DNA of 64,000 nucleotides from Woeseiaceae bacterium (GTDB lineage: Bacteria; Pseudomonadota; Gammaproteobacteria; Steroidobacterales; Woeseiaceae): the NCBI GenBank assembly GCA_041617855.1, contig JBFJOC010000003.1:16959-80958 (forward strand), read 5' to 3'. This document shows, piece by piece, positions 1 through 64,000 of this stretch (the first letter of the stretch is position 1; the number at the start of each line of letters is the position of its first letter). Below the pieces are notes generated by a model. It had not been told where the DNA came from. It did no database searches and worked only from the letters and a program-made list of their open reading frames with translations. Both the position numbers and the translations under genes were made by a program.

Positions 1-3000
1 GGCATTACCGAAACTGGCGTTGACCACCGCGACCTGCTCGTAATCGCGCTCGACGAGACTCGCGCGACCGACGATGCCGATATCGGCGGCTGGCCCGACC
101 AGCGACAGGTCGCAGGTATACGTCTCGCCATCTTCGATGCGAAATTTCCCGGTGATCCGATCGAAACCGAACCCTTTTCCGAATACGTCGCGGAAATCCA
201 GGGCCAGACGGCGCGGCAGCGCCACGACGCTCATCAGACCGAACATGCGACCCGCCCCCGGGTCGACCTCATCGAGCTGACCCGTACCGAGCCGGACCTG
301 CACTTCGCCATCGAGCGTGTCGAGAAAATCGTGGCGTGGTCCACCGGACCAGCTGACATCGAGCAGCAGGGCCATATCATCGCCCACGATGCCCGGACTG
401 AATCCGAGCCGACGCATCGTCTCGTCGATATTCGTGCTCGAAAGCGTCGCCGTGACGGACGTGCGGCTGCCCATGGAATCCGCCTGGTCGACAACCCAGC
501 GGCCGCTGCCGACGATTTCGAACGTGGCGTCTTTCGCCAGCATCGTCTCGGCGATGAGCCCATCCGGCGCACGCTCGATGTCCGTCTCGAGGCTGCCGAA
601 AAAGCGTTTTCCCAGCCCGAATTCGCCGGCCTTGACGGAAATCGGGGGCACGTTTCTCGGATTCAGGGCAACTCCGCTCGGCGCCTGCGACGTGTCGTCG
701 CCGCTGAGCACCAGCCGCTCCATATCGAGAACGACCTCGCGCTCCCCAGCGAGATCGTACGGTACGAACGCGGAGCCGATCACGTCCTCCCCGTCGAACT
801 GTATCAGCCAGTCCCGGGCGCTCCGGTCCACGCGCACCCGGTGATCGACCAGGTGCTGGCCGAGTATGTGCAGATGCCCGACCGCAACGTCGATCGACCG
901 AATCCGGTTTGCGGCCCCTGCCTGCTTCTCGTCGGCGCGGGACAGATTAAACCAGTCCTGCAGCCTAAAGGAATCGATCCTGCCCCGCAGGTGCAGCCCA
1001 CGAGTCTCTGCCATCGCAAGACTCGAGGTGCCGTCGGACCCGAATACCAAAACGCCGCGATCAAAGTCCCATTCGGTCTGGTCGCGCAGATACGTCAACG
1101 TCCACGCGAGCAGACCAGTCGCAGTGCCGCTGGTCACGATTTGCTGTCCGCCGCGTGGGAATTCGATCGTTGCACTGATCGGAAGCTCAGCGTCTGCAGC
1201 CTTGGCCAGCGGCGCCGGAAGCTTGCTTTCGAGACCGACGAGGTCCGAGTCGATCGCAATCTGAAACGGCGCCGGGCTTTCCTGCTTGCCTCGCGGAAAG
1301 CGAAGCTCTGCGCTATAGGCAAAGTCGCCGACGAGCCTGTCTTGCAGCGGCAGTTCGAACTCGCTGACGAGCGCTGCTGCGGGCGCGGTGCCCCGCGCGA
1401 GTGCAAAAACGCGGTATCCGGGCGCCGACTGCGGTGCCGGACGCAGGTCGAGCACAACAGGCCGGCCGAGAAACCGGCCGCCTAACGCCTCGCTGCCGAC
1501 ATCGTCCCGCTCGAACGTAACTGCGCCGCTCAGTTCGGTCAGCATCGGCTTCAGACCGGCGAACGCGACCTCGCCGTTCGAGCTCTGAACGACTGCTTTA
1601 AACGTGAACGTCCGCCACTGGCGAATCGGGACGTCGAGATCGAGGGACAGCGTGGCATCGCCCGCGACTCGGACCCGCTGCAGCTGGCCGCCGAGCGCTG
1701 CGCCGATCGGACTCTGCATGGCGAAGCGCCGCATTTCCTCGAGGGTACCTGACGCGTACGAATCGATCGTGAGCACCGGGTTGCGCACGTCCGCAATCTC
1801 GATGCGCGCATCGACGACGTCGAGCCCAAGGCTCTGTGAACGATTCTCTTGCGAAAAAAGCCGCGTTCCGTCAAATACGACCTCCGCAGCGATCAGTTCC
1901 GTCGGCGGCCACTCCGGCCGATATTTCATCAGCACGTCGCGCACGGACGCGTCGACGCGAAACTCACCGGAACCATCGTCGAACGGAAACCTATCGAGGG
2001 GCCCCTTCACGCGAATCGTTGCATTCGGGATACGCCCCCGCAGAAGCGCCGAATCGAACCAGTTCCGCAGCTTTTCCTTGGTCGGTTTTAGCGGCACATA
2101 CCGCGTCGCCGCGGCAACGTCATTGACGGTAACCGTGCCGACGAAATCCACAATCGGTGCGCTGCCGGCGTCTATGGAGACCTCGACGTTGCTGACGCTG
2201 TCGATGATCGAGTTGCGCAGCACGATGCTGTCGGAGAGCATCGTTATTCCGTCATCCCTGCGACGCCATATCAGCGTGCCCGACGCTTCGTCGAGCGAGA
2301 CAGTCGCGCGGAGATATTCGGGAATGCTGACCCGCAGGTCAGTGCTGCGCATGTCCAGACGGCCGCCGCTGCGATCCGCGCGCAGCGTGCCGGAAAAGCC
2401 CCGGACGCCCGGCCGCATGCCCTCGGCTGCGATTCCCGCGTTCGTCAATTCGGCCGACACATCGTAATTCGGCGTCTCGCTGTCGAGATCGCTCGCGGTC
2501 GCGGCAAAGTTGCGTATCTCGCCGGACGGACCCAGGCTCGCCAACCGTTCGCGGCTCGCGTCGTCCAGCCACGGCAGCAGCAGACCATGGTCATCGAGAT
2601 TCACGTACGATGCCCGGGCGTCGACCATCAGCATGCGGCCGGCCGCGTCCGTGCCGACCTCGACGTGTAGCGACGTTTCCGGCCATTCGCCGGCCGCCGT
2701 CGTCACCCGCAGTCGGTCGGCGGCCACGAGCCAGCCCTCCGGGTCCTTGCGAAAATCGACCCTACCGCGGATTGCGGCGGCCGGCGCATCGGCAACTAGG
2801 ATGTCCGTGAAGTCAATCTGCGCGGTCGCCGTCGTGATGATGGCACCGGTGTAGGCGAACGAGGCGTCGATGTCGCCGCGCCCCGCCCGGACCTCGGCGA
2901 TCGGGCTAGGTAGCAAATCGGACAGGCCGCTCAGCAAGAGATCATCGGCCTCGATGATCACATCCCACCTGACCGGCACGTCAGCGTCCTGCTGCAGCCG

Positions 3001-3633
3001 GGTTGCGGCAAGGGTCAGACGATTCCCGAGTTCGTCCGGTAGCTCGATCGTCGCGTCGACGCTCAGTCGCTGCTCCGATCTGCGCGCCAGTATCCTAGCC
3101 AGGCGAAATTCACGGGGCCTCTCGTCCCCCGGTCTGAGCAGCTTGAGGCTGACATTCTGGCCCACGACCTCGATGCGGCCGAGCCGGCCGGGAGCCCCGC
3201 GGTCGGGCAGCAGGTCAGCCGCCGGCGTCCCCTGTATCCACCACGCGCCGTCGTCGTCTTCCCGGATCTCGAGGCTCGTATCGCGGACGACGATCTGATC
3301 GACCACCAGCTTGCGATCGACGATCAACCGTATCAGACCGACGCCGATGCTCACCTCGCCGGCCGCCGCTATCCTGGCCATCGTTTCAGAGGCCAGCAAT
3401 TCAGCATCGTAGAATTTGAGCTCCGGCCCGCTGAGGCCCCAGCGCGCATCCATGCCGGAAAACTCGACGTCCATGCCGATGACCGAGCTCGCCCAAACCT
3501 TGATTTCGTCCTGGTATTCCGGCAAGCGAGGCAGCAGCAGCCGGAACAGGCCTACGGCTACGGCAAGAAGTATTACCACGCCTGCCGCCGTGTACGCGAC
3601 GAACTTGATCAGGCGTTGGATAAAGTCTTTCAT
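1..3633 (-). CDS. yhdP: YhdP-like AsmA2/DUF3971-family large envelope protein (3' partial; C-terminus runs off the left edge)
   Basis: This gene is absent from the ORF track because no stop codon lies inside the window. My own minus-strand translation from ATG 3633-3631 gives MKDFIQRLIKFVAYTAAGVVILLAVAVGLFRLLLPRLPEYQDEIKVWASSVIGMDVEFSGMDARWGLSGPE (N-terminal TM helix). The same frame covers nt 300-1 (..GAGRMFGLMSVVALPRRLALDFRDVFGKGFGFDRITGKFRIEDGETY..), which resembles my recollection of the conserved C-terminal region of E. coli YhdP. I hand-translated only the two ends; continuity between them is inferred because 3633 is divisible by 3 and no listed minus-strand ORF in 1-3667 shares this frame. 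It sits directly after maf-rng, as in E. coli. Confidence 0.8.
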   Translation of the reverse strand, partial: MKDFIQRLIKFVAYTAAGVVILLAVAVGLFRLLLPRLPEYQDEIKVWASSVIGMDVEFSGMDARWGLSGPELKFYDAELLASETMARIAAAGEVSIGVGLIRLIVDRKLVVDQIVVRDTSLEIREDDDGAWWIQGTPAADLLPDRGAPGRLGRIEVVGQNVSLKLLRPGDERPREFRLARILARRSEQRLSVDATIELPDELGNRLTLAATRLQQDADVPVRWDVIIEADDLLLSGLSDLLPSPIAEVRAGRGDIDASFAYTGAIITTATAQIDFTDILVADAPAAAIRGRVDFRKDPEGWLVAADRLRVTTAAGEWPETSLHVEVGTDAAGRMLMVDARASYVNLDDHGLLLPWLDDASRERLASLGPSGEIRNFAATASDLDSETPNYDVSAELTNAGIAAEGMRPGVRGFSGTLRADRSGGRLDMRSTDLRVSIPEYLRATVSLDEASGTLIWRRRDDGITMLSDSIVLRNSIIDSVSNVEVSIDAGSAPIVDFVGTVTVNDVAAATRYVPLKPTKEKLRNWFDSALLRGRIPNATIRVKGPLDRFPFDDGSGEFRVDASVRDVLMKYRPEWPPTELIAAEVVFDGTRLFSQENRSQSLGLDVVDARIEIADVRNPVLTIDSYASGTLEEMRRFAMQSPIGAALGGQLQRVRVAGDATLSLDLDVPIRQWRTFTFKAVVQSSNGEVAFAGLKPMLTELSGAVTFERDDVGSEALGGRFLGRPVVLDLRPAPQSAPGYRVFALARGTAPAAALVSEFELPLQDRLVGDFAYSAELRFPRGKQESPAPFQIAIDSDLVGLESKLPAPLAKAADAELPISATIEFPRGGQQIVTSGTATGLLAWTLTYLRDQTEWDFDRGVLVFGSDGTSSLAMAETRGLHLRGRIDSFRLQDWFNLSRADEKQAGAANRIRSIDVAVGHLHILGQHLVDHRVRVDRSARDWLIQFDGEDVIGSAFVPYDLAGEREVVLDMERLVLSGDDTSQAPSGVALNPRNVPPISVKAGEFGLGKRFFGSLETDIERAPDGLIAETMLAKDATFEIVGSGRWVVDQADSMGSRTSVTATLSSTNIDETMRRLGFSPGIVGDDMALLLDVSWSGGPRHDFLDTLDGEVQVRLGTGQLDEVDPGAGRMFGLMSVVALPRRLALDFRDVFGKGFGFDRITGKFRIEDGETYTCDLSLVGPAADIGIVGRASLVERDYEQVAVVNASFGNA

Positions 3634-3663
3634 TGTCTGTCCGCCGTAACGCCGGCGCTGCGG

Positions 3664-5145
3664 TCACATCAAAACGACGTCAAACTGATCCTGCACATAA
3701 AGCGATTCGGACTGCAGGCGTATCGACTTGCCCGTCTGCTCTTCTATTTCCGCAAGGCCCCCGGCCTGCTCGTCCAGCAGTAATTCGATCACGTCCTGGT
3801 GGGCAAGCACGAGGGCCTCATCGAATTCGAACTGGCGCGACTGTCGAATGATCTCGCGAAAAATCTCGAAACAGACGGTTTCTGCCGTCATCAGGAAGCC
3901 GCGGCCTTCACAGCTTTGACAGTCTTCGCACAGGATGTGCTGCAGACTCTCGCGGGTGCGCTTGCGCGTCATTTCGACGAGCCCCAGCGGCGAAACGGGT
4001 GTCAGCTGGTGGCGCGCGTGATCCTTGGCGAGTGCCTGCTCGAGAGCGGTAAGCACGTTTGTCCGGTGCTCCTGCTCTTCCATGTCGATGAAATCGATGA
4101 TGATAATTCCGCCCAGATTTCTAAGCCTGAGCTGGCGCGCGATGGTGACGGCGGCTTCGAGATTGGTGCGGTATATCGTCTCCTCCAGATTGCGGTGTCC
4201 GACATAACCGCCAGTGTTTACATCGATCGTCGTCATCGCCTCGGTCTGGTCAAAAATAATGTAACCGCCAGATTTCAATGGAATACTTCTGTCCAGTGCC
4301 CGGCGAATCTCGTCCTCGATCGCGTGCAGATCAAAGATCGGCCGGCGCCGCGTATACACCTCGATTTTCGCCTCGACCGCCGGCAGAAACGTTCCCGCGA
4401 ATTCCCGCATCTCGCCGAAGGCCGACTGCGAGTCGATCAAGATGCGCTCGACGTCGGCAGTCACGAAGTCCCGCAGCACCCGCAGCGGCAACGACAGGTC
4501 CTCATGGACGAGCGATTTTACTGGAGCCTTCCTGCACCGCTCCTGAACGACGGTCCACAGCTTCAGGAGGTACTCGAGATCGGCGGACAGCGCGGCCCGG
4601 TCGGTGCCCTCGGCGACGGTCCGGACGATTGTGCCGCAGGCCAGGGCACGTTCGGCGAGCAGCTCTTCCGCCATGCTTCGGAGCCTGTCCCGTTCCGCCT
4701 CGTCCTCGATGCGGGCCGAGACCCCGACGCTGTCTCCGTTCGGCAACAGCACCAGGTTTCGCGACGGCAGCGTAATAAAGGTCGTCAAACGCGCCCCCTT
4801 GTTGCCAAGAGGATCCTTGACGACCTGCACGAGCAGCTCATCGCCCTCACGAACCAGCTCGCGAACATTCGGCAGCTCGCCGTTCTCATCGCTGGCCGGC
4901 GCACTGCGGGCAATGTCCGAGGCGTGTAGAAACGCTGTACGTCGCAATCCTATGTCAACAAACGCTGCCTGCATGCCGGGCAGAACGCGGGATACGCGGC
5001 CCTTGTATACATTGCTGATGAGGCCCCGCTTGTCGGTTCGCTCGATGTGTACTTCCTGCAAAATGCCGTTTTCGAGGATTGCCGCGCGGACTTCGTTCGT
5101 CGTGACGTTGATCAGGATTTCTTCTTTGGGAGATTCTTCCGTCAT
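3664..5145 (-). CDS. rng: Ribonuclease G (RNase E/G family)
   Basis: 493-aa ORF with an S1-domain N-terminus (ISNVYKGRVSRVLPGMQAAFVDIG) and an RNase E/G catalytic core. Its start overlaps the maf stop by 4 nt. The maf-rng-yhdP order is conserved. Confidence 0.93.
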   Translation of the reverse strand: MTEESPKEEILINVTTNEVRAAILENGILQEVHIERTDKRGLISNVYKGRVSRVLPGMQAAFVDIGLRRTAFLHASDIARSAPASDENGELPNVRELVREGDELLVQVVKDPLGNKGARLTTFITLPSRNLVLLPNGDSVGVSARIEDEAERDRLRSMAEELLAERALACGTIVRTVAEGTDRAALSADLEYLLKLWTVVQERCRKAPVKSLVHEDLSLPLRVLRDFVTADVERILIDSQSAFGEMREFAGTFLPAVEAKIEVYTRRRPIFDLHAIEDEIRRALDRSIPLKSGGYIIFDQTEAMTTIDVNTGGYVGHRNLEETIYRTNLEAAVTIARQLRLRNLGGIIIIDFIDMEEQEHRTNVLTALEQALAKDHARHQLTPVSPLGLVEMTRKRTRESLQHILCEDCQSCEGRGFLMTAETVCFEIFREIIRQSRQFEFDEALVLAHQDVIELLLDEQAGGLAEIEEQTGKSIRLQSESLYVQDQFDVVLM

Positions 5146-5735
5146 GGCTCCTGATGCCCGTATGCAAATATGTCGACGCCTGCTCTCGACAGCAATTGTG
5201 CGGTCTCGTACACCGGCAGCCCGACGACGCCCGAGTAGCTGCCGCGCAGCGATTCGACGAATATGCCCCCCAGGCCCTGAATCGCGTAGGCACCGGCCTT
5301 GTCGGCCGGTTCTCCACTTTGCCAGTACGCGTACGCCTCGTCAGGACGAATTTCGCGAAACAGGACATCGGTGCTCGACACAGCCGTCTCCAAAGTATGT
5401 TGAGACCAGATGGCGATTCCGGTAAGAACGCGATGCCACCGTCCTGATAACCGGCTCAGCATAGCGAGTGCGTCCTCGCGCCCCCGGGGTTTGCCGAATA
5501 TCGCCGAATCCAGCACGACCGCGGTGTCCGCAGCGACGACGACCTGGTCAAAGCGTGCCCCGGCACAGCGGGCTTTCGAGCTCGCCAGGCGCAGCACCAG
5601 TGCTTCGGCCAATTCCCCCGCTTGCGGCGTTTCGTCCACGTCAACGCCGCCCGCGGTAAAGCAAAGCCCGAGCTGCGCCAGAATTTCCCTGCGCCGCGGA
5701 GACGAAGAGGCCAGATGAATGGAGGGCCGGGGCAC
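5142..5735 (-). CDS. maf: Maf-like nucleoside triphosphate pyrophosphatase
   Basis: 197-aa ORF. N-terminus LASSSPRRREIL, plus AGAYAIQG and the overall Maf pattern. It lies upstream of rng. Confidence 0.9.
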   Translation of the reverse strand: MPRPSIHLASSSPRRREILAQLGLCFTAGGVDVDETPQAGELAEALVLRLASSKARCAGARFDQVVVAADTAVVLDSAIFGKPRGREDALAMLSRLSGRWHRVLTGIAIWSQHTLETAVSSTDVLFREIRPDEAYAYWQSGEPADKAGAYAIQGLGGIFVESLRGSYSGVVGLPVYETAQLLSRAGVDIFAYGHQEP

Positions 5736-5753
5736 GGGAGTCAGCCGGGCATA

Positions 5754-6224
5754 TCAGGCGCGGTGGTACGGATGCCCGGTCATTAGCGACCAGGCTCGAT
5801 ATAGCTGTTCGACCAACAGCACGCGAGCGAGGCCGTGAGGCAATGTCAGAGGAGACAGTGACCAGATGAAATCGGCGCGCTCACGGCATCTGTCGGACAC
5901 GCCATCCGGACCGCCTATCACGAAACACAGGTCCTTGCCCTGCGATTGCCACGCAGACAATTTCGACGCCAGCGATTGACTTGTGAGCTGCTTGCCGTGT
6001 TCATCCAGCAGAACAACAAACTCTCCCACATGTGCTGCTTTCAGAATATGGTCGCTTTCCGCGATGACGGCGCTGACCGATCCGCCCTTCGCGGATCTCC
6101 GCGCCGGCGCAAGGTTGTCGATGCGAAAGCGCCAGCCCCGCGGCAGCCTGTCGCTATACGCCGCGATCGCAGCATCGACCCACACCGGCTGCCGCCCGCC
6201 GACGGCAATCATCCGAGTATGCAC
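5754..6224 (-). CDS. rlmH: 23S rRNA (pseudouridine1915-N3)-methyltransferase RlmH
   Basis: 156-aa SPOUT-type ORF ending ..GHPYHRA. It lies 2 nt downstream of rsfS, the conserved order. Confidence 0.92.
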   Translation of the reverse strand: MHTRMIAVGGRQPVWVDAAIAAYSDRLPRGWRFRIDNLAPARRSAKGGSVSAVIAESDHILKAAHVGEFVVLLDEHGKQLTSQSLASKLSAWQSQGKDLCFVIGGPDGVSDRCRERADFIWSLSPLTLPHGLARVLLVEQLYRAWSLMTGHPYHRA

Positions 6225-6226
6225 GC

Positions 6227-6580
6227 CTACCCGTCGGTCACGGCAAGATCGCTGGCTGGCCCCAGTGACCAGAGTTTCTCCAGATTATAAAATTCGCGAA
6301 CTTTGGGCAGCATGACGTGCACGAGTGCATCCTGCAGATCGAGCAACACCCACTCACTGCCTTCTTCGCCCTCGACCCCAATCGGTTTGTGCCCGGCGGC
6401 CGTTGTCTTTTTCGCTACGTTGTCCACGAGCGCCTGGACGTGGCGTGTCGACGTTCCGCTCGCGATAATCATGTAATCTGTCACGGCCGTCATATTTCGA
6501 ACATCGAGCTTGACGATATTCTGCGCCTTGACGTCATCGAGGGCCTCGATGATGAGATTACAGAGCTCATCGCTGTTCAT
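6227..6580 (-). CDS. rsfS: Ribosome silencing factor RsfS
   Basis: 117-aa ORF (DYMIIASGTSTRHVQAL..EWVLLD..VVHVM-like pattern). It sits in nadD-rsfS-rlmH context. Confidence 0.92.
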   Translation of the reverse strand: MNSDELCNLIIEALDDVKAQNIVKLDVRNMTAVTDYMIIASGTSTRHVQALVDNVAKKTTAAGHKPIGVEGEEGSEWVLLDLQDALVHVMLPKVREFYNLEKLWSLGPASDLAVTDG

Positions 6581-6616
6581 TCGTGATTCGCCTTGAGCAT
6601 ACGTCCCGCCTCTCCT

Positions 6617-7267
6617 TTATTCCGGAATTTGCAGGGTGCCGTAGCACCGACTGTCCGCGATAATGTCACGAACGGCGTCCGGCATCAGAAATCGAGGATC
6701 ACGCCCGGCCGCCACCAGGTGGCGTATCTCGGACGAAGAAATTTCGAGCTGGGTCACCGCATGAATATGCAGCCGCCCGTGCGTATTCTCGTGCAGGTCG
6801 GACTCGCGATGCGTCCCGCGATTGGATATCAGCTCGCCAAGCGGTCCGAGATCGGGAGCTTTCCAGCCAGGCCGATGCGCGACGACGATGTGCGCGAGTT
6901 CGAGAAGCTCGGTCCATCTGTGCCACGTCGGCAGCCCCAAAAACGCATCCATGCCCAGGATCAGACCGAGTGGCCGCCCGCTGAATTCCGCACGCATTGC
7001 CGTCAGCGTGTCGACCGTGTAGGACGGGCCGTCGCGATGAAGCTCCCGAGCATCGACGACGAACCCGGGCTGTCCGGAGACCGCAGCACGCACCATTTCG
7101 AGGCGCAGCTCCGCGCTCGCGAACGTATTGCCGCGGTGCGGCGGGTCTCCGCTAGGCACGAAGCGAACGTGCTCGAACGAAAGCGCCTGCAGCATCTCAA
7201 ACGCCGTGCGCAGATGCCCGTAGTGGACAGGATCGAAAGTTCCGCCGAACACTCCAATCGGGCTCAT
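6617..7267 (-). CDS. nadD: Nicotinate-nucleotide adenylyltransferase
   Basis: 216-aa ORF with a GVFGGTFDPVHYGHL nucleotidyltransferase motif. ATG verified at 7267-7265. Confidence 0.93.
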   Translation of the reverse strand: MSPIGVFGGTFDPVHYGHLRTAFEMLQALSFEHVRFVPSGDPPHRGNTFASAELRLEMVRAAVSGQPGFVVDARELHRDGPSYTVDTLTAMRAEFSGRPLGLILGMDAFLGLPTWHRWTELLELAHIVVAHRPGWKAPDLGPLGELISNRGTHRESDLHENTHGRLHIHAVTQLEISSSEIRHLVAAGRDPRFLMPDAVRDIIADSRCYGTLQIPE

Positions 7268-7295
7268 CGCCCGGCCGCCCGCCGGTGGTCCCCGC

Positions 7296-8384
7296 TCATG
7301 CGGCCTTCCGGCTGCCCAGGGCCAGACCGAGCAATACGTCCGTCACGAGCTGCCAGGGATCCTCACCCGACTGGCCTTTGGCGGCCCGATCCGCGCGCGC
7401 GCAATTCCTGAGCAGCCGCAGCATGGCGCCCCCCTGAAGCCGGACCATGGCATTGCGGACGAGGCCCTGCCGGCTGCGCCATACACCAGCCTTGCTCAGA
7501 GCACGCGAAAGATTCGAACCGCGGCCGAGCTCGCTCTCCACGCGCGCGAGCGTGCGCAGCTCGCGTGCCATCGCCCACACCACGATGACGGGTTCGAGCC
7601 CCTCTGCGCGCAAACCGGCCAGGATTTTCAGTGACCGCGTCGCATCGCCAGCGAGCGCTGCATCCACGAGCTTATACACATCGTAGCGACTGCTATCTGC
7701 TACTGCGGAGCTGACGTCGGCGGCCGTAACGCGGGCTTGACCCAAAACCAGCCGCAGTTTTTCCACTTCCTGTGCAGCCGCGAGCAGATTCCCCTCGACG
7801 CGGTCTGCAATCAGCGTGACGGCGTCCCGATCCGGTTTCAGGCCCACGCCCTGCATCCGACGCCTGATCCAGTCCGGTAATTCGTGCCGCCCTACGGGCC
7901 GGACCTCAACGGCGACGCCGGCCGCACCGAGCGACCTAGCCCACTTCGAAGCTGCGGTGCTGCGATCCAGTTTCGGCGCAACGACGACGAAAAGGAGGTC
8001 GCCGGCCGTCGCCTCAGCAAGTTCGGCGATAAGCTGGCCCCCGATCCGGCCCGGCTTGCCGGTGGGCAGGCGCAATTCCAGCAATCGCTTATCCGCGAAC
8101 AACGACATGGCCGCGCTCGATTCGCGCAGCTTATTCCAGTCGAAGCCCGGTCCCGCTACGTGCAGTTCGCGCGCGGTGAAGCCGCGCTCCCGCGCCGCCC
8201 CGCGGAGCGATTCGAGCGCCTCGGCAGCCAGCAAATGTTCATCACCCGTGATTAGATAACAAGGTGCGAGATTCGATCGCAAGTGGGAAGCGAGCTGTTT
8301 CGCCGAAATTTTCACTCGTTTAGGGTTCGGGTGACTGGAAAGGCATGATACCGTGGCACATCGATGCCGAAAAGCGTCACTCAC
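7296..8384 (-). CDS. holA: DNA polymerase III subunit delta
   Basis: ORF with the YLITGDEHLL..A pattern, matching my recollection of the E. coli HolA N-terminus (YLLLGNDPLL). It lies upstream of nadD. The start is uncertain: the track start at 8384 is GTG, and another in-frame GTG at 8315 would give a length closer to E. coli. Confidence 0.85.
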   Translation of the reverse strand: MSDAFRHRCATVSCLSSHPNPKRVKISAKQLASHLRSNLAPCYLITGDEHLLAAEALESLRGAARERGFTARELHVAGPGFDWNKLRESSAAMSLFADKRLLELRLPTGKPGRIGGQLIAELAEATAGDLLFVVVAPKLDRSTAASKWARSLGAAGVAVEVRPVGRHELPDWIRRRMQGVGLKPDRDAVTLIADRVEGNLLAAAQEVEKLRLVLGQARVTAADVSSAVADSSRYDVYKLVDAALAGDATRSLKILAGLRAEGLEPVIVVWAMARELRTLARVESELGRGSNLSRALSKAGVWRSRQGLVRNAMVRLQGGAMLRLLRNCARADRAAKGQSGEDPWQLVTDVLLGLALGSRKAA

Positions 8385-8399
8385 GCGGCACGCCGGTGC

Positions 8400-8654
8400 T
8401 CAATCGAGTTGTTCCATGTCGATGGATTCGCTTTCCAACAGCACGGGAATCCCGTTTTGCACGGGGTACAGAAGCTTACCGTCATCCGTAATTAGCGCTT
8501 CGGTGAGGCGTTCCGTCACCACGGCGCCCTCCCGATTGCATACGCCGCCGTCACTGATCGCGGCGTTAATGGTCTTCAGCGTCTGGCTCGTGACCGGCGC
8601 CAGACCCTTCTGGGTGACCGGACAGCGCAATATGGCCAGCAGTCGTTTGTCCAT
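8400..8654 (-). CDS. Trm112/YcaR-like small protein (UPF0434-like)
   Basis: The C-terminal 84 aa of the 155-aa track ORF start at an internal ATG (cat at 8652-8654). The sequence is MDKRLLAILRCPVTQKGL...LLYPVQNGIPVLL, the Trm112 signature. The upstream extension is Arg/Ala-rich and not protein-like. Confidence 0.75.
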   Translation of the reverse strand: MDKRLLAILRCPVTQKGLAPVTSQTLKTINAAISDGGVCNREGAVVTERLTEALITDDGKLLYPVQNGIPVLLESESIDMEQLD

Positions 8655-8789
8655 GCGAATTGCTCGGGCCTCTCGGAACAAGTGGTTGTTTTCAATAAAA
8701 TTTATGGCAAAAAATCCGGTGAACTCGGCGCGCCGCCGACCGTCCGCGGGCGGCGGCAGCAGCCAGGCACAGCATAACCGCTCCCGCCG

Positions 8790-9203
8790 ATGACGGAAAC
8801 TTCTCGGGAATCGGCGCCCTGGCTGGATCGCGCCGCCGTTGCGCTGTCCGCGCTGTGCGTCGTGCACTGCCTGACGCTACCGTTGCTGGTCGCCGGCCTA
8901 CCGTTTCTCGCCCAGTTCGTGCCAGGCCATTTGCATGCACAGATGCTCGTTATCGTCGTGCCGCTGAGCGTCGTTGCCCTTGCGATCGGCTTTCGGCGCC
9001 ATCGCAGCAGGCCCGTACTGGTTGCCGGAGCCATCGGCATGCTCCTTCTGATTATCGGCGCTACCTTTGCGCACAACTTTCTGGGTCTGCTCGCGGACCG
9101 GCTGTTCACGATTTCGGGCGCGATCGTACTGGCTGCCGCGCACGTGCAGAACAGCCTGCTTGCCCGCCGCTGTCACGCGTCCACGGACAAGCTCACGACC
9201 TGA
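8790..9203 (+). CDS. MerC-domain-like membrane protein (orphan, no mer operon)
   Basis: 137-aa ORF with four predicted TM helices. The first carries LCVVHCLTLPLL, which resembles the MerC family CxxP-type motif. ATG verified at 8790. Confidence 0.55.
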   Translation: MTETSRESAPWLDRAAVALSALCVVHCLTLPLLVAGLPFLAQFVPGHLHAQMLVIVVPLSVVALAIGFRRHRSRPVLVAGAIGMLLLIIGATFAHNFLGLLADRLFTISGAIVLAAAHVQNSLLARRCHASTDKLTT

Positions 9204-10248
9204 GCATCCTTTGCAGCTCAGCGTTTTTGCAGTTCTCTGCGGCCTGAACCGCAAGCTCCCGATCCTGGGGAAAAGGTCTAAAGCGCGGGTTGACGTCACA
9301 GCAGCGCAGCAGGACCTTGACCGCGGCGACCTGTTTGTTCTGGCGCAGCAGCCGGCTCAGGTAATGTTGCGCAAATTCGAGCGCCGCGGTCGTGTCCTCC
9401 CAGTCCATAAGTTCTGCAAAGAACCATGACCACGCAGCGTCAGGATCGGGATCCTGCTCCAACCAGTCGAAAATGTGCTGCAGTCCGCCACGACGATTAC
9501 CGCGACTTGCGAATCCGTAAGCATGCGTCAACGTCTTGCGTCGATCCTGCGTAACCGCTTCCTCGCGGTCTTCCCGGGTCGCCGGGACCGGCTCCGGAAT
9601 CGAAATGTCGTCGGCCAGCTTATTGACGCGCAGCACGGCCCCGATCGCGGCAAATAGTCCGAACGTGGCACACCACGCGGCCAGCCGGAGGAGAACACCT
9701 GGGACTTTGTTTTGCTCGAGCAGCGCGGCCAGCAGGCCGGCCGCCCCGATCACAAACGGCAGTAGCCAGTAACTGGCGCCACAGCGACCGATGAATGCGG
9801 CCAGGCGTCGCGGATCCACGCACTGCAGCGGCGAATGCGTGATTGCGAGTACCCCGAGCGACGCCGGCAGCAGGCCGGTCGCCAAGAGCGCGAGCCCGAC
9901 AGCCGGTGGCTGCCCGACGCGCGCAGCAAGTGCATACCCGATTGCTGCGCTACCTGCGCCCAAGACCAGCGGGAACAGACTCCAGGCTTCGGAAAAGAAG
10001 CCGAACAGAGCAATATCCGGCGGCGCCACTTCGCGGCCGCGGGCGCGGGCCTCCAAAAGCTGCATCAGGTAGCGACTGATCGCGGGGACAAGCAGCAGTA
10101 TTAAAAAGATGCCTAGGACACCGCCGAGCAGCGCCAGCTCGCTCAGCAAATAAAATGTGACGAGCGCGAGCAGCGCGGTCGCTGTCCGAAACGGATACGC
10201 GAGATCGGCAAAGATGTCATGAGCTTTCGACATCGTCCTGTCGGCCAT
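9193..10248 (-). CDS. Hypothetical polytopic membrane protein with a soluble helical (TPR-like?) C-terminal domain
   Basis: Long ORF with about 6 hydrophobic helices followed by a roughly 130-aa hydrophilic tail (..[44 protein letters not shown]..). Start set to internal ATG 10248 (alternative 10233). It overlaps the yidD stop. Family not recognised with confidence (possibly DUF4013-like). Confidence 0.6.
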
Positions 10249-10480
10249 CGGGGACCGGGTCGAACCCCGCGTCGCCCCAGGGATGACAGCGAGCAATTCG
10301 TTTTGCGGCAAGCCAGGTCCCGCGAAACGCCCCGTGCCTTTTCAGCGCCTCCACCGCGTATCGTGAACAGCTGGGCTGAAACCTGCAGTTTCGGCCGAGC
10401 CACGGCGAAATTAGCAGCCCGTAGAGCACGACGAGCGCAATGACGGGCCACGCAAGCAGTCGCAACAACGCCATCCCCAT
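10217..10480 (-). CDS. yidD: Membrane protein insertion efficiency factor YidD
   Basis: 87-aa ORF with the diagnostic [19 protein letters not shown] and [13 protein letters not shown] motifs. Its ATG shares one nt with the sufE stop (TAATG). Confidence 0.88.
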
Positions 10481-10911
10481 TACGCGGTCTCGAGTGCAGA
10501 TTCCGCAAAGCGGCGAATCGCCCCGAGCATCGACGCAAGACCGTTGCTCCGCGTCGGGCTGAGATGCTGCTCGAGCTCCAGCGCGCTGACGAATTCCGCC
10601 GATGAGTCGAGGATCTCTTCGGGACTTCGTCCGCTGTAGACGCGCAGCAGCAGCGCAATCAGCCCCGACACGATCGCGGCATCACTCGTTGCCTGAAACT
10701 CGAGCCGACCATCGCGCCGGTTCGAGACAAACCAAACCTGTGACTGACAGCCCTTTATTCTATTGTCCTCCGTGCGCAGGGATTCGGGGAACGCTGGCAA
10801 GCGCCGACCCATGTCGACGAGATACTGATAGCGATCCATCCAGTCATCGAAGAGCCGGAATTCGTCGATGACCTCCTGCTCTGCCTCGCGAACTTCGCTC
10901 GCCGGCCGCAT
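10480..10911 (-). CDS. sufE: SufE-family sulfur acceptor protein
   Basis: Contains KGCQSQVWF (active-site Cys), [13 protein letters not shown] and LSPTRSNGL. Start set to ATG 10911, which overlaps the cysS TAA by one nt. The track start at 10929 is GTG. Confidence 0.88.
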
Positions 10912-12290
10912 TATGGTTCCCTTCGCCACGTCGTGCCGTCCAGTCCGTCCTCGATCCGAATGCCGGCGGCGGCAAGCCGATCCCTGATCCGGTCGGCCGT
11001 CTCGAAGTCGCGCTGCGCCCGCGCGGCCTGGCGCTCGGCGAGGAGTTCGTCGATCGCAGCGGGCGATATGTCACTGCCGGTTTCGCCGGCAAACCAGACT
11101 TCGGCATCCTGCTGCAGAAGGCCGAGCAGGTCACCTGCTGCCAACATTGTCGCAGCGAGCCGTTGTTTCTTGGCGGCGTCCCGTGCCTTGTTCAGCTGTC
11201 TGGCAACACCAAACAGCTCGGCCATCGCTTTCGGCGTGTTGATGTCGTCCTCGAGTGCGGCCACGAGCGCACCGGGTGGTTCGGCTGTCTGGCGAAACCC
11301 ATCGTCAATCTCGATACCTCGCAGCGCGCCGTACAGACGGTCAAGCATACGCCGCGCCGCCTCTATTGTTTTCATGGACCAGTCGAGCGGCTGCCGATAG
11401 TGCGCACTCATCAGTGCGAGCCTTAAGACCTCGCCCCGGTAGCTTTGAATCAGCTCGCGCACGAGCACGACGTTACCCAATGACTTGGACATTTTCTCGT
11501 GATCCACGGAAAGGAAACCGTTGTGCAGCCAGAAACGGGCAAATTCTTCGCCATCGTGTGCGCAGCGACTCTGGGCCAGCTCGTTTTCGTGATGCGGAAA
11601 TACCAGGTCCTGGCCACCGGCATGAATATCGATTGTGCGGCCCAAGTGCTTCTCCGCCATCGCCGAACATTCGATATGCCAACCGGGGCGGCCGCGGCCC
11701 CACGGGGATTGCCATCCCGGCAGCTCGGGTGTGGACGGCTTCCAGAGGACGAAATCCTGCGCGGCCTTCTTGTACGGTGCGACCTCGACGCGAGCACCGG
11801 CAATCATTTCGCGAAGATCGCGCTTCGACAGCTCCCCGTAAGCCTCGTAGCTACTGACATCGAACAACACGTGGCCTTCGGCTTCGTACGCGTGTCCGCT
11901 CCCTACCAGCGTCTCGATCATTGCTATCATCTCAGCGACGTGCTCTGTCGCACGCGGCTCGATGTCAGGGGGCAGTACGTATAGCGTCTGCATGTCCTCG
12001 TTGTATGCCTTGATGAATCTCTCGGTAATCGCTTCGATGGGCTTACCGCTTTCGATTGCCGCTGCGTTTATCTTGTCATCGACATCGGTAATGTTGCGTG
12101 CAAACGTGAGCGCATACCGCTGCCTCAACACTCTCGCGAGCACGTCGAACACGACGGCAGGGCGAGCGTTACCAATGTGCGCGAAGTTGTAAACGGTGGG
12201 CCCGCAAAGATACATGGTCACTTCGCTGCCGTGCAGAGGCTCGAACGTGACCTTGTGACCGCGTCGAGTGTCGTGAAGTTTCAGCGCCAT
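10911..12290 (-). CDS. cysS: Cysteine--tRNA ligase
   Basis: 459-aa ORF with class I aaRS HIGH (FAHIGNARP) and KMSKS (EKMSKSLGN) motifs and overall CysRS similarity. Confidence 0.95.
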
Positions 12291-12395
12291 GTCCTGCCGA
12301 TTGCGCGGGCTAAAGGGCTCAATGATAGCAATATTGCTGCCGGCAGCTATGCCGAGTATTCTGACGTTGCCCTAATGGCCTGCTGAGGACCCGCA

Positions 12396-12893
12396 ATGAC
12401 GGTGGCTCCGGTAAAATTTCACGCTCGGGAATCCGTAGCGCAAGTCGAGGAAGGCGACGATCTGGCACCGAAGTTCGATGCCCGCGGACTGATCACGGTC
12501 GTCACGACTGACGCTGATTCGGGTGAGCTGTTGATGCAGGGCTACATGAACGCCGAGGCGCTGGGACTCACGATCAGCACCGGAGAGGCGCATTACTACA
12601 GCCGCTCACGGCAGACGCTGTGGCACAAAGGGGCCACCAGTGGCTTCGTGCAGCGCGTCCGCGAGCTTCTTGTCGACGACGATCAGGACTGCATCTGGCT
12701 CCGCGTTGACATCGACGGGGGTGCAAGCTGTCACGTCGGCTACCGGAGCTGTTTTTATCGCCGGGTCCCGGTCGGCGACGCATTTCACGAGCGGCAGGCG
12801 GCCGGCCATATCGGGCTGGAGTGGACCGACACGGAGAAGGTGTTCGATCCGGCCGAGGTCTACGGCGACGCGCCGAATCCGACGCTTTTATGA
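12396..12893 (+). CDS. hisI: Phosphoribosyl-AMP cyclohydrolase
   Basis: 165-aa ORF: [47 protein letters not shown]....ASCH.GYRSCF. It stands alone with no other his genes nearby. Confidence 0.9.
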
Positions 12894-13024
12894 CTTAACG
12901 TTGTAGAAGCCAGCACAGGATACTTGCGGCCTTTTGTTCGCAATGCGCATCGTGCGAGCTGCGGCATCGGGCCGCGGCGTGCTTCACTAAGAAGCTAGTT
13001 TAGATCCACTCTACAATTAATTAA

Positions 13025-13100
13025 GCCGCGCGAATACGAAGCGCGCGACAGCACCGCTCGTCACGTTTCACAAAGCTATGCGCGTGCCGCAGTGTGCGGC
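13025..13100 (-). terminator. Two GC hairpins downstream of the small peptide gene (candidate terminators)
   Basis: GCCGCA-GTG-TGCGGC at 13086-13100 lies 8 nt after the stop. CGCGCG-N9-CGCGCG at about 13025-13049 is followed on the minus strand by TTAATTAATTG. Neither has a classical U-run. Confidence 0.3.
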
Positions 13101-13108
13101 TATAGCTA

Positions 13109-13309
13109 TTATTCGCCTTCGTCTTGCCGGTATCTTGCGCCGTTGGGGTTCGGGCTGCAGTCCTCCGGCCCGTTACCGAAACCGTTGTTGCAAGCGCTAC
13201 GATGCGACCCCGCCCCGGCGAATGAGGGCATTGCGGTCAGCGTGAGAATAGCGGGCGTTGAATACGCAGCCTTTTTGACGAATTCGCGTCTCGATTCTTT
13301 TCTGTCCAT
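13109..13309 (-). CDS. Small exported protein with a twin-arginine-type signal peptide (66 aa, unknown function)
   Basis: Internal ATG (cat 13307-13309) gives MDRKESRREFVKKAAYSTPAILTLTAMPSFAGAGSHRSACNNGFGNGPEDCSPNPNGARYRQDEGE. SRREFVK fits the S/T-R-R-x-F-L-K Tat consensus. There is a hydrophobic core and an A-x-A-like site (SFA/G), and the mature part has two Cys. It has its own promoter-like element and downstream hairpins. The track start at 13354 is TTG and lies beside the predicted -10. Confidence 0.6.
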   Translation of the reverse strand: MDRKESRREFVKKAAYSTPAILTLTAMPSFAGAGSHRSACNNGFGNGPEDCSPNPNGARYRQDEGE

Positions 13310-13354
13310 GGTTTCTAGCCTGTTGTTATGATGACTCGGCGAACGCCGATTCAA

Positions 13355-13382
13355 AGTATAGTCCTCAGGTTACTCGTGGCAA
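13355..13382 (-). promoter_or_regulatory. Sigma-70-like promoter for the small Tat-signal peptide gene
   Basis: The minus strand reads TTGCCA (13382-13377), a 16-nt spacer, then TATACT (13360-13355). Each hexamer matches its consensus at 5/6. The element lies about 45 nt upstream of ATG 13309. Confidence 0.5.
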
Positions 13383-13456
13383 GGAGAATTTTCCGCTTAT
13401 GTCGGATTTTTTTACGCAATCCGTTTTCGAACTGACCGGATCTCAAAGGCCAGCCG

Positions 13457-14155
13457 CTAATACCGCCTTTCCCGGTCCTGGCGGCGTCGCTGACGCCGCC
13501 GCCGGGCGGCCGGCTGCGGCTCGCGGTGAGCCATCGCCCGCGCCTGATAGGTATATTCGATCGTACCGATGAGCCACAGGAAGTAACCGATCAGCTCGAT
13601 GAATTCCTCGACCGTCACCTTGATGACCCGCTGGTAGGCATCGCCGAGCAGGGCCATCCAGAACGGCTCGTGTCCGACGAGCCTCACGTAGGCAAACAGG
13701 ATGAGCGCGCCGGCAAACAGCAGCGCGAGGCCCGGCGACGGCCACACACGCGCCCACGCTACCCCCAGGCGCCGCCGCTGTCGAAACGTGTAGACGATGA
13801 CGAGTGCGCCGGCGATGGCAACGAGGACCTGCCAGAGATTATCGATAAGATAGCGATCGAAAAAATAATCGAGCTCACGGATGAAGAACGCGAGGGCGAG
13901 GCCGGCAAACGGCAGCGCTATGGGACGCTGCGAGGGACAGTGCCTCGCAACCCATGTCATCAGCAGCCCGCAGACGGCGAGAATCATCGGTTGTATAAGT
14001 TCGACCGGTGAAAACTCGCTCGTGCCGAATTGATCATATTCGGCAACAACGATGTGCAATTGCAGCGTGCCGGGTGCAGAGATTTCGAGCTGCGTCAGGA
14101 GCAGCGTGCAAAGCGCAACGCCGACGAAATACAGGATATAGCGCGGCCAGGGCAT
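13457..14155 (-). CDS. Hypothetical membrane protein (about 6 TM) with an Arg-rich C-terminal tail
   Basis: 232-aa ORF with several hydrophobic helices and a tail of AARRRRQRRRQDRERRY. No family recognised. Confidence 0.6.
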   Translation of the reverse strand: MPWPRYILYFVGVALCTLLLTQLEISAPGTLQLHIVVAEYDQFGTSEFSPVELIQPMILAVCGLLMTWVARHCPSQRPIALPFAGLALAFFIRELDYFFDRYLIDNLWQVLVAIAGALVIVYTFRQRRRLGVAWARVWPSPGLALLFAGALILFAYVRLVGHEPFWMALLGDAYQRVIKVTVEEFIELIGYFLWLIGTIEYTYQARAMAHREPQPAARRRRQRRRQDRERRY

Positions 14156-14234
14156 ACCTGACTATACACCGCGGTCGAACGCGCCGAACAAGCGGCCCGA
14201 TTTCAGACGGTTCGACTCTGAATATCAGGTCGAT

Positions 14235-14732
14235 TCAAGCTCGAAGCGAGAACGTCAGCCGACCGGCGGGCGTGAGGAGCCCATGTTCGACCAACCAGTC
14301 GCGAGCGTCCGCAGAATCGCCACGAAACCAGCAAGCCGCAGAGCCGAGGCGAAAACTGTATCCCCAAGCATCCATGTCGCGCATCAGTCGCTCGGGATCA
14401 AGGTCGGCGAACTGCTCGGCCAACACGACCTGCAGGTAGCAGACCGCGGCCTCTTCCAGGTCATCGCCGCCGGCGTCGCACACGAGGCCTCGCCGGCGAT
14501 CGCTGGTCATGCATACGATGTGCGCGAGCTCGTGTAACAGCGAGTGGACGGGCGTATCGGAGCGCGCGTAAAGCGCGCATCCGACAATGCCTGCCTCCGG
14601 TTCTCCCCAGTAGGATCCATTGATGACGGCGCCGTCAGCGACAGCGACGAACGTGATGCCGTAGCGCTGCAACAGAGCGTCGATTTGATCGCGATCGAGA
14701 CAGGCACACGTCAGAATCCGGCTCGGCCCCAC
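14235..14732 (-). CDS. Hypothetical protein with an HExxH motif (putative zinc metallopeptidase-like)
   Basis: 165-aa ORF. SLLHELAHIV is an HExxH motif reminiscent of ImmA/IrrE-type or related minimal metallopeptidases. The start lies 2 nt after the lptE stop. Confidence 0.6.
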   Translation of the reverse strand: MGPSRILTCACLDRDQIDALLQRYGITFVAVADGAVINGSYWGEPEAGIVGCALYARSDTPVHSLLHELAHIVCMTSDRRRGLVCDAGGDDLEEAAVCYLQVVLAEQFADLDPERLMRDMDAWGYSFRLGSAACWFRGDSADARDWLVEHGLLTPAGRLTFSLRA

Positions 14733-14734
14733 GT

Positions 14735-15241
14735 CTACAGTGATGAAATTTGCTTGAGGACGATTCTGACGAGGTCATTCACGATCGCCTCGCGCATAAG
14801 CATTTCCTCGCGGGCTTTGCCGAGTACGAGCGTTTCGTCATAGGTATAGTCCCGCGTCAACGTGACTAGCTGCGGCGCTAGGAGATTTCCGGATTCGCCG
14901 GTCACCGAATACTGTACGGTGTAATACACCTCAAACTCGGTGGGCACGTTGCGCGCGGATACCGACAGCACGCGCTGATCCGTGTCATCGATCAATATCG
15001 ACAGCGTCGCGGTCGCGTCGACAGGCGAATCGACGATGCTCACGCCGCTCGTGGCAAGCTGTCGCCTAAGGGTTCGGTAGAACGGGGAGTACCGATCTTC
15101 AGCCGCTATATATGTGCGCTGCATCTCCGCCGGTACCGCGACCGCGCCCTGCAGGTGAAATCCGCAACCCGCGCTCAGCGCTTGAATCGTAGCGGCCAGC
15201 GTGCAGCTCGTGACACGGAGCAGTCTTCTAGACAACGACAT
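14735..15241 (-). CDS. lptE: LPS-assembly lipoprotein LptE
   Basis: 168-aa ORF with a lipobox (LSAGC) followed by GFHLQG, typical of LptE. It overlaps the leuS stop by 14 nt. The leuS-lptE order is conserved. Confidence 0.88.
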
Positions 15242-17678
15242 TTACCAGTCGGCCAGGCACAACGATCGTTTTACGGATGGCCTTGTCAGCGACAAATCGC
15301 TGCACGTTCGCGTCTGCAAGTGCAGCCTCGCGCACCGTGTCGTCATCTGCATCGACCGCGACCGAAATTCGGCCACGCAGCTTTCCGTTCACCTGCACGA
15401 CGATTTCTATCAGCTCCTGCTCAAGAGCCCTGTCATCGGCGCTGGGCCAGGATTCGTCGATTAGCGCCGAATCGTGACCCAGTGCCTGCCAGAGCGTGTG
15501 GCAGATATGCGGAACGATCGGCGCAAGCATCAGCACGATCGCGTCGAGCGCCTCTTGCACAACGAAACGGCCCGCCGGGGACGAGTCGTCGAAGCGATTG
15601 ACCGAGTTCAGCAGTTCCATCGCGGCGGCAACGGCAGTGTTAAACGTATAGCGCCGCCCGATGTCGTCGCTGATTTTCGCAATCGTCTGATGCGTCTTGC
15701 GGCGCAGGTCCCGCTGCGCGGTGTCGAGGGTGTCGGGATCCACCGGCGTTGCCAGCCCACTCTCTGCATGCGCCTGCACGGAAGTCCAGAAGCGATTGAG
15801 AAACCGGAAGCTGCCCTTGACGCCGTCGTCGGACCACTCGAGCGCCTGCTCGGGCGGCGCTGTAAAAATCATGAACAGCCGCACGGTGTCCGCGCCGTAT
15901 TTTTCGACCAGCGCATGCGGATCAACAGTGTTGCCTTTTGCCTTGGACATCTTCGCACCGTCCTTGAGCACCATCCCCTGGGTCAGCAGATTCGTAAACG
16001 GCTCCGACGCGGCCGACAGGCCCTCGTCGCGCATGACGCGCTGGATAAACCGCGAGTACAAAAGATGCAGGATCGCGTGTTCGATGCCGCCCGTGTACTG
16101 ATCGACCGGCATCCAATAAGCCGCCCGCGCATCGAGCATTGCCTGATCGCTGTCCGGACACGCGTAGCGGGCGAAATACCACGACGATTCCACGAAGGTG
16201 TCGAACGTGTCGGTCTCCCGCCGGGCCGGCCTGCCGCATTCGGGACAGGTTGCTTCGAGGAACTCGGGCATGTCCTTGAGCGGCGATCCCACGCCGGTGA
16301 ATTCTACGTCCTCGGGCAGCACGACGGGGAGCTGGTCGTCCGGTACGGGGACTGCATCGCACTGATCGCAATACACGATCGGTATCGGCGCGCCCCAGTA
16401 CCGCTGCCGTGACACGCCCCAGTCGCGCAGACGATAGTTGATGGCGCGACGACCACGGCCGCTGTCCTCGAAGTGCGCTGCGATCGCGTCGCATGCGGCC
16501 TCGAAGTTCAGGCCGTCGTATTCGCCCGAATTCACCAAAATGCCGTGCTCGACAAAGGCTCCGGCCTGGATGTCGATTTCCCGCCCGTCTGCCGGAGCGA
16601 TGACCTGCACGATCGGCAGACCGTGTTTCTTGGCGAATTCCCAGTCGCGCTCGTCGTGCCCGGGCACCCCCATTACTGCGCCGGTTCCGTAGCTCATCAG
16701 CACGAAATTAGCGACCCAGAGCGGGACCCTCTCCCCGGTCAGCGGATGAGTCGCGGATATGCCGAGGGGCACGCCCTTCTTCTCCATTGTCTCCAGCGCA
16801 GCTTCCGCGGCGGCGGTCTTCTTGCATTCTTCGACAAACGTCGCGATATCGGGATCCTGCTTGGCCGCCCGTGCGGCCAGCGGATGTTCGGCGGCGACGG
16901 CCATATAGGTCACACCCATGAGCGTGTCCGGGCGCGTCGTAAAGACTTCCAGCGGCTCGTTCGTGCCCTCGACCTCGAAACCCAACTCGAGTCCCTCGGA
17001 CCGCCCGATCCAATTACGCTGCATCGTCTTGACGGATTCCGGCCAGCCCGGCATGCGGTCAAGCTCGGCGAGGAGTTCATCCGCGTACGCCGTGATCTTC
17101 ATGAACCACTGGGGAATTTCCCGTCGCTCGACGAGCGCATTCGAGCGCCAGCCGCGCCCGTCGATAACCTGTTCGTTTGCGAGCACGGTTTCATCGACCG
17201 GGTCCCAGTTCACGATCGAGTTTTTCCGATACACGAGGCCCTTGCGGAACATCCGCGTAAACAGCCACTGTTCCCAGCGGTAATATTCTGGGCGACACGT
17301 CGTAATTTCGCGCGCCCAATCGTACGCATAGCCGAGGCGCTGCATCTGCTCGCGCATGTCGTCGATATTTCGGTACGTCCACTCGGCCGGAGGGACACCG
17401 CGCTGAATCGCCGCGTTTTCCGCGGGCATGCCGAATGCGTCCCATCCCATCGGTTGCATGACGTGCTTGCCCCGCATCCGCTGATAACGCGCGATGACGT
17501 CGGAAATCGTGAACACACGCACATGCCCCATGTGGAGCTTGCCACTGGGATACGGAAACATCGTCAGGCAATAGAACTTCTCCTTGCCCGGCTCTTCGGC
17601 AACTTCGAAGCAGCGAGTCCCTCGCCAGTATTCCTGGGCCTCCCGCTCGACCTTTTCCGGATGGTATGCGCTCGACAT
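15228..17678 (-). CDS. leuS: Leucine--tRNA ligase
   Basis: Long ORF with HMGH ([11 protein letters not shown]) and KMSKS (AKMSKAKGN). Start set to ATG 17678 ([18 protein letters not shown], which aligns with my recollection of the E. coli N-terminus). The track start at 17708 is TTG. Confidence 0.96.
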
Positions 17679-17755
17679 GGACAAATTTTTTGCGCTGCCC
17701 GTGAGCAATCCGAGCTCGCGCCGGATGACCCTCCGGGGCAGATTTCCGCGTGACG

Positions 17756-17799
17756 AAAAATTGCAAGCCTACCGCATGCGGCGTCCGATCGCAGTAGGC
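17756..17799 (-). terminator. Candidate intrinsic terminator after lnt
   Basis: The minus strand reads GCCUACUGC-(15 nt loop)-GCGGUAGGC, a 9-bp stem with one G-U pair, followed by UUGCAAUUUUU. Confidence 0.45.
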
Positions 17800-17844
17800 G
17801 CCGGGGCGGCGCGCGAGCGGTTGCTCACCCGCGGCGATTAGCGA

Positions 17845-19374
17845 TCAGTGCCCCCGTTTCGCGTAGGCGAGCCCCAGTCCGAGCAGCAAGCTGGCCCAGG
17901 ATATGACTGGCCAATTTCCGAACGTGACGTAAGGCGTGCTGCCGCTACGCGACTCTAGCCTGGCCGTCATCGACACCGGTCGAAACTGCGGTCCTGTCTC
18001 CGTGAGCCTGCCGTCGGGGCCGATAAACGCGGAGATACCGGTGTTCGTCGCCCGGATCGTTGCCCGCCCGGCCTCGAGCGCACGCATTCGCGCGATTTGC
18101 AGGTGCTGATGAGGTGCGATCGAATCCCCAAACCAGGCATCGTTGCTGACGTTGACGAGTATGTTCGCAGCCGGCAGCGCGTATAGCTGCTCCGCGCCGT
18201 AGGCATCTTCGTAGCAGATCGCGACGGCGAGCTTCAGACCGCCTGCCGTGACAATCAGCGGCTGCTCCGACGCACCGGCCGTCAGGTCGCTGTGCGGCAG
18301 GCTCAGCAAACGCATCCATTCGCGAACCGTGTCTGGCACGGGAAAATACTCGCCGAACGGCACGAGATGGCGCTTCCGGTACGCCTGGCGGAATTCTCCA
18401 CCGACCGCAATGACGCTGTTGTACACCGCTACGGCGTCATCATTGCCGTATGTGCGTTCGAGAATACCGAACAGAATTGTCTGGCCGTGCTGTCGCGCGT
18501 CGGCCTCAATCATCTTCATGTAGCCCTCGACCCTGTCCGTCACCGAGGGGATCGCCACCTCGGGCCAGACGATGATGTCGCTGTCCCGCGCGCGTAGCGA
18601 TGCTTCCCGGTAATAGTCGAGTGTCGGCCGAAACTGCTCCGGGAGCCATTTCCGGTCCTGGGCGATGCCGCCCTGCACCAGCGTTGCCGTGACCGGCCCG
18701 CCGAGAGGCGCCGTCCATGCCGCCGTATGCAGTCCGCCACCGATGATCCATGGCAGCAGCACGAAGCCAAACGCCGCCCAGCGCCCAGCACCACGAATGC
18801 AAATCGCGGCCAGGAGCGCAGCCACGCTCAAAACGAGCAAGTACGAGACGCCGTAGACGCCAACGACGGGTGCCCAGCCTGACAGCGCCGAATCGATCTG
18901 GCTGTAGCCCAAGGCGAGCCACGGGAATCCTGTCAGTACCCAGCCACGCAGCCATTCGACCAGCACCCACGCAGCCGGCGCTACCGCAACGAGACGCCAG
19001 GGGCCGCCGTCGGTCAGGCGACTCGTGATCCAGCTCGCGAGCGCAATGTACGCAGCCATGATCAGGACGAGCCCGAACATGAGCAGCATTGCGATCCAGA
19101 CCGGCGCCTCGCCGAAGACGACAACCGAGATGTAGATCCAGTAAGTCCCGCTCAGAAACCAGCCGAGGCCGAACCAGAAGCCATATTTTGCCGAATCGCG
19201 CGGGGATTGAGTGAGGCAGAGATAGCACCACGACAACAGCAATGGCGGCAGCAGCCAGCGCCAGGCGAGCGGCGCGAACGCGAGCGTCGCAAGACAGCCG
19301 CCTGCGAAAAAAATACCTCGCATGATCCAGGGCCTGTCCGTGGGCAACACTGACGACGGCGAGGTGCGGCTCAC
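17845..19374 (-). CDS. lnt: Apolipoprotein N-acyltransferase
   Basis: 509-aa ORF with an N-terminal polytopic membrane domain and a C-terminal nitrilase-type CN-hydrolase domain (..VWPE..ICYE..). The corC-lnt order is conserved. Confidence 0.93.
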   Translation of the reverse strand: MSRTSPSSVLPTDRPWIMRGIFFAGGCLATLAFAPLAWRWLLPPLLLSWCYLCLTQSPRDSAKYGFWFGLGWFLSGTYWIYISVVVFGEAPVWIAMLLMFGLVLIMAAYIALASWITSRLTDGGPWRLVAVAPAAWVLVEWLRGWVLTGFPWLALGYSQIDSALSGWAPVVGVYGVSYLLVLSVAALLAAICIRGAGRWAAFGFVLLPWIIGGGLHTAAWTAPLGGPVTATLVQGGIAQDRKWLPEQFRPTLDYYREASLRARDSDIIVWPEVAIPSVTDRVEGYMKMIEADARQHGQTILFGILERTYGNDDAVAVYNSVIAVGGEFRQAYRKRHLVPFGEYFPVPDTVREWMRLLSLPHSDLTAGASEQPLIVTAGGLKLAVAICYEDAYGAEQLYALPAANILVNVSNDAWFGDSIAPHQHLQIARMRALEAGRATIRATNTGISAFIGPDGRLTETGPQFRPVSMTARLESRSGSTPYVTFGNWPVISWASLLLGLGLAYAKRGH

Positions 19375-19398
19375 GAGCGAACTTGCGACGGATTGTGA

Positions 19399-20253
19399 TC
19401 AGGCGCGGGCGCGCTGGACCTGCAGGGAATCGATGCGCCGCCGGTCGGCCTTGACGACCGAGAATACGAATCCGCCAAACTCGAGGCGTTCGCCGCGACG
19501 GGGTAGGCGGCCCAGCTCGTGCATCACAAGACCCCCGACCGTATCGTAATCCTCGTCATCGAGGTCGCTTTCGAAGTAATCGTTGAAATCGTCAATGCGG
19601 GTCAACGCACGCACGGCATAGCTCGGCCTGCCATTGAGGTCACCCTCGGGACGGATGAATACCGCGGCTTCCGGATCGTGCTCGTCGTCGATTTCGCCGA
19701 CGATCTCCTCGATGACGTCCTCGATCGTTACGAGCCCGGCAATGCCTCCGTATTCATCGACGACGATCGCCATGTGGTTACGGCTGTCCCGGAACTCCTT
19801 GAGCAATGCATTCAGGCGCTTCGATTCCGGAATGACCACCGCGGGCCGCAGAAGCTTACGCATGGGGATGTCGCGCGCCTCCTCACCACCGAAGTAGCGC
19901 AGCAGATCCTTGGCGAGGAGGATGCCTAGCACCTCGTCCCGTTCCTCCCCGATAACCGGGAATCGTGAGTGTCCGGACTCCACGATTACGGCAAGCATCG
20001 CGTCGAAGTGCTGGTCGATATCGATGACGACCATCTGCGAGCGGGGCACCATGACGTCGCGGACCTGCGTCTCGGACACCTCCAGCACGCCCGATAGCAT
20101 GTCGAGCTCGTCAGCCTCGAGATCGATCTCGGATTGGCGAATAAAGTCGTGTATTTCTTCGCGGCTCCATGGCTCGCCCCTGATTGCGCGCTTGACGCGC
20201 GCAACAAGACCGGTAATGCCATTGCCGCTGGTACTTGGCGGTTTGTCGTTCAT
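19399..20253 (-). CDS. corC: CorC/HlyC-family CBS-domain transporter-associated protein
   Basis: 284-aa ORF with a CBS pair plus a CorC_HlyC C-terminal domain (VRDVMVPRSQMV..; ..GRLPRRGE). Conserved ybeZ-ybeY-corC-lnt cluster. Confidence 0.9.
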   Translation of the reverse strand: MNDKPPSTSGNGITGLVARVKRAIRGEPWSREEIHDFIRQSEIDLEADELDMLSGVLEVSETQVRDVMVPRSQMVVIDIDQHFDAMLAVIVESGHSRFPVIGEERDEVLGILLAKDLLRYFGGEEARDIPMRKLLRPAVVIPESKRLNALLKEFRDSRNHMAIVVDEYGGIAGLVTIEDVIEEIVGEIDDEHDPEAAVFIRPEGDLNGRPSYAVRALTRIDDFNDYFESDLDDEDYDTVGGLVMHELGRLPRRGERLEFGGFVFSVVKADRRRIDSLQVQRARA

Positions 20254-20387
20254 TGAACGCGGACAGTCATTGGGTTGCCGGCGATGGCCGGCCTGTCATT
20301 GTAACAGCTGGCGCCGTGCACAGCAGATCGGCATGGCGGCTGGTATAGGCCCGCAGCTTCATTCGCATTTCGATACGCCGAATGAGG

Positions 20388-20870
20388 TTACCGATCATCA
20401 TAGGGATCCCGAACGCCGCGGGACGCGAGGATCTCTGCCTCGAGACGCTCCATGTTCCTGGCCTGCCTCGGCTCCACGTGGTCGTGACCCAGCAGATGCA
20501 GCATTCCATGCACGAGCATGTGTGCCCAATGATCGGCGAGCGGCTTGTCCTGAGCATCCGCCTCTGCACGAACGACTGGCGCGCACACCACGATGTCGCC
20601 GAGCAATCGACCGGCTTCGGCTGGCAATCCGGCTAACTCGCCTCCCGGAAACGCGAGCACGTTTGTCGTCTTGTCCTGCCGACGGAAACGCCGGTTCAAG
20701 GCGCGCATCTCCCCGGCATCGACGACGCGCACCGAAACCTCTCCGCCGGCTTCGAAGCCGCTCCATTTGGCCGTGAGGTTGATCCAGTCAGCGATGACCG
20801 CTGCTGCCGGCACATTCGTGTCCGCCGCATCGCACTGCACATCGACGCGCAGCGTGCGACCTTTCTCCAT
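20388..20870 (-). CDS. ybeY: rRNA maturation endoribonuclease YbeY
   Basis: Contains the HGMLHLLGHDH zinc motif. Start set to internal ATG 20870 (MEKGRTLRV..), 7 nt after the phoH stop. The longer track ORF would overlap phoH. Confidence 0.9.
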   Translation of the reverse strand: MEKGRTLRVDVQCDAADTNVPAAAVIADWINLTAKWSGFEAGGEVSVRVVDAGEMRALNRRFRRQDKTTNVLAFPGGELAGLPAEAGRLLGDIVVCAPVVRAEADAQDKPLADHWAHMLVHGMLHLLGHDHVEPRQARNMERLEAEILASRGVRDPYDDR

Positions 20871-20877
20871 GGTCGAA

Positions 20878-21876
20878 TCAGTGCTTGCCACCACCATTGT
20901 CGTCGGCTTGGTAGGCTTCGACGATTCGCTGTACCAGCGGATGCCGGACGACATCCTTCGGCGTGAAGTGCGTGAACGCGACGCCTTTTACGTCTTTCAG
21001 GATCTTGAGGGCGTTCTTCAATCCGGACTGCTGGCCGGGCGGCAGGTCGATCTGTGTAATGTCTCCTGTCACGACCGCGCGGGACCCGAAGCCGATCCGG
21101 GTCAGGAACATCTTCATCTGTTCGACGCTAGTGTTCTGCGCCTCATCCAGGATCACGAAGCATTCGTTCAATGAACGACCACGCATGAATGCCAGCGGCG
21201 CGATTTCGATCGTATTTCGCTCGATCAGGCGTGATACCTGCTCCGCACCGATCATGTCATAGAGCGCGTCGTACATCGGCCGCAGATAAGGATCGACCTT
21301 TTGCGACATGTCTCCGGGCAGAAAGCCCAGACGCTCACCGGCTTCGACGGCCGGCCTCACGAGCACGATACGCCGCACCTGTTCGGATTCGAGCGCGTCG
21401 ATCGCACACGCGACCGCCAGATAGGTCTTGCCAGTGCCGGCAGGACCAATACCGAACGCGAGATCGTGCGACAGTATATTTTTCATGTACGCAGTCTGAT
21501 TGGCGCCGCGCGGACGAATCAGCTTGTACCGCGTCTGAATTGCGATGGCTTCGGCGCCATCCGAGTCGGCCAACGCGTCGGCGGCAGCAAGATCGCCATC
21601 GTTCATTACGGACTCCTGCAACAGCATGTGCACGCGTTCGGGATCCAAGCGCTCGCTGTCGGTCATGTTGAACAGCGAGCGCAGCACGTCGCTCCCGGCC
21701 TTCGCCGCACCTGGCAGCCCGGTGATGCGAAAGCGGTTCCCGCGGCTCGCGATTTCGATGTCCAGCCGCCGCTCGATTTGTCGCAGGTGCTCATCGAACT
21801 GTCCGCACAGGTTGGCAAGACGCTTGTTGTCGACGGGTTCGAGAACCACATCCCGAGAAATGACAGCGGCGTTCAA
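20878..21876 (-). CDS. ybeZ: PhoH-family ATPase (YbeZ)
   Basis: 332-aa ORF with Walker A GPAGTGKT and the PhoH signature. It lies between miaB and ybeY. Confidence 0.92.
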   Translation of the reverse strand: MNAAVISRDVVLEPVDNKRLANLCGQFDEHLRQIERRLDIEIASRGNRFRITGLPGAAKAGSDVLRSLFNMTDSERLDPERVHMLLQESVMNDGDLAAADALADSDGAEAIAIQTRYKLIRPRGANQTAYMKNILSHDLAFGIGPAGTGKTYLAVACAIDALESEQVRRIVLVRPAVEAGERLGFLPGDMSQKVDPYLRPMYDALYDMIGAEQVSRLIERNTIEIAPLAFMRGRSLNECFVILDEAQNTSVEQMKMFLTRIGFGSRAVVTGDITQIDLPPGQQSGLKNALKILKDVKGVAFTHFTPKDVVRHPLVQRIVEAYQADDNGGGKH

Positions 21877-21986
21877 GGCGAGTGTTTGTACCCTTTCAGG
21901 GCGACTTTCCCGGCGAACAGCACGGGTAATAACGGCGGCGCGGCGGCGCCAAATGGATCCTGGCGACAGATCATTGGATTTTCAGC

Positions 21987-23357
21987 CTACCCCGTCGCCT
22001 CGTGTATGTGAAGTGCACGGTTCGCAGTTCGGCTGCACAATGCACGGCCGCGGAGACTGTTGGGCAAAGCCTCCGTGATTACGACGTCCATGAAGCTGCC
22101 GATACAGCCCGGATTGGCATCAAAATTCACCCAGCGATTATTTTCAGTGCGCCCCGCCACCTGGCTGGTACTCTTACGGGACAGTTTCTCGACCAGCACG
22201 CGTTGGGTTGTGCCCACCATGGCCTTGCTGATCGCCATGGCCTGCGCGGTGATTCTGGACTGCAGCCGTCCGAGGCGCTCTTTCTTTACGTCGATCGGCG
22301 TATCGTCGGCCAGGCTGGCGGCCGGCGTTCCGGGGCGCGCGCTGTAGACAAAACTGAATGACTGGTCGAATCCGATCTCGGCAACCAGATTCATCAACGC
22401 CTCGAAGTCGGCGGCCGATTCCCCCGGAAACCCGACGATAAAGTCCGATGACAGGGAGATACCGGGACGAGCGTCGCGGAGTCGGCGGACCTTGTTCTTG
22501 TATTCCAGCACGGTGTGCCCGCGCTTCATCAGCGCGAGAATCCGATCGGAGCCGTGCTGCACGGGCAGGTGCAGATAGCTGGCCAACTTCGGTATTTCCG
22601 CATACGCCTGTATCAGGCTATCCGTAAATTCCACCGGATGCGAAGTCGTGAAGCGGATGCGCTCAATATCGTCGATTGCGTCGATGTAATAGATCAGCGT
22701 CGCGAGATCGGCAATCTGTCCATCGTGCATCGGGCCACGATAGGCATTGACGTTTTGTCCCAAAAGGTTGACTTCGCGTACGCCCTGCGACGCGAGCGTC
22801 GCAACCTCGGTGATCACGTCGTCGAACGGTCGGCTTATTTCCTCGCCGCGCGTGTAGGGCACGACGCAAAAACTGCAGTATTTGCTGCAGCCTTCCATAA
22901 CGGAAACGAACGCAGTTGGACCCTCCGCTCGGGGTTCGGGAAGACGATCGAACTTTTCGATCTCGGGAAATGAGATATCGACGACCGGGCCGTTTTTCCG
23001 CCGCGCATCCTCGATCAGTTCCGGGAGCCGATGCAGCGTCTGCGGACCGAAAACGACGTCTACGAAAGGCGCGCGGCGAGCAATGCCGTCGCCCTCCTGA
23101 CTCGCGACGCAGCCACCCACACCGATCATCACAGCGGGATTAGCCTCTTTGAGCACGCGCCATCGGCCTAACTCAGAATAGACCTTCTCCTGGGCCTTTT
23201 CGCGAATCGAACACGTATTGACCAGCAGCAGATCCGCCTCCTGCGGCGAGTGCGTAAGGTCGTAGCCGTGAGATTCACGCAGCACGTCCGCCATCTTGGC
23301 CGAGTCGTACTCGTTCATCTGGCAGCCCATGGTCTTGATGTACAGCTTGCGCGTCAC
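21987..23357 (-). CDS. miaB: tRNA-2-methylthio-N6-dimethylallyladenosine synthase
   Basis: 456-aa ORF with N-terminus [16 protein letters not shown], a radical-SAM [11 protein letters not shown] motif and a TRAM C-terminus. Confidence 0.95.
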
Positions 23358-23474
23358 GGGATCATTCGCTCGAGGACGGCAGCCCGAATTTTACGCCACT
23401 GCCGTGGCGGTGGAGCGCAACCGCGACGCTGAATCCGGGCAGCGATTCGTGCAACGCTGCGCAATAATGACCAA

Positions 23475-23909
23475 TTAGAAAGGTATATCGTCGTCAAAAT
23501 CGTCTGGGCCGGGCTGCGGCGCCGGCGACGACGAGCCGCCGGCTTGCGAGCGCATCGGCGCGGCACCGCCGCCCCGACCACCGAGCATTTGCATCTCGTC
23601 GGCGATGATTTCCGTCGTGTATCGATCGTTGCCATCGCGATCCTGCCACTTGCGCGTCCGCAACTTACCCTCGATGTACACCTGAGAACCCTTGCGCAAA
23701 TATTCCGCGGCAATTTCGGCTAACCGGTTGAACGTCGCGACACGATGCCACTCGGTACGCTCTTTCTGCTCGCCGGTTTGCTTGTCCTTCCAGGCCTCGT
23801 TTGTCGCGACCGTGAAGTTCGTGACCGCGGAGCCGCTCGGCATGTAGCGCGTATCCGGATCCTGGCCGAGATTGCCGACGAGGATGACTTTGTTGATTCC
23901 GCGGGCCAT
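23475..23909 (-). CDS. ssb: Single-stranded DNA-binding protein
   Basis: Internal ATG (cat 23907-23909) gives [19 protein letters not shown]... and ends with the acidic tip DDFDDDIPF. The 81-aa upstream extension in the track ORF is not SSB-like. Confidence 0.95.
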
Positions 23910-24055
23910 GGCTGGTCCCCTCTCAAGTACCTGATTCTTTTGCCCGTGGCGGCCGAAATCTTGGCCTCGCCCGCCGCTCCGAGGGTCGCCTATTGTAGAG
24001 CCTGGCGGCACAAATACCACCCCGATTTCTGGGCCGTGTGGCGCAATTGTGGTGC

Positions 24056-25222
24056 TTAACGCCGAAACAGGCCGAACATCGCGAGCCAGATCGCAGCGAG
24101 CAGCGCGCACACGAAAAACACGTCGGCCGGTCGGCCCGAGGCGAGAAACCATCCGCCGATGAGGCCGCCCGTGAACGCGCCGAGGAATTGCGCGCTGGAG
24201 AACACGCCGAGTGACGCGCCGCGCGCCGTATCATCCGCCAGAATCGACAGTCGCGCAGGTAGACCGGCTTCGAGAAACGTAAACCCGGCGAAGAATAGCG
24301 CCAGCGCAGCGAACACCGGCAAGGTACCGAAGCTGCCGAATGCCAGCAGCAGTTCCCCGAGCAGCATCAGCGTCACGGCAATCCCGACGGTCGCAGTCTT
24401 GCCCTGCCGCTCGTCGCTGGCAATCAGCGGCACGGCGCCGGCGAGCGAGACGATCAAGGCGCCAACGTAGATCTTCCAGTGTCCGGTCACCGCCAGCTCG
24501 AGCTCATGGACGAGCAAGAACGGCAGCGCGACAAAGCTTGCAGTCAACATCGCATGCAGCAGAAACGCGTACACGTCCAGCTCGAGCAGATGCACCCGGA
24601 ACGCTGCCTCGAGGTTCCATCTGTCCCGTGGGCCGGGTCGCTCGATCCCGTCCGGTAGCATGGCCAGGAAAATCGCGGCGACAACCGCGAGGGCTGCGGC
24701 CAGCCAGAACAGGGACGGGACGCCGAGGCGGGCGCCAATCAGCGGCCCGATGACGAGTGCGAGAAGAAACGCCACGCCGACACCGACGCCGTAAATCGCC
24801 ATCGAACGCGTCCGCACCTGCACACGCGTCGCATCGGCAATCAGGGCCGTGAGGGTCGCGGAGATCGCGCCCGCTCCCTGCAGCAGACGGCCGGCAATGA
24901 CGCCCCAGATTGCATCACTGCTCGCCGCGAGCAGACTGCCTGCGGCGAACACGGCAAGACCGCCGATGATTACGGGCGGCCGCCCAAGCCGATCGGACAG
25001 CGCGCCGAGAGGGATCTGGAGCGCCGCCTGCGTCAAGCCGTATGCGCCGACCGCGAGACCGATCAGGATCGGTGTAGCACCCTGCAAGCGGGCGGCATAG
25101 AGCGACAGCACAGGCAACAGCGCAAACAGCCCGAACATGCGCAGCATGCCAATCACCGCGATGATACTGACCGCTCGTCGTTCGAACGGCAGCATTGCCG
25201 TCAGTTTGTTACGGTCCATCAT
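24056..25222 (-). CDS. MFS transporter
   Basis: About 388 aa with 12 hydrophobic segments and the MFS loop motif [10 protein letters not shown]. Start set to ATG 25222 (MMDRNK..). Confidence 0.85.
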
Positions 25223-25399
25223 GGTCCCTGGTTGCCGGCTCGCTCCGGAGCGGGCGAAGTCGGTAAGTCGACGCGCATTCGCCTGCCGCGACTCTGCATT
25301 GCAACGCAAACCCGCAGTTTCGAACGGAGAACCCTTTGCGCCGAAGATGGCGGGCGGCGTATATTAGCAGGTTGCCCGGCGTTTTCTGAATTCACGCTT

Positions 25400-28246
<2,847 letters not shown>

Positions 28247-28271
28247 GACACCGCGGCCGGCGAGCTGTCGC

Positions 28272-29168
28272 TCAGGTTGACGACCGCTGACTCCTAACGT
28301 ACGCGTCGAACGCCCTGGCGAAGCGCATCGCGGACCGCTCGTCCGCGCGAAAATACAGCGACGGCTCGGCAAGCTCGAGTTCCATGAGGAGAAACGCGCC
28401 TTCGTCCCCACGCACGAAGTCGAGACGCGCGTAGACGGGCATGGGATCGACCAGCGCCAGGATGTCCCTGGCCGTCCGAATCAATCGTTCCGACGGCCGC
28501 ACCGGTCGAATGTCGGCTCCGTGCTCTTCCTGAACGCGAAAATCACCGGCGGTCGGCACCTTAAGGATTGCGTGGCTGTAGCGGCCACCGAAGAAAAACA
28601 GCGAATACTCGCCCTCGTCGACGATATTGCCGTTAAACGGTTGCACGAAAAACCGCCGGCCTTCGAACGTACGCTTAAGTTCGATCTCGAGCCGGGACGT
28701 TACTGGCTGCAGCAGCACGAACGTATCCGCGGCATTCGCGCCAACGACGGGCTTCACGACCAGCTTGTCTGCACGGGCCTGGCGAAAGAATTCTCGAGCC
28801 CCAGCCTCGGGATAATCGTCATGCCAGTAGCTCGGCACGATTGGCGCACCGCGCGCCTCGAGATCCCGCAGATAAGTTTTCGTCAACGCCCAGCGCACGA
28901 CCGCCAGCGGATTGACGAGCGTGGCGCGGGATGCCTCGATGCTCTCCAGCAGTGCCAGGAATTCGTCGGGCGCGTCAAAATAGTCCCAGGGCGTACAGAT
29001 GTACACCGCATCGAAGCTGTTCCAATCGACCGCGTCCCGTCGCCAGGGCACCATTTCCACGGCCCACCCGAGCGACCACATCGGGCCGATGCTGAGATCC
29101 GCGTCGGTAACGAAATCGCCGAGTTCGTCCATGGTCAGGTAGGCGCAGCGCATCGTGGATATCGGCAA
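28272..29168 (-). CDS. ATP-grasp domain protein (RimK/glutathione-synthetase-like fold), unknown substrate
   Basis: 298-aa ORF. The pattern ..KLVVKPVVGANA..; FFVQPF..I...GEYSLFFFGG..SHA..K; ..YARLDFV...G.F.LMELELAEP is typical of ATP-grasp ligases. Confidence 0.7.
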   Translation of the reverse strand: MPISTMRCAYLTMDELGDFVTDADLSIGPMWSLGWAVEMVPWRRDAVDWNSFDAVYICTPWDYFDAPDEFLALLESIEASRATLVNPLAVVRWALTKTYLRDLEARGAPIVPSYWHDDYPEAGAREFFRQARADKLVVKPVVGANAADTFVLLQPVTSRLEIELKRTFEGRRFFVQPFNGNIVDEGEYSLFFFGGRYSHAILKVPTAGDFRVQEEHGADIRPVRPSERLIRTARDILALVDPMPVYARLDFVRGDEGAFLLMELELAEPSLYFRADERSAMRFARAFDAYVRSQRSST

Positions 29169-29366
29169 GGTCTAACAGAGAATTGCCTATACTCGGATCC
29201 ATACGCCCCGACTGCAAGTTGTGGTTTCGCCCTGCAGGCTGCGCCTAGAATGCCGCGTAGGACGCAGATTCAGAGCATGCAATTGAATGTAACCGTGCCG
29301 GAACGAACTTCCTGAAATGGCCGCTGCGGCAGCTGGCTGGCTCGCACTTACGCAGCGCGCTCGCGG

Positions 29367-30359
29367 ATGATGGCGACTGCCACCAGTATGCGTGACGCGC
29401 TACCCGGCCTGCTGCTGTCGGCCGTCGTGGCACTGGCGGTGCGCTTCGTCAGCGACCGGCTGGGCGGACCGGCCATGCTGTACGCCCTTCTATTCGGGAT
29501 GGCGTTCAATTTCCTGGCCGATGATGTGCGTTTCGCTGCCGGCATTCGCCTGGCCAGCCGTACTGTGCTGCGTCTGGGTGTGGCGCTCCTGGGCCTCCGC
29601 ATAACCACGAGCGACGTTCTGGGCCTCGGCTGGGAAACAACGGGCCTCCTGGTCGCAGGCGTCGGCGCCACGATCACGTTCGGCTGGCTCATTGGCCGCG
29701 GTTGCGGACTGACAAATGGCCATTCGATCCTGTCGGCCGGCGCAGTCGCTATCTGTGGTGCCTCGGCCGCGCTGGCAATCGCATCCGTGCTGCCGGCCGA
29801 GAAGAATCACGAGCGCAATACGATCCTGACGGTCGCGTCCGTCACCGCATTGAGCACGGTCGCCATGGTCGCATATCCGGTCTTCGTCACTTATTTAGGC
29901 TACGACAACCGGGTCGCCGGTGTGTTCCTCGGTGCGACGATCCACGATGTGGCCCAGGTCGTCGGTGCCGGTTACATCGTATCGACCGAGAGCGGCGAGA
30001 TCTCGACGCTCGTCAAGCTGATGCGTGTCGCGTGCCTCGTGCCGGTGGTAATGTTAATTTCGCTGCTGTCACGACGCCGGTCATCTGACCGTGACGCCAG
30101 GGAGCCAATCCTTCCCTGGTTTCTCGTCGTATTCGTCGCCCTGGTCGTCGTGAACAGTTCGGGATTCGTCCCGGAGCCGGTTCACGCGATCATGACGCCC
30201 GCATCGAGCTGGTGTCTGCTCACGGCCGTAGCTGCTCTGGGTGTCAAGACCTCGCTCAAGGCGCTGGTCGACGTGGGACCAGCACCGGTCGCCGCGATGT
30301 TCCTGCAGACCGCTTTTCTTGCCGGTTTCGTAATTACGGGACTGATCCTGCTGGCGTGA
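29367..30359 (+). CDS. YeiH/UPF0324-family membrane protein
   Basis: 330-aa polytopic ORF that I recognise as the YeiH-like (PF03601-type) family, from the N-terminal pattern and GAVAICGASAALA. Confidence 0.75.
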   Translation: MMATATSMRDALPGLLLSAVVALAVRFVSDRLGGPAMLYALLFGMAFNFLADDVRFAAGIRLASRTVLRLGVALLGLRITTSDVLGLGWETTGLLVAGVGATITFGWLIGRGCGLTNGHSILSAGAVAICGASAALAIASVLPAEKNHERNTILTVASVTALSTVAMVAYPVFVTYLGYDNRVAGVFLGATIHDVAQVVGAGYIVSTESGEISTLVKLMRVACLVPVVMLISLLSRRRSSDRDAREPILPWFLVVFVALVVVNSSGFVPEPVHAIMTPASSWCLLTAVAALGVKTSLKALVDVGPAPVAAMFLQTAFLAGFVITGLILLA

Positions 30360-30364
30360 TGCGG

Positions 30365-31093
30365 TCACTCCTGGCCTGAACCCGGCCGGTTCGTCCCATC
30401 AAAGCTACCTGTCTCGAGGAAACGAAGCGTCAGCTCAATCGTCGTCCGCATCCGCATCATGAATGCGTGCGAGTGGCTCACAACGACGAAATCGTCCATG
30501 CCTTCAACCTTCGTGTCCTCGACGGACACGCGGCCGTCGTCGGGGTTCGCGAGCACCGCGGAGGTCAACGGGTCGATCGAGCGACTGCCTGCGATAATGC
30601 CCAGCTCGAACTCCGCAGGACCGAGCGATCGCGGCACGCTGTTTCGACCCTGGCCAAGCTGCCGGCCGGCGGGACCGTTGAGCCAGTCGAAGCCCGGCAC
30701 GTCGTGAAGCTTGTCGACCGCAGCGCTGCCCTTATTTGGCGGGCCGAGCATGACGACACGCCCGAGTTCGGGTATCGGACTCTCGGCCAGGTAGTAACGC
30801 AGCAGGATGCCGCCCAGCGAGTGGGTAACGAAGTGAATTGTCTCGGTGTCCAGGTCCGAGCGACACTGCTCGACGCCGGTTCCGACGGCAAGGGGCGCGA
30901 GCCTTTCGATCGGATGCTCCCGCGATGGATAATCGATGTTCGCGACCCGGTATCCGGCCTCCGCGAGCGCGTCGGCCATCGTGTCCATCGAGCTGGCCGT
31001 GCGCAGCAGTCCGTGCAGCAGAACTACGCATTCGCGGCTCTCGGCAGTGGACGTTGCGGACAGCGCCAAAACGACAATAGCAACGCGCAGCAT
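30365..31093 (-). CDS. Secreted alpha/beta-fold hydrolase (esterase/lipase-like)
   Basis: 242-aa ORF with a signal peptide (MLRVAIVVLALSATSTAES), an oxyanion-type VVLLHGL and a nucleophile elbow THSLGG. Its ATG overlaps the stop of the upstream DUF2238 gene. Confidence 0.8.
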   Translation of the reverse strand: MLRVAIVVLALSATSTAESRECVVLLHGLLRTASSMDTMADALAEAGYRVANIDYPSREHPIERLAPLAVGTGVEQCRSDLDTETIHFVTHSLGGILLRYYLAESPIPELGRVVMLGPPNKGSAAVDKLHDVPGFDWLNGPAGRQLGQGRNSVPRSLGPAEFELGIIAGSRSIDPLTSAVLANPDDGRVSVEDTKVEGMDDFVVVSHSHAFMMRMRTTIELTLRFLETGSFDGTNRPGSGQE

Positions 31094-31707
31094 CAGTCCC
31101 TGGCCATCCCCGGGGCCGTCAGCTGGCGATCATGCACGCCGCTCAAGAGCGTGAGCGCGAGTACGGCCCCGATCAGGGCGTACGCCATATCGGACTGCGT
31201 GTCCCAGACGTATCCCTGGGTACCGAGAAACGCCTCGGCTGCCTCCGCAGACAGCAATGCGACCCACCACTCGAGGAGTTCGTAGAAGGCGCTCACCGCC
31301 AGACAGAAGCAGACGATGAAGAAGTTACGCCAGCTCGGGTAGTTGAATACCCGCAGCCGGATCATCAGCTCGCGCGCGACGATTGCCGGTATGAAGCCCT
31401 GCGCAAAGTGGCCAAGCTTGTCATAGTTGTTACGCGTCTGCTCGAGCGCTACGCGAAGCCATTCACCGAGCGGCACTTCGGCATAGGTGTAATGACCGCC
31501 GATCATAAGAATGATGCAGTGAATCAGTATCAGCGTGTAGCTGAGCGTCGTCAGCGGAAACCGGTCCCGCGTGTACCAGACGATCGCGCCGCCCGCCACC
31601 GCCGGTGCGACTTCGAGCATCCACGTGGCGCGGTCTTTCGGCCCGATTCCGGACCAGATCAAGACGGCCAGGAATATCGTTGCCCATACGGCCGGTCCGC
31701 GACGCAT
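31093..31707 (-). CDS. DUF2238/YjdF-like membrane protein
   Basis: Internal ATG 31707 (MRRGPAVWATIFLAVLIWSGIGPKDR..) lies 2 nt after the stop of the giant ORF. The sequence NNYDKLGHFAQGFIPA..ARE fits my recollection of the YjdF family. Confidence 0.7.
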   Translation of the reverse strand: MRRGPAVWATIFLAVLIWSGIGPKDRATWMLEVAPAVAGGAIVWYTRDRFPLTTLSYTLILIHCIILMIGGHYTYAEVPLGEWLRVALEQTRNNYDKLGHFAQGFIPAIVARELMIRLRVFNYPSWRNFFIVCFCLAVSAFYELLEWWVALLSAEAAEAFLGTQGYVWDTQSDMAYALIGAVLALTLLSGVHDRQLTAPGMARD

Positions 31708-31709
31708 GG

Positions 31710-34700
31710 TCACTCGGCGCTCTCGGTGTCGCGCAGCGCCGCAGAATGCCGGTCGCGCCAGTAACCCTGCCGGGCGAAGCAGCGCCACACCCACGGCAGC
31801 CAGCGCAGCAGCGCGAAGCTCAGCCACAGTGCCCAGGCAAGAATCAGCCCCTTGTAAATCCACATTGGGGCGGTCCATGCGGACGCGAGCGGCAGCGACG
31901 AATCGCTCCGATCGGCGAACCAGCGCAGCGTATTACCGTATGAGCTATTCCCCGAGACGTGCATGTCCGGCGTGCCGAGAAGTCCCCCGGGCAGGCTCCC
32001 TACGATTGCCACGAGTGCAACGATCGTCAGGCCTGCGATAGCAACCTGAATCAGGTTGAATTGCCACCAGGACACGTCCGTGCGCCATTTCTCACGGGCG
32101 CCGCAGGCCAGCAGCCAGGCGACAACGATTCCGAGCACGGGCCAATTGAACGTGCTGAATCCGAGCCCAAGCAACAGCCAGTGCCAGGCCCGCAGCGGAG
32201 TAAGCCCGGTCCGGCCCAGAATCGCCGCGACGAGGACCAGGACGGCAAGTTCCGACCAGTACAGTACGGCGGGCCCCAGGGCCGGTCCGTGCGTGGCAAT
32301 CAGCCAGCGATTCGCAGGCAGCACCATCGTCAGCGCGATGTTGCTGGCCGGGGCTGCGACGTCGACGGCGGGCGTATCCGTTCTCGACGTCACGTCGCCG
32401 TCGCTGCGCCACGTCACCTGGATCCGATGCTCGCCGGGCAGAATGGGCACTGTCACTTCGCCTTCTTCCGCGCGCAGCGGCTCGATCCGGCCATCGATTG
32501 CGACTTCCGTCACCTCGGCGCTTGCGGGTAGCCCCAGCCTGTGCTGCGCACCGCGCGTGCTGCGATAGTTCAACGCGAGCGTGGCCGTACTCGAACGATT
32601 ACCATGCACAACGTCGAGCGCAACCGCATCGAAGGCGAGCGTCCGTCCCTCGCTCGGCTCCGATCGCGTGGTCCGAATCGTCAGCGATTCGCCCCCGCGC
32701 GGGAAAAATTCGGCGAGTCGCGCGTCTGCGCTTAGCGCCGCCGATTCGCTCTCGGGTACGCCCCCGAACTCTGCGTGCCAGATACTGCCGATAGCGACGC
32801 GCCAGACCTCCTGCCAGGGTGCGCCGGCCAAGGCGAAAAGCTCGAGCAGCGGCGTGCGCGGCAGATTCGAACGCCAGCTTTGGACGCGCTGATTCGGGCT
32901 CATCGTTACCAGGATCGTGTCATCGCGCACCGTCATTCCGTCCGTCACGACGGCTTCGCCGGGGAGCAGCGGAATCTCGAGTGTCAATGCACCCTGCTCG
33001 GGTGCGATGCGCGCCACGATCGTCGTGACGTGCCAATCGAGATCCAGCTCGATCGTACGTTCGATGCGTACGAACGGCGGAAAGCGGCTCGTCTCCCAGC
33101 GGGGAGTTGCGTCCTCACCGCTGCCTCTCTCGAGGCGCGTGAGCTGCAGGGATCCGGACACCAGGCGGCGATCCTTGATGCCTGCGACCAGCCAGCCGTT
33201 GCTGGCGACCTCGATGACCCTCGGAGGTGTGGGAAACGGGATCTCCAGCGTGTCGGCATCCGGTACGCTGCCACGCAGCACGAGTTCATGCTGTCCGGCC
33301 GGCAGGCGCAGCCAAAGGACTTCGTCAGGCCCGCGCATGACCTCGATCGCGTTGCTGCCGTTGACCCGGATCGCGCTTGGGCGCCAGCCCCTTTCCGCGC
33401 CCGGCAGCGGCACCCCAACCTCCGCGACTGCATGCACGATGAGGCTCATCCGCACGCTTTCAGCATCGACGGCAACTTCGGCCGAGGCAATTTCGGCACA
33501 GCGAGGTGCGCAGGCCGGGGGCGCGAGCAGGCGCTTCTCCAGTTCCTCCAGGATCTGCGGGGATGGCGTCTCGGCGCGCGCCGGCGGGCTGTCCAGCGTC
33601 AGCATCACCGCCAGGCCGACGAGTAGCAGCGACGCCGCGCGGCTCGTGCCGAATGCAAAGCCGCGTGGCAGGCGTATACGCCTGCCGAGGATTTCGGCGG
33701 CGAACACCGCCGTGAACAGCAGCAGCAGCAAGACCTCGAAGAACCGCAGCGCCGTGACCAGCCCGCGAGGCATGACGATCAGCCGCATCGACTGACCCGC
33801 GTCGACCGGCCCGCCCCAGCTCAATTGGTACGTGTTCCACTCCCAGGACGGGACTCCCGGACCTGCCTGCACGATCGCGTTGGGTGCGTATCGCGCATAG
33901 CTCCTTGCGGCCGTGCGAGCGGCGGCGACCAGCTCGTCACGGGCAGCCTCCACCTGTACCTGCTGCAAGCGCCGTTCCGCCACGCCGGCTTCGCTCTTCA
34001 AGACGGCATCGGATTCCGCCGTCGCCGGGGCCCTGGGTACCGGAGGCTCGTGCACATCGACGCGCATCAACCGGTGCTGGGGCTCCAGCTGTGGATAGAT
34101 CGCGATGCGCAACTGCGAGGCCGCAAATGGAACCAGGACCAGTACGAGGAGCACCGCGCTGATGGCCTCGTAAACGCGCGCCGAGCGCATCAGTCGGCCT
34201 TTGGGCGCGACGCGGATCAGCGCAATTGCGACCAGCAGGTTGAGCCACAGCCATGACGGCGCATTCGGCTCATGGAAGCTCAAGGTCAGCGCAAGCAACG
34301 CAATCACCCCGGCGGTGGGGCCGAACAGCCGCCACGCGGCGATTGTCGTAATCAGCACCAGAAAGAAATCGAGAAGCTGCCAGCGGCTTACCCAGCTCCC
34401 CGGAGCACGATCGGCACCCGGTGCCACCAACAGCTTGTGCCCCGGCGGCAGATTGAGTTGCAGAGACACATTGACGAAGCGCGCGTCCCAGCCCGTGACC
34501 GGCATGCTGCTACGGGTGGCGGCACGCCCGAGGCTTTCGAGGTCAACGGCAGACCGGCGGACCTCGACGCCCGTGTAGCCCTCCTGCGCACCCTCGGTTA
34601 CGAGCAGATTCTCCCCGCCTTCGCGGGCACTCAGCAGCCGATACGGCGGCTGCATGTCCAGGCGCCAGCCGGTGCGCATCGAGCCGCTGATCCTGTCCTT

Positions 34701-35789
34701 CACGACGAATCCGTCACCGGCAAAGTCGAGCCACATCTGGCGCTTTAGCGTAAGCTCGTTGTCGGCGGCCACCATGCCGCGGCTGCGTTCCTCGATCTCG
34801 AGCGGCTGGCCCGGCTCGATGCGAAACGCCGGGAGATTTTGCCATGCGGCCGGTACCTGGACCTGCAGCGGATCGACCGGCGGTGGGCCCTGCGCGGCGG
34901 TCACCCGGAGCCGATCATTGGCCCGATAGCTCCAGATCTCCCACTCGGGCATGTTCGTTTCGGGCGCCGGAAGCTGAATTGCATTCAGCACGTCGTCGGC
35001 GCGCGCCTGAAGCGTTACGGTCCAGACCCCCGGGCGCACCTGCAGGCGTAGCCTGCCGTCCGGTTCGAGGCGCGCGGGCATCTCCGAGGCCAATGCCAGC
35101 GGCACAAAGCCCGCTGGCAGCAGCGGCCCGAACAGGGCCTCACGCACGCTGCCGGACACCTCGACCCTGAGCTCCGTGGTCAGCCGGGTCGGCACGTCGT
35201 CGCTGACCAGTCGATAGACACTGCTCTGGATCGCATCCCGAGCCTGGGGCTCCTGCCGGCGTTCGCCAAGAAACAGGCCGGCGCGACCGCGATCTGGCTG
35301 CGCGATCCGGCGCCCGTCAATCGTCAACGACACGAGGCCGCTAACGTCCGGCACCCGCAGCACGCCGGGGCGCTCGTCCCAACCAAATCTGCCCGTCACC
35401 GTATAGCGGCCCGGCGGCAGCCGCAGCTGGGGGATGCCGTCACGCATGACGACAATCGCGGAGCGGCCGTTTACCGAAACCTGGTCGGGCCAATAGGCAA
35501 CGTCCCCCGGTAGCGGCAGCCACTGCTCTGCTGCGTACACCGTCCATTGCTGGGTGAAACGGGCGCCCGTGCCGGTTACCGCGATATCCAGACCTCCGGG
35601 CCAGGCGCATACGAATTCATCTTCGTTGCGCGTGGACCGATCGAAGAAGAACGGGCATTCCCTATAGTTTTTGCCCTGCAAAACCCAGCCGCGCCATTGC
35701 TCGAGCTCAGGCGGGACGTAAACGTCGTTCGCGACTGCAAACACGGGCAGCAGTGCAAGAACATGAGCCAGCCTGTGCATTCTAGTCAT
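31710..35789 (-). CDS. Large (about 1,359 aa) polytopic membrane protein with two tandem homologous modules; family not recognised
   Basis: Start set to ATG 35789 (MTRMHRLAHVLALLPVFAVA/ND, a good signal peptide), preceded by AGGAG 6 nt upstream. There are two roughly 450-aa hydrophilic regions, each followed by a cluster of TM helices. The track ORF begins at an upstream TTG (35957). Confidence 0.85.
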   Translation of the reverse strand: MTRMHRLAHVLALLPVFAVANDVYVPPELEQWRGWVLQGKNYRECPFFFDRSTRNEDEFVCAWPGGLDIAVTGTGARFTQQWTVYAAEQWLPLPGDVAYWPDQVSVNGRSAIVVMRDGIPQLRLPPGRYTVTGRFGWDERPGVLRVPDVSGLVSLTIDGRRIAQPDRGRAGLFLGERRQEPQARDAIQSSVYRLVSDDVPTRLTTELRVEVSGSVREALFGPLLPAGFVPLALASEMPARLEPDGRLRLQVRPGVWTVTLQARADDVLNAIQLPAPETNMPEWEIWSYRANDRLRVTAAQGPPPVDPLQVQVPAAWQNLPAFRIEPGQPLEIEERSRGMVAADNELTLKRQMWLDFAGDGFVVKDRISGSMRTGWRLDMQPPYRLLSAREGGENLLVTEGAQEGYTGVEVRRSAVDLESLGRAATRSSMPVTGWDARFVNVSLQLNLPPGHKLLVAPGADRAPGSWVSRWQLLDFFLVLITTIAAWRLFGPTAGVIALLALTLSFHEPNAPSWLWLNLLVAIALIRVAPKGRLMRSARVYEAISAVLLVLVLVPFAASQLRIAIYPQLEPQHRLMRVDVHEPPVPRAPATAESDAVLKSEAGVAERRLQQVQVEAARDELVAAARTAARSYARYAPNAIVQAGPGVPSWEWNTYQLSWGGPVDAGQSMRLIVMPRGLVTALRFFEVLLLLLFTAVFAAEILGRRIRLPRGFAFGTSRAASLLLVGLAVMLTLDSPPARAETPSPQILEELEKRLLAPPACAPRCAEIASAEVAVDAESVRMSLIVHAVAEVGVPLPGAERGWRPSAIRVNGSNAIEVMRGPDEVLWLRLPAGQHELVLRGSVPDADTLEIPFPTPPRVIEVASNGWLVAGIKDRRLVSGSLQLTRLERGSGEDATPRWETSRFPPFVRIERTIELDLDWHVTTIVARIAPEQGALTLEIPLLPGEAVVTDGMTVRDDTILVTMSPNQRVQSWRSNLPRTPLLELFALAGAPWQEVWRVAIGSIWHAEFGGVPESESAALSADARLAEFFPRGGESLTIRTTRSEPSEGRTLAFDAVALDVVHGNRSSTATLALNYRSTRGAQHRLGLPASAEVTEVAIDGRIEPLRAEEGEVTVPILPGEHRIQVTWRSDGDVTSRTDTPAVDVAAPASNIALTMVLPANRWLIATHGPALGPAVLYWSELAVLVLVAAILGRTGLTPLRAWHWLLLGLGFSTFNWPVLGIVVAWLLACGAREKWRTDVSWWQFNLIQVAIAGLTIVALVAIVGSLPGGLLGTPDMHVSGNSSYGNTLRWFADRSDSSLPLASAWTAPMWIYKGLILAWALWLSFALLRWLPWVWRCFARQGYWRDRHSAALRDTESAE

Positions 35790-36076
35790 CACCGTCTCCT
35801 GAGCATCGGCGCGCTCGACACTATACGTGAACGCATCGCCGCCGGTTTCCGGGGCAGCGGCCGCGTCGCATCGGTCAATAACGCCGCCGCTCGCGCTAAC
35901 CGTGCCGTTTGCGGAGCTGTCGCCGCGGCCCGAACGCGCTCCGAGATGAAACGACAAAGCGCGGCCCGCGGGATGATGCTTTTCTGCTGATTCGTGATGA
36001 CGTCGTCAAGACCTGCAGGCAGCCGAATCATGCGGGCCATGCTGCTCGCGATAATGATCAGCCGTCGCTCATTCAT
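35789..36076 (-). CDS. Hypothetical 95-aa protein, possible first gene of the giant-protein operon
   Basis: ATG 36076 is preceded by GAGG with a 5-nt spacer and a TTGTCA-N18-TACAAT promoter-like element. Third codon positions are mostly G/C. Its stop overlaps the ATG of the giant gene (TGATG). The C-terminal half is Ala/Arg-rich and there is no known domain, so it could be non-coding leader. Confidence 0.4.
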   Translation of the reverse strand: MNERRLIIIASSMARMIRLPAGLDDVITNQQKSIIPRAALCRFISERVRAAATAPQTARLARAAALLTDATRPLPRKPAAMRSRIVSSAPMLRRR

Positions 36077-36107
36077 GGTAGCCTCGATTGGACTTAATTC
36101 TTAGGCG

Positions 36108-36137
36108 ATTGTAGGAGGCAGCCGCGCCGAGTGACAA
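36108..36137 (-). promoter_or_regulatory. Sigma-70-like promoter upstream of orf95 and the giant-protein operon
   Basis: The minus strand reads TTGTCA (36137-36132), an 18-nt spacer, then TACAAT (36113-36108). It lies in the divergent intergenic region shared with uup. Confidence 0.45.
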
Positions 36138-36195
36138 TGCCCGCGCGCCTCGAGTTTCTTATCGTCGGACGCGCGCAACGAACGACGGACTTCGC

Positions 36196-38115
36196 ATGCC
36201 GATTCTACGTTTTGACGCCGTGTCGCTCGCTTTTGGCGACCAGGTGATTCTCGCCGCTGCCGAATTCTCGATTGAGGCCGGCGAGCGTGTTTGTCTCATC
36301 GGGAGAAATGGCGCCGGCAAGTCGACGACACTGAAGCTCATTACCGGCGACGTCGCGCCGGACCACGGCGAAATCGTTATGAATTCGCTTGTCGCCGTCA
36401 GTCAGCTCGAGCAGGAGCTGCCCGCGCTGCTCGATGAGCCGGTTCGCGCAGTCGTGCGTTCCGGTCTCGCCGAGGCGGAGCGCCTGCTCGGGGAATACCG
36501 GCGTCTTTCGGATGCCGATCTTGACCGCGAATCACTTGCCCGCCTAGCGGAGCTGCATGCGCGCATCGACGCGCGGGATGCATGGCACATCGATCAGCGC
36601 GTGGACGAGATAATCAGCGATCTGAGCCTGCCGGGCGAAACGCGGATGAGCGAGCTGTCGGGTGGCTGGCGCCGCCGCGTCGCGCTGGCGAGAGCGCTGG
36701 TCGGCAAACCCGATCTGCTCCTCCTTGACGAGCCGACCAACCACCTCGACATCGCCACGATATCCTGGCTCGAAGATCGTATCAGTGCATATCCCGGAGC
36801 GGTGATGTTCATTACCCATGACCGCAAATTCCTGTCCCGGCTTTGCGATCGGATTGTCGAAATCGATCGCGGCAAACTCACCAGCTGGCCGGGAAATTAT
36901 CAACAGTACCTGCGCCGCAAGGAACAAGCCCTCGAGGATGAGGCCGCGGAAAATGCCCGCTTCGACAAAAAGTTAGCGCAGGAGGAGATCTGGATACGCC
37001 AGGGGATCAAAGCCCGGCGCACGCGTAACGAAGGCCGCGCGCGCGCGCTTCAGAGAATGCGTGAAATCCGTGCGCAGCGCGTACCTCGCGAGCATCAGCC
37101 ACGCCTGCACATCGAGGAAGCCGGACAGTCGGGTCGCAAAGTGATTCGGGCACGTAATGTCTGTTACGGCTATGCGGGCGAGACGCTCATTCGCGAATTG
37201 TCGATCACGATCATGCGCGGCGACCGCATAGGCCTGATTGGAAACAACGGCGTCGGCAAGACGACGTTGCTGCGTTTGCTACTCGGCGAGATTCAGCCAC
37301 AGGCGGGCACGATCAAGCACGGTACGAATCTCGAGGTCGGTTACTTCGATCAACTGCGCCAGACTCTGGATCCGGAAAAATCGGTCGCCTACAACGTGGG
37401 TGAAGGCCGAACGTACATCAAGCTAAATGGCAAAGACAGGCACATCGTCGGCTACCTGAAGGGCTTTTTATTTACGCCAAAACGCGCAGCGATGCCCGTG
37501 AAGGCGCTGTCTGGCGGCGAGCGAAATCGTGTCATCCTAGCAAAACTTTTCACCCGGCCCGCGAATCTGCTCGTACTGGACGAACCGACGAACGATCTCG
37601 ACATCGAGACCCTGGAAGTCCTCGAAGAGAAGCTATGCGGCTACTCGGGCACGCTGATTGTCGTCAGCCATGACCGTGAGTTCCTGGACAATGTTGTGAC
37701 CAGCACGCTTGCGTTCGAAGCAGACGGCAGGGTTCGGGAGTATCCCGGGGGATATAGTGACTGGCTGAGGAAAGGCCGGGCGCTCGCCGAAGCGGACGAC
37801 CCGAACGTCGCGGCGGAGCGACGCAACGGGTCAAAGGAACGTCGGCCCGCGAAGATTCAGACCAAGCTCGGCTACAAAGACCAGCGCGAACTCGATCAGC
37901 TGCCGTCAGAAATCGACGCGCTGGAGGAATCGATAGCCGAGCTGTACGCCGTCGTCGCCGACCCGAATTTCTACACGGGGACCGATGCCTCGGTTCGTGA
38001 CACGCTTGCCAGTCTACGCGCGGCCGAGGCGCGGCTCGAAGCAAGAATCGAGCGCTGGAGTGAGCTCGAGGCACTCGGCGCGAAGCTCGAGGCGCGCGGC
38101 AGGCAGCACGACTGA
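36196..38115 (+). CDS. uup: ABC-F family ATPase (Uup-like)
   Basis: 639-aa ORF with two ABC cassettes (GRNGAGKST and GNNGVGKTT), a linker and a C-terminal coiled-coil tail. There are no TM segments. Confidence 0.9.
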   Translation: MPILRFDAVSLAFGDQVILAAAEFSIEAGERVCLIGRNGAGKSTTLKLITGDVAPDHGEIVMNSLVAVSQLEQELPALLDEPVRAVVRSGLAEAERLLGEYRRLSDADLDRESLARLAELHARIDARDAWHIDQRVDEIISDLSLPGETRMSELSGGWRRRVALARALVGKPDLLLLDEPTNHLDIATISWLEDRISAYPGAVMFITHDRKFLSRLCDRIVEIDRGKLTSWPGNYQQYLRRKEQALEDEAAENARFDKKLAQEEIWIRQGIKARRTRNEGRARALQRMREIRAQRVPREHQPRLHIEEAGQSGRKVIRARNVCYGYAGETLIRELSITIMRGDRIGLIGNNGVGKTTLLRLLLGEIQPQAGTIKHGTNLEVGYFDQLRQTLDPEKSVAYNVGEGRTYIKLNGKDRHIVGYLKGFLFTPKRAAMPVKALSGGERNRVILAKLFTRPANLLVLDEPTNDLDIETLEVLEEKLCGYSGTLIVVSHDREFLDNVVTSTLAFEADGRVREYPGGYSDWLRKGRALAEADDPNVAAERRNGSKERRPAKIQTKLGYKDQRELDQLPSEIDALEESIAELYAVVADPNFYTGTDASVRDTLASLRAAEARLEARIERWSELEALGAKLEARGRQHD

Positions 38116-38132
38116 CTCCCAATGTCGATAGC

Positions 38133-38160
38133 ACGCGGATCCTTCCGTGTTCCGCGTTTT
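38133..38160 (+). terminator. Candidate intrinsic terminator after uup
   Basis: ACGCGGA-(11 nt loop)-TCCGCGT is followed by TTT. It begins 18 nt after the uup stop. Confidence 0.5.
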
Positions 38161-38236
38161 AGTGACGGCGCGTATCCGCGCGGAGCTCGCGCGCGAATCG
38201 GCAAGTTCATGATAATTCGCGAAATTTACCGATACG

Positions 38237-38617
38237 TCAAGCGTCGTCCCAGACGTTTGCGGTCTCCGCGAAACGGGCGCTGACGGGCGGCACCAGGCAA
38301 AAACGCTGGCCGGTCGGCGCCTCCATGACGATCCAGCGCTTGATTGCGGCGACGCGGCGCGCGCCCAACGATTCGAGCCGGGTCGCCTCGGCTTCGAGGT
38401 CGTCGGATTCGATATCGATGTGCACGCGGCTCCGGTGTCCGACTTTTTGCACCTCGACGTAGGGCTGATCCGCGGGCACTCGGAGTTCGACATAGGGGCC
38501 CTCACTCCGCTCTGCGGTCCTCGGGAAGCCCAGCGCGGCGCTCCAGAATTGCGCTGCCGCATCGAGGTCGTCGGTGTGGCAATCGATGATGAAGCCCGCG
38601 AAGCGGCTACGATGCAT
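38237..38617 (-). CDS. VOC (glyoxalase/bleomycin-resistance) family protein
   Basis: 126-aa ORF: FAGFIIDC..DLDAAAQFWSAALGF..HIDIESDDLEAE..RL..LGA, typical of the VOC fold. Confidence 0.75.
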   Translation of the reverse strand: MHRSRFAGFIIDCHTDDLDAAAQFWSAALGFPRTAERSEGPYVELRVPADQPYVEVQKVGHRSRVHIDIESDDLEAEATRLESLGARRVAAIKRWIVMEAPTGQRFCLVPPVSARFAETANVWDDA

Positions 38618-39161
38618 TTTTGTCTCCTTTTGCGACCGGACGAGTCAGGTAATAGCACCTGTCGGCCAGCGGTTCGCTTTCGGGAAATGGCTGAATCTCG
38701 AAACCCAATGCCCGGTAACATCCGAGCGCCGGCCTATTGTCACGATACACGTACAGCGAATACTGATCGAGATCGAATGATTTGCGCCCCTCGCGCATGA
38801 GCAAGCGAACCAGCTCCTTTCCGACACCCTGACCGCGGCACCGGGGCGCAACCGCGAGGCGCGCCAGGTTGATGCACGCGAATCGTTCATACAGTTGCCC
38901 AAATCCCACAAGTTCATCGCAATCGTTGCGCAGGCCGTACGTTGCGCGTTCCGTCCAGAGCAGATCTTCGCGAAACGACTCCATCGTGAAGGGATAACGA
39001 AAATTTGGTCCGCTCCAGACGTCACAGGAACGTTCGTCGGGAAACCACGTCATGAGTTCGGCAATGTCGCATTCGGTCACGACGCGCAGCACGAACGGTG
39101 GTGTCGGCTTCACTGGTCGCAGCCCCGGTGGTCGCGCTTCAATGCCGGTCCGTCGCAACAT
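38607..39161 (-). CDS. GNAT-family N-acetyltransferase
   Basis: 184-aa ORF with an acetyl-CoA-binding motif (LAVAPRCRGQGVGKELV) and ..YRALGFE. Confidence 0.8.
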   Translation of the reverse strand: MLRRTGIEARPPGLRPVKPTPPFVLRVVTECDIAELMTWFPDERSCDVWSGPNFRYPFTMESFREDLLWTERATYGLRNDCDELVGFGQLYERFACINLARLAVAPRCRGQGVGKELVRLLMREGRKSFDLDQYSLYVYRDNRPALGCYRALGFEIQPFPESEPLADRCYYLTRPVAKGDKNAS

Positions 39162-39632
39162 TTAGTCACCGGGCATCGTTTCCTCGAAATAACGATCGAA
39201 GGCACGATGCTTGACTTCCGCCGACGTGCGGATCGCATCCAGCGCCAAATTGAACTGCTCGAGCTCGGCGACGTCCCGGTGGCCGTCCGCAGCGATGACC
39301 TTGAGCGCCATCACCGCGATATCTTCTTTTTCCTGGTCCGACAGAGACCGGCCGAATTCAGAAAGCAGCGGACCGAGATCCGGGCTATCCGCCATTTCGG
39401 TCATAGCCCGCGTCAGCAGCTCGAGAGATTCCGCACTTTCGAGATGGAAATGCTCCTCGACGAGATCGATCATCTCAGCGGATTCTTCCGGTTCTATCCG
39501 GCCATCGCCTTTGGCTATTAAGATCATCAGCGCCGCAACCAGAAACGGCGCATCGTATGTCTCGGTCCCGTGGTCCGTTTCAACGACCAGCGAGTTGCCG
39601 ATGAATTGCGACGATTTTATCGTGTAAGTCAC
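39162..39632 (-). CDS. TerB-like (tellurite-resistance TerB fold) protein
   Basis: 156-aa ORF: AALMILIAKGDGRIEPEESAEM...DIAVMALKVIAADGHRDVAELEQF, the repeated TerB-type helical motif. Confidence 0.65.
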   Translation of the reverse strand: MTYTIKSSQFIGNSLVVETDHGTETYDAPFLVAALMILIAKGDGRIEPEESAEMIDLVEEHFHLESAESLELLTRAMTEMADSPDLGPLLSEFGRSLSDQEKEDIAVMALKVIAADGHRDVAELEQFNLALDAIRTSAEVKHRAFDRYFEETMPGD

Positions 39633-40060
39633 TTGGCCGGACCGGTGGAATATTTTTTACGAATATAATCGACCGAACATCGGATCAGCTCCTGCAGCAC
39701 CTTTGCATCGATATCCTCGAGTCGGTTGATGTACAAACAAGACCTACCCGTCTTGTGTTTGCCCAGTTTTTTGAGAAGCGTATCGAATTGACTGAAGCCG
39801 GACATGATATACACAGCCAGATTCTGCTTTCGCGACGAAAACCCTACCAGCATCCAGTTGCCCTCACGGCCGCTCGCATACCTGTATCTGTAGCTACCGA
39901 AGCCGACGATGCTTGTACCCCACATTGCGGCTCGCTTTCCCGTTGCCGCGCGCATCATAACCATTATCTTTCTGGCATCCGCGCGCCTCTGTTTATCCTC
40001 GATCGCGTTGATAAACTTGGTCACGCTAGCGGTATTCTTTTTCGTCTTGAGCACAGCCAT
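39629..40060 (-). CDS. DUF1801 (YdhG-like) domain protein
   Basis: Internal ATG 40060 gives MAVLKTKKNTASVTKFINAIEDKQRRADARKI..MWGTSIVGFGSYRY.Y.SGREG.W..VGFS.RKQNLAVY. Its stop overlaps the TerB-like start (ATGA). Confidence 0.7.
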   Translation of the reverse strand: MAVLKTKKNTASVTKFINAIEDKQRRADARKIMVMMRAATGKRAAMWGTSIVGFGSYRYRYASGREGNWMLVGFSSRKQNLAVYIMSGFSQFDTLLKKLGKHKTGRSCLYINRLEDIDAKVLQELIRCSVDYIRKKYSTGPAK

Positions 40061-40154
40061 ATATTTCGCCCACGTCGGTTCAGCCCGTCCGCGCACGTGA
40101 GTTTGCGCTGGCGCGATTCTTAGGCTCACGATATTTCAAAAAAAATAAATAAAA

Positions 40155-40778
40155 TCAATGTGATGTACCAAAAAGTCGATCGCCTGCATCTCCCAGTCCC
40201 GGAACGATGTACTTGTTGTCATCGAGACGATCGTCGATTGCCGCAGTGTAGATCTTCACATCCGGATGCAGTTTATCAACGGCCTGCACGCCTTCGGGGC
40301 ACGTCACGATGCAAATGCCGATGATGGTTGTCGCTCCACTCTTCTTCAAAAAATCGATCGTCGCATTCGTCGATCCGCCGGTCGCTAGCATCGGATCGAC
40401 GACAATGCAGGTACCGCCACGCACCTGCGGTGGAAGCCGTTGATAGTAAGTGATCGGCGCCTTGGTTTTTTCGTCGCGATATACGCCGACAAATCCGACA
40501 CGGGCTGTCGGCACCAATTCGAGAATGCCATCGAGCATGCCAATTCCTGCGCGCAGGATCGGAACCACGACGAGGTCAGTGTCGATTACGTGGCAAATCG
40601 CTTTTTCTAGCGGCGTTTGCACCGACACTTCTCGCACGCGTATCGTCTTGAGCGCCTCATAGCAAAGAAACTGCGTGATTTCGGTGGCCAGTTCGCGAAA
40701 TTTTTTGTGCCCGGTCTCGACATTGCGAATGATCGCGAGCTTGTGCTGTATGCAGGGATGCTCTATCAGTTCGTGCAC
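40155..40778 (-). CDS. upp: Uracil phosphoribosyltransferase
   Basis: 207-aa ORF with LRAGIGM, the PRPP-binding site VVDPMLATGGS and YIVPGLGDAGDRLFGT. Confidence 0.95.
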   Translation of the reverse strand: MHELIEHPCIQHKLAIIRNVETGHKKFRELATEITQFLCYEALKTIRVREVSVQTPLEKAICHVIDTDLVVVPILRAGIGMLDGILELVPTARVGFVGVYRDEKTKAPITYYQRLPPQVRGGTCIVVDPMLATGGSTNATIDFLKKSGATTIIGICIVTCPEGVQAVDKLHPDVKIYTAAIDDRLDDNKYIVPGLGDAGDRLFGTSH

Positions 40779-40807
40779 GAGTTCTTCTCCTGCTCTTCAG
40801 GCAGTCG

Positions 40808-41224
40808 TCAGTTTTTCCGGCGCCGCTCCGGTTCGATGCTATTCTCGGTACCCTGCCCGGGCGCAACGAACAGGAGCGTCGATGGCTCCGCCACCTTCGC
40901 AGTGTGCCATATGCCTTTGGGAACGATCAGGAACTCGCCGGGCTGCGACAGATGAAACGCCTCGTCTCTACGCGGCAGCGCCAGGATCATCTCAACCTTG
41001 CCCAACAACAGGCAGACGAATTCATCTCCGGCAGGATGAACTTCCCATGTGGGCCAGACCCCAATGAACGAATAACTGGAGATCAGGCTGCTGCCGGCAA
41101 AGTTGCCGTACTTGTCGTCGAGATCGGTCCAGAAAGTATCTGTGACCGCAACGGTTTCAGCCTCGAGGGCGTCGTTTACGACGACAAACGTCGTCTCGAT
41201 GTGCGTTTTTTCGGGCATGGGCAT
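40808..41224 (-). CDS. Cupin-domain protein
   Basis: 138-aa ORF with beta-barrel cupin-like motifs (EVHPAGDEFVCLLLG..; ..VPKGIWH). Confidence 0.65.
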   Translation of the reverse strand: MPMPEKTHIETTFVVVNDALEAETVAVTDTFWTDLDDKYGNFAGSSLISSYSFIGVWPTWEVHPAGDEFVCLLLGKVEMILALPRRDEAFHLSQPGEFLIVPKGIWHTAKVAEPSTLLFVAPGQGTENSIEPERRRKN

Positions 41225-41318
41225 GCTCGACCCCGTTTACTGGTTCACTCTATGCCACTCACAGCCTGTTTTCCATGCGCAACGGAAATCATCCGAATCT
41301 GCATCAGATCGAATCCGT

Positions 41319-41750
41319 TTAGCCCTCGGCGCCGTTCGGGTGCAGCGCGTGCCCGATTGCCTTGAGAAAGCCGTTCTTGTCGGCAGGCGAAATCATGATC
41401 TGGCGCCCATCACCGTAGCGGATCCGTAATCGATCCAGAGACAGAGCCGGCGACGACCATGGCTGCCTCGTCGCTTCGACCCGCTGGATCTGATCGATCG
41501 GAATGCGCCATCGCAAGGGTCCGGACACGACGATCAGCGTGCCGCGATGTACGGTGTAATGTGTCGCGACGAGCGTCGAGACGATCAAGGCGCCGACCAG
41601 CATCAGGACCGCAAAAAAGGCGAGGAGAGCGCCCGCCGGAAGTCCCTCGCCGACTGCCGCGAAGAACGCGATGAGCACGACCAAGAGGGCACCGATGAGT
41701 ATGCCGAGCAGCCAGGTATCAATCTTCGATCGGAAGCGTTTTCGAGCCAT
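41319..41750 (-). CDS. Bacterial PH (bPH_2/YdbS-like) domain membrane protein
   Basis: 143-aa ORF with two N-terminal TM helices, then ..YTVHRGTLIVVSGPLRWRIPIDQIQRVE..SLDRLRI. Confidence 0.65.
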   Translation of the reverse strand: MARKRFRSKIDTWLLGILIGALLVVLIAFFAAVGEGLPAGALLAFFAVLMLVGALIVSTLVATHYTVHRGTLIVVSGPLRWRIPIDQIQRVEATRQPWSSPALSLDRLRIRYGDGRQIMISPADKNGFLKAIGHALHPNGAEG

Positions 41751-41824
41751 CGTGCCTGCCCTAATCCGAAACTACAGTTCCTGGCTCTGGCCACGGCCGC
41801 TTGCCCTGTGCAGCGCGACGAGAG

Positions 41825-42313
41825 TCACTGGACCAGGTCACGAACCCAAACCCCGATCAGGTGCGACAACGCGACGACGAGAACCGCGATTCCGAGGTGT
41901 TCCGAGATGACCGCAATAGGCCGCTGTTGTTGTGTACGCGCAATGAAGACGCTCAATACGACAATTACCAGCATACCCCAGGCGACGGAAGTTATCACCG
42001 CGGGCAGGAGCGGTAGTAGCAGCAGCGGAACCGCGAAGCTGATCGCAAAAACGAACTTCGTGACAAAAGTCACGACGGTTGCAGACCAGATGTGGCTGTT
42101 CGTTGCGCTGGGATTTGCTTCCTCGGCAAGGTGAATACCCAGCGCATCGGACATCGCATCGGCAACCGCGATTACGCATATCCCGCCGAGCACCGCCGCC
42201 AGCGAGCGCGTACCCGAGTGAAGCCCCGTGATAAGCCCGATTGTCGTGATGACGCCGGACGTAGCGCCGAAATAAAGGCCGGTCCGTGCCCCATCGCCCC
42301 GCAGCCATTCCAT
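41825..42313 (-). CDS. VIT1/CCC1-like membrane protein (short form)
   Basis: 162-aa ORF: GATSGVITTIGLITGL..; AVADAMSDALGIH..; three C-terminal TM helices. It resembles the membrane half of VIT-family transporters. Confidence 0.55.
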   Translation of the reverse strand: MEWLRGDGARTGLYFGATSGVITTIGLITGLHSGTRSLAAVLGGICVIAVADAMSDALGIHLAEEANPSATNSHIWSATVVTFVTKFVFAISFAVPLLLLPLLPAVITSVAWGMLVIVVLSVFIARTQQQRPIAVISEHLGIAVLVVALSHLIGVWVRDLVQ

Positions 42314-42352
42314 CAGCCTAGCCTCTGTACCATCGTCGTCTCCGAGCCGAGG

Positions 42353-42745
42353 TCAATGCCAAAGTCCGAGGACTACCCCGTACAGCACGAATTGTCCGGT
42401 ATGATAGCCGCCGTCGATCAGCAGCGCGCTGATCGGCCGGTCCGCAAATTGGTAGTTAATTCCGAAGCACGCGGCGACGAAACAAAGTCCGACGATCAGG
42501 CCGTTATGGATCGCGAATACCAGCTCCGGCTCCGGACCCAACTGGTAGGCGAATGCCATGGCAGCGATCAGCGCGAATACGAAACTTACCCCGAAGACGC
42601 GCGCCGGGTGCGGCTGATCGTCGTCTTCGCTGCGGCCCATTGCCTCGTTCCAGGGCTTCAGAAACAGCATTGGCGAATACCACAGGCCCCCGAGCAGAAA
42701 GCTCGACACTGCGGCAGCAATTGCGGCAAGAATGTTGATCTCCAT
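42353..42745 (-). CDS. DUF1761-family membrane protein
   Basis: Internal ATG 42745 gives MEINILAAIAAAVSSFLLGGLWYSPMLFLKPW.., typical of DUF1761. Confidence 0.65.
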   Translation of the reverse strand: MEINILAAIAAAVSSFLLGGLWYSPMLFLKPWNEAMGRSEDDDQPHPARVFGVSFVFALIAAMAFAYQLGPEPELVFAIHNGLIVGLCFVAACFGINYQFADRPISALLIDGGYHTGQFVLYGVVLGLWH

Positions 42746-42844
42746 TTGTCGTCTCCTTCTCGTTGTTCTTGTCACGAAAGAAACGTCGGCGGCCGTATTC
42801 CTTCCAGCGGTCGGCCGTGCCGAACTGGCTTTCCAGTGTAGCGC

Positions 42845-43474
42845 TCAGCTGTCCTGGGGCAGATCGAAAAAGTCCACCGTCCCGGAGTTTAGCGAGTACT
42901 CTGCGCCGACGATCATCAGGTCTTCCATCGCGATCAGATTCGCGAGGATCGCCGGGTCACGGCGCAGGTAATTGACCGACGTCCTAATGTTCTTGCGAAC
43001 GGCGGCAGCAATTAGCGCGTCGGCGTCGTACGCAACATCGGACTGTAGCAAGGCCTCGACAGACGGGCGGATGAAGTCGACGATGGCCTGCAGGTTCTTT
43101 GATCGGCTCTCGGTGGGCTGCCGCAGCTCGTTCAGCGTCGCCTGAATGGCACCACAGTTAGTATGGCCGAGGACTACGACCAGGCGAGTGCCAAATGTGC
43201 TTGCGGCGAATTCGACGCTGCCTATCTGGGACGGCGCGACGATGTTGCCGGCGACGCGAATAACGAAAAGGTCACCCAGACCCTGGTCGAATACGATCTC
43301 TGCGGGAACCCGGGAGTCCGAGCAGCCGAGGATTATTGCGAACGGCTGCTGCGCATCGGCCAACGCGGCGCGCCGTGCCGGGTCTATGCCGTCGCGATCG
43401 GCCATGGCCTGGCCGGCGGCGAACCGCAGATTGCCCGTGCGCAGCCTATCGAGCGCTTCGGCCGCAGAAATCAT
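42845..43474 (-). CDS. Beta-class carbonic anhydrase
   Basis: 209-aa ORF with CSDSRVP, FVIRVAGN and GHTNCGA zinc-ligand motifs. Confidence 0.9.
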   Translation of the reverse strand: MISAAEALDRLRTGNLRFAAGQAMADRDGIDPARRAALADAQQPFAIILGCSDSRVPAEIVFDQGLGDLFVIRVAGNIVAPSQIGSVEFAASTFGTRLVVVLGHTNCGAIQATLNELRQPTESRSKNLQAIVDFIRPSVEALLQSDVAYDADALIAAAVRKNIRTSVNYLRRDPAILANLIAMEDLMIVGAEYSLNSGTVDFFDLPQDS

Positions 43475-44018
43475 CGTTTACCGAACCTCCCGTACGTTCG
43501 CGCGGGTGGCGTCTTGCCGTCGTCTTGCCGGATCGCGGGCCGCGGTTTCGTACATTTGTCAATTCTCGGATCGCGCGCGGCTGTTTCAAGTGCTCCTGAC
43601 AGCCTCTGCGATCCGCCGCTTCGATGCAGTCCCGAAACTCCGGCGTGAAATCCTCGAGTTTGTCGATCCGAAATTCGTGCAATACGTTGCACCGAGAATT
43701 TTTCGTGTCCCGCGTAACGAACGGCGCGGGCCGATGTCTCGCGAGCACGAAGTGCCCGCGCAGGTAGTGCTTTCGTGGCGTGGCGGCCGCGAATCGCATC
43801 CGGGCCCGAAACGCAATTCGGGTCGTCTGTGGAATCAACCTGACCGCGCCGAGAGCTCGGACGAGTCCGCTGAATCTTTCGAACAGCTCGCGCGCCGAAT
43901 CGCTGCAACCCTCGAGCGGATCCTCCAGCTCGAATTTCCCGCAGGATTGCCGCTGATTCTCGGTACTGAAACGCTCGCCGCACTGCGGACGCCGCCATAA
44001 CGGTTTGCGCGCGACCAT
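43446..44018 (-). CDS. DUF5655-like protein
   Basis: Internal ATG 44018. The pattern ..CGERF....Q..SCGKF.L....; VRLIPQTTRIAFRARMRFAAATPRKHYLRGHFVLARH matches my recollection of DUF5655. The Arg-rich last roughly 45 aa overlap the carbonic anhydrase start by 29 nt. Confidence 0.55.
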   Translation of the reverse strand: MVARKPLWRRPQCGERFSTENQRQSCGKFELEDPLEGCSDSARELFERFSGLVRALGAVRLIPQTTRIAFRARMRFAAATPRKHYLRGHFVLARHRPAPFVTRDTKNSRCNVLHEFRIDKLEDFTPEFRDCIEAADRRGCQEHLKQPRAIRELTNVRNRGPRSGKTTARRHPRERTGGSVNDDFCGRSAR

Positions 44019-44020
44019 GG

Positions 44021-44545
44021 CTATCGACCGTTCGAAGCCGTACAGTTTGCAGCCGATGTTGTCGCGTTGCACATGTCTGCGATCACGATCCGGTGCTTTC
44101 GATCCCGCTCAAAATCGGGATCAGGAATCGTCCGAATCCGCTGAATTGCGGCGCGATAGGCACCGGGAAAGCGGTGCCGCGCGGCGCCGAGAAGCACGAG
44201 GTCCCGATACCAGTCGTAGGGCAACAGCGCATCGTCGATGTGGCAGGCCGTTGCGAAATACGTCTGGCATACGCCGAAGCCGGGCACGGTCAATTCACCC
44301 CGTTCGTAACCCGGGCCTTCGATTCCGTCGAGAGCTTCAAAGGCGCGCGCAGTCAGTTCATATACGGCGACGTGGATGTGCCCGTCCGCCCTGATGATAT
44401 TGCACTTGGCAGAAACGTCGAAACCGCGTTTGTGAAACTGCAGCTCCCAGCCGGCAACGCTCGCAGTGCCCGCGAATCGCGGAGACGTAAGGCGTGCACC
44501 TAAACGCGTGGGATGCAAATTGGAACCGTAGGCTGCGTACAGCAT
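44021..44545 (-). CDS. Gamma-glutamylcyclotransferase-like (AIG2/GGCT fold) protein
   Basis: 174-aa ORF starting MLYAAYGSNLHPTRL, the YGSN(L/M) signature of the GGCT-like fold. Confidence 0.7.
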   Translation of the reverse strand: MLYAAYGSNLHPTRLGARLTSPRFAGTASVAGWELQFHKRGFDVSAKCNIIRADGHIHVAVYELTARAFEALDGIEGPGYERGELTVPGFGVCQTYFATACHIDDALLPYDWYRDLVLLGAARHRFPGAYRAAIQRIRTIPDPDFERDRKHRIVIADMCNATTSAANCTASNGR

Positions 44546-44626
44546 GATCGTCCCGGAATCGCGGTAGATGATCGCATTTTATCAGCATCCTTTGCCGGAC
44601 CCGGGAGCAATCGTCGCAGTACCCAT

Positions 44627-45241
44627 TCAGTCGATAGCGTATTCGAGAAAGGAATCGAGACCGTCCACGGTCGGGCCGACGGGCTCGAACTGCCAGCCGA
44701 GGCGCTCACAGGCTTCGCGGTCCCAGACGCCGTCGCCAAAATACCGAACCCTCGAGAATTCCCCGTCGAGCAGTCCGAGCGCATGGCGCATGATCCCGGG
44801 TCGGTCGACCGCGTCGTCGGAACTGGCCAATGGCACGCCGGCGATATCGAAGCCCGCTGACGCCATTTTGAGTTCGGCGCTCGCTCGCCAGCCGCCGGTT
44901 GCGACGGCCAGAGAATACTCGTCGGAGGCCATCAGCGACGCGAACAACTGCCGGGCGCCATCAACTTCGGCGAAAGGCCCGTACGCCGCGATGTGTACGG
45001 TCAGGCGGTGGACAAAGTCCTGCTGGACCGCAGCGATCAGCGCTGAATCGGCCCGGATCTGATTGTCATCTATGACCTGCAGGAGAATCCCGGAATCCGT
45101 CACAAATTCGTAGTCGCTCGGCGCGTCTCGAAACCGAACGGGGCCAAGGACGGCAGTTACGGACTCACGGTAAATCGCCTCGTCAACCTCCGACGATTGA
45201 AGCAGCGTTCCATCAATGTCGAAAATGACGGCCTGCATCAC
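44627..45241 (-). CDS. HAD-superfamily hydrolase
   Basis: 204-aa ORF with the DxDGT motif (VIFDIDGTLL) and C-terminal GDGVWD. Confidence 0.8.
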   Translation of the reverse strand: MMQAVIFDIDGTLLQSSEVDEAIYRESVTAVLGPVRFRDAPSDYEFVTDSGILLQVIDDNQIRADSALIAAVQQDFVHRLTVHIAAYGPFAEVDGARQLFASLMASDEYSLAVATGGWRASAELKMASAGFDIAGVPLASSDDAVDRPGIMRHALGLLDGEFSRVRYFGDGVWDREACERLGWQFEPVGPTVDGLDSFLEYAID

Positions 45242-45673
45242 TCAGCGCTTCGCAGCGGTCGACTGCTCGACATTGTCGCGTCGTCGGGAAGGGCGGGGCG
45301 GTACCCAGGTCCAGGTCGCAGCGACCAGCGCTCCGAATGCCGTGTACAGGACAACGAACACCCAAGCCGGGGCGCGCCAGTAAAGTATGTTTTCGACCCA
45401 ATGCGCTATGAATGCGCCCGAATACGTTGCGTCGCCGGCCCGCTGGCGCAGCCACATCTCGACGCTCGTCAGCGGGCACACGACGCCGAGCCAGGCCTGC
45501 AGCGTAACGATAATAATTGCAAGCAGGTGCAGCCATCGAAACGGGCGATTACGGACCCAGGACCAGTGCGCGCAGCTGCCGGCGATGATCAGTAGCAGGC
45601 CGAAAACGACAAACAGCACAAAGAGCGCGTGAATCACGAGTACGGCGTCGGCAGCGATAAGATACAGCTTCAA
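45242..45673 (-). CDS. DUF2784-family membrane protein
   Basis: 143-aa ORF: MKLYLIAADAVLVIHALFVLFVVFG...CPLT..E..LR, typical of DUF2784. It abuts the HAD gene with no gap. Confidence 0.6.
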   Translation of the reverse strand: MKLYLIAADAVLVIHALFVLFVVFGLLLIIAGSCAHWSWVRNRPFRWLHLLAIIIVTLQAWLGVVCPLTSVEMWLRQRAGDATYSGAFIAHWVENILYWRAPAWVFVVLYTAFGALVAATWTWVPPRPSRRRDNVEQSTAAKR

Positions 45674-45876
45674 GGATCCCGCCTGGAAGAACGATTCGCG
45701 TCCCGAGTGACGCTAGCTGTGACAGCGGACGACCTGCTCTGCTTCCGCTGACACGGCAGGCGAACACGTCGCCTGGTGCGGCAACCTTCGGACGTCATCA
45801 TTGATCGCAATTTCGTACGCAACACGCTTCGCTACATCGCGTGAGCCTAATAGCTGCCCCGATTCTCGTCAGACTC

Positions 45877-46149
45877 TCAGTCATCGGTACGATCCTGAAT
45901 CAGCTTCGCAAGGAGGAACCAGCCGACGAGTCCGACGATCGGCAGGACGTATCGCTGCCAGCGGGATTCGAGATAGGCAGCTTTCGGATGCGACTCCATC
46001 AGATCGCATCGGAACGAGTCATAGTCGATACTGCCGCCGCTGTCGAGACATCGATCGATATGCATCTGGTCCAGTAAGTAAATCGACAGAACGCTCACCG
46101 CGACGGCGATGATGCCGATCTTCAAAACCATGGACGACGTCAGTTTCAC
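45877..46149 (-). CDS. Hypothetical small membrane protein
   Basis: 90-aa ORF with an N-terminal and a C-terminal TM helix flanking a Cys-containing loop. No family recognised. Confidence 0.45.
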   Translation of the reverse strand: MKLTSSMVLKIGIIAVAVSVLSIYLLDQMHIDRCLDSGGSIDYDSFRCDLMESHPKAAYLESRWQRYVLPIVGLVGWFLLAKLIQDRTDD

Positions 46150-46160
46150 TGGCGGCTCGG

Positions 46161-46601
46161 CTATTCTCCGATATCCTCCTGCCAGAGCGCGGCATTTGCC
46201 TCAACGAATGCCTGCATCAAAGCCAGACACCGTCGATCATCAACGACGTCGACGCGTACGCCGCGCTGCCGCAGATAATCTTCTGGTCCCTGATATGTTC
46301 GGTTTTCGCCAACGACAACTCTGGGAATCCCGTACAGCAGGATTGCGCCGCTGCACATGTCGCAGGGCGACAGCGTCGAGTAAAGCGTAGCGCGCCTGTA
46401 GAGCGACGCTTCCTGCCGCCCCGCCCGCTCGAGACAGTCTATTTCTGCATGCAGAATTGCACTGCCCTGCTGCACGCGTCGATTGTGGCCGCGGCCCACG
46501 ATTTTGCCATCGATGACGAGCACCGAACCGATCGGGATGCCGCCCTCGGCAAGTCCGATCTTTGCCTCGTCGACCGCGGCGTCGAGAAAGGGATCGCTCA
46601 T
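46161..46601 (-). CDS. CDA-fold nucleoside/cytosine deaminase
   Basis: 146-aa ORF with zinc motifs HAEIDCL and SPCDMCSGA. The overall pattern resembles yeast-type cytosine deaminase or guanine deaminase. Confidence 0.85.
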   Translation of the reverse strand: MSDPFLDAAVDEAKIGLAEGGIPIGSVLVIDGKIVGRGHNRRVQQGSAILHAEIDCLERAGRQEASLYRRATLYSTLSPCDMCSGAILLYGIPRVVVGENRTYQGPEDYLRQRGVRVDVVDDRRCLALMQAFVEANAALWQEDIGE

Positions 46602-46604
46602 CGG

Positions 46605-46835
46605 TCAAGCCTGCCGGGCAGATGCAGCGCGCTGTATCACGTGCACGATGAGCGGTGTGGCGCAAAGTGCGCCAGTGATAATCAGGACAATCGCGAGCTC
46701 GCGTACGTACCGCAGGCCTGCGAGCATTCCGTCGCCGCTGGCAACGAGACCAAATATCCCGAGCGCAATCAACAGCATACCGAACGCGTCGAGCAATATT
46801 ATCCAGACCGGGATGCGGTCTGTTTTTCGAGCCAT
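46605..46835 (-). CDS. Hypothetical small membrane protein (2-3 TM)
   Basis: 76-aa hydrophobic ORF tightly packed between the deaminase and VOC genes. Confidence 0.5.
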   Translation of the reverse strand: MARKTDRIPVWIILLDAFGMLLIALGIFGLVASGDGMLAGLRYVRELAIVLIITGALCATPLIVHVIQRAASARQA

Positions 46836-46847
46836 CCCGTCACTCCG

Positions 46848-47261
46848 TCAACGATTCGTGAATCCGGTAAATGCTGTCGCCCGACTAACGAAACAGAGCG
46901 GGTTGCCAAACGGATCCGACGCATAAAACGACAGCTCACCCCACGGGCGTTCCGAGACACTTCCAAGCGGCCCGACGTCGGGGAAATCTTCATCGGAAAA
47001 CCGCGCACCCGCCTTGCGCGCGCGCTCGTAGACCGCCTCGACATCGTCCACGGCAAGATACAGCGGTTCCGGCAGCGGTCTTGCCTCGTAACCGTCACCG
47101 TCTGCCGTCGGATCGAAACATGCAAGCACGACACCTTCGCAGTCGAAATAGTGCCGTCCAGGCGACACACGTTGGCCCGCTGCACCGAGAACGTCTTCGT
47201 AGAACTTCATGGCCTGGTCGATATCGCCGACCGGTACGATGACTCGAAAAATTTGCGCCAT
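46848..47261 (-). CDS. VOC (glyoxalase) family protein
   Basis: Internal ATG 47261 gives MAQIFRVIVPVGDIDQAMKFYEDVLG...WGELSFYASDPFGNPLCFV. Confidence 0.75.
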   Translation of the reverse strand: MAQIFRVIVPVGDIDQAMKFYEDVLGAAGQRVSPGRHYFDCEGVVLACFDPTADGDGYEARPLPEPLYLAVDDVEAVYERARKAGARFSDEDFPDVGPLGSVSERPWGELSFYASDPFGNPLCFVSRATAFTGFTNR

Positions 47262-47405
47262 TTCCTGTCCAGAATTCACGCCGACGCCGAAAAATATCCC
47301 CGGATGTCCTCGCTGGTCGCGTCCTCGGCAGCGTGCGTCGCGATCGTGCCTCGCCCTCATTCTCGGCCGGCCGTGACGGCCGGGTCAAGGCACCAGGCTT
47401 CTGGT

Positions 47406-47717
47406 CTAGAAGCGCCCACCCACGCCGAGCTGCCCGACGGCAGCCAAAGCGAACGCTACGGTGACGACGCCGGCCAGCCCGACGATGGCCGACGTTACAA
47501 ACGACCTGGCGAACCGCCAGCCGCGATACCAGAGAACAAAGGAGCTTGCGGCAAAAATCAGCGACCACAAGACCCACGGAAACAGCCAGACGATGTCCTT
47601 TTCGCCGCCGCCGAGGTCGATAATGCCATAAGCGAACAAGTGCAGCAGAAGCGGCGACAGCGCCAGAGGGAGTAGCGCTACGGCTACGCGGAGGATGTTC
47701 GCCAAAACGCGGCGCAT
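47406..47717 (-). CDS. Hypothetical membrane protein (3 TM)
   Basis: 103-aa hydrophobic ORF. No family recognised. Confidence 0.5.
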   Translation of the reverse strand: MRRVLANILRVAVALLPLALSPLLLHLFAYGIIDLGGGEKDIVWLFPWVLWSLIFAASSFVLWYRGWRFARSFVTSAIVGLAGVVTVAFALAAVGQLGVGGRF

Positions 47718-47769
47718 TGGTCAGGGCAAACGGCAGCCGGCCAGGTTGATCAGCGGGGGCACGCCGCGG

Positions 47770-48432
47770 TCAGCCCGGCTGCCCGTCGGCGCAGCGGGGA
47801 TCGTCGGCCTGAATCTTCGCGATAGCGTCGCGCGTTATCGGGATGGGGTCGCAGCCGTGGTCGCGCTCGCAGATCAGGTCATACTTCGGTTCCGCTTTGA
47901 TGTGACAGCCGAAGCAGTTGCCGCCGAAGCGGTTTACGACGTCGACAAAGCCGCGGTTGCGAATACTGCTGCCCTCGGCCGATACGTCCAGCTCGAAGAA
48001 CTCCCAGTCGCGAGTTGCCGGGTTCCAGCCGGGCCGGTGCTTGACCATGACCTCGGTGGGCACGAGCTGCACGACCGACCCGGGCGGATAGGTCCCGCCG
48101 TCAGTCGATTTCGCAATGGCAACGGTTGCATCCAGATCGCCCAGCACGTTATCGACAAAGAAATGCCGCACTGCCGTCATTCCTTGTAGACACTTGAAAT
48201 CGCTGGCGTCGATAGCGAGTTCCTGCAAACTCGCCGCCGACGGCCGCTCGACCCCGGCGCTCGCCGCGGCGGCCACGCGGTCCATCTCGGACTCGGGGAC
48301 TTTTTCGGCGCAGGCGGCAAATGCGAGAGACAGCCAGGCGACCAGCGCTTTTCGCAGACCGCTGCTGTTGATTTTTCCCCGGCCTCGCAAGAACTGAACG
48401 ACGAGACCGTCGACCTGCTCACCACTTGCCAT
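47770..48432 (-). CDS. Putative lipoprotein with a single CXXCH heme-c motif (cytochrome P460-like?)
   Basis: 220-aa ORF with a signal or lipobox-like region (LVAWLSLAFAAC). It has NCFGCH near the C-terminus, preceded by ..ATRDWEFFEL... This arrangement is reminiscent of the cytochrome P460 family. The start codon is uncertain because the leader before the h-region is long. Confidence 0.55.
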   Translation of the reverse strand: MASGEQVDGLVVQFLRGRGKINSSGLRKALVAWLSLAFAACAEKVPESEMDRVAAAASAGVERPSAASLQELAIDASDFKCLQGMTAVRHFFVDNVLGDLDATVAIAKSTDGGTYPPGSVVQLVPTEVMVKHRPGWNPATRDWEFFELDVSAEGSSIRNRGFVDVVNRFGGNCFGCHIKAEPKYDLICERDHGCDPIPITRDAIAKIQADDPRCADGQPG

Positions 48433-48471
48433 TCGGATGCCCCCGTAACCGTTACGCCATGGCGGGGTTCT

Positions 48472-49482
48472 TCACCCTAGTTTGCGGATCCCGATCGCTT
48501 CCCTTATTTCCGCGAGATACGGCACCGCAAGCCCGCGCGCCTTCGCCGCACCTTTCTTCAGCTCGGCTTCGACGACTTTCGGATCTGCTATGAGTCGGTC
48601 GTATTCGTCTCGCGCCGGCCTTACCTGTTCGTTAATGTGCTCGAACAAAATCTGCTTCATCTCGCCCCAGGCGATACCGTCGGCGTAACGCTGCGCCATT
48701 TCCTGCGTTTCGTCCGGAGTTGCAAAGGCTTTGTAAATATCGAACAGCGTGCTGTCGTTCGGATCCTTTGGTTGACCCGGCTCCAGACTGTTCGTCTTGA
48801 TCTTCATGATCAGCTTGCGCAGGCGCTTCTCCGGGGCAAACAGCGGGATCGTGTTGTTATAGCTTTTCGACATCTTGCGCCCGTCCAGACCCTTCAATAC
48901 GGCCGTATTCTCACCGATTACTGCCTCGGGCAGCACGAACGTTTCACCATAATGATGGTTGAAGCGCTGTGCGATATCCCTGGCCATCTCGACGTGCTGC
49001 TTCTGATCCTGCCCCACCGGCACTTTTGTCGACTTGAACATCAGTATGTCGGCAGCCATCAGGATCGGATAACAATACAGTGCCATCGTGATGCCCCTGT
49101 CCGGATCGCTGTTCCCGCGCTCCTCGTTCGTCGCCACCGCCGCCTTGTACGAATGCGCGCGATTCATGAGGCCTTTGGCCGTCATGCCAGTCAGAATCCA
49201 GGTCAGCTCGAGTATCTCCGGGATGTCCGACTGCCGGTAGAAGAACGCATGGTCGGTATCGAGGCCGAGTGCAAGCCACGAGGCCGCAATTTCGAGCGTC
49301 GAGCGCACGATCTTGTCCGGGTCCTCGTTCTTGGCCAGGGAATGATAGTCCGCCAAAAAATAAAAATGCCGCGTGCGGACGTCCTTGCTCGCCTCGATAC
49401 CGGGGCGGATCGCGCCGACATAGTTGCCGATATGGGGCGTACCGGTCGTCGTGATACCGGTCAGGTACGTTTCTTCAGTCAT
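48472..49482 (-). CDS. trpS: Tryptophan--tRNA ligase
   Basis: 336-aa ORF with a HIGH-type motif (GTPHIGNYVG) and a KMSKS motif. Confidence 0.95.
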   Translation of the reverse strand: MTEETYLTGITTTGTPHIGNYVGAIRPGIEASKDVRTRHFYFLADYHSLAKNEDPDKIVRSTLEIAASWLALGLDTDHAFFYRQSDIPEILELTWILTGMTAKGLMNRAHSYKAAVATNEERGNSDPDRGITMALYCYPILMAADILMFKSTKVPVGQDQKQHVEMARDIAQRFNHHYGETFVLPEAVIGENTAVLKGLDGRKMSKSYNNTIPLFAPEKRLRKLIMKIKTNSLEPGQPKDPNDSTLFDIYKAFATPDETQEMAQRYADGIAWGEMKQILFEHINEQVRPARDEYDRLIADPKVVEAELKKGAAKARGLAVPYLAEIREAIGIRKLG

Positions 49483-49488
49483 GCTCTC

Positions 49489-51204
49489 TCAGTAACCCGC
49501 GGCCTGGCCGTCCTTGCGAACCTCCGACGCACCATAGTACACGCCATTCGCCGCGTCCCACATGATCGCCTGATAGCCCCCAAAACCACCGTCGGTCTCG
49601 CCCAGCCGGTGGCCCAGGGCCGCGAGCGCCGCTCGGGTTTCGGCGCTGAACCCGGACTCTAGATTGACGACGCCTCCGTCGGTCATCACTTCGCCCGTAG
49701 GCTGTGAGGAGCCGGCATGACGGATCCGTCCCGCATCCCCGGCCTCCTGCAGGTTCATGCCGAAATCGAGCATATTGACGATGATCTGGACATGCCCCTG
49801 TGGCTGCATCGCGCCGCCCATCACCCCGAAGCTCATTAGCGGCTTGCCGTCCTGCATGATGAATGCCGGTATGATCGTGTGAAACGGGCGCTTGCCGGGC
49901 GCTACGACGTTCGGATGTTCAGGGTCTAGACTGAATAACTCTGCCCGATCCTGCAGCACGAAGCCGAGATCGCCAGGCGTCATCCCTGAGCCCATACCTC
50001 GGTAATTACTCTGGATAAGTGACACGATGTTGCCTTCGTGATCTGCAACGGTGAGGTATATCGTGTCGCCGTCTTCCAGAGGCGCGTCGCCCGGCGGATA
50101 ATTCTTCGCAGCGCGCTCGAGCGAGATGAGTTCGCGGCGTGCGCGCGCGTAGTCCTTGGAGATCAGCCATTCCACCGGCACGTTCGCGAAAGCGGTATCC
50201 GCGTAAAATCTTGCGCGATCTTCGTAGGCCAATTTCTTCGCCTCGACGAAGACGTGCACGTACTCGGCGCTGCCAAATCCCATAGCGGCGAGGTCGAAGC
50301 CCTCGAGGATATTGAGCATCTGCAGCGCCGCAATGCCCTGCCCGTTCGGCGGCAGCTCGTAGACATCCCAACCACGGTAACTGGTCGATACCGGCGTCAC
50401 CCACTCGGACGCATGGCCCGCAAGATCATCGTAGCGCAACAGGCCGCCGTGCTCAGTCATGTAGGCGTCTATCTTGCGCGCGATTTCTCCTCGATAAAAC
50501 GCGTCACGCCCGTCATCTGCCAGCGCGGCATAGGTGCGGGCCAGCCGAGGATTACGGAACATCTCGCCTTTTTCGGGCGTTCTGCCGTCCGGCATAAAAG
50601 TCTCGGCAAATCCCGGGAATCCGCTGCGCCGCCGGGCATTGATCTCCATGGCATGAGCGATCACCTCCGAAACCGGGAAGCCTTCGTTTGCGTAGCGGAT
50701 CGCGGGCGCGAGTATGTCCCGCATCGGGAGCCTGCCGTAGCGCCCGTGCAGTTCGAACCAGCCGTCGACTGCACCCGGGACGCTCACGGGTAGCGGCCCG
50801 TACGGCGGTATGCGGTCGATGCCGCGGCCGCGGAAGTAGTCGAGCGTCATGAGCGCCGGCGCGCGGCCGGAAGCGTTGAGCCCCGTCAGTTCCTTTTTGC
50901 CGGCGTCCCAGACGATCGCGAACAGGTCGCCGCCGATGCCGCAGCCCGTGGGCTCCATGAGGCCGAGCGCCGCGTTTGCCGCGATTGCGGCGTCGACCGC
51001 GGAGCCGCCGGCCTTGAGTATGTCCAGCGCGATCTGCGTTGCTAACGGCTGACTCGTCGCGGCCATGCCGTGCGGTGCGATTACTTCGGATCGCGACGCG
51101 AACTCGCGCCCGGTGATCCGGTCGTAGCCCGGTTCCGATGCCGCCAAGATAGAGCCTCCCGATATCAGCACCAGGCTGACAACCCAGGCCCGACGCGGAT
51201 GCAT
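49489..51204 (-). CDS. ggt: Gamma-glutamyltransferase
   Basis: 571-aa ORF with a signal peptide and an autoprocessing region (DTIYLTVADHEGNIVSLIQSNY) typical of GGT. Confidence 0.93.
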   Translation of the reverse strand: MHPRRAWVVSLVLISGGSILAASEPGYDRITGREFASRSEVIAPHGMAATSQPLATQIALDILKAGGSAVDAAIAANAALGLMEPTGCGIGGDLFAIVWDAGKKELTGLNASGRAPALMTLDYFRGRGIDRIPPYGPLPVSVPGAVDGWFELHGRYGRLPMRDILAPAIRYANEGFPVSEVIAHAMEINARRRSGFPGFAETFMPDGRTPEKGEMFRNPRLARTYAALADDGRDAFYRGEIARKIDAYMTEHGGLLRYDDLAGHASEWVTPVSTSYRGWDVYELPPNGQGIAALQMLNILEGFDLAAMGFGSAEYVHVFVEAKKLAYEDRARFYADTAFANVPVEWLISKDYARARRELISLERAAKNYPPGDAPLEDGDTIYLTVADHEGNIVSLIQSNYRGMGSGMTPGDLGFVLQDRAELFSLDPEHPNVVAPGKRPFHTIIPAFIMQDGKPLMSFGVMGGAMQPQGHVQIIVNMLDFGMNLQEAGDAGRIRHAGSSQPTGEVMTDGGVVNLESGFSAETRAALAALGHRLGETDGGFGGYQAIMWDAANGVYYGASEVRKDGQAAGY

Positions 51205-51313
51205 GCCTTCGCCCCTCGAGGTCGAGAGGGGCCCAATGATGCCTAGATTGGCGGGGGATTGAAACTCGCGCGGCTTGTCGCAGCCGGCACGGCGCGCGGG
51301 GTATCATGCACCG

Positions 51314-52663
51314 ATGAAAGAAGATTTCAGCGACCGCAATCCGGAACTGGCGGCGCTGTACGCGCAACATATCGAGACCGTCGCCAGACGCCACGATCAT
51401 GCGCTCGAGATCGGCGGCGCGAGCCACGCAGTCGTGTTTTCAGGTGCCGTCAAGTACGCATTTCTCGACGACCGGCCGTATCCGTTCAAGGCGAATCCAC
51501 ATTTTCTCGGCTGGCTGCCGTTAAGCCGTCTGCCGATGTCCTATATCGTTTATACGCCTAGCCAAAAACCGAAGCTGATCTATTACCAGCCGCACGACTA
51601 CTGGCACGTCACGCCCGGTTCGCCCGATGGCTACTGGACCGAATTTTTCGACATCCGGATCGTCCACGACGTCGACGAAATCCCCCAACATCTGACCCCC
51701 GATCGCGAAAAATGCATCCTGCTCGGCGAGGTCGATGATGTCGCGCATGCCCTCGGCATCGAACGCGTCAATCCCAAATCCGTTCTGAACTCGCTGCACT
51801 TTTCCCGCGCCAGCAAAACCGGCTATGAGCTCGAGTGCATGCGGCTTGCTAACCAGCGCGCGGCACGCGGCCATATCGCGGCCGCCGCAGCGTTTCGCAA
51901 GCATGCATCCGAATACGCCATACACCGCGCATACTGCGAAGCCGTGAGCCACACGGACGAAGAGCTGCCGTATGGAAATATCATCGCGCTGAACGAACAC
52001 GGCGCCGTGCTGCACTATACGGATTTGGATCGAAACCCGCCTCGCGAATTTCGCTCGTTCCTGATCGACGCGGGCGCTCAGGTACATGGCTATGCGGCCG
52101 ATATCACGCGGACGTACTCGTTCGGCGACAAGCATTTTCAGGCCGTCATCGAAAGACTCGACATCATGCAGCGCGAACTCGTCGGTCGCGTGCACGCAGG
52201 TATCAGCTTTCGCGACCTGCATATTGTCGCGCATCGTCTGCTCGCCGTGGTGCTCGTCGACGTGGACCTGGCATCGGGTTCCGTCGACAGTCTAGTGAAC
52301 ACCGGCGTGACCGCGGCATTTTTCCCGCATGGCCTCGGTCATCTGCTCGGGCTGCAGGTCCATGATGTCGGCGGTTTCATGGCCGATGAGCACGGAACCC
52401 GTGTCGATCCGCCGAGCGGACACCCCTACCTGCGTCTGACCCGATCGCTCGAAAAAGACATGGTCATAACGGTCGAACCGGGTCTCTATGCGATCGATAT
52501 GCTGCTGGAGAACCTCAAAAATTCGCCCGCGGAAAAGCATGTGAACTGGGACACCGTCGCCTGGCTGAGACGCTTCGGTGGTATCCGCATCGAGGACGAT
52601 GTGCGGGTCGACACGGACAGCTGCGAGAACCTGACGCGAGACGCATTCGCCGCACTCACCTGA
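51314..52663 (+). CDS. pepQ: Xaa-Pro dipeptidase
   Basis: Start set to ATG 51314 (MKEDFSDRNPELAALYAQHIETV..). FLDDRPYPFKANPHF matches my recollection of E. coli PepQ (FLDDHPYPFKVNPQF). The M24 metal-ligand region HGLGH is present. Confidence 0.9.
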   Translation: MKEDFSDRNPELAALYAQHIETVARRHDHALEIGGASHAVVFSGAVKYAFLDDRPYPFKANPHFLGWLPLSRLPMSYIVYTPSQKPKLIYYQPHDYWHVTPGSPDGYWTEFFDIRIVHDVDEIPQHLTPDREKCILLGEVDDVAHALGIERVNPKSVLNSLHFSRASKTGYELECMRLANQRAARGHIAAAAAFRKHASEYAIHRAYCEAVSHTDEELPYGNIIALNEHGAVLHYTDLDRNPPREFRSFLIDAGAQVHGYAADITRTYSFGDKHFQAVIERLDIMQRELVGRVHAGISFRDLHIVAHRLLAVVLVDVDLASGSVDSLVNTGVTAAFFPHGLGHLLGLQVHDVGGFMADEHGTRVDPPSGHPYLRLTRSLEKDMVITVEPGLYAIDMLLENLKNSPAEKHVNWDTVAWLRRFGGIRIEDDVRVDTDSCENLTRDAFAALT

Positions 52664-52718
52664 TCCAAGAACTCTGGTCGACGCGGTCGCGATTCCGAGA
52701 ATCGCCAGCGGATACCGG

Positions 52719-53555
52719 TCAGGTCGGCGGCTTCGGCTCGCCCTTCAGCCGGGCCTTGAGCTCGCGCTTCGTTTTCGCACCCCGGCGCTCCAGCGCAGGC
52801 CGGACCATGCGGCCGAGCCACGGCATCAAATACGTAAACATCGTCAGAACGCCACTCAGTCGCGGCATTGACTGCTCGAGCACGTTGTTGCCGCACAGAT
52901 CCAGAATCGACTGCGCCACGTCCTCCGCGGTCGTGATCGGCTGCGAAAAAGTCAGGTCGGAGACGGCATCGATATCCGACATGATAAAACCCGTATCGAT
53001 CGGACCCGGTGACACGATTGCAACTTTGATGTTTGCGCCGGCGAGCTCTTCGGACAGCGAATACGTGAACGAGCGCAGCCCGGCCTTGCTGGCTGCATAC
53101 GTCGCGCTGCCCGGCACCGGCGTGCGGCCGGCCAGCGAGCCCACGTTGACGATGGCGCCCCCACCCGCTTCACGAATGTAAGGCAGCGCCAGGCGGGTCA
53201 GCATGATAGGTGCCTTGAGATTCACCTCGATCATGCGCCCGAGATCGGCTGGATCTACCGCATCGACCGGGCCGCGCTGGTGATAACCGGCGTTATTGAT
53301 CAGGACGTCGATACGGTCATATTCGAATTGCGTCTTCTTGAACAGATCGACGCACGCATCGGGATCCGCGACGTCCATCGCGAACAGCTGCACCTGGGTT
53401 TTGTCACGGACTTCTTCGGCAATTGCCTCGAGTTTTTTCTTGCCTCGCGCGACGAGCATCAGATTGGCGCCAGCCTCCGCAAACAGTCTCGCAGTCGCGG
53501 CGCCGACACCTTCGGATCCGCCCGTAATGATGACGGTCTTGTCGTTGAAAATCAT
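52719..53555 (-). CDS. SDR-family oxidoreductase
   Basis: 278-aa ORF with TGGSEGVG (TGxxxGxG), NNAG and YAASK motifs. Confidence 0.88.
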   Translation of the reverse strand: MIFNDKTVIITGGSEGVGAATARLFAEAGANLMLVARGKKKLEAIAEEVRDKTQVQLFAMDVADPDACVDLFKKTQFEYDRIDVLINNAGYHQRGPVDAVDPADLGRMIEVNLKAPIMLTRLALPYIREAGGGAIVNVGSLAGRTPVPGSATYAASKAGLRSFTYSLSEELAGANIKVAIVSPGPIDTGFIMSDIDAVSDLTFSQPITTAEDVAQSILDLCGNNVLEQSMPRLSGVLTMFTYLMPWLGRMVRPALERRGAKTKRELKARLKGEPKPPT

Positions 53556-53673
53556 CGGCGCATTCTATGCGATTGCGGCGCGTTTGTATCGGCCGTTTGT
53601 AAAACGCGATTCAAGACAGCCCGCGATCGTACGTAGTTCGATGCACCTGGTCGCGAAGAGCGACTTCGAATCG

Positions 53674-53955
53674 TCAGAAACCGAAGTAGGAAATGATCTT
53701 TCGCCAGAGAGAGGTTTCCCAACCGTATACTTCGAGGAGTTCCGGATCGAGCCCGATGTCCGGGAGCGCCGTCAGCGCTAGCACAGGGTCATTGGCAGCG
53801 ACGTCGTCAGGGCGCAGGTCGAGCCGACCGGTCTTATCCTCGGCCGGGCTCGTCAGCCCGTCCACGGCGAGCGTCGGGTAGGGGAGCACCTCGTCGTCGA
53901 CGATATCGTCCAGAAAGACGGCGTCCGGGTCGAAGGCCTCGCTCGACAGGATCAT
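53674..53955 (-). CDS. Hypothetical highly acidic 93-aa protein
   Basis: ORF rich in D/E with a hydrophobic C-terminus (SLWRKIISYFGF). There is no recognisable domain and no clear SD, so coding status is uncertain. Confidence 0.35.
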   Translation of the reverse strand: MILSSEAFDPDAVFLDDIVDDEVLPYPTLAVDGLTSPAEDKTGRLDLRPDDVAANDPVLALTALPDIGLDPELLEVYGWETSLWRKIISYFGF

Positions 53956-54041
53956 GCAGTCATCGAATGCTTCTTCGCTACTGATGGTCGGCTCCGCAGG
54001 AACTCGCTAGAAAAACGATACTCCGCCCGTCCCGAAATTGC

Positions 54042-54108
54042 TGTGAGCGGACTCACAACCGCGGGAACGGGGCTGCAGGGCAAATGCCGGCGACTCCTGC
54101 CGGGCATT
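54042..54108 (-). terminator. Two hairpins downstream of rplQ (candidate operon terminator region)
   Basis: At 54082-54108 the minus strand reads AAUGCCCGGC-AGGAGUC-GCCGGCAUU, with one bulged C. At 54042-54057 there is a perfect palindrome TGTGAG-CGGA-CTCACA, followed on the minus strand by GCAAUUUCGGG. Confidence 0.35.
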
Positions 54109-54216
54109 CGGGCCCGATACGGGCCTCTGTCGTTATCTGAAAGACACCGGCGTCTGAAACCGGCGCGACTGCGGACTATCATCGCGCCGCGCGCCGATAC
54201 TTGTCCGCGCAGTCAG

Positions 54217-54600
54217 CTATTCCGCCTCTGCCTCCGGTGCTCCCGCCTGCTCGGTAAGCATCACGATCGCCATTGGCGCGGCGTCGCCCGGGCGCGGGCC
54301 GGTTTTCAGGATTCTCAGGTAACCACCCGGGCGATCCTTGAACCGGGGACCAAGCTCCGTAAAAAGCTTGCCGACGACCTCCTTGTCGCGGAGCCGGCTG
54401 AAGGCCAGCCGCCGATTCGCAACGCTGTCTTCCCTGGCCAACGTGATGAGAGGCTCGACGACGCGACGCAGTTCCTTTGCCTTGGGGACTGTCGTACGAA
54501 TCGTCTCGTGCTTCAGAATCGACGTCGCCATATTCCGAAACATCGCCTTGCGATGCGAGCTGTTACGGCCGAGCCGGCGACCGCTTTTTCTGTGGCGCAT
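54217..54600 (-). CDS. rplQ: 50S ribosomal protein L17
   Basis: 127-aa [27 protein letters not shown]... Last gene of the alpha operon. Confidence 0.97.
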
Positions 54601-54624
54601 GATCTTTGTCCTATCGTCAAACGA

Positions 54625-55626
54625 TTACAGGGTCAGCTCGTGTTCCGGCCTGAGACTCGCGGGCGGCCAGTTCTCGAGGCGCATTCCGAGTCCGAGACCG
54701 TGCCCCTCGAGCACTTCCTTGATCTCCGTCAGCGACTTTTTGCCAAGATTCGGCGTACGCAAGAGCTCAACTTCGGTGCGCTGCACGAGATCGCCGATGT
54801 ACATGATGTTTTCTGCCTTTAGACAGTTCGCCGAGCGAACCGTCAATTCCAGCTCGTCGACCGGGCGCAACAGTATTGGATCGACCTGATCCTGGGCCTG
54901 GGCGCCAGCGCCTTCTTCCTGTCCCTGGAGATCGACGAATACGGACAGCTGATCCCTCAGGATGCTGCCCGCGCGACGAATCGCCTCTTCCGGATCGATA
55001 GTGCCGTTCGTCTCGATTTCGATGATCAGCTTGTCGAGATCCGTGCGCTGCTCAACGCGCGCGGCCTCGACATTGTAGGTCACGCGCTGTACCGGGCTGA
55101 ACGACGCGTCGAGCTGCAGTCGGCCGATCGGGCCGGCCTGTTCTTCGAACGCGGGACGCTGAGTCGCCGGCCGATAGCCGCGTCCGCGCTCGACCCTGAG
55201 AATCATATTTAGTTCGCCGAGGCTCGTCAGATTTGCGATCACGAGCTCAGGATTCATGATTTCCACATCGTGGTCGAGCTGGATATCTGCGCCGGTTACC
55301 ATGCCGGGGCCACGCTTCGAGATGCGCAGTTCCGCCGTGTCACGCGTATTCATGCGCACGGCAACCTGCTTGAGGTTTAGCAGTATTTCGACGACGTCCT
55401 CCTGAACGCCTTCGATGCTTGTGTATTCGTGCAGCACGCCGTCAATCTCGGCCTCTGTGATTGCGGCGCCCGGCATCGACGACAGCAGGATGCGACGTAG
55501 CGCGTTCCCCAGCGTGTGACCAAAGCCGCGCTCGAATGGTTCAATAACGATCTTTGCAAGGAGATCGCTGACGGGCGTCACTTTGACGACGCGTGGTTTC
55601 AGAAAATCGTGTACTGATTCCTGCAT
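54625..55626 (-). CDS. rpoA: DNA-directed RNA polymerase subunit alpha
   Basis: 333-aa ORF with conserved N- and C-terminal domains (..[23 protein letters not shown]..). Confidence 0.97.
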
Positions 55627-55648
55627 GAGTAAATACCTTCCTGATTTC

Positions 55649-56269
55649 TTACTTGGAGTACAACTCGACGACGAGATTCTCGTTGATGTCGGGAAGAATT
55701 TCCTCCCGATCCGGCAACGATTTCAAAGTACCCGCCATCTTTTTCGCGTCCACTTCGACCCATTCGGGCAGGCCGACCTGGCTGGCAATATCGATTGCGC
55801 TTTGAATGCGGAGCTGCTTGCGTGCCTTCTCCCGGACGCTGACTGAATCGCCGGCTTTCACCTGGGCCGAGGGGATGTTAACGACCTTGCCGTTGACCTC
55901 GATACTCTTGTGGCTCACGAGCTGCCGAGCCTCGGCGCGGGTGGCCGCAAATCCCATGCGATAGACGACATTATCCAGACGTCCCTCTAGAAGTCGCAGC
56001 AAATTCTCGCCGGTCGAGCCCTTGAGCTGCGCGGCGCGCTTGTAATAATTGCGAAACTGACGTTCCAGCACGCCATACATGCGGCGCAGTTTCTGCTTCT
56101 CGCGCAGCTGCATGCCGTAGTCGGACAGGCGCGGCCGGCGCTGCGCCGCGCCCCCGGGCGGAATCTCGAGTCGACACTTCGTCTCCAGCGGGCGCACGCC
56201 GCTCTTCAAGAACAGGTCCGTGCCTTCACGGCGGGACAGTTTGCATTTGGGTCCTAAATATCTAGCCAT
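55649..56269 (-). CDS. rpsD: 30S ribosomal protein S4
   Basis: 206-aa [27 protein letters not shown]... Confidence 0.97.
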
Positions 56270-56279
56270 TCGTAAGCCT

Positions 56280-56660
56280 CTACACGCGACGCTTTTTCGG
56301 CGGGCGACAGCCGTTATGGGGAATCGGCGTGACGTCCTCGATGTTCTGAATGCGGAAGCCCAGCGCGTTCAGGGCGCGAACCGCCGACTCGCGGCCCGGA
56401 CCGGGTCCGCGAACGCGAACGTCGAGATTCTTCACACCGAAGTCGAGCGCGGTTCGCCCCGCTTTCTCACTGGCGACCTGTGCAGCAAATGGCGTCGATT
56501 TTCGCGATCCGCGAAAACCGCAGCCGCCGGCGGTCGCCCACGAGAGGGCATTGCCCTGACGATCGGTGATCGTGATGATCGTATTGTTGAAGGACGCATG
56601 GATGTGCGCTATCGCGTCAACTACATGCTTTTTGACCTTCTTTTTCTTTACTTCTGCCAA
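56280..56660 (-). CDS. rpsK: 30S ribosomal protein S11
   Basis: 126-aa ORF ..[30 protein letters not shown].. Confidence 0.97.
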
Positions 56661-56720
56661 TTCTGGCTCCTCGCTTGTTTACTCGCCGGTAGAGGCAATC
56701 GGCCCAAGTGCCCGAAGCTG

Positions 56721-57077
56721 CTACCGCTTGATTGGTCGTCGTGGCCCTTTCCTTGTACGGGCATTCGTGCGCGTCCGCTGACCCCGGAGCGGCAAGCCGC
56801 GGCGGTGCCGGATGCCACGGTAGCAGCCTAAGTCCATCAGCCGCTTAATATTCATCGACACTTCACGCCGAAGGTCGCCCTCCACCGTGAAACTGCCGAC
56901 CGCCGTTCGCAATTTGGCGACCTCGGGTTCTGCAAGATCCTTGACATGCGTCTGCGGATCGATGCCCGCCGCCGCACAGATCTGCCGGGCGCGCGAACGT
57001 CCGATACCGTAGATGGACATCAGTCCGACCACGATGTGCTTGTTCAACGGGATATTGATGCCTGCTATACGTGCCAC
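56721..57077 (-). CDS. rpsM: 30S ribosomal protein S13
   Basis: 118-aa [17 protein letters not shown]... Confidence 0.97.
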
Positions 57078-57114
57078 GTAGTTATTCCTTAAGCCCTGCC
57101 GATGTATTCATTGC

Positions 57115-57228
57115 CTAGCCCTGACGCTGCTTATGACGTGCGTCCGTGCAGATCACGCGCACCACACCGTGGCGGCGTATGATCTTGCAATTCCTGCACA
57201 TTTTCTTAACGGAAGCTCTTACCTTCAT
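57115..57228 (-). CDS. rpmJ: 50S ribosomal protein L36 (zinc-binding C+ form)
   Basis: This gene is below the track size cut-off. My translation of the minus strand from ATG 57228 gives [37 protein letters not shown], stopping at TAG 57117-57115. It lies between secY and rpsM as expected. Confidence 0.93.
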
Positions 57229-57256
57229 GAGCGTTCTCCAGTGTCTGCCGACCGCG

Positions 57257-58618
57257 TCAGCGTAACTGCCCTCCGCGGCCGTAATTGCGCAAATTTGCTT
57301 TTTGCATCATGCCCTCGTACTGATGGCTCATCGCGTGCGCCTGCATCTGCGACATGAAATCCATCGTTACGACGACGAGGATCAGGAGTGACGTGCCGCC
57401 GAAGCTGAACGGCATGCTCGGATAAAACATGCGCACCAGCTCGGGCAGAAGGCACACGCCGGCAATGTAAATTGCTCCCCAAAAGGTCAAGCGTGTCAGT
57501 ACCTTATCGATATAGTCGGCGGTTTGTGCGCCGGGCCGTATGCCGGGTACGAATGCCCCAGAGCGCTTCAGGTTATCGGCCGTGTCCTTCGAGTTGAACA
57601 TCAATGCCGTATAGAAAAAGCAGAAGAAAATGATCAGCGCCGCGTATAGAAGCACGTACACCGGCTGTCCCGGACCCATGTTCGCACCGATCGTCTGCAG
57701 CATACGCTGCGCCGCATTGGGCTCTGCCGCCTGACCGAAAAACTGTGCGATCGTCGCGGGAAACATCAGAATACTCGACGCGAAGATCGGCGGAATGACG
57801 CCGGACATGTTGATCTTGAACGGCAGGTGCGTGCTCTGCGCCTGGTACATCCGTCGACCCTGCTGGCGCCGCGCGTAATTTACGGCGATACGCCGCTGCG
57901 CGCGTTCCATGTAAACCACGAAAATGATCGCCGCAATGCCACCGAGCATCATCAGGATGGCCGTCGCAGGCGACATTTCACCGTTGCGCACCAGCTCGGC
58001 GGTACCCGCGACCGCCGCCGGCAGCCCCGCGACGATCCCGGCGAGAATCAGCATCGAGATGCCGTTGCCGACGCCGCGCTCCGTGATCTGCTCACCCAAC
58101 CACATGAGGAATACCGTACCCGTGACGAGCGTGATACAGGCCGTGATGAGGAACGCTGGTCCGGGATTCACGACCAGGCCCGGCTGATTCTGAAGCCACG
58201 ATGCCGCGGCGATGGACTGAAACGCCGCGAGCGCAACCGTGCCGTATCGCGTGTATTTGATGATCTGACGCCGGCCCTGTTCACCCTCCTTTCGAAGCTG
58301 CTGCAGACTCGGAAGAATGTGGCTCGCCATCTGCATGATGATCGACGACGAGATGTACGGCATGATGCCCATCGCGAATATCCCGAAGCGCGACAGCGCA
58401 CCGCCGGAAAACAGATTGAACATGCCGAGCAGATTCCCCGCCTGCTGTTCGAAGAAATCGGCGAGTGCGACAGGATCGACGCCCGGCACGGGTATATAGG
58501 TACCGATACGGAATACGATGAGCGCGCCGATGAGGAACAGGATCCTCGATTTGAGATCGGCCAGCTTGCTCGCCGCTTTCGCGATGTCCGCCGGATTTTG
58601 CTGAGGCTTTTTCGCCAC
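57257..58618 (-). CDS. secY: Preprotein translocase subunit SecY
   Basis: 453-aa polytopic ORF with a typical SecY sequence and spc-operon position. Confidence 0.97.
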
Positions 58619-58630
58619 GTGCTTTCCCGT

Positions 58631-59062
58631 TTACCCGATACTTCCGCCGGCCTTCTCGATGGCCTCGCGAGCGCCTTTCGTCACGGCGATACCCTTGAGC
58701 TTGACTGCCTTGTCGATTTCGCCGGACTTTATGACCTTGACCTTGGCGACGAATGCCGGCACGAGATTCGCTTTTTTCAGTACGTCCATGTCGATCACAT
58801 CCGCATCGGGGATCGCCAGCTCGTGCAGCCTGAGCTCGGCCGTCAGCCGGGCCTTGCGGGAACGAAAACCGACCTTCGGCAACCGCCGCTGCAGCGGCAT
58901 CTGGCCACCCTCGAACCCGACTTTGTGAAAACCGCCAGACCGCGAATGCTGGCCTTTTTGGCCACGCCCGCTCGTCTTGCCCTGTCCGGCCGCATGCCCG
59001 CGGCCGCGACGCTTGCCGGTCTTCTTAGCGCCCTTGCCAGGCGAAAGATCGTTGAGACGCAT
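58631..59062 (-). CDS. rplO: 50S ribosomal protein L15
   Basis: 143-aa [30 protein letters not shown]... Confidence 0.97.
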
Positions 59063-59063
59063 G

Positions 59064-59252
59064 TCAGATTTCCTCTACCGCGACTAGGTATGAAATACGA
59101 TTGATCATGCCGCGATTCTCCGGCGTGTCCGCAACCGTCACGGACTGACGGATCTTGCGCAGTCCGAGGCCCGCAACGCAGGCCTTGTGGCTACGCAGCC
59201 GACCATGCTTGCTTTTTACCAGCGTCACTTTCAATTCTTTCGGCTTTGCCAT
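59064..59252 (-). CDS. rpmD: 50S ribosomal protein L30
   Basis: Internal ATG 59252 gives [59 protein letters not shown] (62 aa). The longer track ORF runs into rpsE. Confidence 0.95.
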
Positions 59253-59298
59253 GATTTCGTCTCTGGTATCACCCGAATGCCGGTACCCCGCCGACCCT

Positions 59299-59808
59299 TC
59301 AGCCGGCGACGACGTCCTTGACCTTCTTGCCTCGCTTGGCGGCAATCGCCTGCGGAGAATGAATCTCCGACAGCGCATTGATCGTCGCGCGCACGACGTT
59401 GATCGGGTTGCGCGAGCCATAGCTCTTGGCCAGCACGTTGCGAACACCGGCGCATTCGAAGACTGCACGCATTGCGCCCCCGGCGATGACACCCGTACCT
59501 TCGGATGCCGGCTGCATGTACACGTGCGTCGCGCCGTGGCGACCTTTTTTCGCATACTGCAGGGTATCGTTGTTCAGGTTCACGCTGACCAGGTTCTTGC
59601 GTGCGCTCTGCATCGCCTTCTGTATAGCGATCGGCACCTCCCGGGCCTTGCCGTAACCAAAACCGACCTGTCCCTGGCCGTCACCGACGACGGTCAGCGC
59701 GGTAAATCCGAACTGGCGCCCGCCCTTGACGACTTTCGCAACGCGATTCACCGTTACGAGTTTTTCGATCAGATCGTCGGCTGTCGAACCTTGTTCACTT
59801 CTTGCCAT
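59299..59808 (-). CDS. rpsE: 30S ribosomal protein S5
   Basis: 169-aa ORF ..[45 protein letters not shown].. Confidence 0.97.
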
Positions 59809-59849
59809 AGTCTGGTCCGGACGGCGAGATTGCCGTCACTATTCCTCAC

Positions 59850-60209
59850 CTAAAATTTGAGTCCTGCCTCACGTGCTGCTTCGGCAAGCGCCTTAATGCG
59901 ACCGTGATAACGAAAACCGGAGCGGTCGAAGGCGACCGTGTCGATGCCGGCCGCTTTGGCTTTCTCTGCTATCCGAGCACCGACGATCGCGGCCGCCTCG
60001 ACATTACCGCCGCTCTTTATGCCCTTACGAACTTCGGGCTCGAGTGTGGATGCCGAGGCAACCACGCTGTCGCCATCGGCAGCGATCACCTGCGCATAGA
60101 TGTGCCGCGGCGTGCGATGCACACTGAGACGGACAGCACCCAGCTGCCGAATTTTCGCGCGACCCTTGCGCGCGCGGCGCAGTCGACTCCGTTTCTTTTC
60201 GAGCTTCAT
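59850..60209 (-). CDS. rplR: 50S ribosomal protein L18
   Basis: Internal ATG 60209 gives [37 protein letters not shown]... Confidence 0.95.
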
Positions 60210-60222
60210 GAGATTGACACCA

Positions 60223-60756
60223 CTACTTCTTCTTCGCTTCCTTGATAACGACGCGCTCATCCGAATAGCGCACGCCCTTGCCCTTGTACGGCTCCGGCGG
60301 ACGATACGCCCGGATCTCGGCGGCTACCTGACCCACGCGCTGCTTATCCGCGCCCTTAATGACGATCTCGGTCTGACTAGGCGTCTCCACCGTGATCCCG
60401 TCGGGAATGTCATGGACCACAGGATGCGAAAAACCAAGTGTTAGCGTCAGCTTCTTGCCCTGCGCCTGAGCGCGGTAACCTATTCCGACCAGCTCGAGCT
60501 TGCGCTCGAAGCCAACTGTGACGCCGCGTACCATATTTGCGAGGAGTGAGCGGGTCGTGCCCGCAACCGCCGTCGCAAAGCGCGAACCAGAGCGTGGCAC
60601 CACCTGCAGCGTACCGTCCTGCTGTTTGACCTCGACTTCGCTGTTCAGTGCCATCGACAAAGACTCCTTGCCGCCTTTGATCGTCACAACGTCAGCGTCG
60701 CGAGAGAATTCAACGCTGGCCGGCAATTCGACCGGCGCTTTTGCAATTCTAGACAT
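60223..60756 (-). CDS. rplF: 50S ribosomal protein L6
   Basis: Internal ATG 60756 gives [17 protein letters not shown]......TIKG.K.... Confidence 0.95.
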
Positions 60757-60790
60757 AGCTCTGTATCCCGCCCTTGTATTCGTCACTGCA

Positions 60791-61186
60791 TCAGGAAACG
60801 ATGCACAGAACCTCGCCGCCGATCCCTTTTTCACGCGCCTCGCGATCGCTCATGACGCCGGCCGACGTCGACACGACCGCTACGCCAAGGCCGCCGAGCA
60901 CTCGCGGGAGTTCGTCCTTACTTCGATACACACGCAGACCCGGCTTACTCGCTCGCTCGATTCGCTCTATGACAGGCTTGCCTTCGAAATACTTCAGCTC
61001 GACGACCAGATTGCGTGCAGCACCTTCGCCGTCGGTCGAAAAGTCGTTGATGTATCCCTCCTGCTTCAGCACGTTCGCGACCGCAGTTTTTACCTTGGAC
61101 GCGGGCATCGAAACGCTGACTTTGCGCGCCTTCTGGCCGTTGCGAATGCGGGTCAGCATATCGGCGATGGGATCACTCATGCTCAT
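60791..61186 (-). CDS. rpsH: 30S ribosomal protein S8
   Basis: 131-aa [21 protein letters not shown]... Confidence 0.97.
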
Positions 61187-61200
61187 GCGTTAGTCTCCGC

Positions 61201-61506
61201 TTACCAGCTTGCCTTCGTCAGGCCCGGGATCTCGCCCCGCATGGCACCTTCACGCAGCTTGTTACGGCCGAGGCCGAATTTTCGATAGACACCGTGCGGA
61301 CGGCCCGTGATGGCGCAACGGCTTCTCTGGCGCACCGGGCTGGAATCGCGCGGCAATGCGCTCAGCTTCGTCTGGGCAGCGGCGCGCTGTTCGTCGCTGC
61401 TGTTAACGTCCCTAATGATCGCCTTGAGGGCCTTACGCTTTGCAGCGTATTTGGCAACGAGCTTCGCCCGCTTAAGCTCACGCTGAATCATCGATTTCTT
61501 TGCCAT
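61201..61506 (-). CDS. rpsN: 30S ribosomal protein S14 (long, non-zinc form)
   Basis: 101-aa [23 protein letters not shown]......[19 protein letters not shown]....G.IPG..KASW. Confidence 0.97.
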
Positions 61507-61567
61507 GTCAATAAATTCTCATTAATTACAGAGGCTTAACTTTGTAGTTGTTGATTAACCTGTCGCC

Positions 61568-62107
61568 CTACTGCTTGAACGGAAAGCTGAACGCCTCGAG
61601 AAGCGCCCGACCCTGTTCCGGATTCCGTGCGCTCGTCGTAATCGTGATATCCATACCGCGCAGCGCATCGATTTCGTCATAATTGATTTCCGGAAAGATA
61701 ATCTGCTCCGGAACGCCCATGCTGTAATTACCCTGACGGTCGAACGACCTCGGATTCAGCCCACGAAAGTCTCGGATGCGCGGAATCGCGATATTCACGA
61801 GCCGATCTAGAAACTCGTACATTCGCTCGCGCCGGAGCGTGACTTTGCACCCGATCGGAAATCCGTCGCGAATCTTGAAGGCCGCGACGGACTTGCGTGC
61901 CGCGCAGGTGACCGGTCGCTGTCCGGATATCTTCTCCATATCGCTGCGCGCATTCTCAATGACTTTCTTGTCGGCGATGGCTTCGCCAATACCCATGTTC
62001 AGCGTAATTTTCGTGATTCGCGGAACCTCCATGGGATTGCTGAGACCCAGCTTGCTCTGCAGCGCGCCGAGCAACTCCGTCTTGAATTTTTCCTCTAATC
62101 TTGCCAT
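61568..62107 (-). CDS. rplE: 50S ribosomal protein L5
   Basis: 179-aa [13 protein letters not shown]....L......N.M.VPRI.KITLNMG.GEA... Confidence 0.97.
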
Positions 62108-62140
62108 TTCCCAATCTCGCCTCTCGGGGTGCGGGGGTCG

Positions 62141-62458
62141 TCAAATATCGACGACGTCGCCAGAGCCTTTGAAAATACGAACTTTGTCACCGTTCTTGTC
62201 GGTGCGGAAGCCGACGCGCTCACCCTTTTTCGACTTCGCGTTGAACACGAGCACATTGGAAATGTCCAGCGGCATCGCCTTGTCTTTGATACCGCCTGGT
62301 TCACCAATATTGGGATTCGGCTTCGTGTGCTTTTTTACCACATTGATGCCTTCTACAAGCACGCGCCCATCCTTGTAGACCTGCAGCACGGTGCCGCGCC
62401 GACCCTTGTCCCGGCCGGCAATGACAACAACCTCGTCGCCTTTCCTGATCTTGTTCAT
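62141..62458 (-). CDS. rplX: 50S ribosomal protein L24
   Basis: 105-aa [26 protein letters not shown]... Confidence 0.97.
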
Positions 62459-62482
62459 CTGTCAGTCCGTCACACCGGCTGT

Positions 62483-62851
62483 TCAAAGCACTTCGGGAGC
62501 CAGCGAAATAATTTTCATAAATCGATTTGTGCGCAGTTCGCGCGTAACCGGACCGAAAATTCGCGTGCCGATCGGCTCCAACCGTGCATTGAGCAAAACC
62601 GCAGCGTTGCCGTCAAAGCGGATAAGCGATCCGTCGTTGCGGCGCACGCCCTTCCGCGTGCGTACGACAACCGCGTTGTAGATTTCTCCTTTCTTAACCT
62701 TGCCGCGAGGGATTGCGTCCTTAACGCTCACCTTTATGACGTCACCAACGCTGGCATAACGACGTTTCGATCCGCCGAGGACCTTGATGCACTGCACCCG
62801 ACGGGCTCCCGAATTGTCCGCCGCCTCCAGCACTGTCTGCATCTGAATCAT
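62483..62851 (-). CDS. rplN: 50S ribosomal protein L14
   Basis: 122-aa [31 protein letters not shown]... Confidence 0.98.
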
Positions 62852-62872
62852 GTCCGCAATCCAAATAAGTAT

Positions 62873-63142
62873 CTAGCTGTCCGTCGCACGCTCAATGATG
62901 TTGACTACGGCCCAGGACTTGTTTTTCGATACCGGCCGACACTCCGATAATTCTACCCGATCGCCCGCCCGACATTCATTGTTGGCGTCATGCGCCATTA
63001 CCTTCGATGTTCGACGAATATATTTACCGTACATCGGGTGCTTGATGAGTCGTTCGATGGCAACCGAAACGGTCTTGTCCATCTTGTCGCTTACGACACG
63101 CCCAACGATTGTGCGCTTCACGCCTTGCTTATCGTCGTTCAT
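62873..63142 (-). CDS. rpsQ: 30S ribosomal protein S17
   Basis: 89-aa ORF ..[39 protein letters not shown]....GD.V....CRP.SK.K.W. Its start overlaps the rpmC stop (ATGA). Confidence 0.97.
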
Positions 63143-63345
63143 TTGCTGTCACCCGCAGCACGTTTAAGCTCGCCAATTACAGTCTTTACTCGCGCGATAT
63201 CCTTTCGAACACGGCGGTGCGAGTGGTTATGAGTTAGCTCGCCTGTCATCTGCTGCATCCGGAGGTTGAACTGCTCGCGGCGCAGCGCGACGAGTTCATC
63301 GTTGAGCTCGTCGATCGACTTTTTCCGAAGTTCGCTGGCTTCCAT
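63139..63345 (-). CDS. rpmC: 50S ribosomal protein L29
   Basis: Internal ATG 63345 gives [31 protein letters not shown]... It overlaps the rplP stop by 1 nt. Confidence 0.95.
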
Positions 63346-63758
63346 CACATCACCTGTCGGGTCACGAATTCCGTTTGAAACGGCAGCTTGGCCGCCGCAA
63401 GGCGAAACGCTTCGCGAGCGATCTCTTCCGTAACGCCTTCCATTTCGTAGAGGACGCGGCCGGGCTGAATTTGGCAAACCCAATATTCGACGTTGCCCTT
63501 ACCCTTACCCTGGCGCACCTCGAGCGGCTTCTTCGTAATCGGCTTGTCCGGGAACACCCGAATCCAGATCTTGCCACCGCGCTTGATGTACCGCGTCATG
63601 GCACGCCGCGCCGCCTCGATCTGGCGGGCCGTCATACGCCCACGGCCGACTGCCTTCAGCCCGTATTCGCCGAATGACACGGAGCTGCCGCGAATCGCGA
63701 GCCCCCTATTGCGACTCTTCTGCTGCTTTCGAAACTTTGTTCGCTTTGGCTGTAGCAT
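63345..63758 (-). CDS. rplP: 50S ribosomal protein L16
   Basis: 137-aa [30 protein letters not shown]... Confidence 0.98.
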
Positions 63759-63784
63759 TTTTTATCCCGAGGCCTTGCGCGCCA

Positions 63785-64000
63785 TTACGACCGCGCGGCG
63801 GTGCCCGGCTCGGCCGGCTCGCTGGCGGTCGCGTCAGGCTTGTCGAAGACCTCACCCTTGAAAATCCAAACCTTCACGCCGATGACCCCGTAAGTCGTCC
63901 GCGCCTCTGCCAGGCCGTAATCGATATCTGCGCGCAGCGTGTGCAGAGGCACACGCCCCTCCCGATACCATTCGGACCGCGCGATCTCGGCGCCATTCAG
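63785..64000 (-). CDS. rpsC: 30S ribosomal protein S3 (5' partial; N-terminus beyond the right edge)
   Basis: My minus-strand translation from nt 64000 gives [71 protein letters not shown], then TAA at 63787-63785. This is the conserved S3 C-terminal region, upstream of rplP. Confidence 0.93.

Follow-up and report, generated by a model that had tools for sequence, protein, structure and literature searches.

A giant duplicated membrane protein of a large unnamed family in a probable composite transcription unit of a Woeseiaceae bacterium

Four packed genes on the minus strand

The window is the whole stretch of DNA that was analysed, 64,000 nucleotides from a Woeseiaceae bacterium. Four minus-strand open reading frames are packed into positions 30365-36137, in the order orf95, a giant gene, a DUF2238 gene and a hydrolase gene; the reading frames and their junctions were confirmed. 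The features are the following:

36108..36137, minus strand: sigma-70-like promoter match TTGTCA-N18-TACAAT in the uup/slyX divergent intergenic region
35789..36076, minus strand: orf95, a degenerate, frameshifted slyX (DNA alignment with loci L083 and L084; BLASTP to the SlyX of locus L002)
35818..35854, minus strand: conserved upstream element, consensus AACCC-N17-GCGTTGACGTATAGTGT, kept across close loci
31710..35789, minus strand: giant gene, 1,359 aa (translation, homologues, AlphaFold2, Foldseek, internal duplication, conserved residues)
35789-35730, minus strand: giant residues 1-20, signal peptide
35729-34386, minus strand: giant residues 21-468, periplasmic all-beta domain I
34385-34098, minus strand: giant residues 469-564, TM1-4
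34097-33768, minus strand: giant residues 565-674, periplasmic loop with QTGPGxPxW
33767-33585, minus strand: giant residues 675-735, TM5-6
33584-32274, minus strand: giant residues 736-1172, periplasmic all-beta domain II
32273-31773, minus strand: giant residues 1173-1339, TM7-10, beta-hairpin with WYQDR, TM11
31772-31713, minus strand: giant residues 1340-1359, basic cytoplasmic tail
31093..31707, minus strand: DUF2238/YjdF-like membrane protein, 204 aa (Pfam PF09997)
30365..31093, minus strand: secreted alpha/beta hydrolase with signal peptide, 242 aa (Pfam and nucleophile elbow)

The 95 codons of orf95 start at an ATG at 36076, downstream of a GAGG, and its TGA (35791-35789) and the ATG of the giant gene (35789-35787) have one A in common, giving TGATG at 35791-35787. 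The giant ORF, with AGGAG at 35800-35796 ahead of it, runs for 1,359 codons to a TGA at 31712-31710; it is followed by 'cc' and then, after this 2-nt gap, by the DUF2238 ATG at 31707. A second TGATG arises where the DUF2238 TGA (31095-31093) overlaps the hydrolase ATG (31093-31091). The original prediction had described all of these starts, stops and ribosome-binding motifs, together with the promoter-like match at 36137-36108, and each lies where it had been placed. No intrinsic terminator-like site was found between the four genes, the sole minus-strand match being within the giant ORF. Because neither gaps nor terminators separate the genes, the giant, DUF2238 and hydrolase genes are likely to be co-transcribed in this genome, from the giant's own promoter and/or that of slyX.

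The DUF2238 product matches PF09997 over the full domain (E 3.8e-58, 195.8 bits against a cut-off of 26.4), in agreement with its first assignment as DUF2238/YjdF-like, and it scores 207 bits against NCBIfam PRK09867, under the equivalog cut-off of 353 (E. coli YjdF). DUF2238/YjdF has been described as the 'Wok' family of the Lipocone superfamily, whose activity is only predicted, as lipid head-group exchange in the outer leaflet, for example in cardiolipin synthesis (bioRxiv 10.1101/2025.01.14.632903). Alpha/beta hydrolases are described as optional Wok neighbours, and one adjoins here; the synaptojanin-like phosphatase and carotenoid genes of the described family neighbourhoods are, however, absent.

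That hydrolase, also recognised in the original prediction, carries the motif FVTHSLGG with the nucleophile elbow T-H-S92-L-G-G, and the candidate triad partners are D185/D186 and H207/H209. Across 21 orthologues there is no variation at S92, D185, D186, H207, H209, C22 or C77; orthologues appear in source databases under the names 'triacylglycerol lipase' or 'lysophospholipase'. Like the small secreted lipases and esterases (Abhydrolase_6, Palm_thioest, DUF676/PGAP1-like), it combines a signal peptide with an HG oxyanion motif, a T-H-S-L-G variant of the GxSxG elbow and an invariant Asp and His; unlike them, it reaches only marginal Pfam scores (Abhydrolase_6 27.8 bits, Palm_thioest 27.3 bits, both barely over the cut-offs). 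Its nearest PDB sequence is Cif-like 1 (E 1.5e-5), covering the N-terminal half only.

Architecture and family of the giant protein

Hydropathy and AlphaFold2 models (pLDDT 91.8 and 84.0, pTM 0.72) support the topology proposed at the outset, in which a signal peptide precedes two periplasmic modules and about 11 TM helices. The protein is a tandem duplication of one module, as both hhalign (probability 98.2, E 2.8e-14, 478 columns) and BLASTP (E 1e-6) detect in its sequence. Each copy of the module begins with its all-beta domain, ~440 aa long and periplasmic; four TM helices follow, then a conserved loop or hairpin on the periplasmic side close to the membrane, and last a fifth TM helix. One additional helix joins the two copies, giving 5+1+5 = 11 TM after the cleavable signal peptide, and two of the helices are short. 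Conserved polar residues (D460, D474, H506/E507, Q567, Q641, Q1248 and D1293) cluster at the outer-leaflet interface, and domain I has the invariant charged residues D197, R216, E217, D306, R337, D365, R376, E409 and R411. We found no cytoplasmic domain, conserved partner, ATPase or classical catalytic residues.

For both models, the best Foldseek matches are Ost1p and RPN1 (E 1.8e-8 to 5e-6, probability 1.0), followed in a second tier by PIG-T (~1e-4); no transporter was among the Foldseek matches, and the membrane part had none at all. Ost1p/ribophorin I (7oci_A, 6ezn_A, 6c26_1, 8b6l_O), a non-catalytic subunit of the eukaryotic oligosaccharyltransferase, likewise has beta-sandwich ectodomains that are stacked on the non-cytoplasmic side and, after them, a TM helix. 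However, it has no sequence similarity to the giant, whose sequence does not match Pfam Ribophorin_I, and with one TM and ~450 aa it acts within a multi-subunit complex with the catalytic STT3, whereas the giant is duplicated, has 11 TM helices and lacks a conserved partner. PIG-T (9ub7_E, 8imx_T), the scaffold subunit of the GPI transamidase, shares a large, TM-anchored luminal beta-rich domain but is a single-TM subunit of a eukaryotic complex with TM-scores of 0.07-0.14 and no detected sequence relationship. Since the Foldseek TM-scores to Ost1 and PIG-T are low (0.10-0.28), the likeness holds at the domain level only, and it may be generic beta-sandwich similarity.

Sequence and profile searches of Pfam, NCBIfam, PADLOC and the PDB gave no match, so the earlier statement that the giant falls in no recognisable family stands. 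It is nevertheless not an orphan sequence, as its family, though unnamed, is large and comprises at least 3,400 clusters when grouped at 50% identity. There were 1,495 homologous matches among the candidates scored, and the 50%-identity clusters number 3,420, 2,735 and 1,725 at E <=1e-3, 1e-10 and 1e-30, respectively. Members are nearly all 1,330-1,420 aa long and occur in at least 582 species genomes from several diderm phyla, with hosts including Woeseiaceae, Steroidobacteraceae, Methylococcales, Thiomargarita, Nitrospinales, Acidobacteria, Myxococcales, Thermodesulfobacteriota and Mariprofundaceae. A cultured Azoarcus has a homologue that RefSeq labels 'hypothetical protein'. The giant is a member of an unstudied family that is widespread in diderms and solitary almost everywhere else.

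Gene neighbourhoods and the origin of the locus

We compared 27 close loci with 57 distant ones (<52% identity), seeking partners within 6 kb. SlyX, DUF2238 and the hydrolase accompany the giant at 21, 21 and 15 of the close loci, respectively, and at none of the distant ones. All three are also missing at 4 of the 27 close loci and on the Azoarcus plasmid, while L022 and L042 lack only DUF2238 and at least six loci lack only the hydrolase; no other conserved neighbour family was found. The three genes flank the giant only in one Woeseiaceae-type lineage. In syntenic loci without the giant (L085, L087, L088, L089), slyX, DUF2238 and the hydrolase are directly contiguous beside uup: in L085 and L088/L089 the DUF2238 ATG comes 1-12 nt after the slyX TGA, and in L087 the start as called overlaps.

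The first of the four genes is a decaying slyX, probably a pseudogene in this genome. E. coli SlyX is a 72-aa coiled-coil cytoplasmic protein reported to bind RNase E's catalytic domain (PMC13232886). orf95 sits at the syntenic slyX position, retains LDDVITNQQKSI and ERVR, and in BLASTP (E 4e-12) shares 41% identity over 54 aa with the 68-aa SlyX (PF04102) that occupies this position in L002. It differs in that its C-terminus is frameshifted, the PPHY end is lost, two prolines (P20 and P36) stand where the coiled coil used to be, and its Pfam SlyX score stays below threshold (12.7 bits, cut-off 30). When the DNA is aligned with that of L083 and L084, a 5-nt deletion falls between 35892 and 35891, directly ahead of the conserved CCGCCGCAYTAYTGA; the ancestral stop, TGA 35877-35875, is vestigial and out of frame. 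Because the deletion pushes the frame beyond that stop to the TGA at 35791-35789, the 'coupling' of orf95 to the giant, an overlap found in this window only, is accidental.

Two upstream signals can be distinguished. TTGTCA (36137-36132) and TACAAT (36113-36108), with their 18-nt spacer, agree with the consensus at 10 of 12 positions and are presumed to be the slyX promoter. This is the only such match in 29300-36400, but shuffled sequence expects 0.9 per 7.1 kb and the match alone is thus no better than chance; its -10, CCTACAAT, is common to the window and its closest relative (L083) and degenerate in L084. The conserved upstream element, in turn, includes a -10-like TATAGT (35825-35820) ~33 nt ahead of the giant ATG, and it lies at equal distance from the giant in ~22 close loci, including L016 and L018, which lack slyX. 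Where the giant is missing, the junction of slyX with DUF2238 lacks this element. It probably serves the giant as a promoter or operator of its own.

We propose the following. An older unit in the Woeseiaceae-type lineage would have run from slyX through DUF2238 to the secreted Ser-Asp-His hydrolase. A 4.2-kb segment, comprising the giant and its upstream element, fills precisely the space from the slyX stop to the DUF2238 start. slyX has since decayed in the window, its run-on frame happening to give TGATG, and co-transcription of the giant with DUF2238 and the hydrolase would reflect the insertion site and not a functional partnership. The event could be either an insertion of the giant or a repeated deletion. 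From the slyX decay, the unlinked distant loci, the contiguous giant-less loci and the giant's own promoter-like element, a composite transcription unit, as opposed to a dedicated four-gene system, is on balance the best explanation of the locus as a whole; in the evolutionary and architectural account of the giant locus we are rather confident. One observation counts against a composite: the giant-DUF2238 junction is tight throughout the clade (4-nt overlap in L001 and L002; 0-2 nt in L084, L086 and the window), which is compatible with selection for co-expression.

The original prediction took such tight coupling as a usual sign of co-expression and shared function, and suggested an envelope-associated system, perhaps acting on lipids or cell-surface esters. 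Its family, topology, DUF2238 and hydrolase calls hold, but a shared function of all four genes does not follow, since the giant's family is normally solitary and would here have been inserted into an older three-gene cluster. In a model of this kind the giant would present or transport a lipid or surface ester, Wok would alter the head group in the outer leaflet and the hydrolase would cleave the ester. A single envelope or lipid-remodelling system would suit the abutting or overlapping stops and starts kept across the clade, the periplasm-facing location of all three products and the predicted Wok activity with its optional hydrolase neighbours. It is nonetheless unlikely: orthologues of the giant are unlinked to both partners at 57 of 57 distant loci, as at the four close ones, either partner may be missing singly, the DUF2238-hydrolase pair persists without the giant, and the giant has its own upstream element.

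Possible functions of the giant protein

We suggest tentatively that the giant binds an envelope substrate, or holds it in position, beside its membrane domain; the substrate would be periplasmic or in the outer leaflet, and lipid-linked or polymeric. The non-catalytic subunits Ost1 and PIG-T have this role within their complexes. This proposal follows from the Ost1/PIG-T-like arms, the outer-leaflet polar residues and the lack of a cytoplasmic domain, partner, ATPase or classical catalytic residues; with low confidence, the giant may be called a periplasm-facing envelope scaffold or handler.

Less probably, the giant is a secondary transporter or flippase, in which a pseudo-symmetric membrane domain moves an envelope lipid or polymer and the two periplasmic domains act as porter or docking loops, as in RND-, MMPL- and SecDF-type proteins. 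These proteins share the tandem duplication with a large periplasmic domain and a helix bundle in each half; the conserved intramembrane D474 and the invariant Q1248 might serve in ion coupling or substrate binding, and a solitary gene without an ATPase partner suits a secondary carrier. However, the resemblance is an analogy of topology only: Pfam found no RND, MMPL, SecD/F, FtsX or other transporter family in 34 diverse members, Foldseek is equally silent, the helices are arranged 5+1+5, two of them short, and not 6+6, and the all-beta sandwich domains are unlike the alpha/beta subdomains of RND proteins.

Least probable is a membrane-embedded enzyme with a lipid-linked substrate, for example a hydrolase or a glycosyl-, phospho- or acyl-transferase, whose active site the conserved acidic and polar residues would form where the membrane faces the periplasm. 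The conserved cluster D460, D474, H506, E507, Q567 and E569 adjoins TM1-4, domain I is rich in invariant charges and several invariant acidic residues could be catalytic, but neither Pfam nor the PDB showed a likeness to enzymes of lipid-linked substrates such as the GT-C, PAP2 and sulfatase types, H506 is conserved in just 81%, salt bridges of a structural kind may account for the conserved R/D/E pairs, and the closest folds, Ost1 and PIG-T, are those of non-catalytic subunits.

Gene layout and the frameshifted slyX

The cluster lies on the minus strand at 30365-36137, where a 95-codon frame (orf95) is followed by a gene for a 1,359-aa membrane protein (hereafter the giant protein), a DUF2238 gene and a hydrolase gene. 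The reading frames, overlaps, Shine-Dalgarno sites and promoter-like element described in the original prediction are all present, as listed below.

Genes and elements of the cluster
36137-36132 and 36113-36108, minus: promoter-like element, TTGTCA and TACAAT with an 18-nt spacer (sequence match)
36076-35789, minus: orf95, 95 codons, GAGG upstream, TGA at 35791-35789
35789-35787 (ATG) to 31712-31710 (TGA), minus: giant gene, 1,359 codons, AGGAG upstream at 35800-35796
31707 (ATG) to 31095-31093 (TGA), minus: DUF2238 gene, 204 aa, its ATG separated from the giant stop by "cc"
31093-31091 (ATG), minus: hydrolase gene (ORF), 242 aa, its ATG overlapped by the DUF2238 TGA

The TGA of orf95 and the ATG of the giant gene have the A at 35789 in common. 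The TTGTCA-N18-TACAAT match is the sole one in 29300-36400; since shuffles give 0.9, it carries no significance on its own. Its -10 is common to the window and the nearest relative. An Rfam search of 29000-37000 gave no match, nor did the PADLOC anti-phage defence models for any of the four proteins. Several plus-strand ORFs, 190-292 aa long, lie opposite the giant gene within 31959-33795 in antisense orientation (for example 32775-33626 and 32917-33795); they were rejected as genes, their Arg/Ala/Pro-rich translations being typical of high-GC antisense frames.

By BLASTP and synteny, orf95 is homologous to slyX and no novel gene: relatives encode a 68-aa SlyX at this position, with which its product shares 41% identity over 54 aa (E 4e-12), and its score against Pfam SlyX (PF04102) is 12.7 bits, below the gathering threshold of 30. 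DNA alignment with the two closest relatives (loci L083 and L084) reveals that the window carries a deletion of 5 nt, between 35892 and 35891 and immediately ahead of the conserved ...CCGCCGCAYTAYTGA end. The ancestral TGA persists at 35877-35875 and is now out of frame; thus, orf95 extends by about 30 codons to the giant start, and the PPHY end and stop of the ~68-72-aa SlyX coiled coil are lost. In all relatives, 76-86 nt separate the slyX stop from the giant gene. In the window copy, moreover, two prolines are new and several acidic residues of the heptads are gone; it is therefore probably a pseudogene. E. coli SlyX is cytoplasmic and a reported binder of the RNase E catalytic domain (PMC13232886), a role with no relation to the envelope.

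Linkage of the four genes across genomes

The tight coupling of the four genes had been taken to mean a shared function, and this claim fails when other genomes are considered. We compared 84 loci by tblastn and by HMMs made from the clade's own proteins. Of the 27 close loci (at least 52% identity to the window giant), 21 have SlyX next to the giant gene, 21 have DUF2238 and 15 the hydrolase; loci L022 and L042 lack only DUF2238, and several loci lack only the hydrolase. None of the 57 distant loci (<52% identity) has SlyX, DUF2238 or the hydrolase within 6 kb, clustering of their neighbouring ORFs revealed no recurrent family around the giant gene, and the flanking genes are frequently on the opposite strand. 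The immediate neighbours of the giant gene are mutually unrelated, including peptidases, a sigma-54 activator, uracil-DNA glycosylase, ankyrin, diguanylate cyclase and SuhB. A dedicated lipid system made up of the giant, DUF2238 and hydrolase proteins, as first suggested, is thus unlikely, the gene linkage being confined to close relatives; the original prediction had itself named missing linkage in other genomes as an outcome that would refute it.

The hydrolase homologue search, which yielded only orthologues of at least 66% identity, was the source of syntenic loci without a giant gene. At least three genomes (loci L085, L087, L088 and L089) keep the flanking gene order (UPRTase ... GNAT, uup / slyX ... 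uvrA) with no giant gene; there, slyX leads into DUF2238 across a gap of 1-12 nt (L085, L088/L089) or with an overlapping called start (L087), and the hydrolase gene comes after DUF2238. The slyX-DUF2238-hydrolase genes form a cluster by themselves; in one lineage, the giant gene and its promoter-like element were probably inserted between slyX and DUF2238, a segment that syntenic genomes either have or lack. The giant ORF (31710-35789) has 65-68% G+C against 60-63% in the flanking genes, i.e. it is 3-6% richer, which agrees with a later insertion and could just as well come from its Ala/Arg/Pro/Gly/Trp-rich composition.

Directly upstream of the giant gene is a conserved block, AACCC-N17-GCGTTGACGTATAGTGT (35854-35818 on the minus strand in the window), whose TATAGT is about 33 nt ahead of the giant ATG. 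It is present in about 22 close loci, including loci without slyX (carriers: L001-L010, L012, L014-L018, L022, L024, L025, L042, L083, L084 and L086), and was not found at the slyX-DUF2238 junctions of loci that have no giant gene. A standard sigma-70 or ECF promoter was rejected, as it fits only at the -10-like TATAGT, with AACCC 22-25 nt upstream at a non-canonical spacing. Judged from its sequence, the block may serve an unidentified sigma factor as its promoter, or may combine promoter and operator.

In the window genome, the giant, DUF2238 and hydrolase genes are probably co-transcribed, considering that their sequence leaves no gaps between them and that a scan found no terminator-like sites between the four genes. 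Such co-transcription would be a consequence of the giant gene's landing site. Because the stop/start overlaps here probably come from insertion and frameshift, tight packing alone is a weak sign of shared function.

The junctions also vary elsewhere. A YeiH-type membrane protein gene at 29367-30359 on the plus strand (PF03601, E 1.8e-64) is convergent with the hydrolase gene, their stops 5 nt apart; it is present in the window and L084 and missing from most other syntenic loci, so the hydrolase-side junction is variable as well. For a 298-aa ORF at 28272-29168 on the minus strand, the Pfam library used gave no match at E <=1e-3; a precomputed PF27100 DcsG_N (ATP-grasp-like) assignment exists for the orthologues in L001, L002, L084, L086 and L088, and the gene recurs immediately downstream of the cluster in most close loci. 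In two Woeseiaceae-type loci, a cyclophilin-type peptidyl-prolyl isomerase with a signal peptide is encoded directly downstream of the giant gene (L016, 9980-11008; L018, 6268-7326), and slyX and DUF2238 are missing there. A partnership with peptidyl-prolyl isomerases was rejected, a cyclophilin being near the giant gene in only 4 of the 84 loci.

The 204-aa product matches Pfam PF09997 over the whole domain (residues 40-177 onto profile positions 4-140 of 140; E 3.8e-58, 195.8 bits vs a threshold of 26.4) and does not reach the cut-off of NCBIfam PRK09867 (207 bits vs 353); by these scores, it is a homologue of E. coli YjdF and not an equivalog. A 2025 preprint places DUF2238 in the "Wok" family of the Lipocone superfamily, whose members are predicted to be membrane-integral enzymes that would swap or strip the phosphate-linked head groups of lipids at the outer leaflet; the activity is a prediction there, and alpha/beta hydrolases are optional neighbours (bioRxiv 10.1101/2025.01.14.632903). 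The 242-aa product carries a signal peptide and belongs to the small alpha/beta hydrolases (Ser-Asp-His), on marginal Pfam scores (Abhydrolase_6 27.8 vs 26.3, Palm_thioest 27.3 vs 26.8, Abhydrolase_1 25.8 vs 25.8); S92 (in THSLGG), D185/D186, H207/H209 and two cysteines are invariant across 21 orthologues. Given the published neighbourhood table and the joint persistence of both genes, it may well be that the Wok lipocone works as a pair with the secreted lipase-like hydrolase on membrane lipids.

Architecture and spread of the giant protein

The original view that the giant protein has no recognisable family stands. It has no match in Pfam, NCBIfam, PADLOC or PDB sequences, the PDB being searched with it both as a sequence (phmmer) and as a profile (hmmsearch), and Pfam scans of 33 diverse relatives gave chance-level matches only (FlgA_N, BiPBP_C, TRAP-gamma). 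Homologues are abundant: 1,495 matches were obtained among 8,000 candidates scored, the best 120 of which have 60-76% identity and are all ~1,350 aa. The family includes 3,420 clusters at 50% identity with E <=1e-3, and 1,725 with E <=1e-30, almost all full length, in at least 582 GTDB species genomes. Its carriers include Woeseiaceae, Steroidobacteraceae, Methylococcales, Thiomargarita/Thioploca, Zobellella, Nitrospinales, Acidobacteria, Myxococcales, Thermodesulfobacteriota and Mariprofundaceae.

A 64-sequence alignment was the input for two AlphaFold2 models, of residues 21-570 (pLDDT 91.8) and 161-1359 (pLDDT 84.0, pTM 0.72). Combined with hydropathy, they give the layout below, which bears out the signal peptide, the two large periplasmic modules and the roughly 11 TM helices first proposed.

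Layout of the giant protein
Residues 1-20: cleavable signal peptide
Residues 21-468: all-beta periplasmic domain I
Residues 469-564: TM1-4, the middle two helices short
Residues 565-674: periplasmic loop, a variable disordered stretch followed by a conserved QTGPGxPxW motif and short strands
Residues 675-735: TM5 and linker TM6
Residues 736-1172: all-beta periplasmic domain II
Residues 1173-1265: TM7-10
Residues 1266-1308: conserved periplasmic beta-hairpin (WYQDR)
Residues 1309-1339: TM11
Residues 1340-1359: short basic cytoplasmic tail

The topology obeys the positive-inside rule, and the four invariant cysteines (C45, C61, C760 and C764) are all periplasmic. The two halves are homologous: the first subdomain matches its second-half counterpart by BLASTP (E 1e-6), and hhalign aligns 61-564 with 764-1270 over 478 columns (probability 98.2%, E 2.8e-14). 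The giant protein therefore goes back to an ancient tandem duplication of a single module, in which a beta ectodomain is followed by four TM helices, then by a loop or hairpin, and last by a fifth TM helix. Most of the conserved polar residues are either in domain I (D197, R216, E217, Q250, D306, R337, D365, R376, E409 and R411) or at the periplasmic membrane surface (D460, D474, H506/E507, Q567, Q641, Q1248 and D1293).

Fold resemblance and possible roles

Foldseek searches against the PDB gave no match for the whole giant protein or its membrane part. For both models, the best matches are yeast Ost1p and human ribophorin I (E 1.8e-8 to 5e-6), whose superposition has a TM-score of only 0.10-0.28 and an rmsd of 17-26 A despite a Foldseek probability of 1.0; PIG-T, AP mu-homology domains and the N-domains of M1 aminopeptidases rank next. 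Read on the predicted models, these matches amount to a fold-level resemblance of stacked beta-sandwiches and not to family membership. The Ribophorin I profile (PF04597) matches neither the window giant nor the 33 relatives, and no PDB sequence or profile match was obtained. As for an STT3/PglB-type partner, the gene neighbourhoods of the 57 distant loci contain no conserved neighbour whatever.

The giant protein lacks a cytoplasmic domain, and neither a conserved partner nor an ATPase goes with it; both ectodomains and all the conserved polar clusters are on the periplasmic or outer-leaflet side. We tentatively propose, as the most economical reading and a possible rather than a probable role, that it is a self-contained envelope protein that would bind or position a periplasmic or lipid-linked substrate against its own membrane domain, for which the non-catalytic Ost1 and PIG-T subunits are a model. 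A secondary transporter or flippase with RND-like logic seems rather improbable, since no RND, MMPL, SecDF or FtsX Pfam model matches at E <=0.05 in 34 members and Foldseek gave no match to such permeases. A membrane-interface enzyme is very doubtful. Conservation analysis of the homologues found no invariant Ser, Cys or His nucleophile.

A more far-reaching reading, which we regard as a long shot, is that the family is an unrecognised class of bacterial envelope machine: a self-contained, pseudo-symmetric inner-membrane protein whose two periplasmic arms are genuine but very remote relatives of the Ost1/ribophorin I and PIG-T scaffold modules in the eukaryotic ER, acting on lipid-linked or outer-leaflet substrates and recruited in Woeseiaceae as a co-worker of a Wok lipocone and a secreted lipase. 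If its arms were homologous to Ost1 and PIG-T, it would be a prokaryotic antecedent of the accessory subunits of OST and GPI-transamidase; a BLASTp survey of 2016 had detected no such antecedent (PMC4973528).

The family is abundant, conserved, internally duplicated and well predicted in structure, and its members are already public as hypothetical proteins; nothing yet indicates that its mechanism is out of the ordinary, and what is new here is a family that has not been studied, as distinct from a proven new mechanism. A ~1,350-residue membrane protein found over at least six diderm phyla, in thousands of clusters, with no Pfam or NCBIfam model or solved relative, is a sizeable blind spot of envelope biology. 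The clean internal duplication and the high-confidence predicted structure make it experimentally tractable, and possible hosts are Azoarcus sp. KH32C, Zobellella maritima and Lentisalinibacter salinarum. The Azoarcus homologue, WP_015452075.1 (1,364 aa), is a "hypothetical protein" in RefSeq, and a literature search for this accession found no paper naming it. It is encoded at 6905-10999 of locus L090 on pAZKH (NC_020548.1), a 738-kb mobilizable megaplasmid of a cultured betaproteobacterium, and is a possible experimental system. Its stop lies in a 4-nt overlap with an isoaspartyl peptidase gene, a further case in which the giant gene tightly overlaps an unrelated gene downstream; on the upstream side, a secreted FKBP-type isomerase is encoded divergently.
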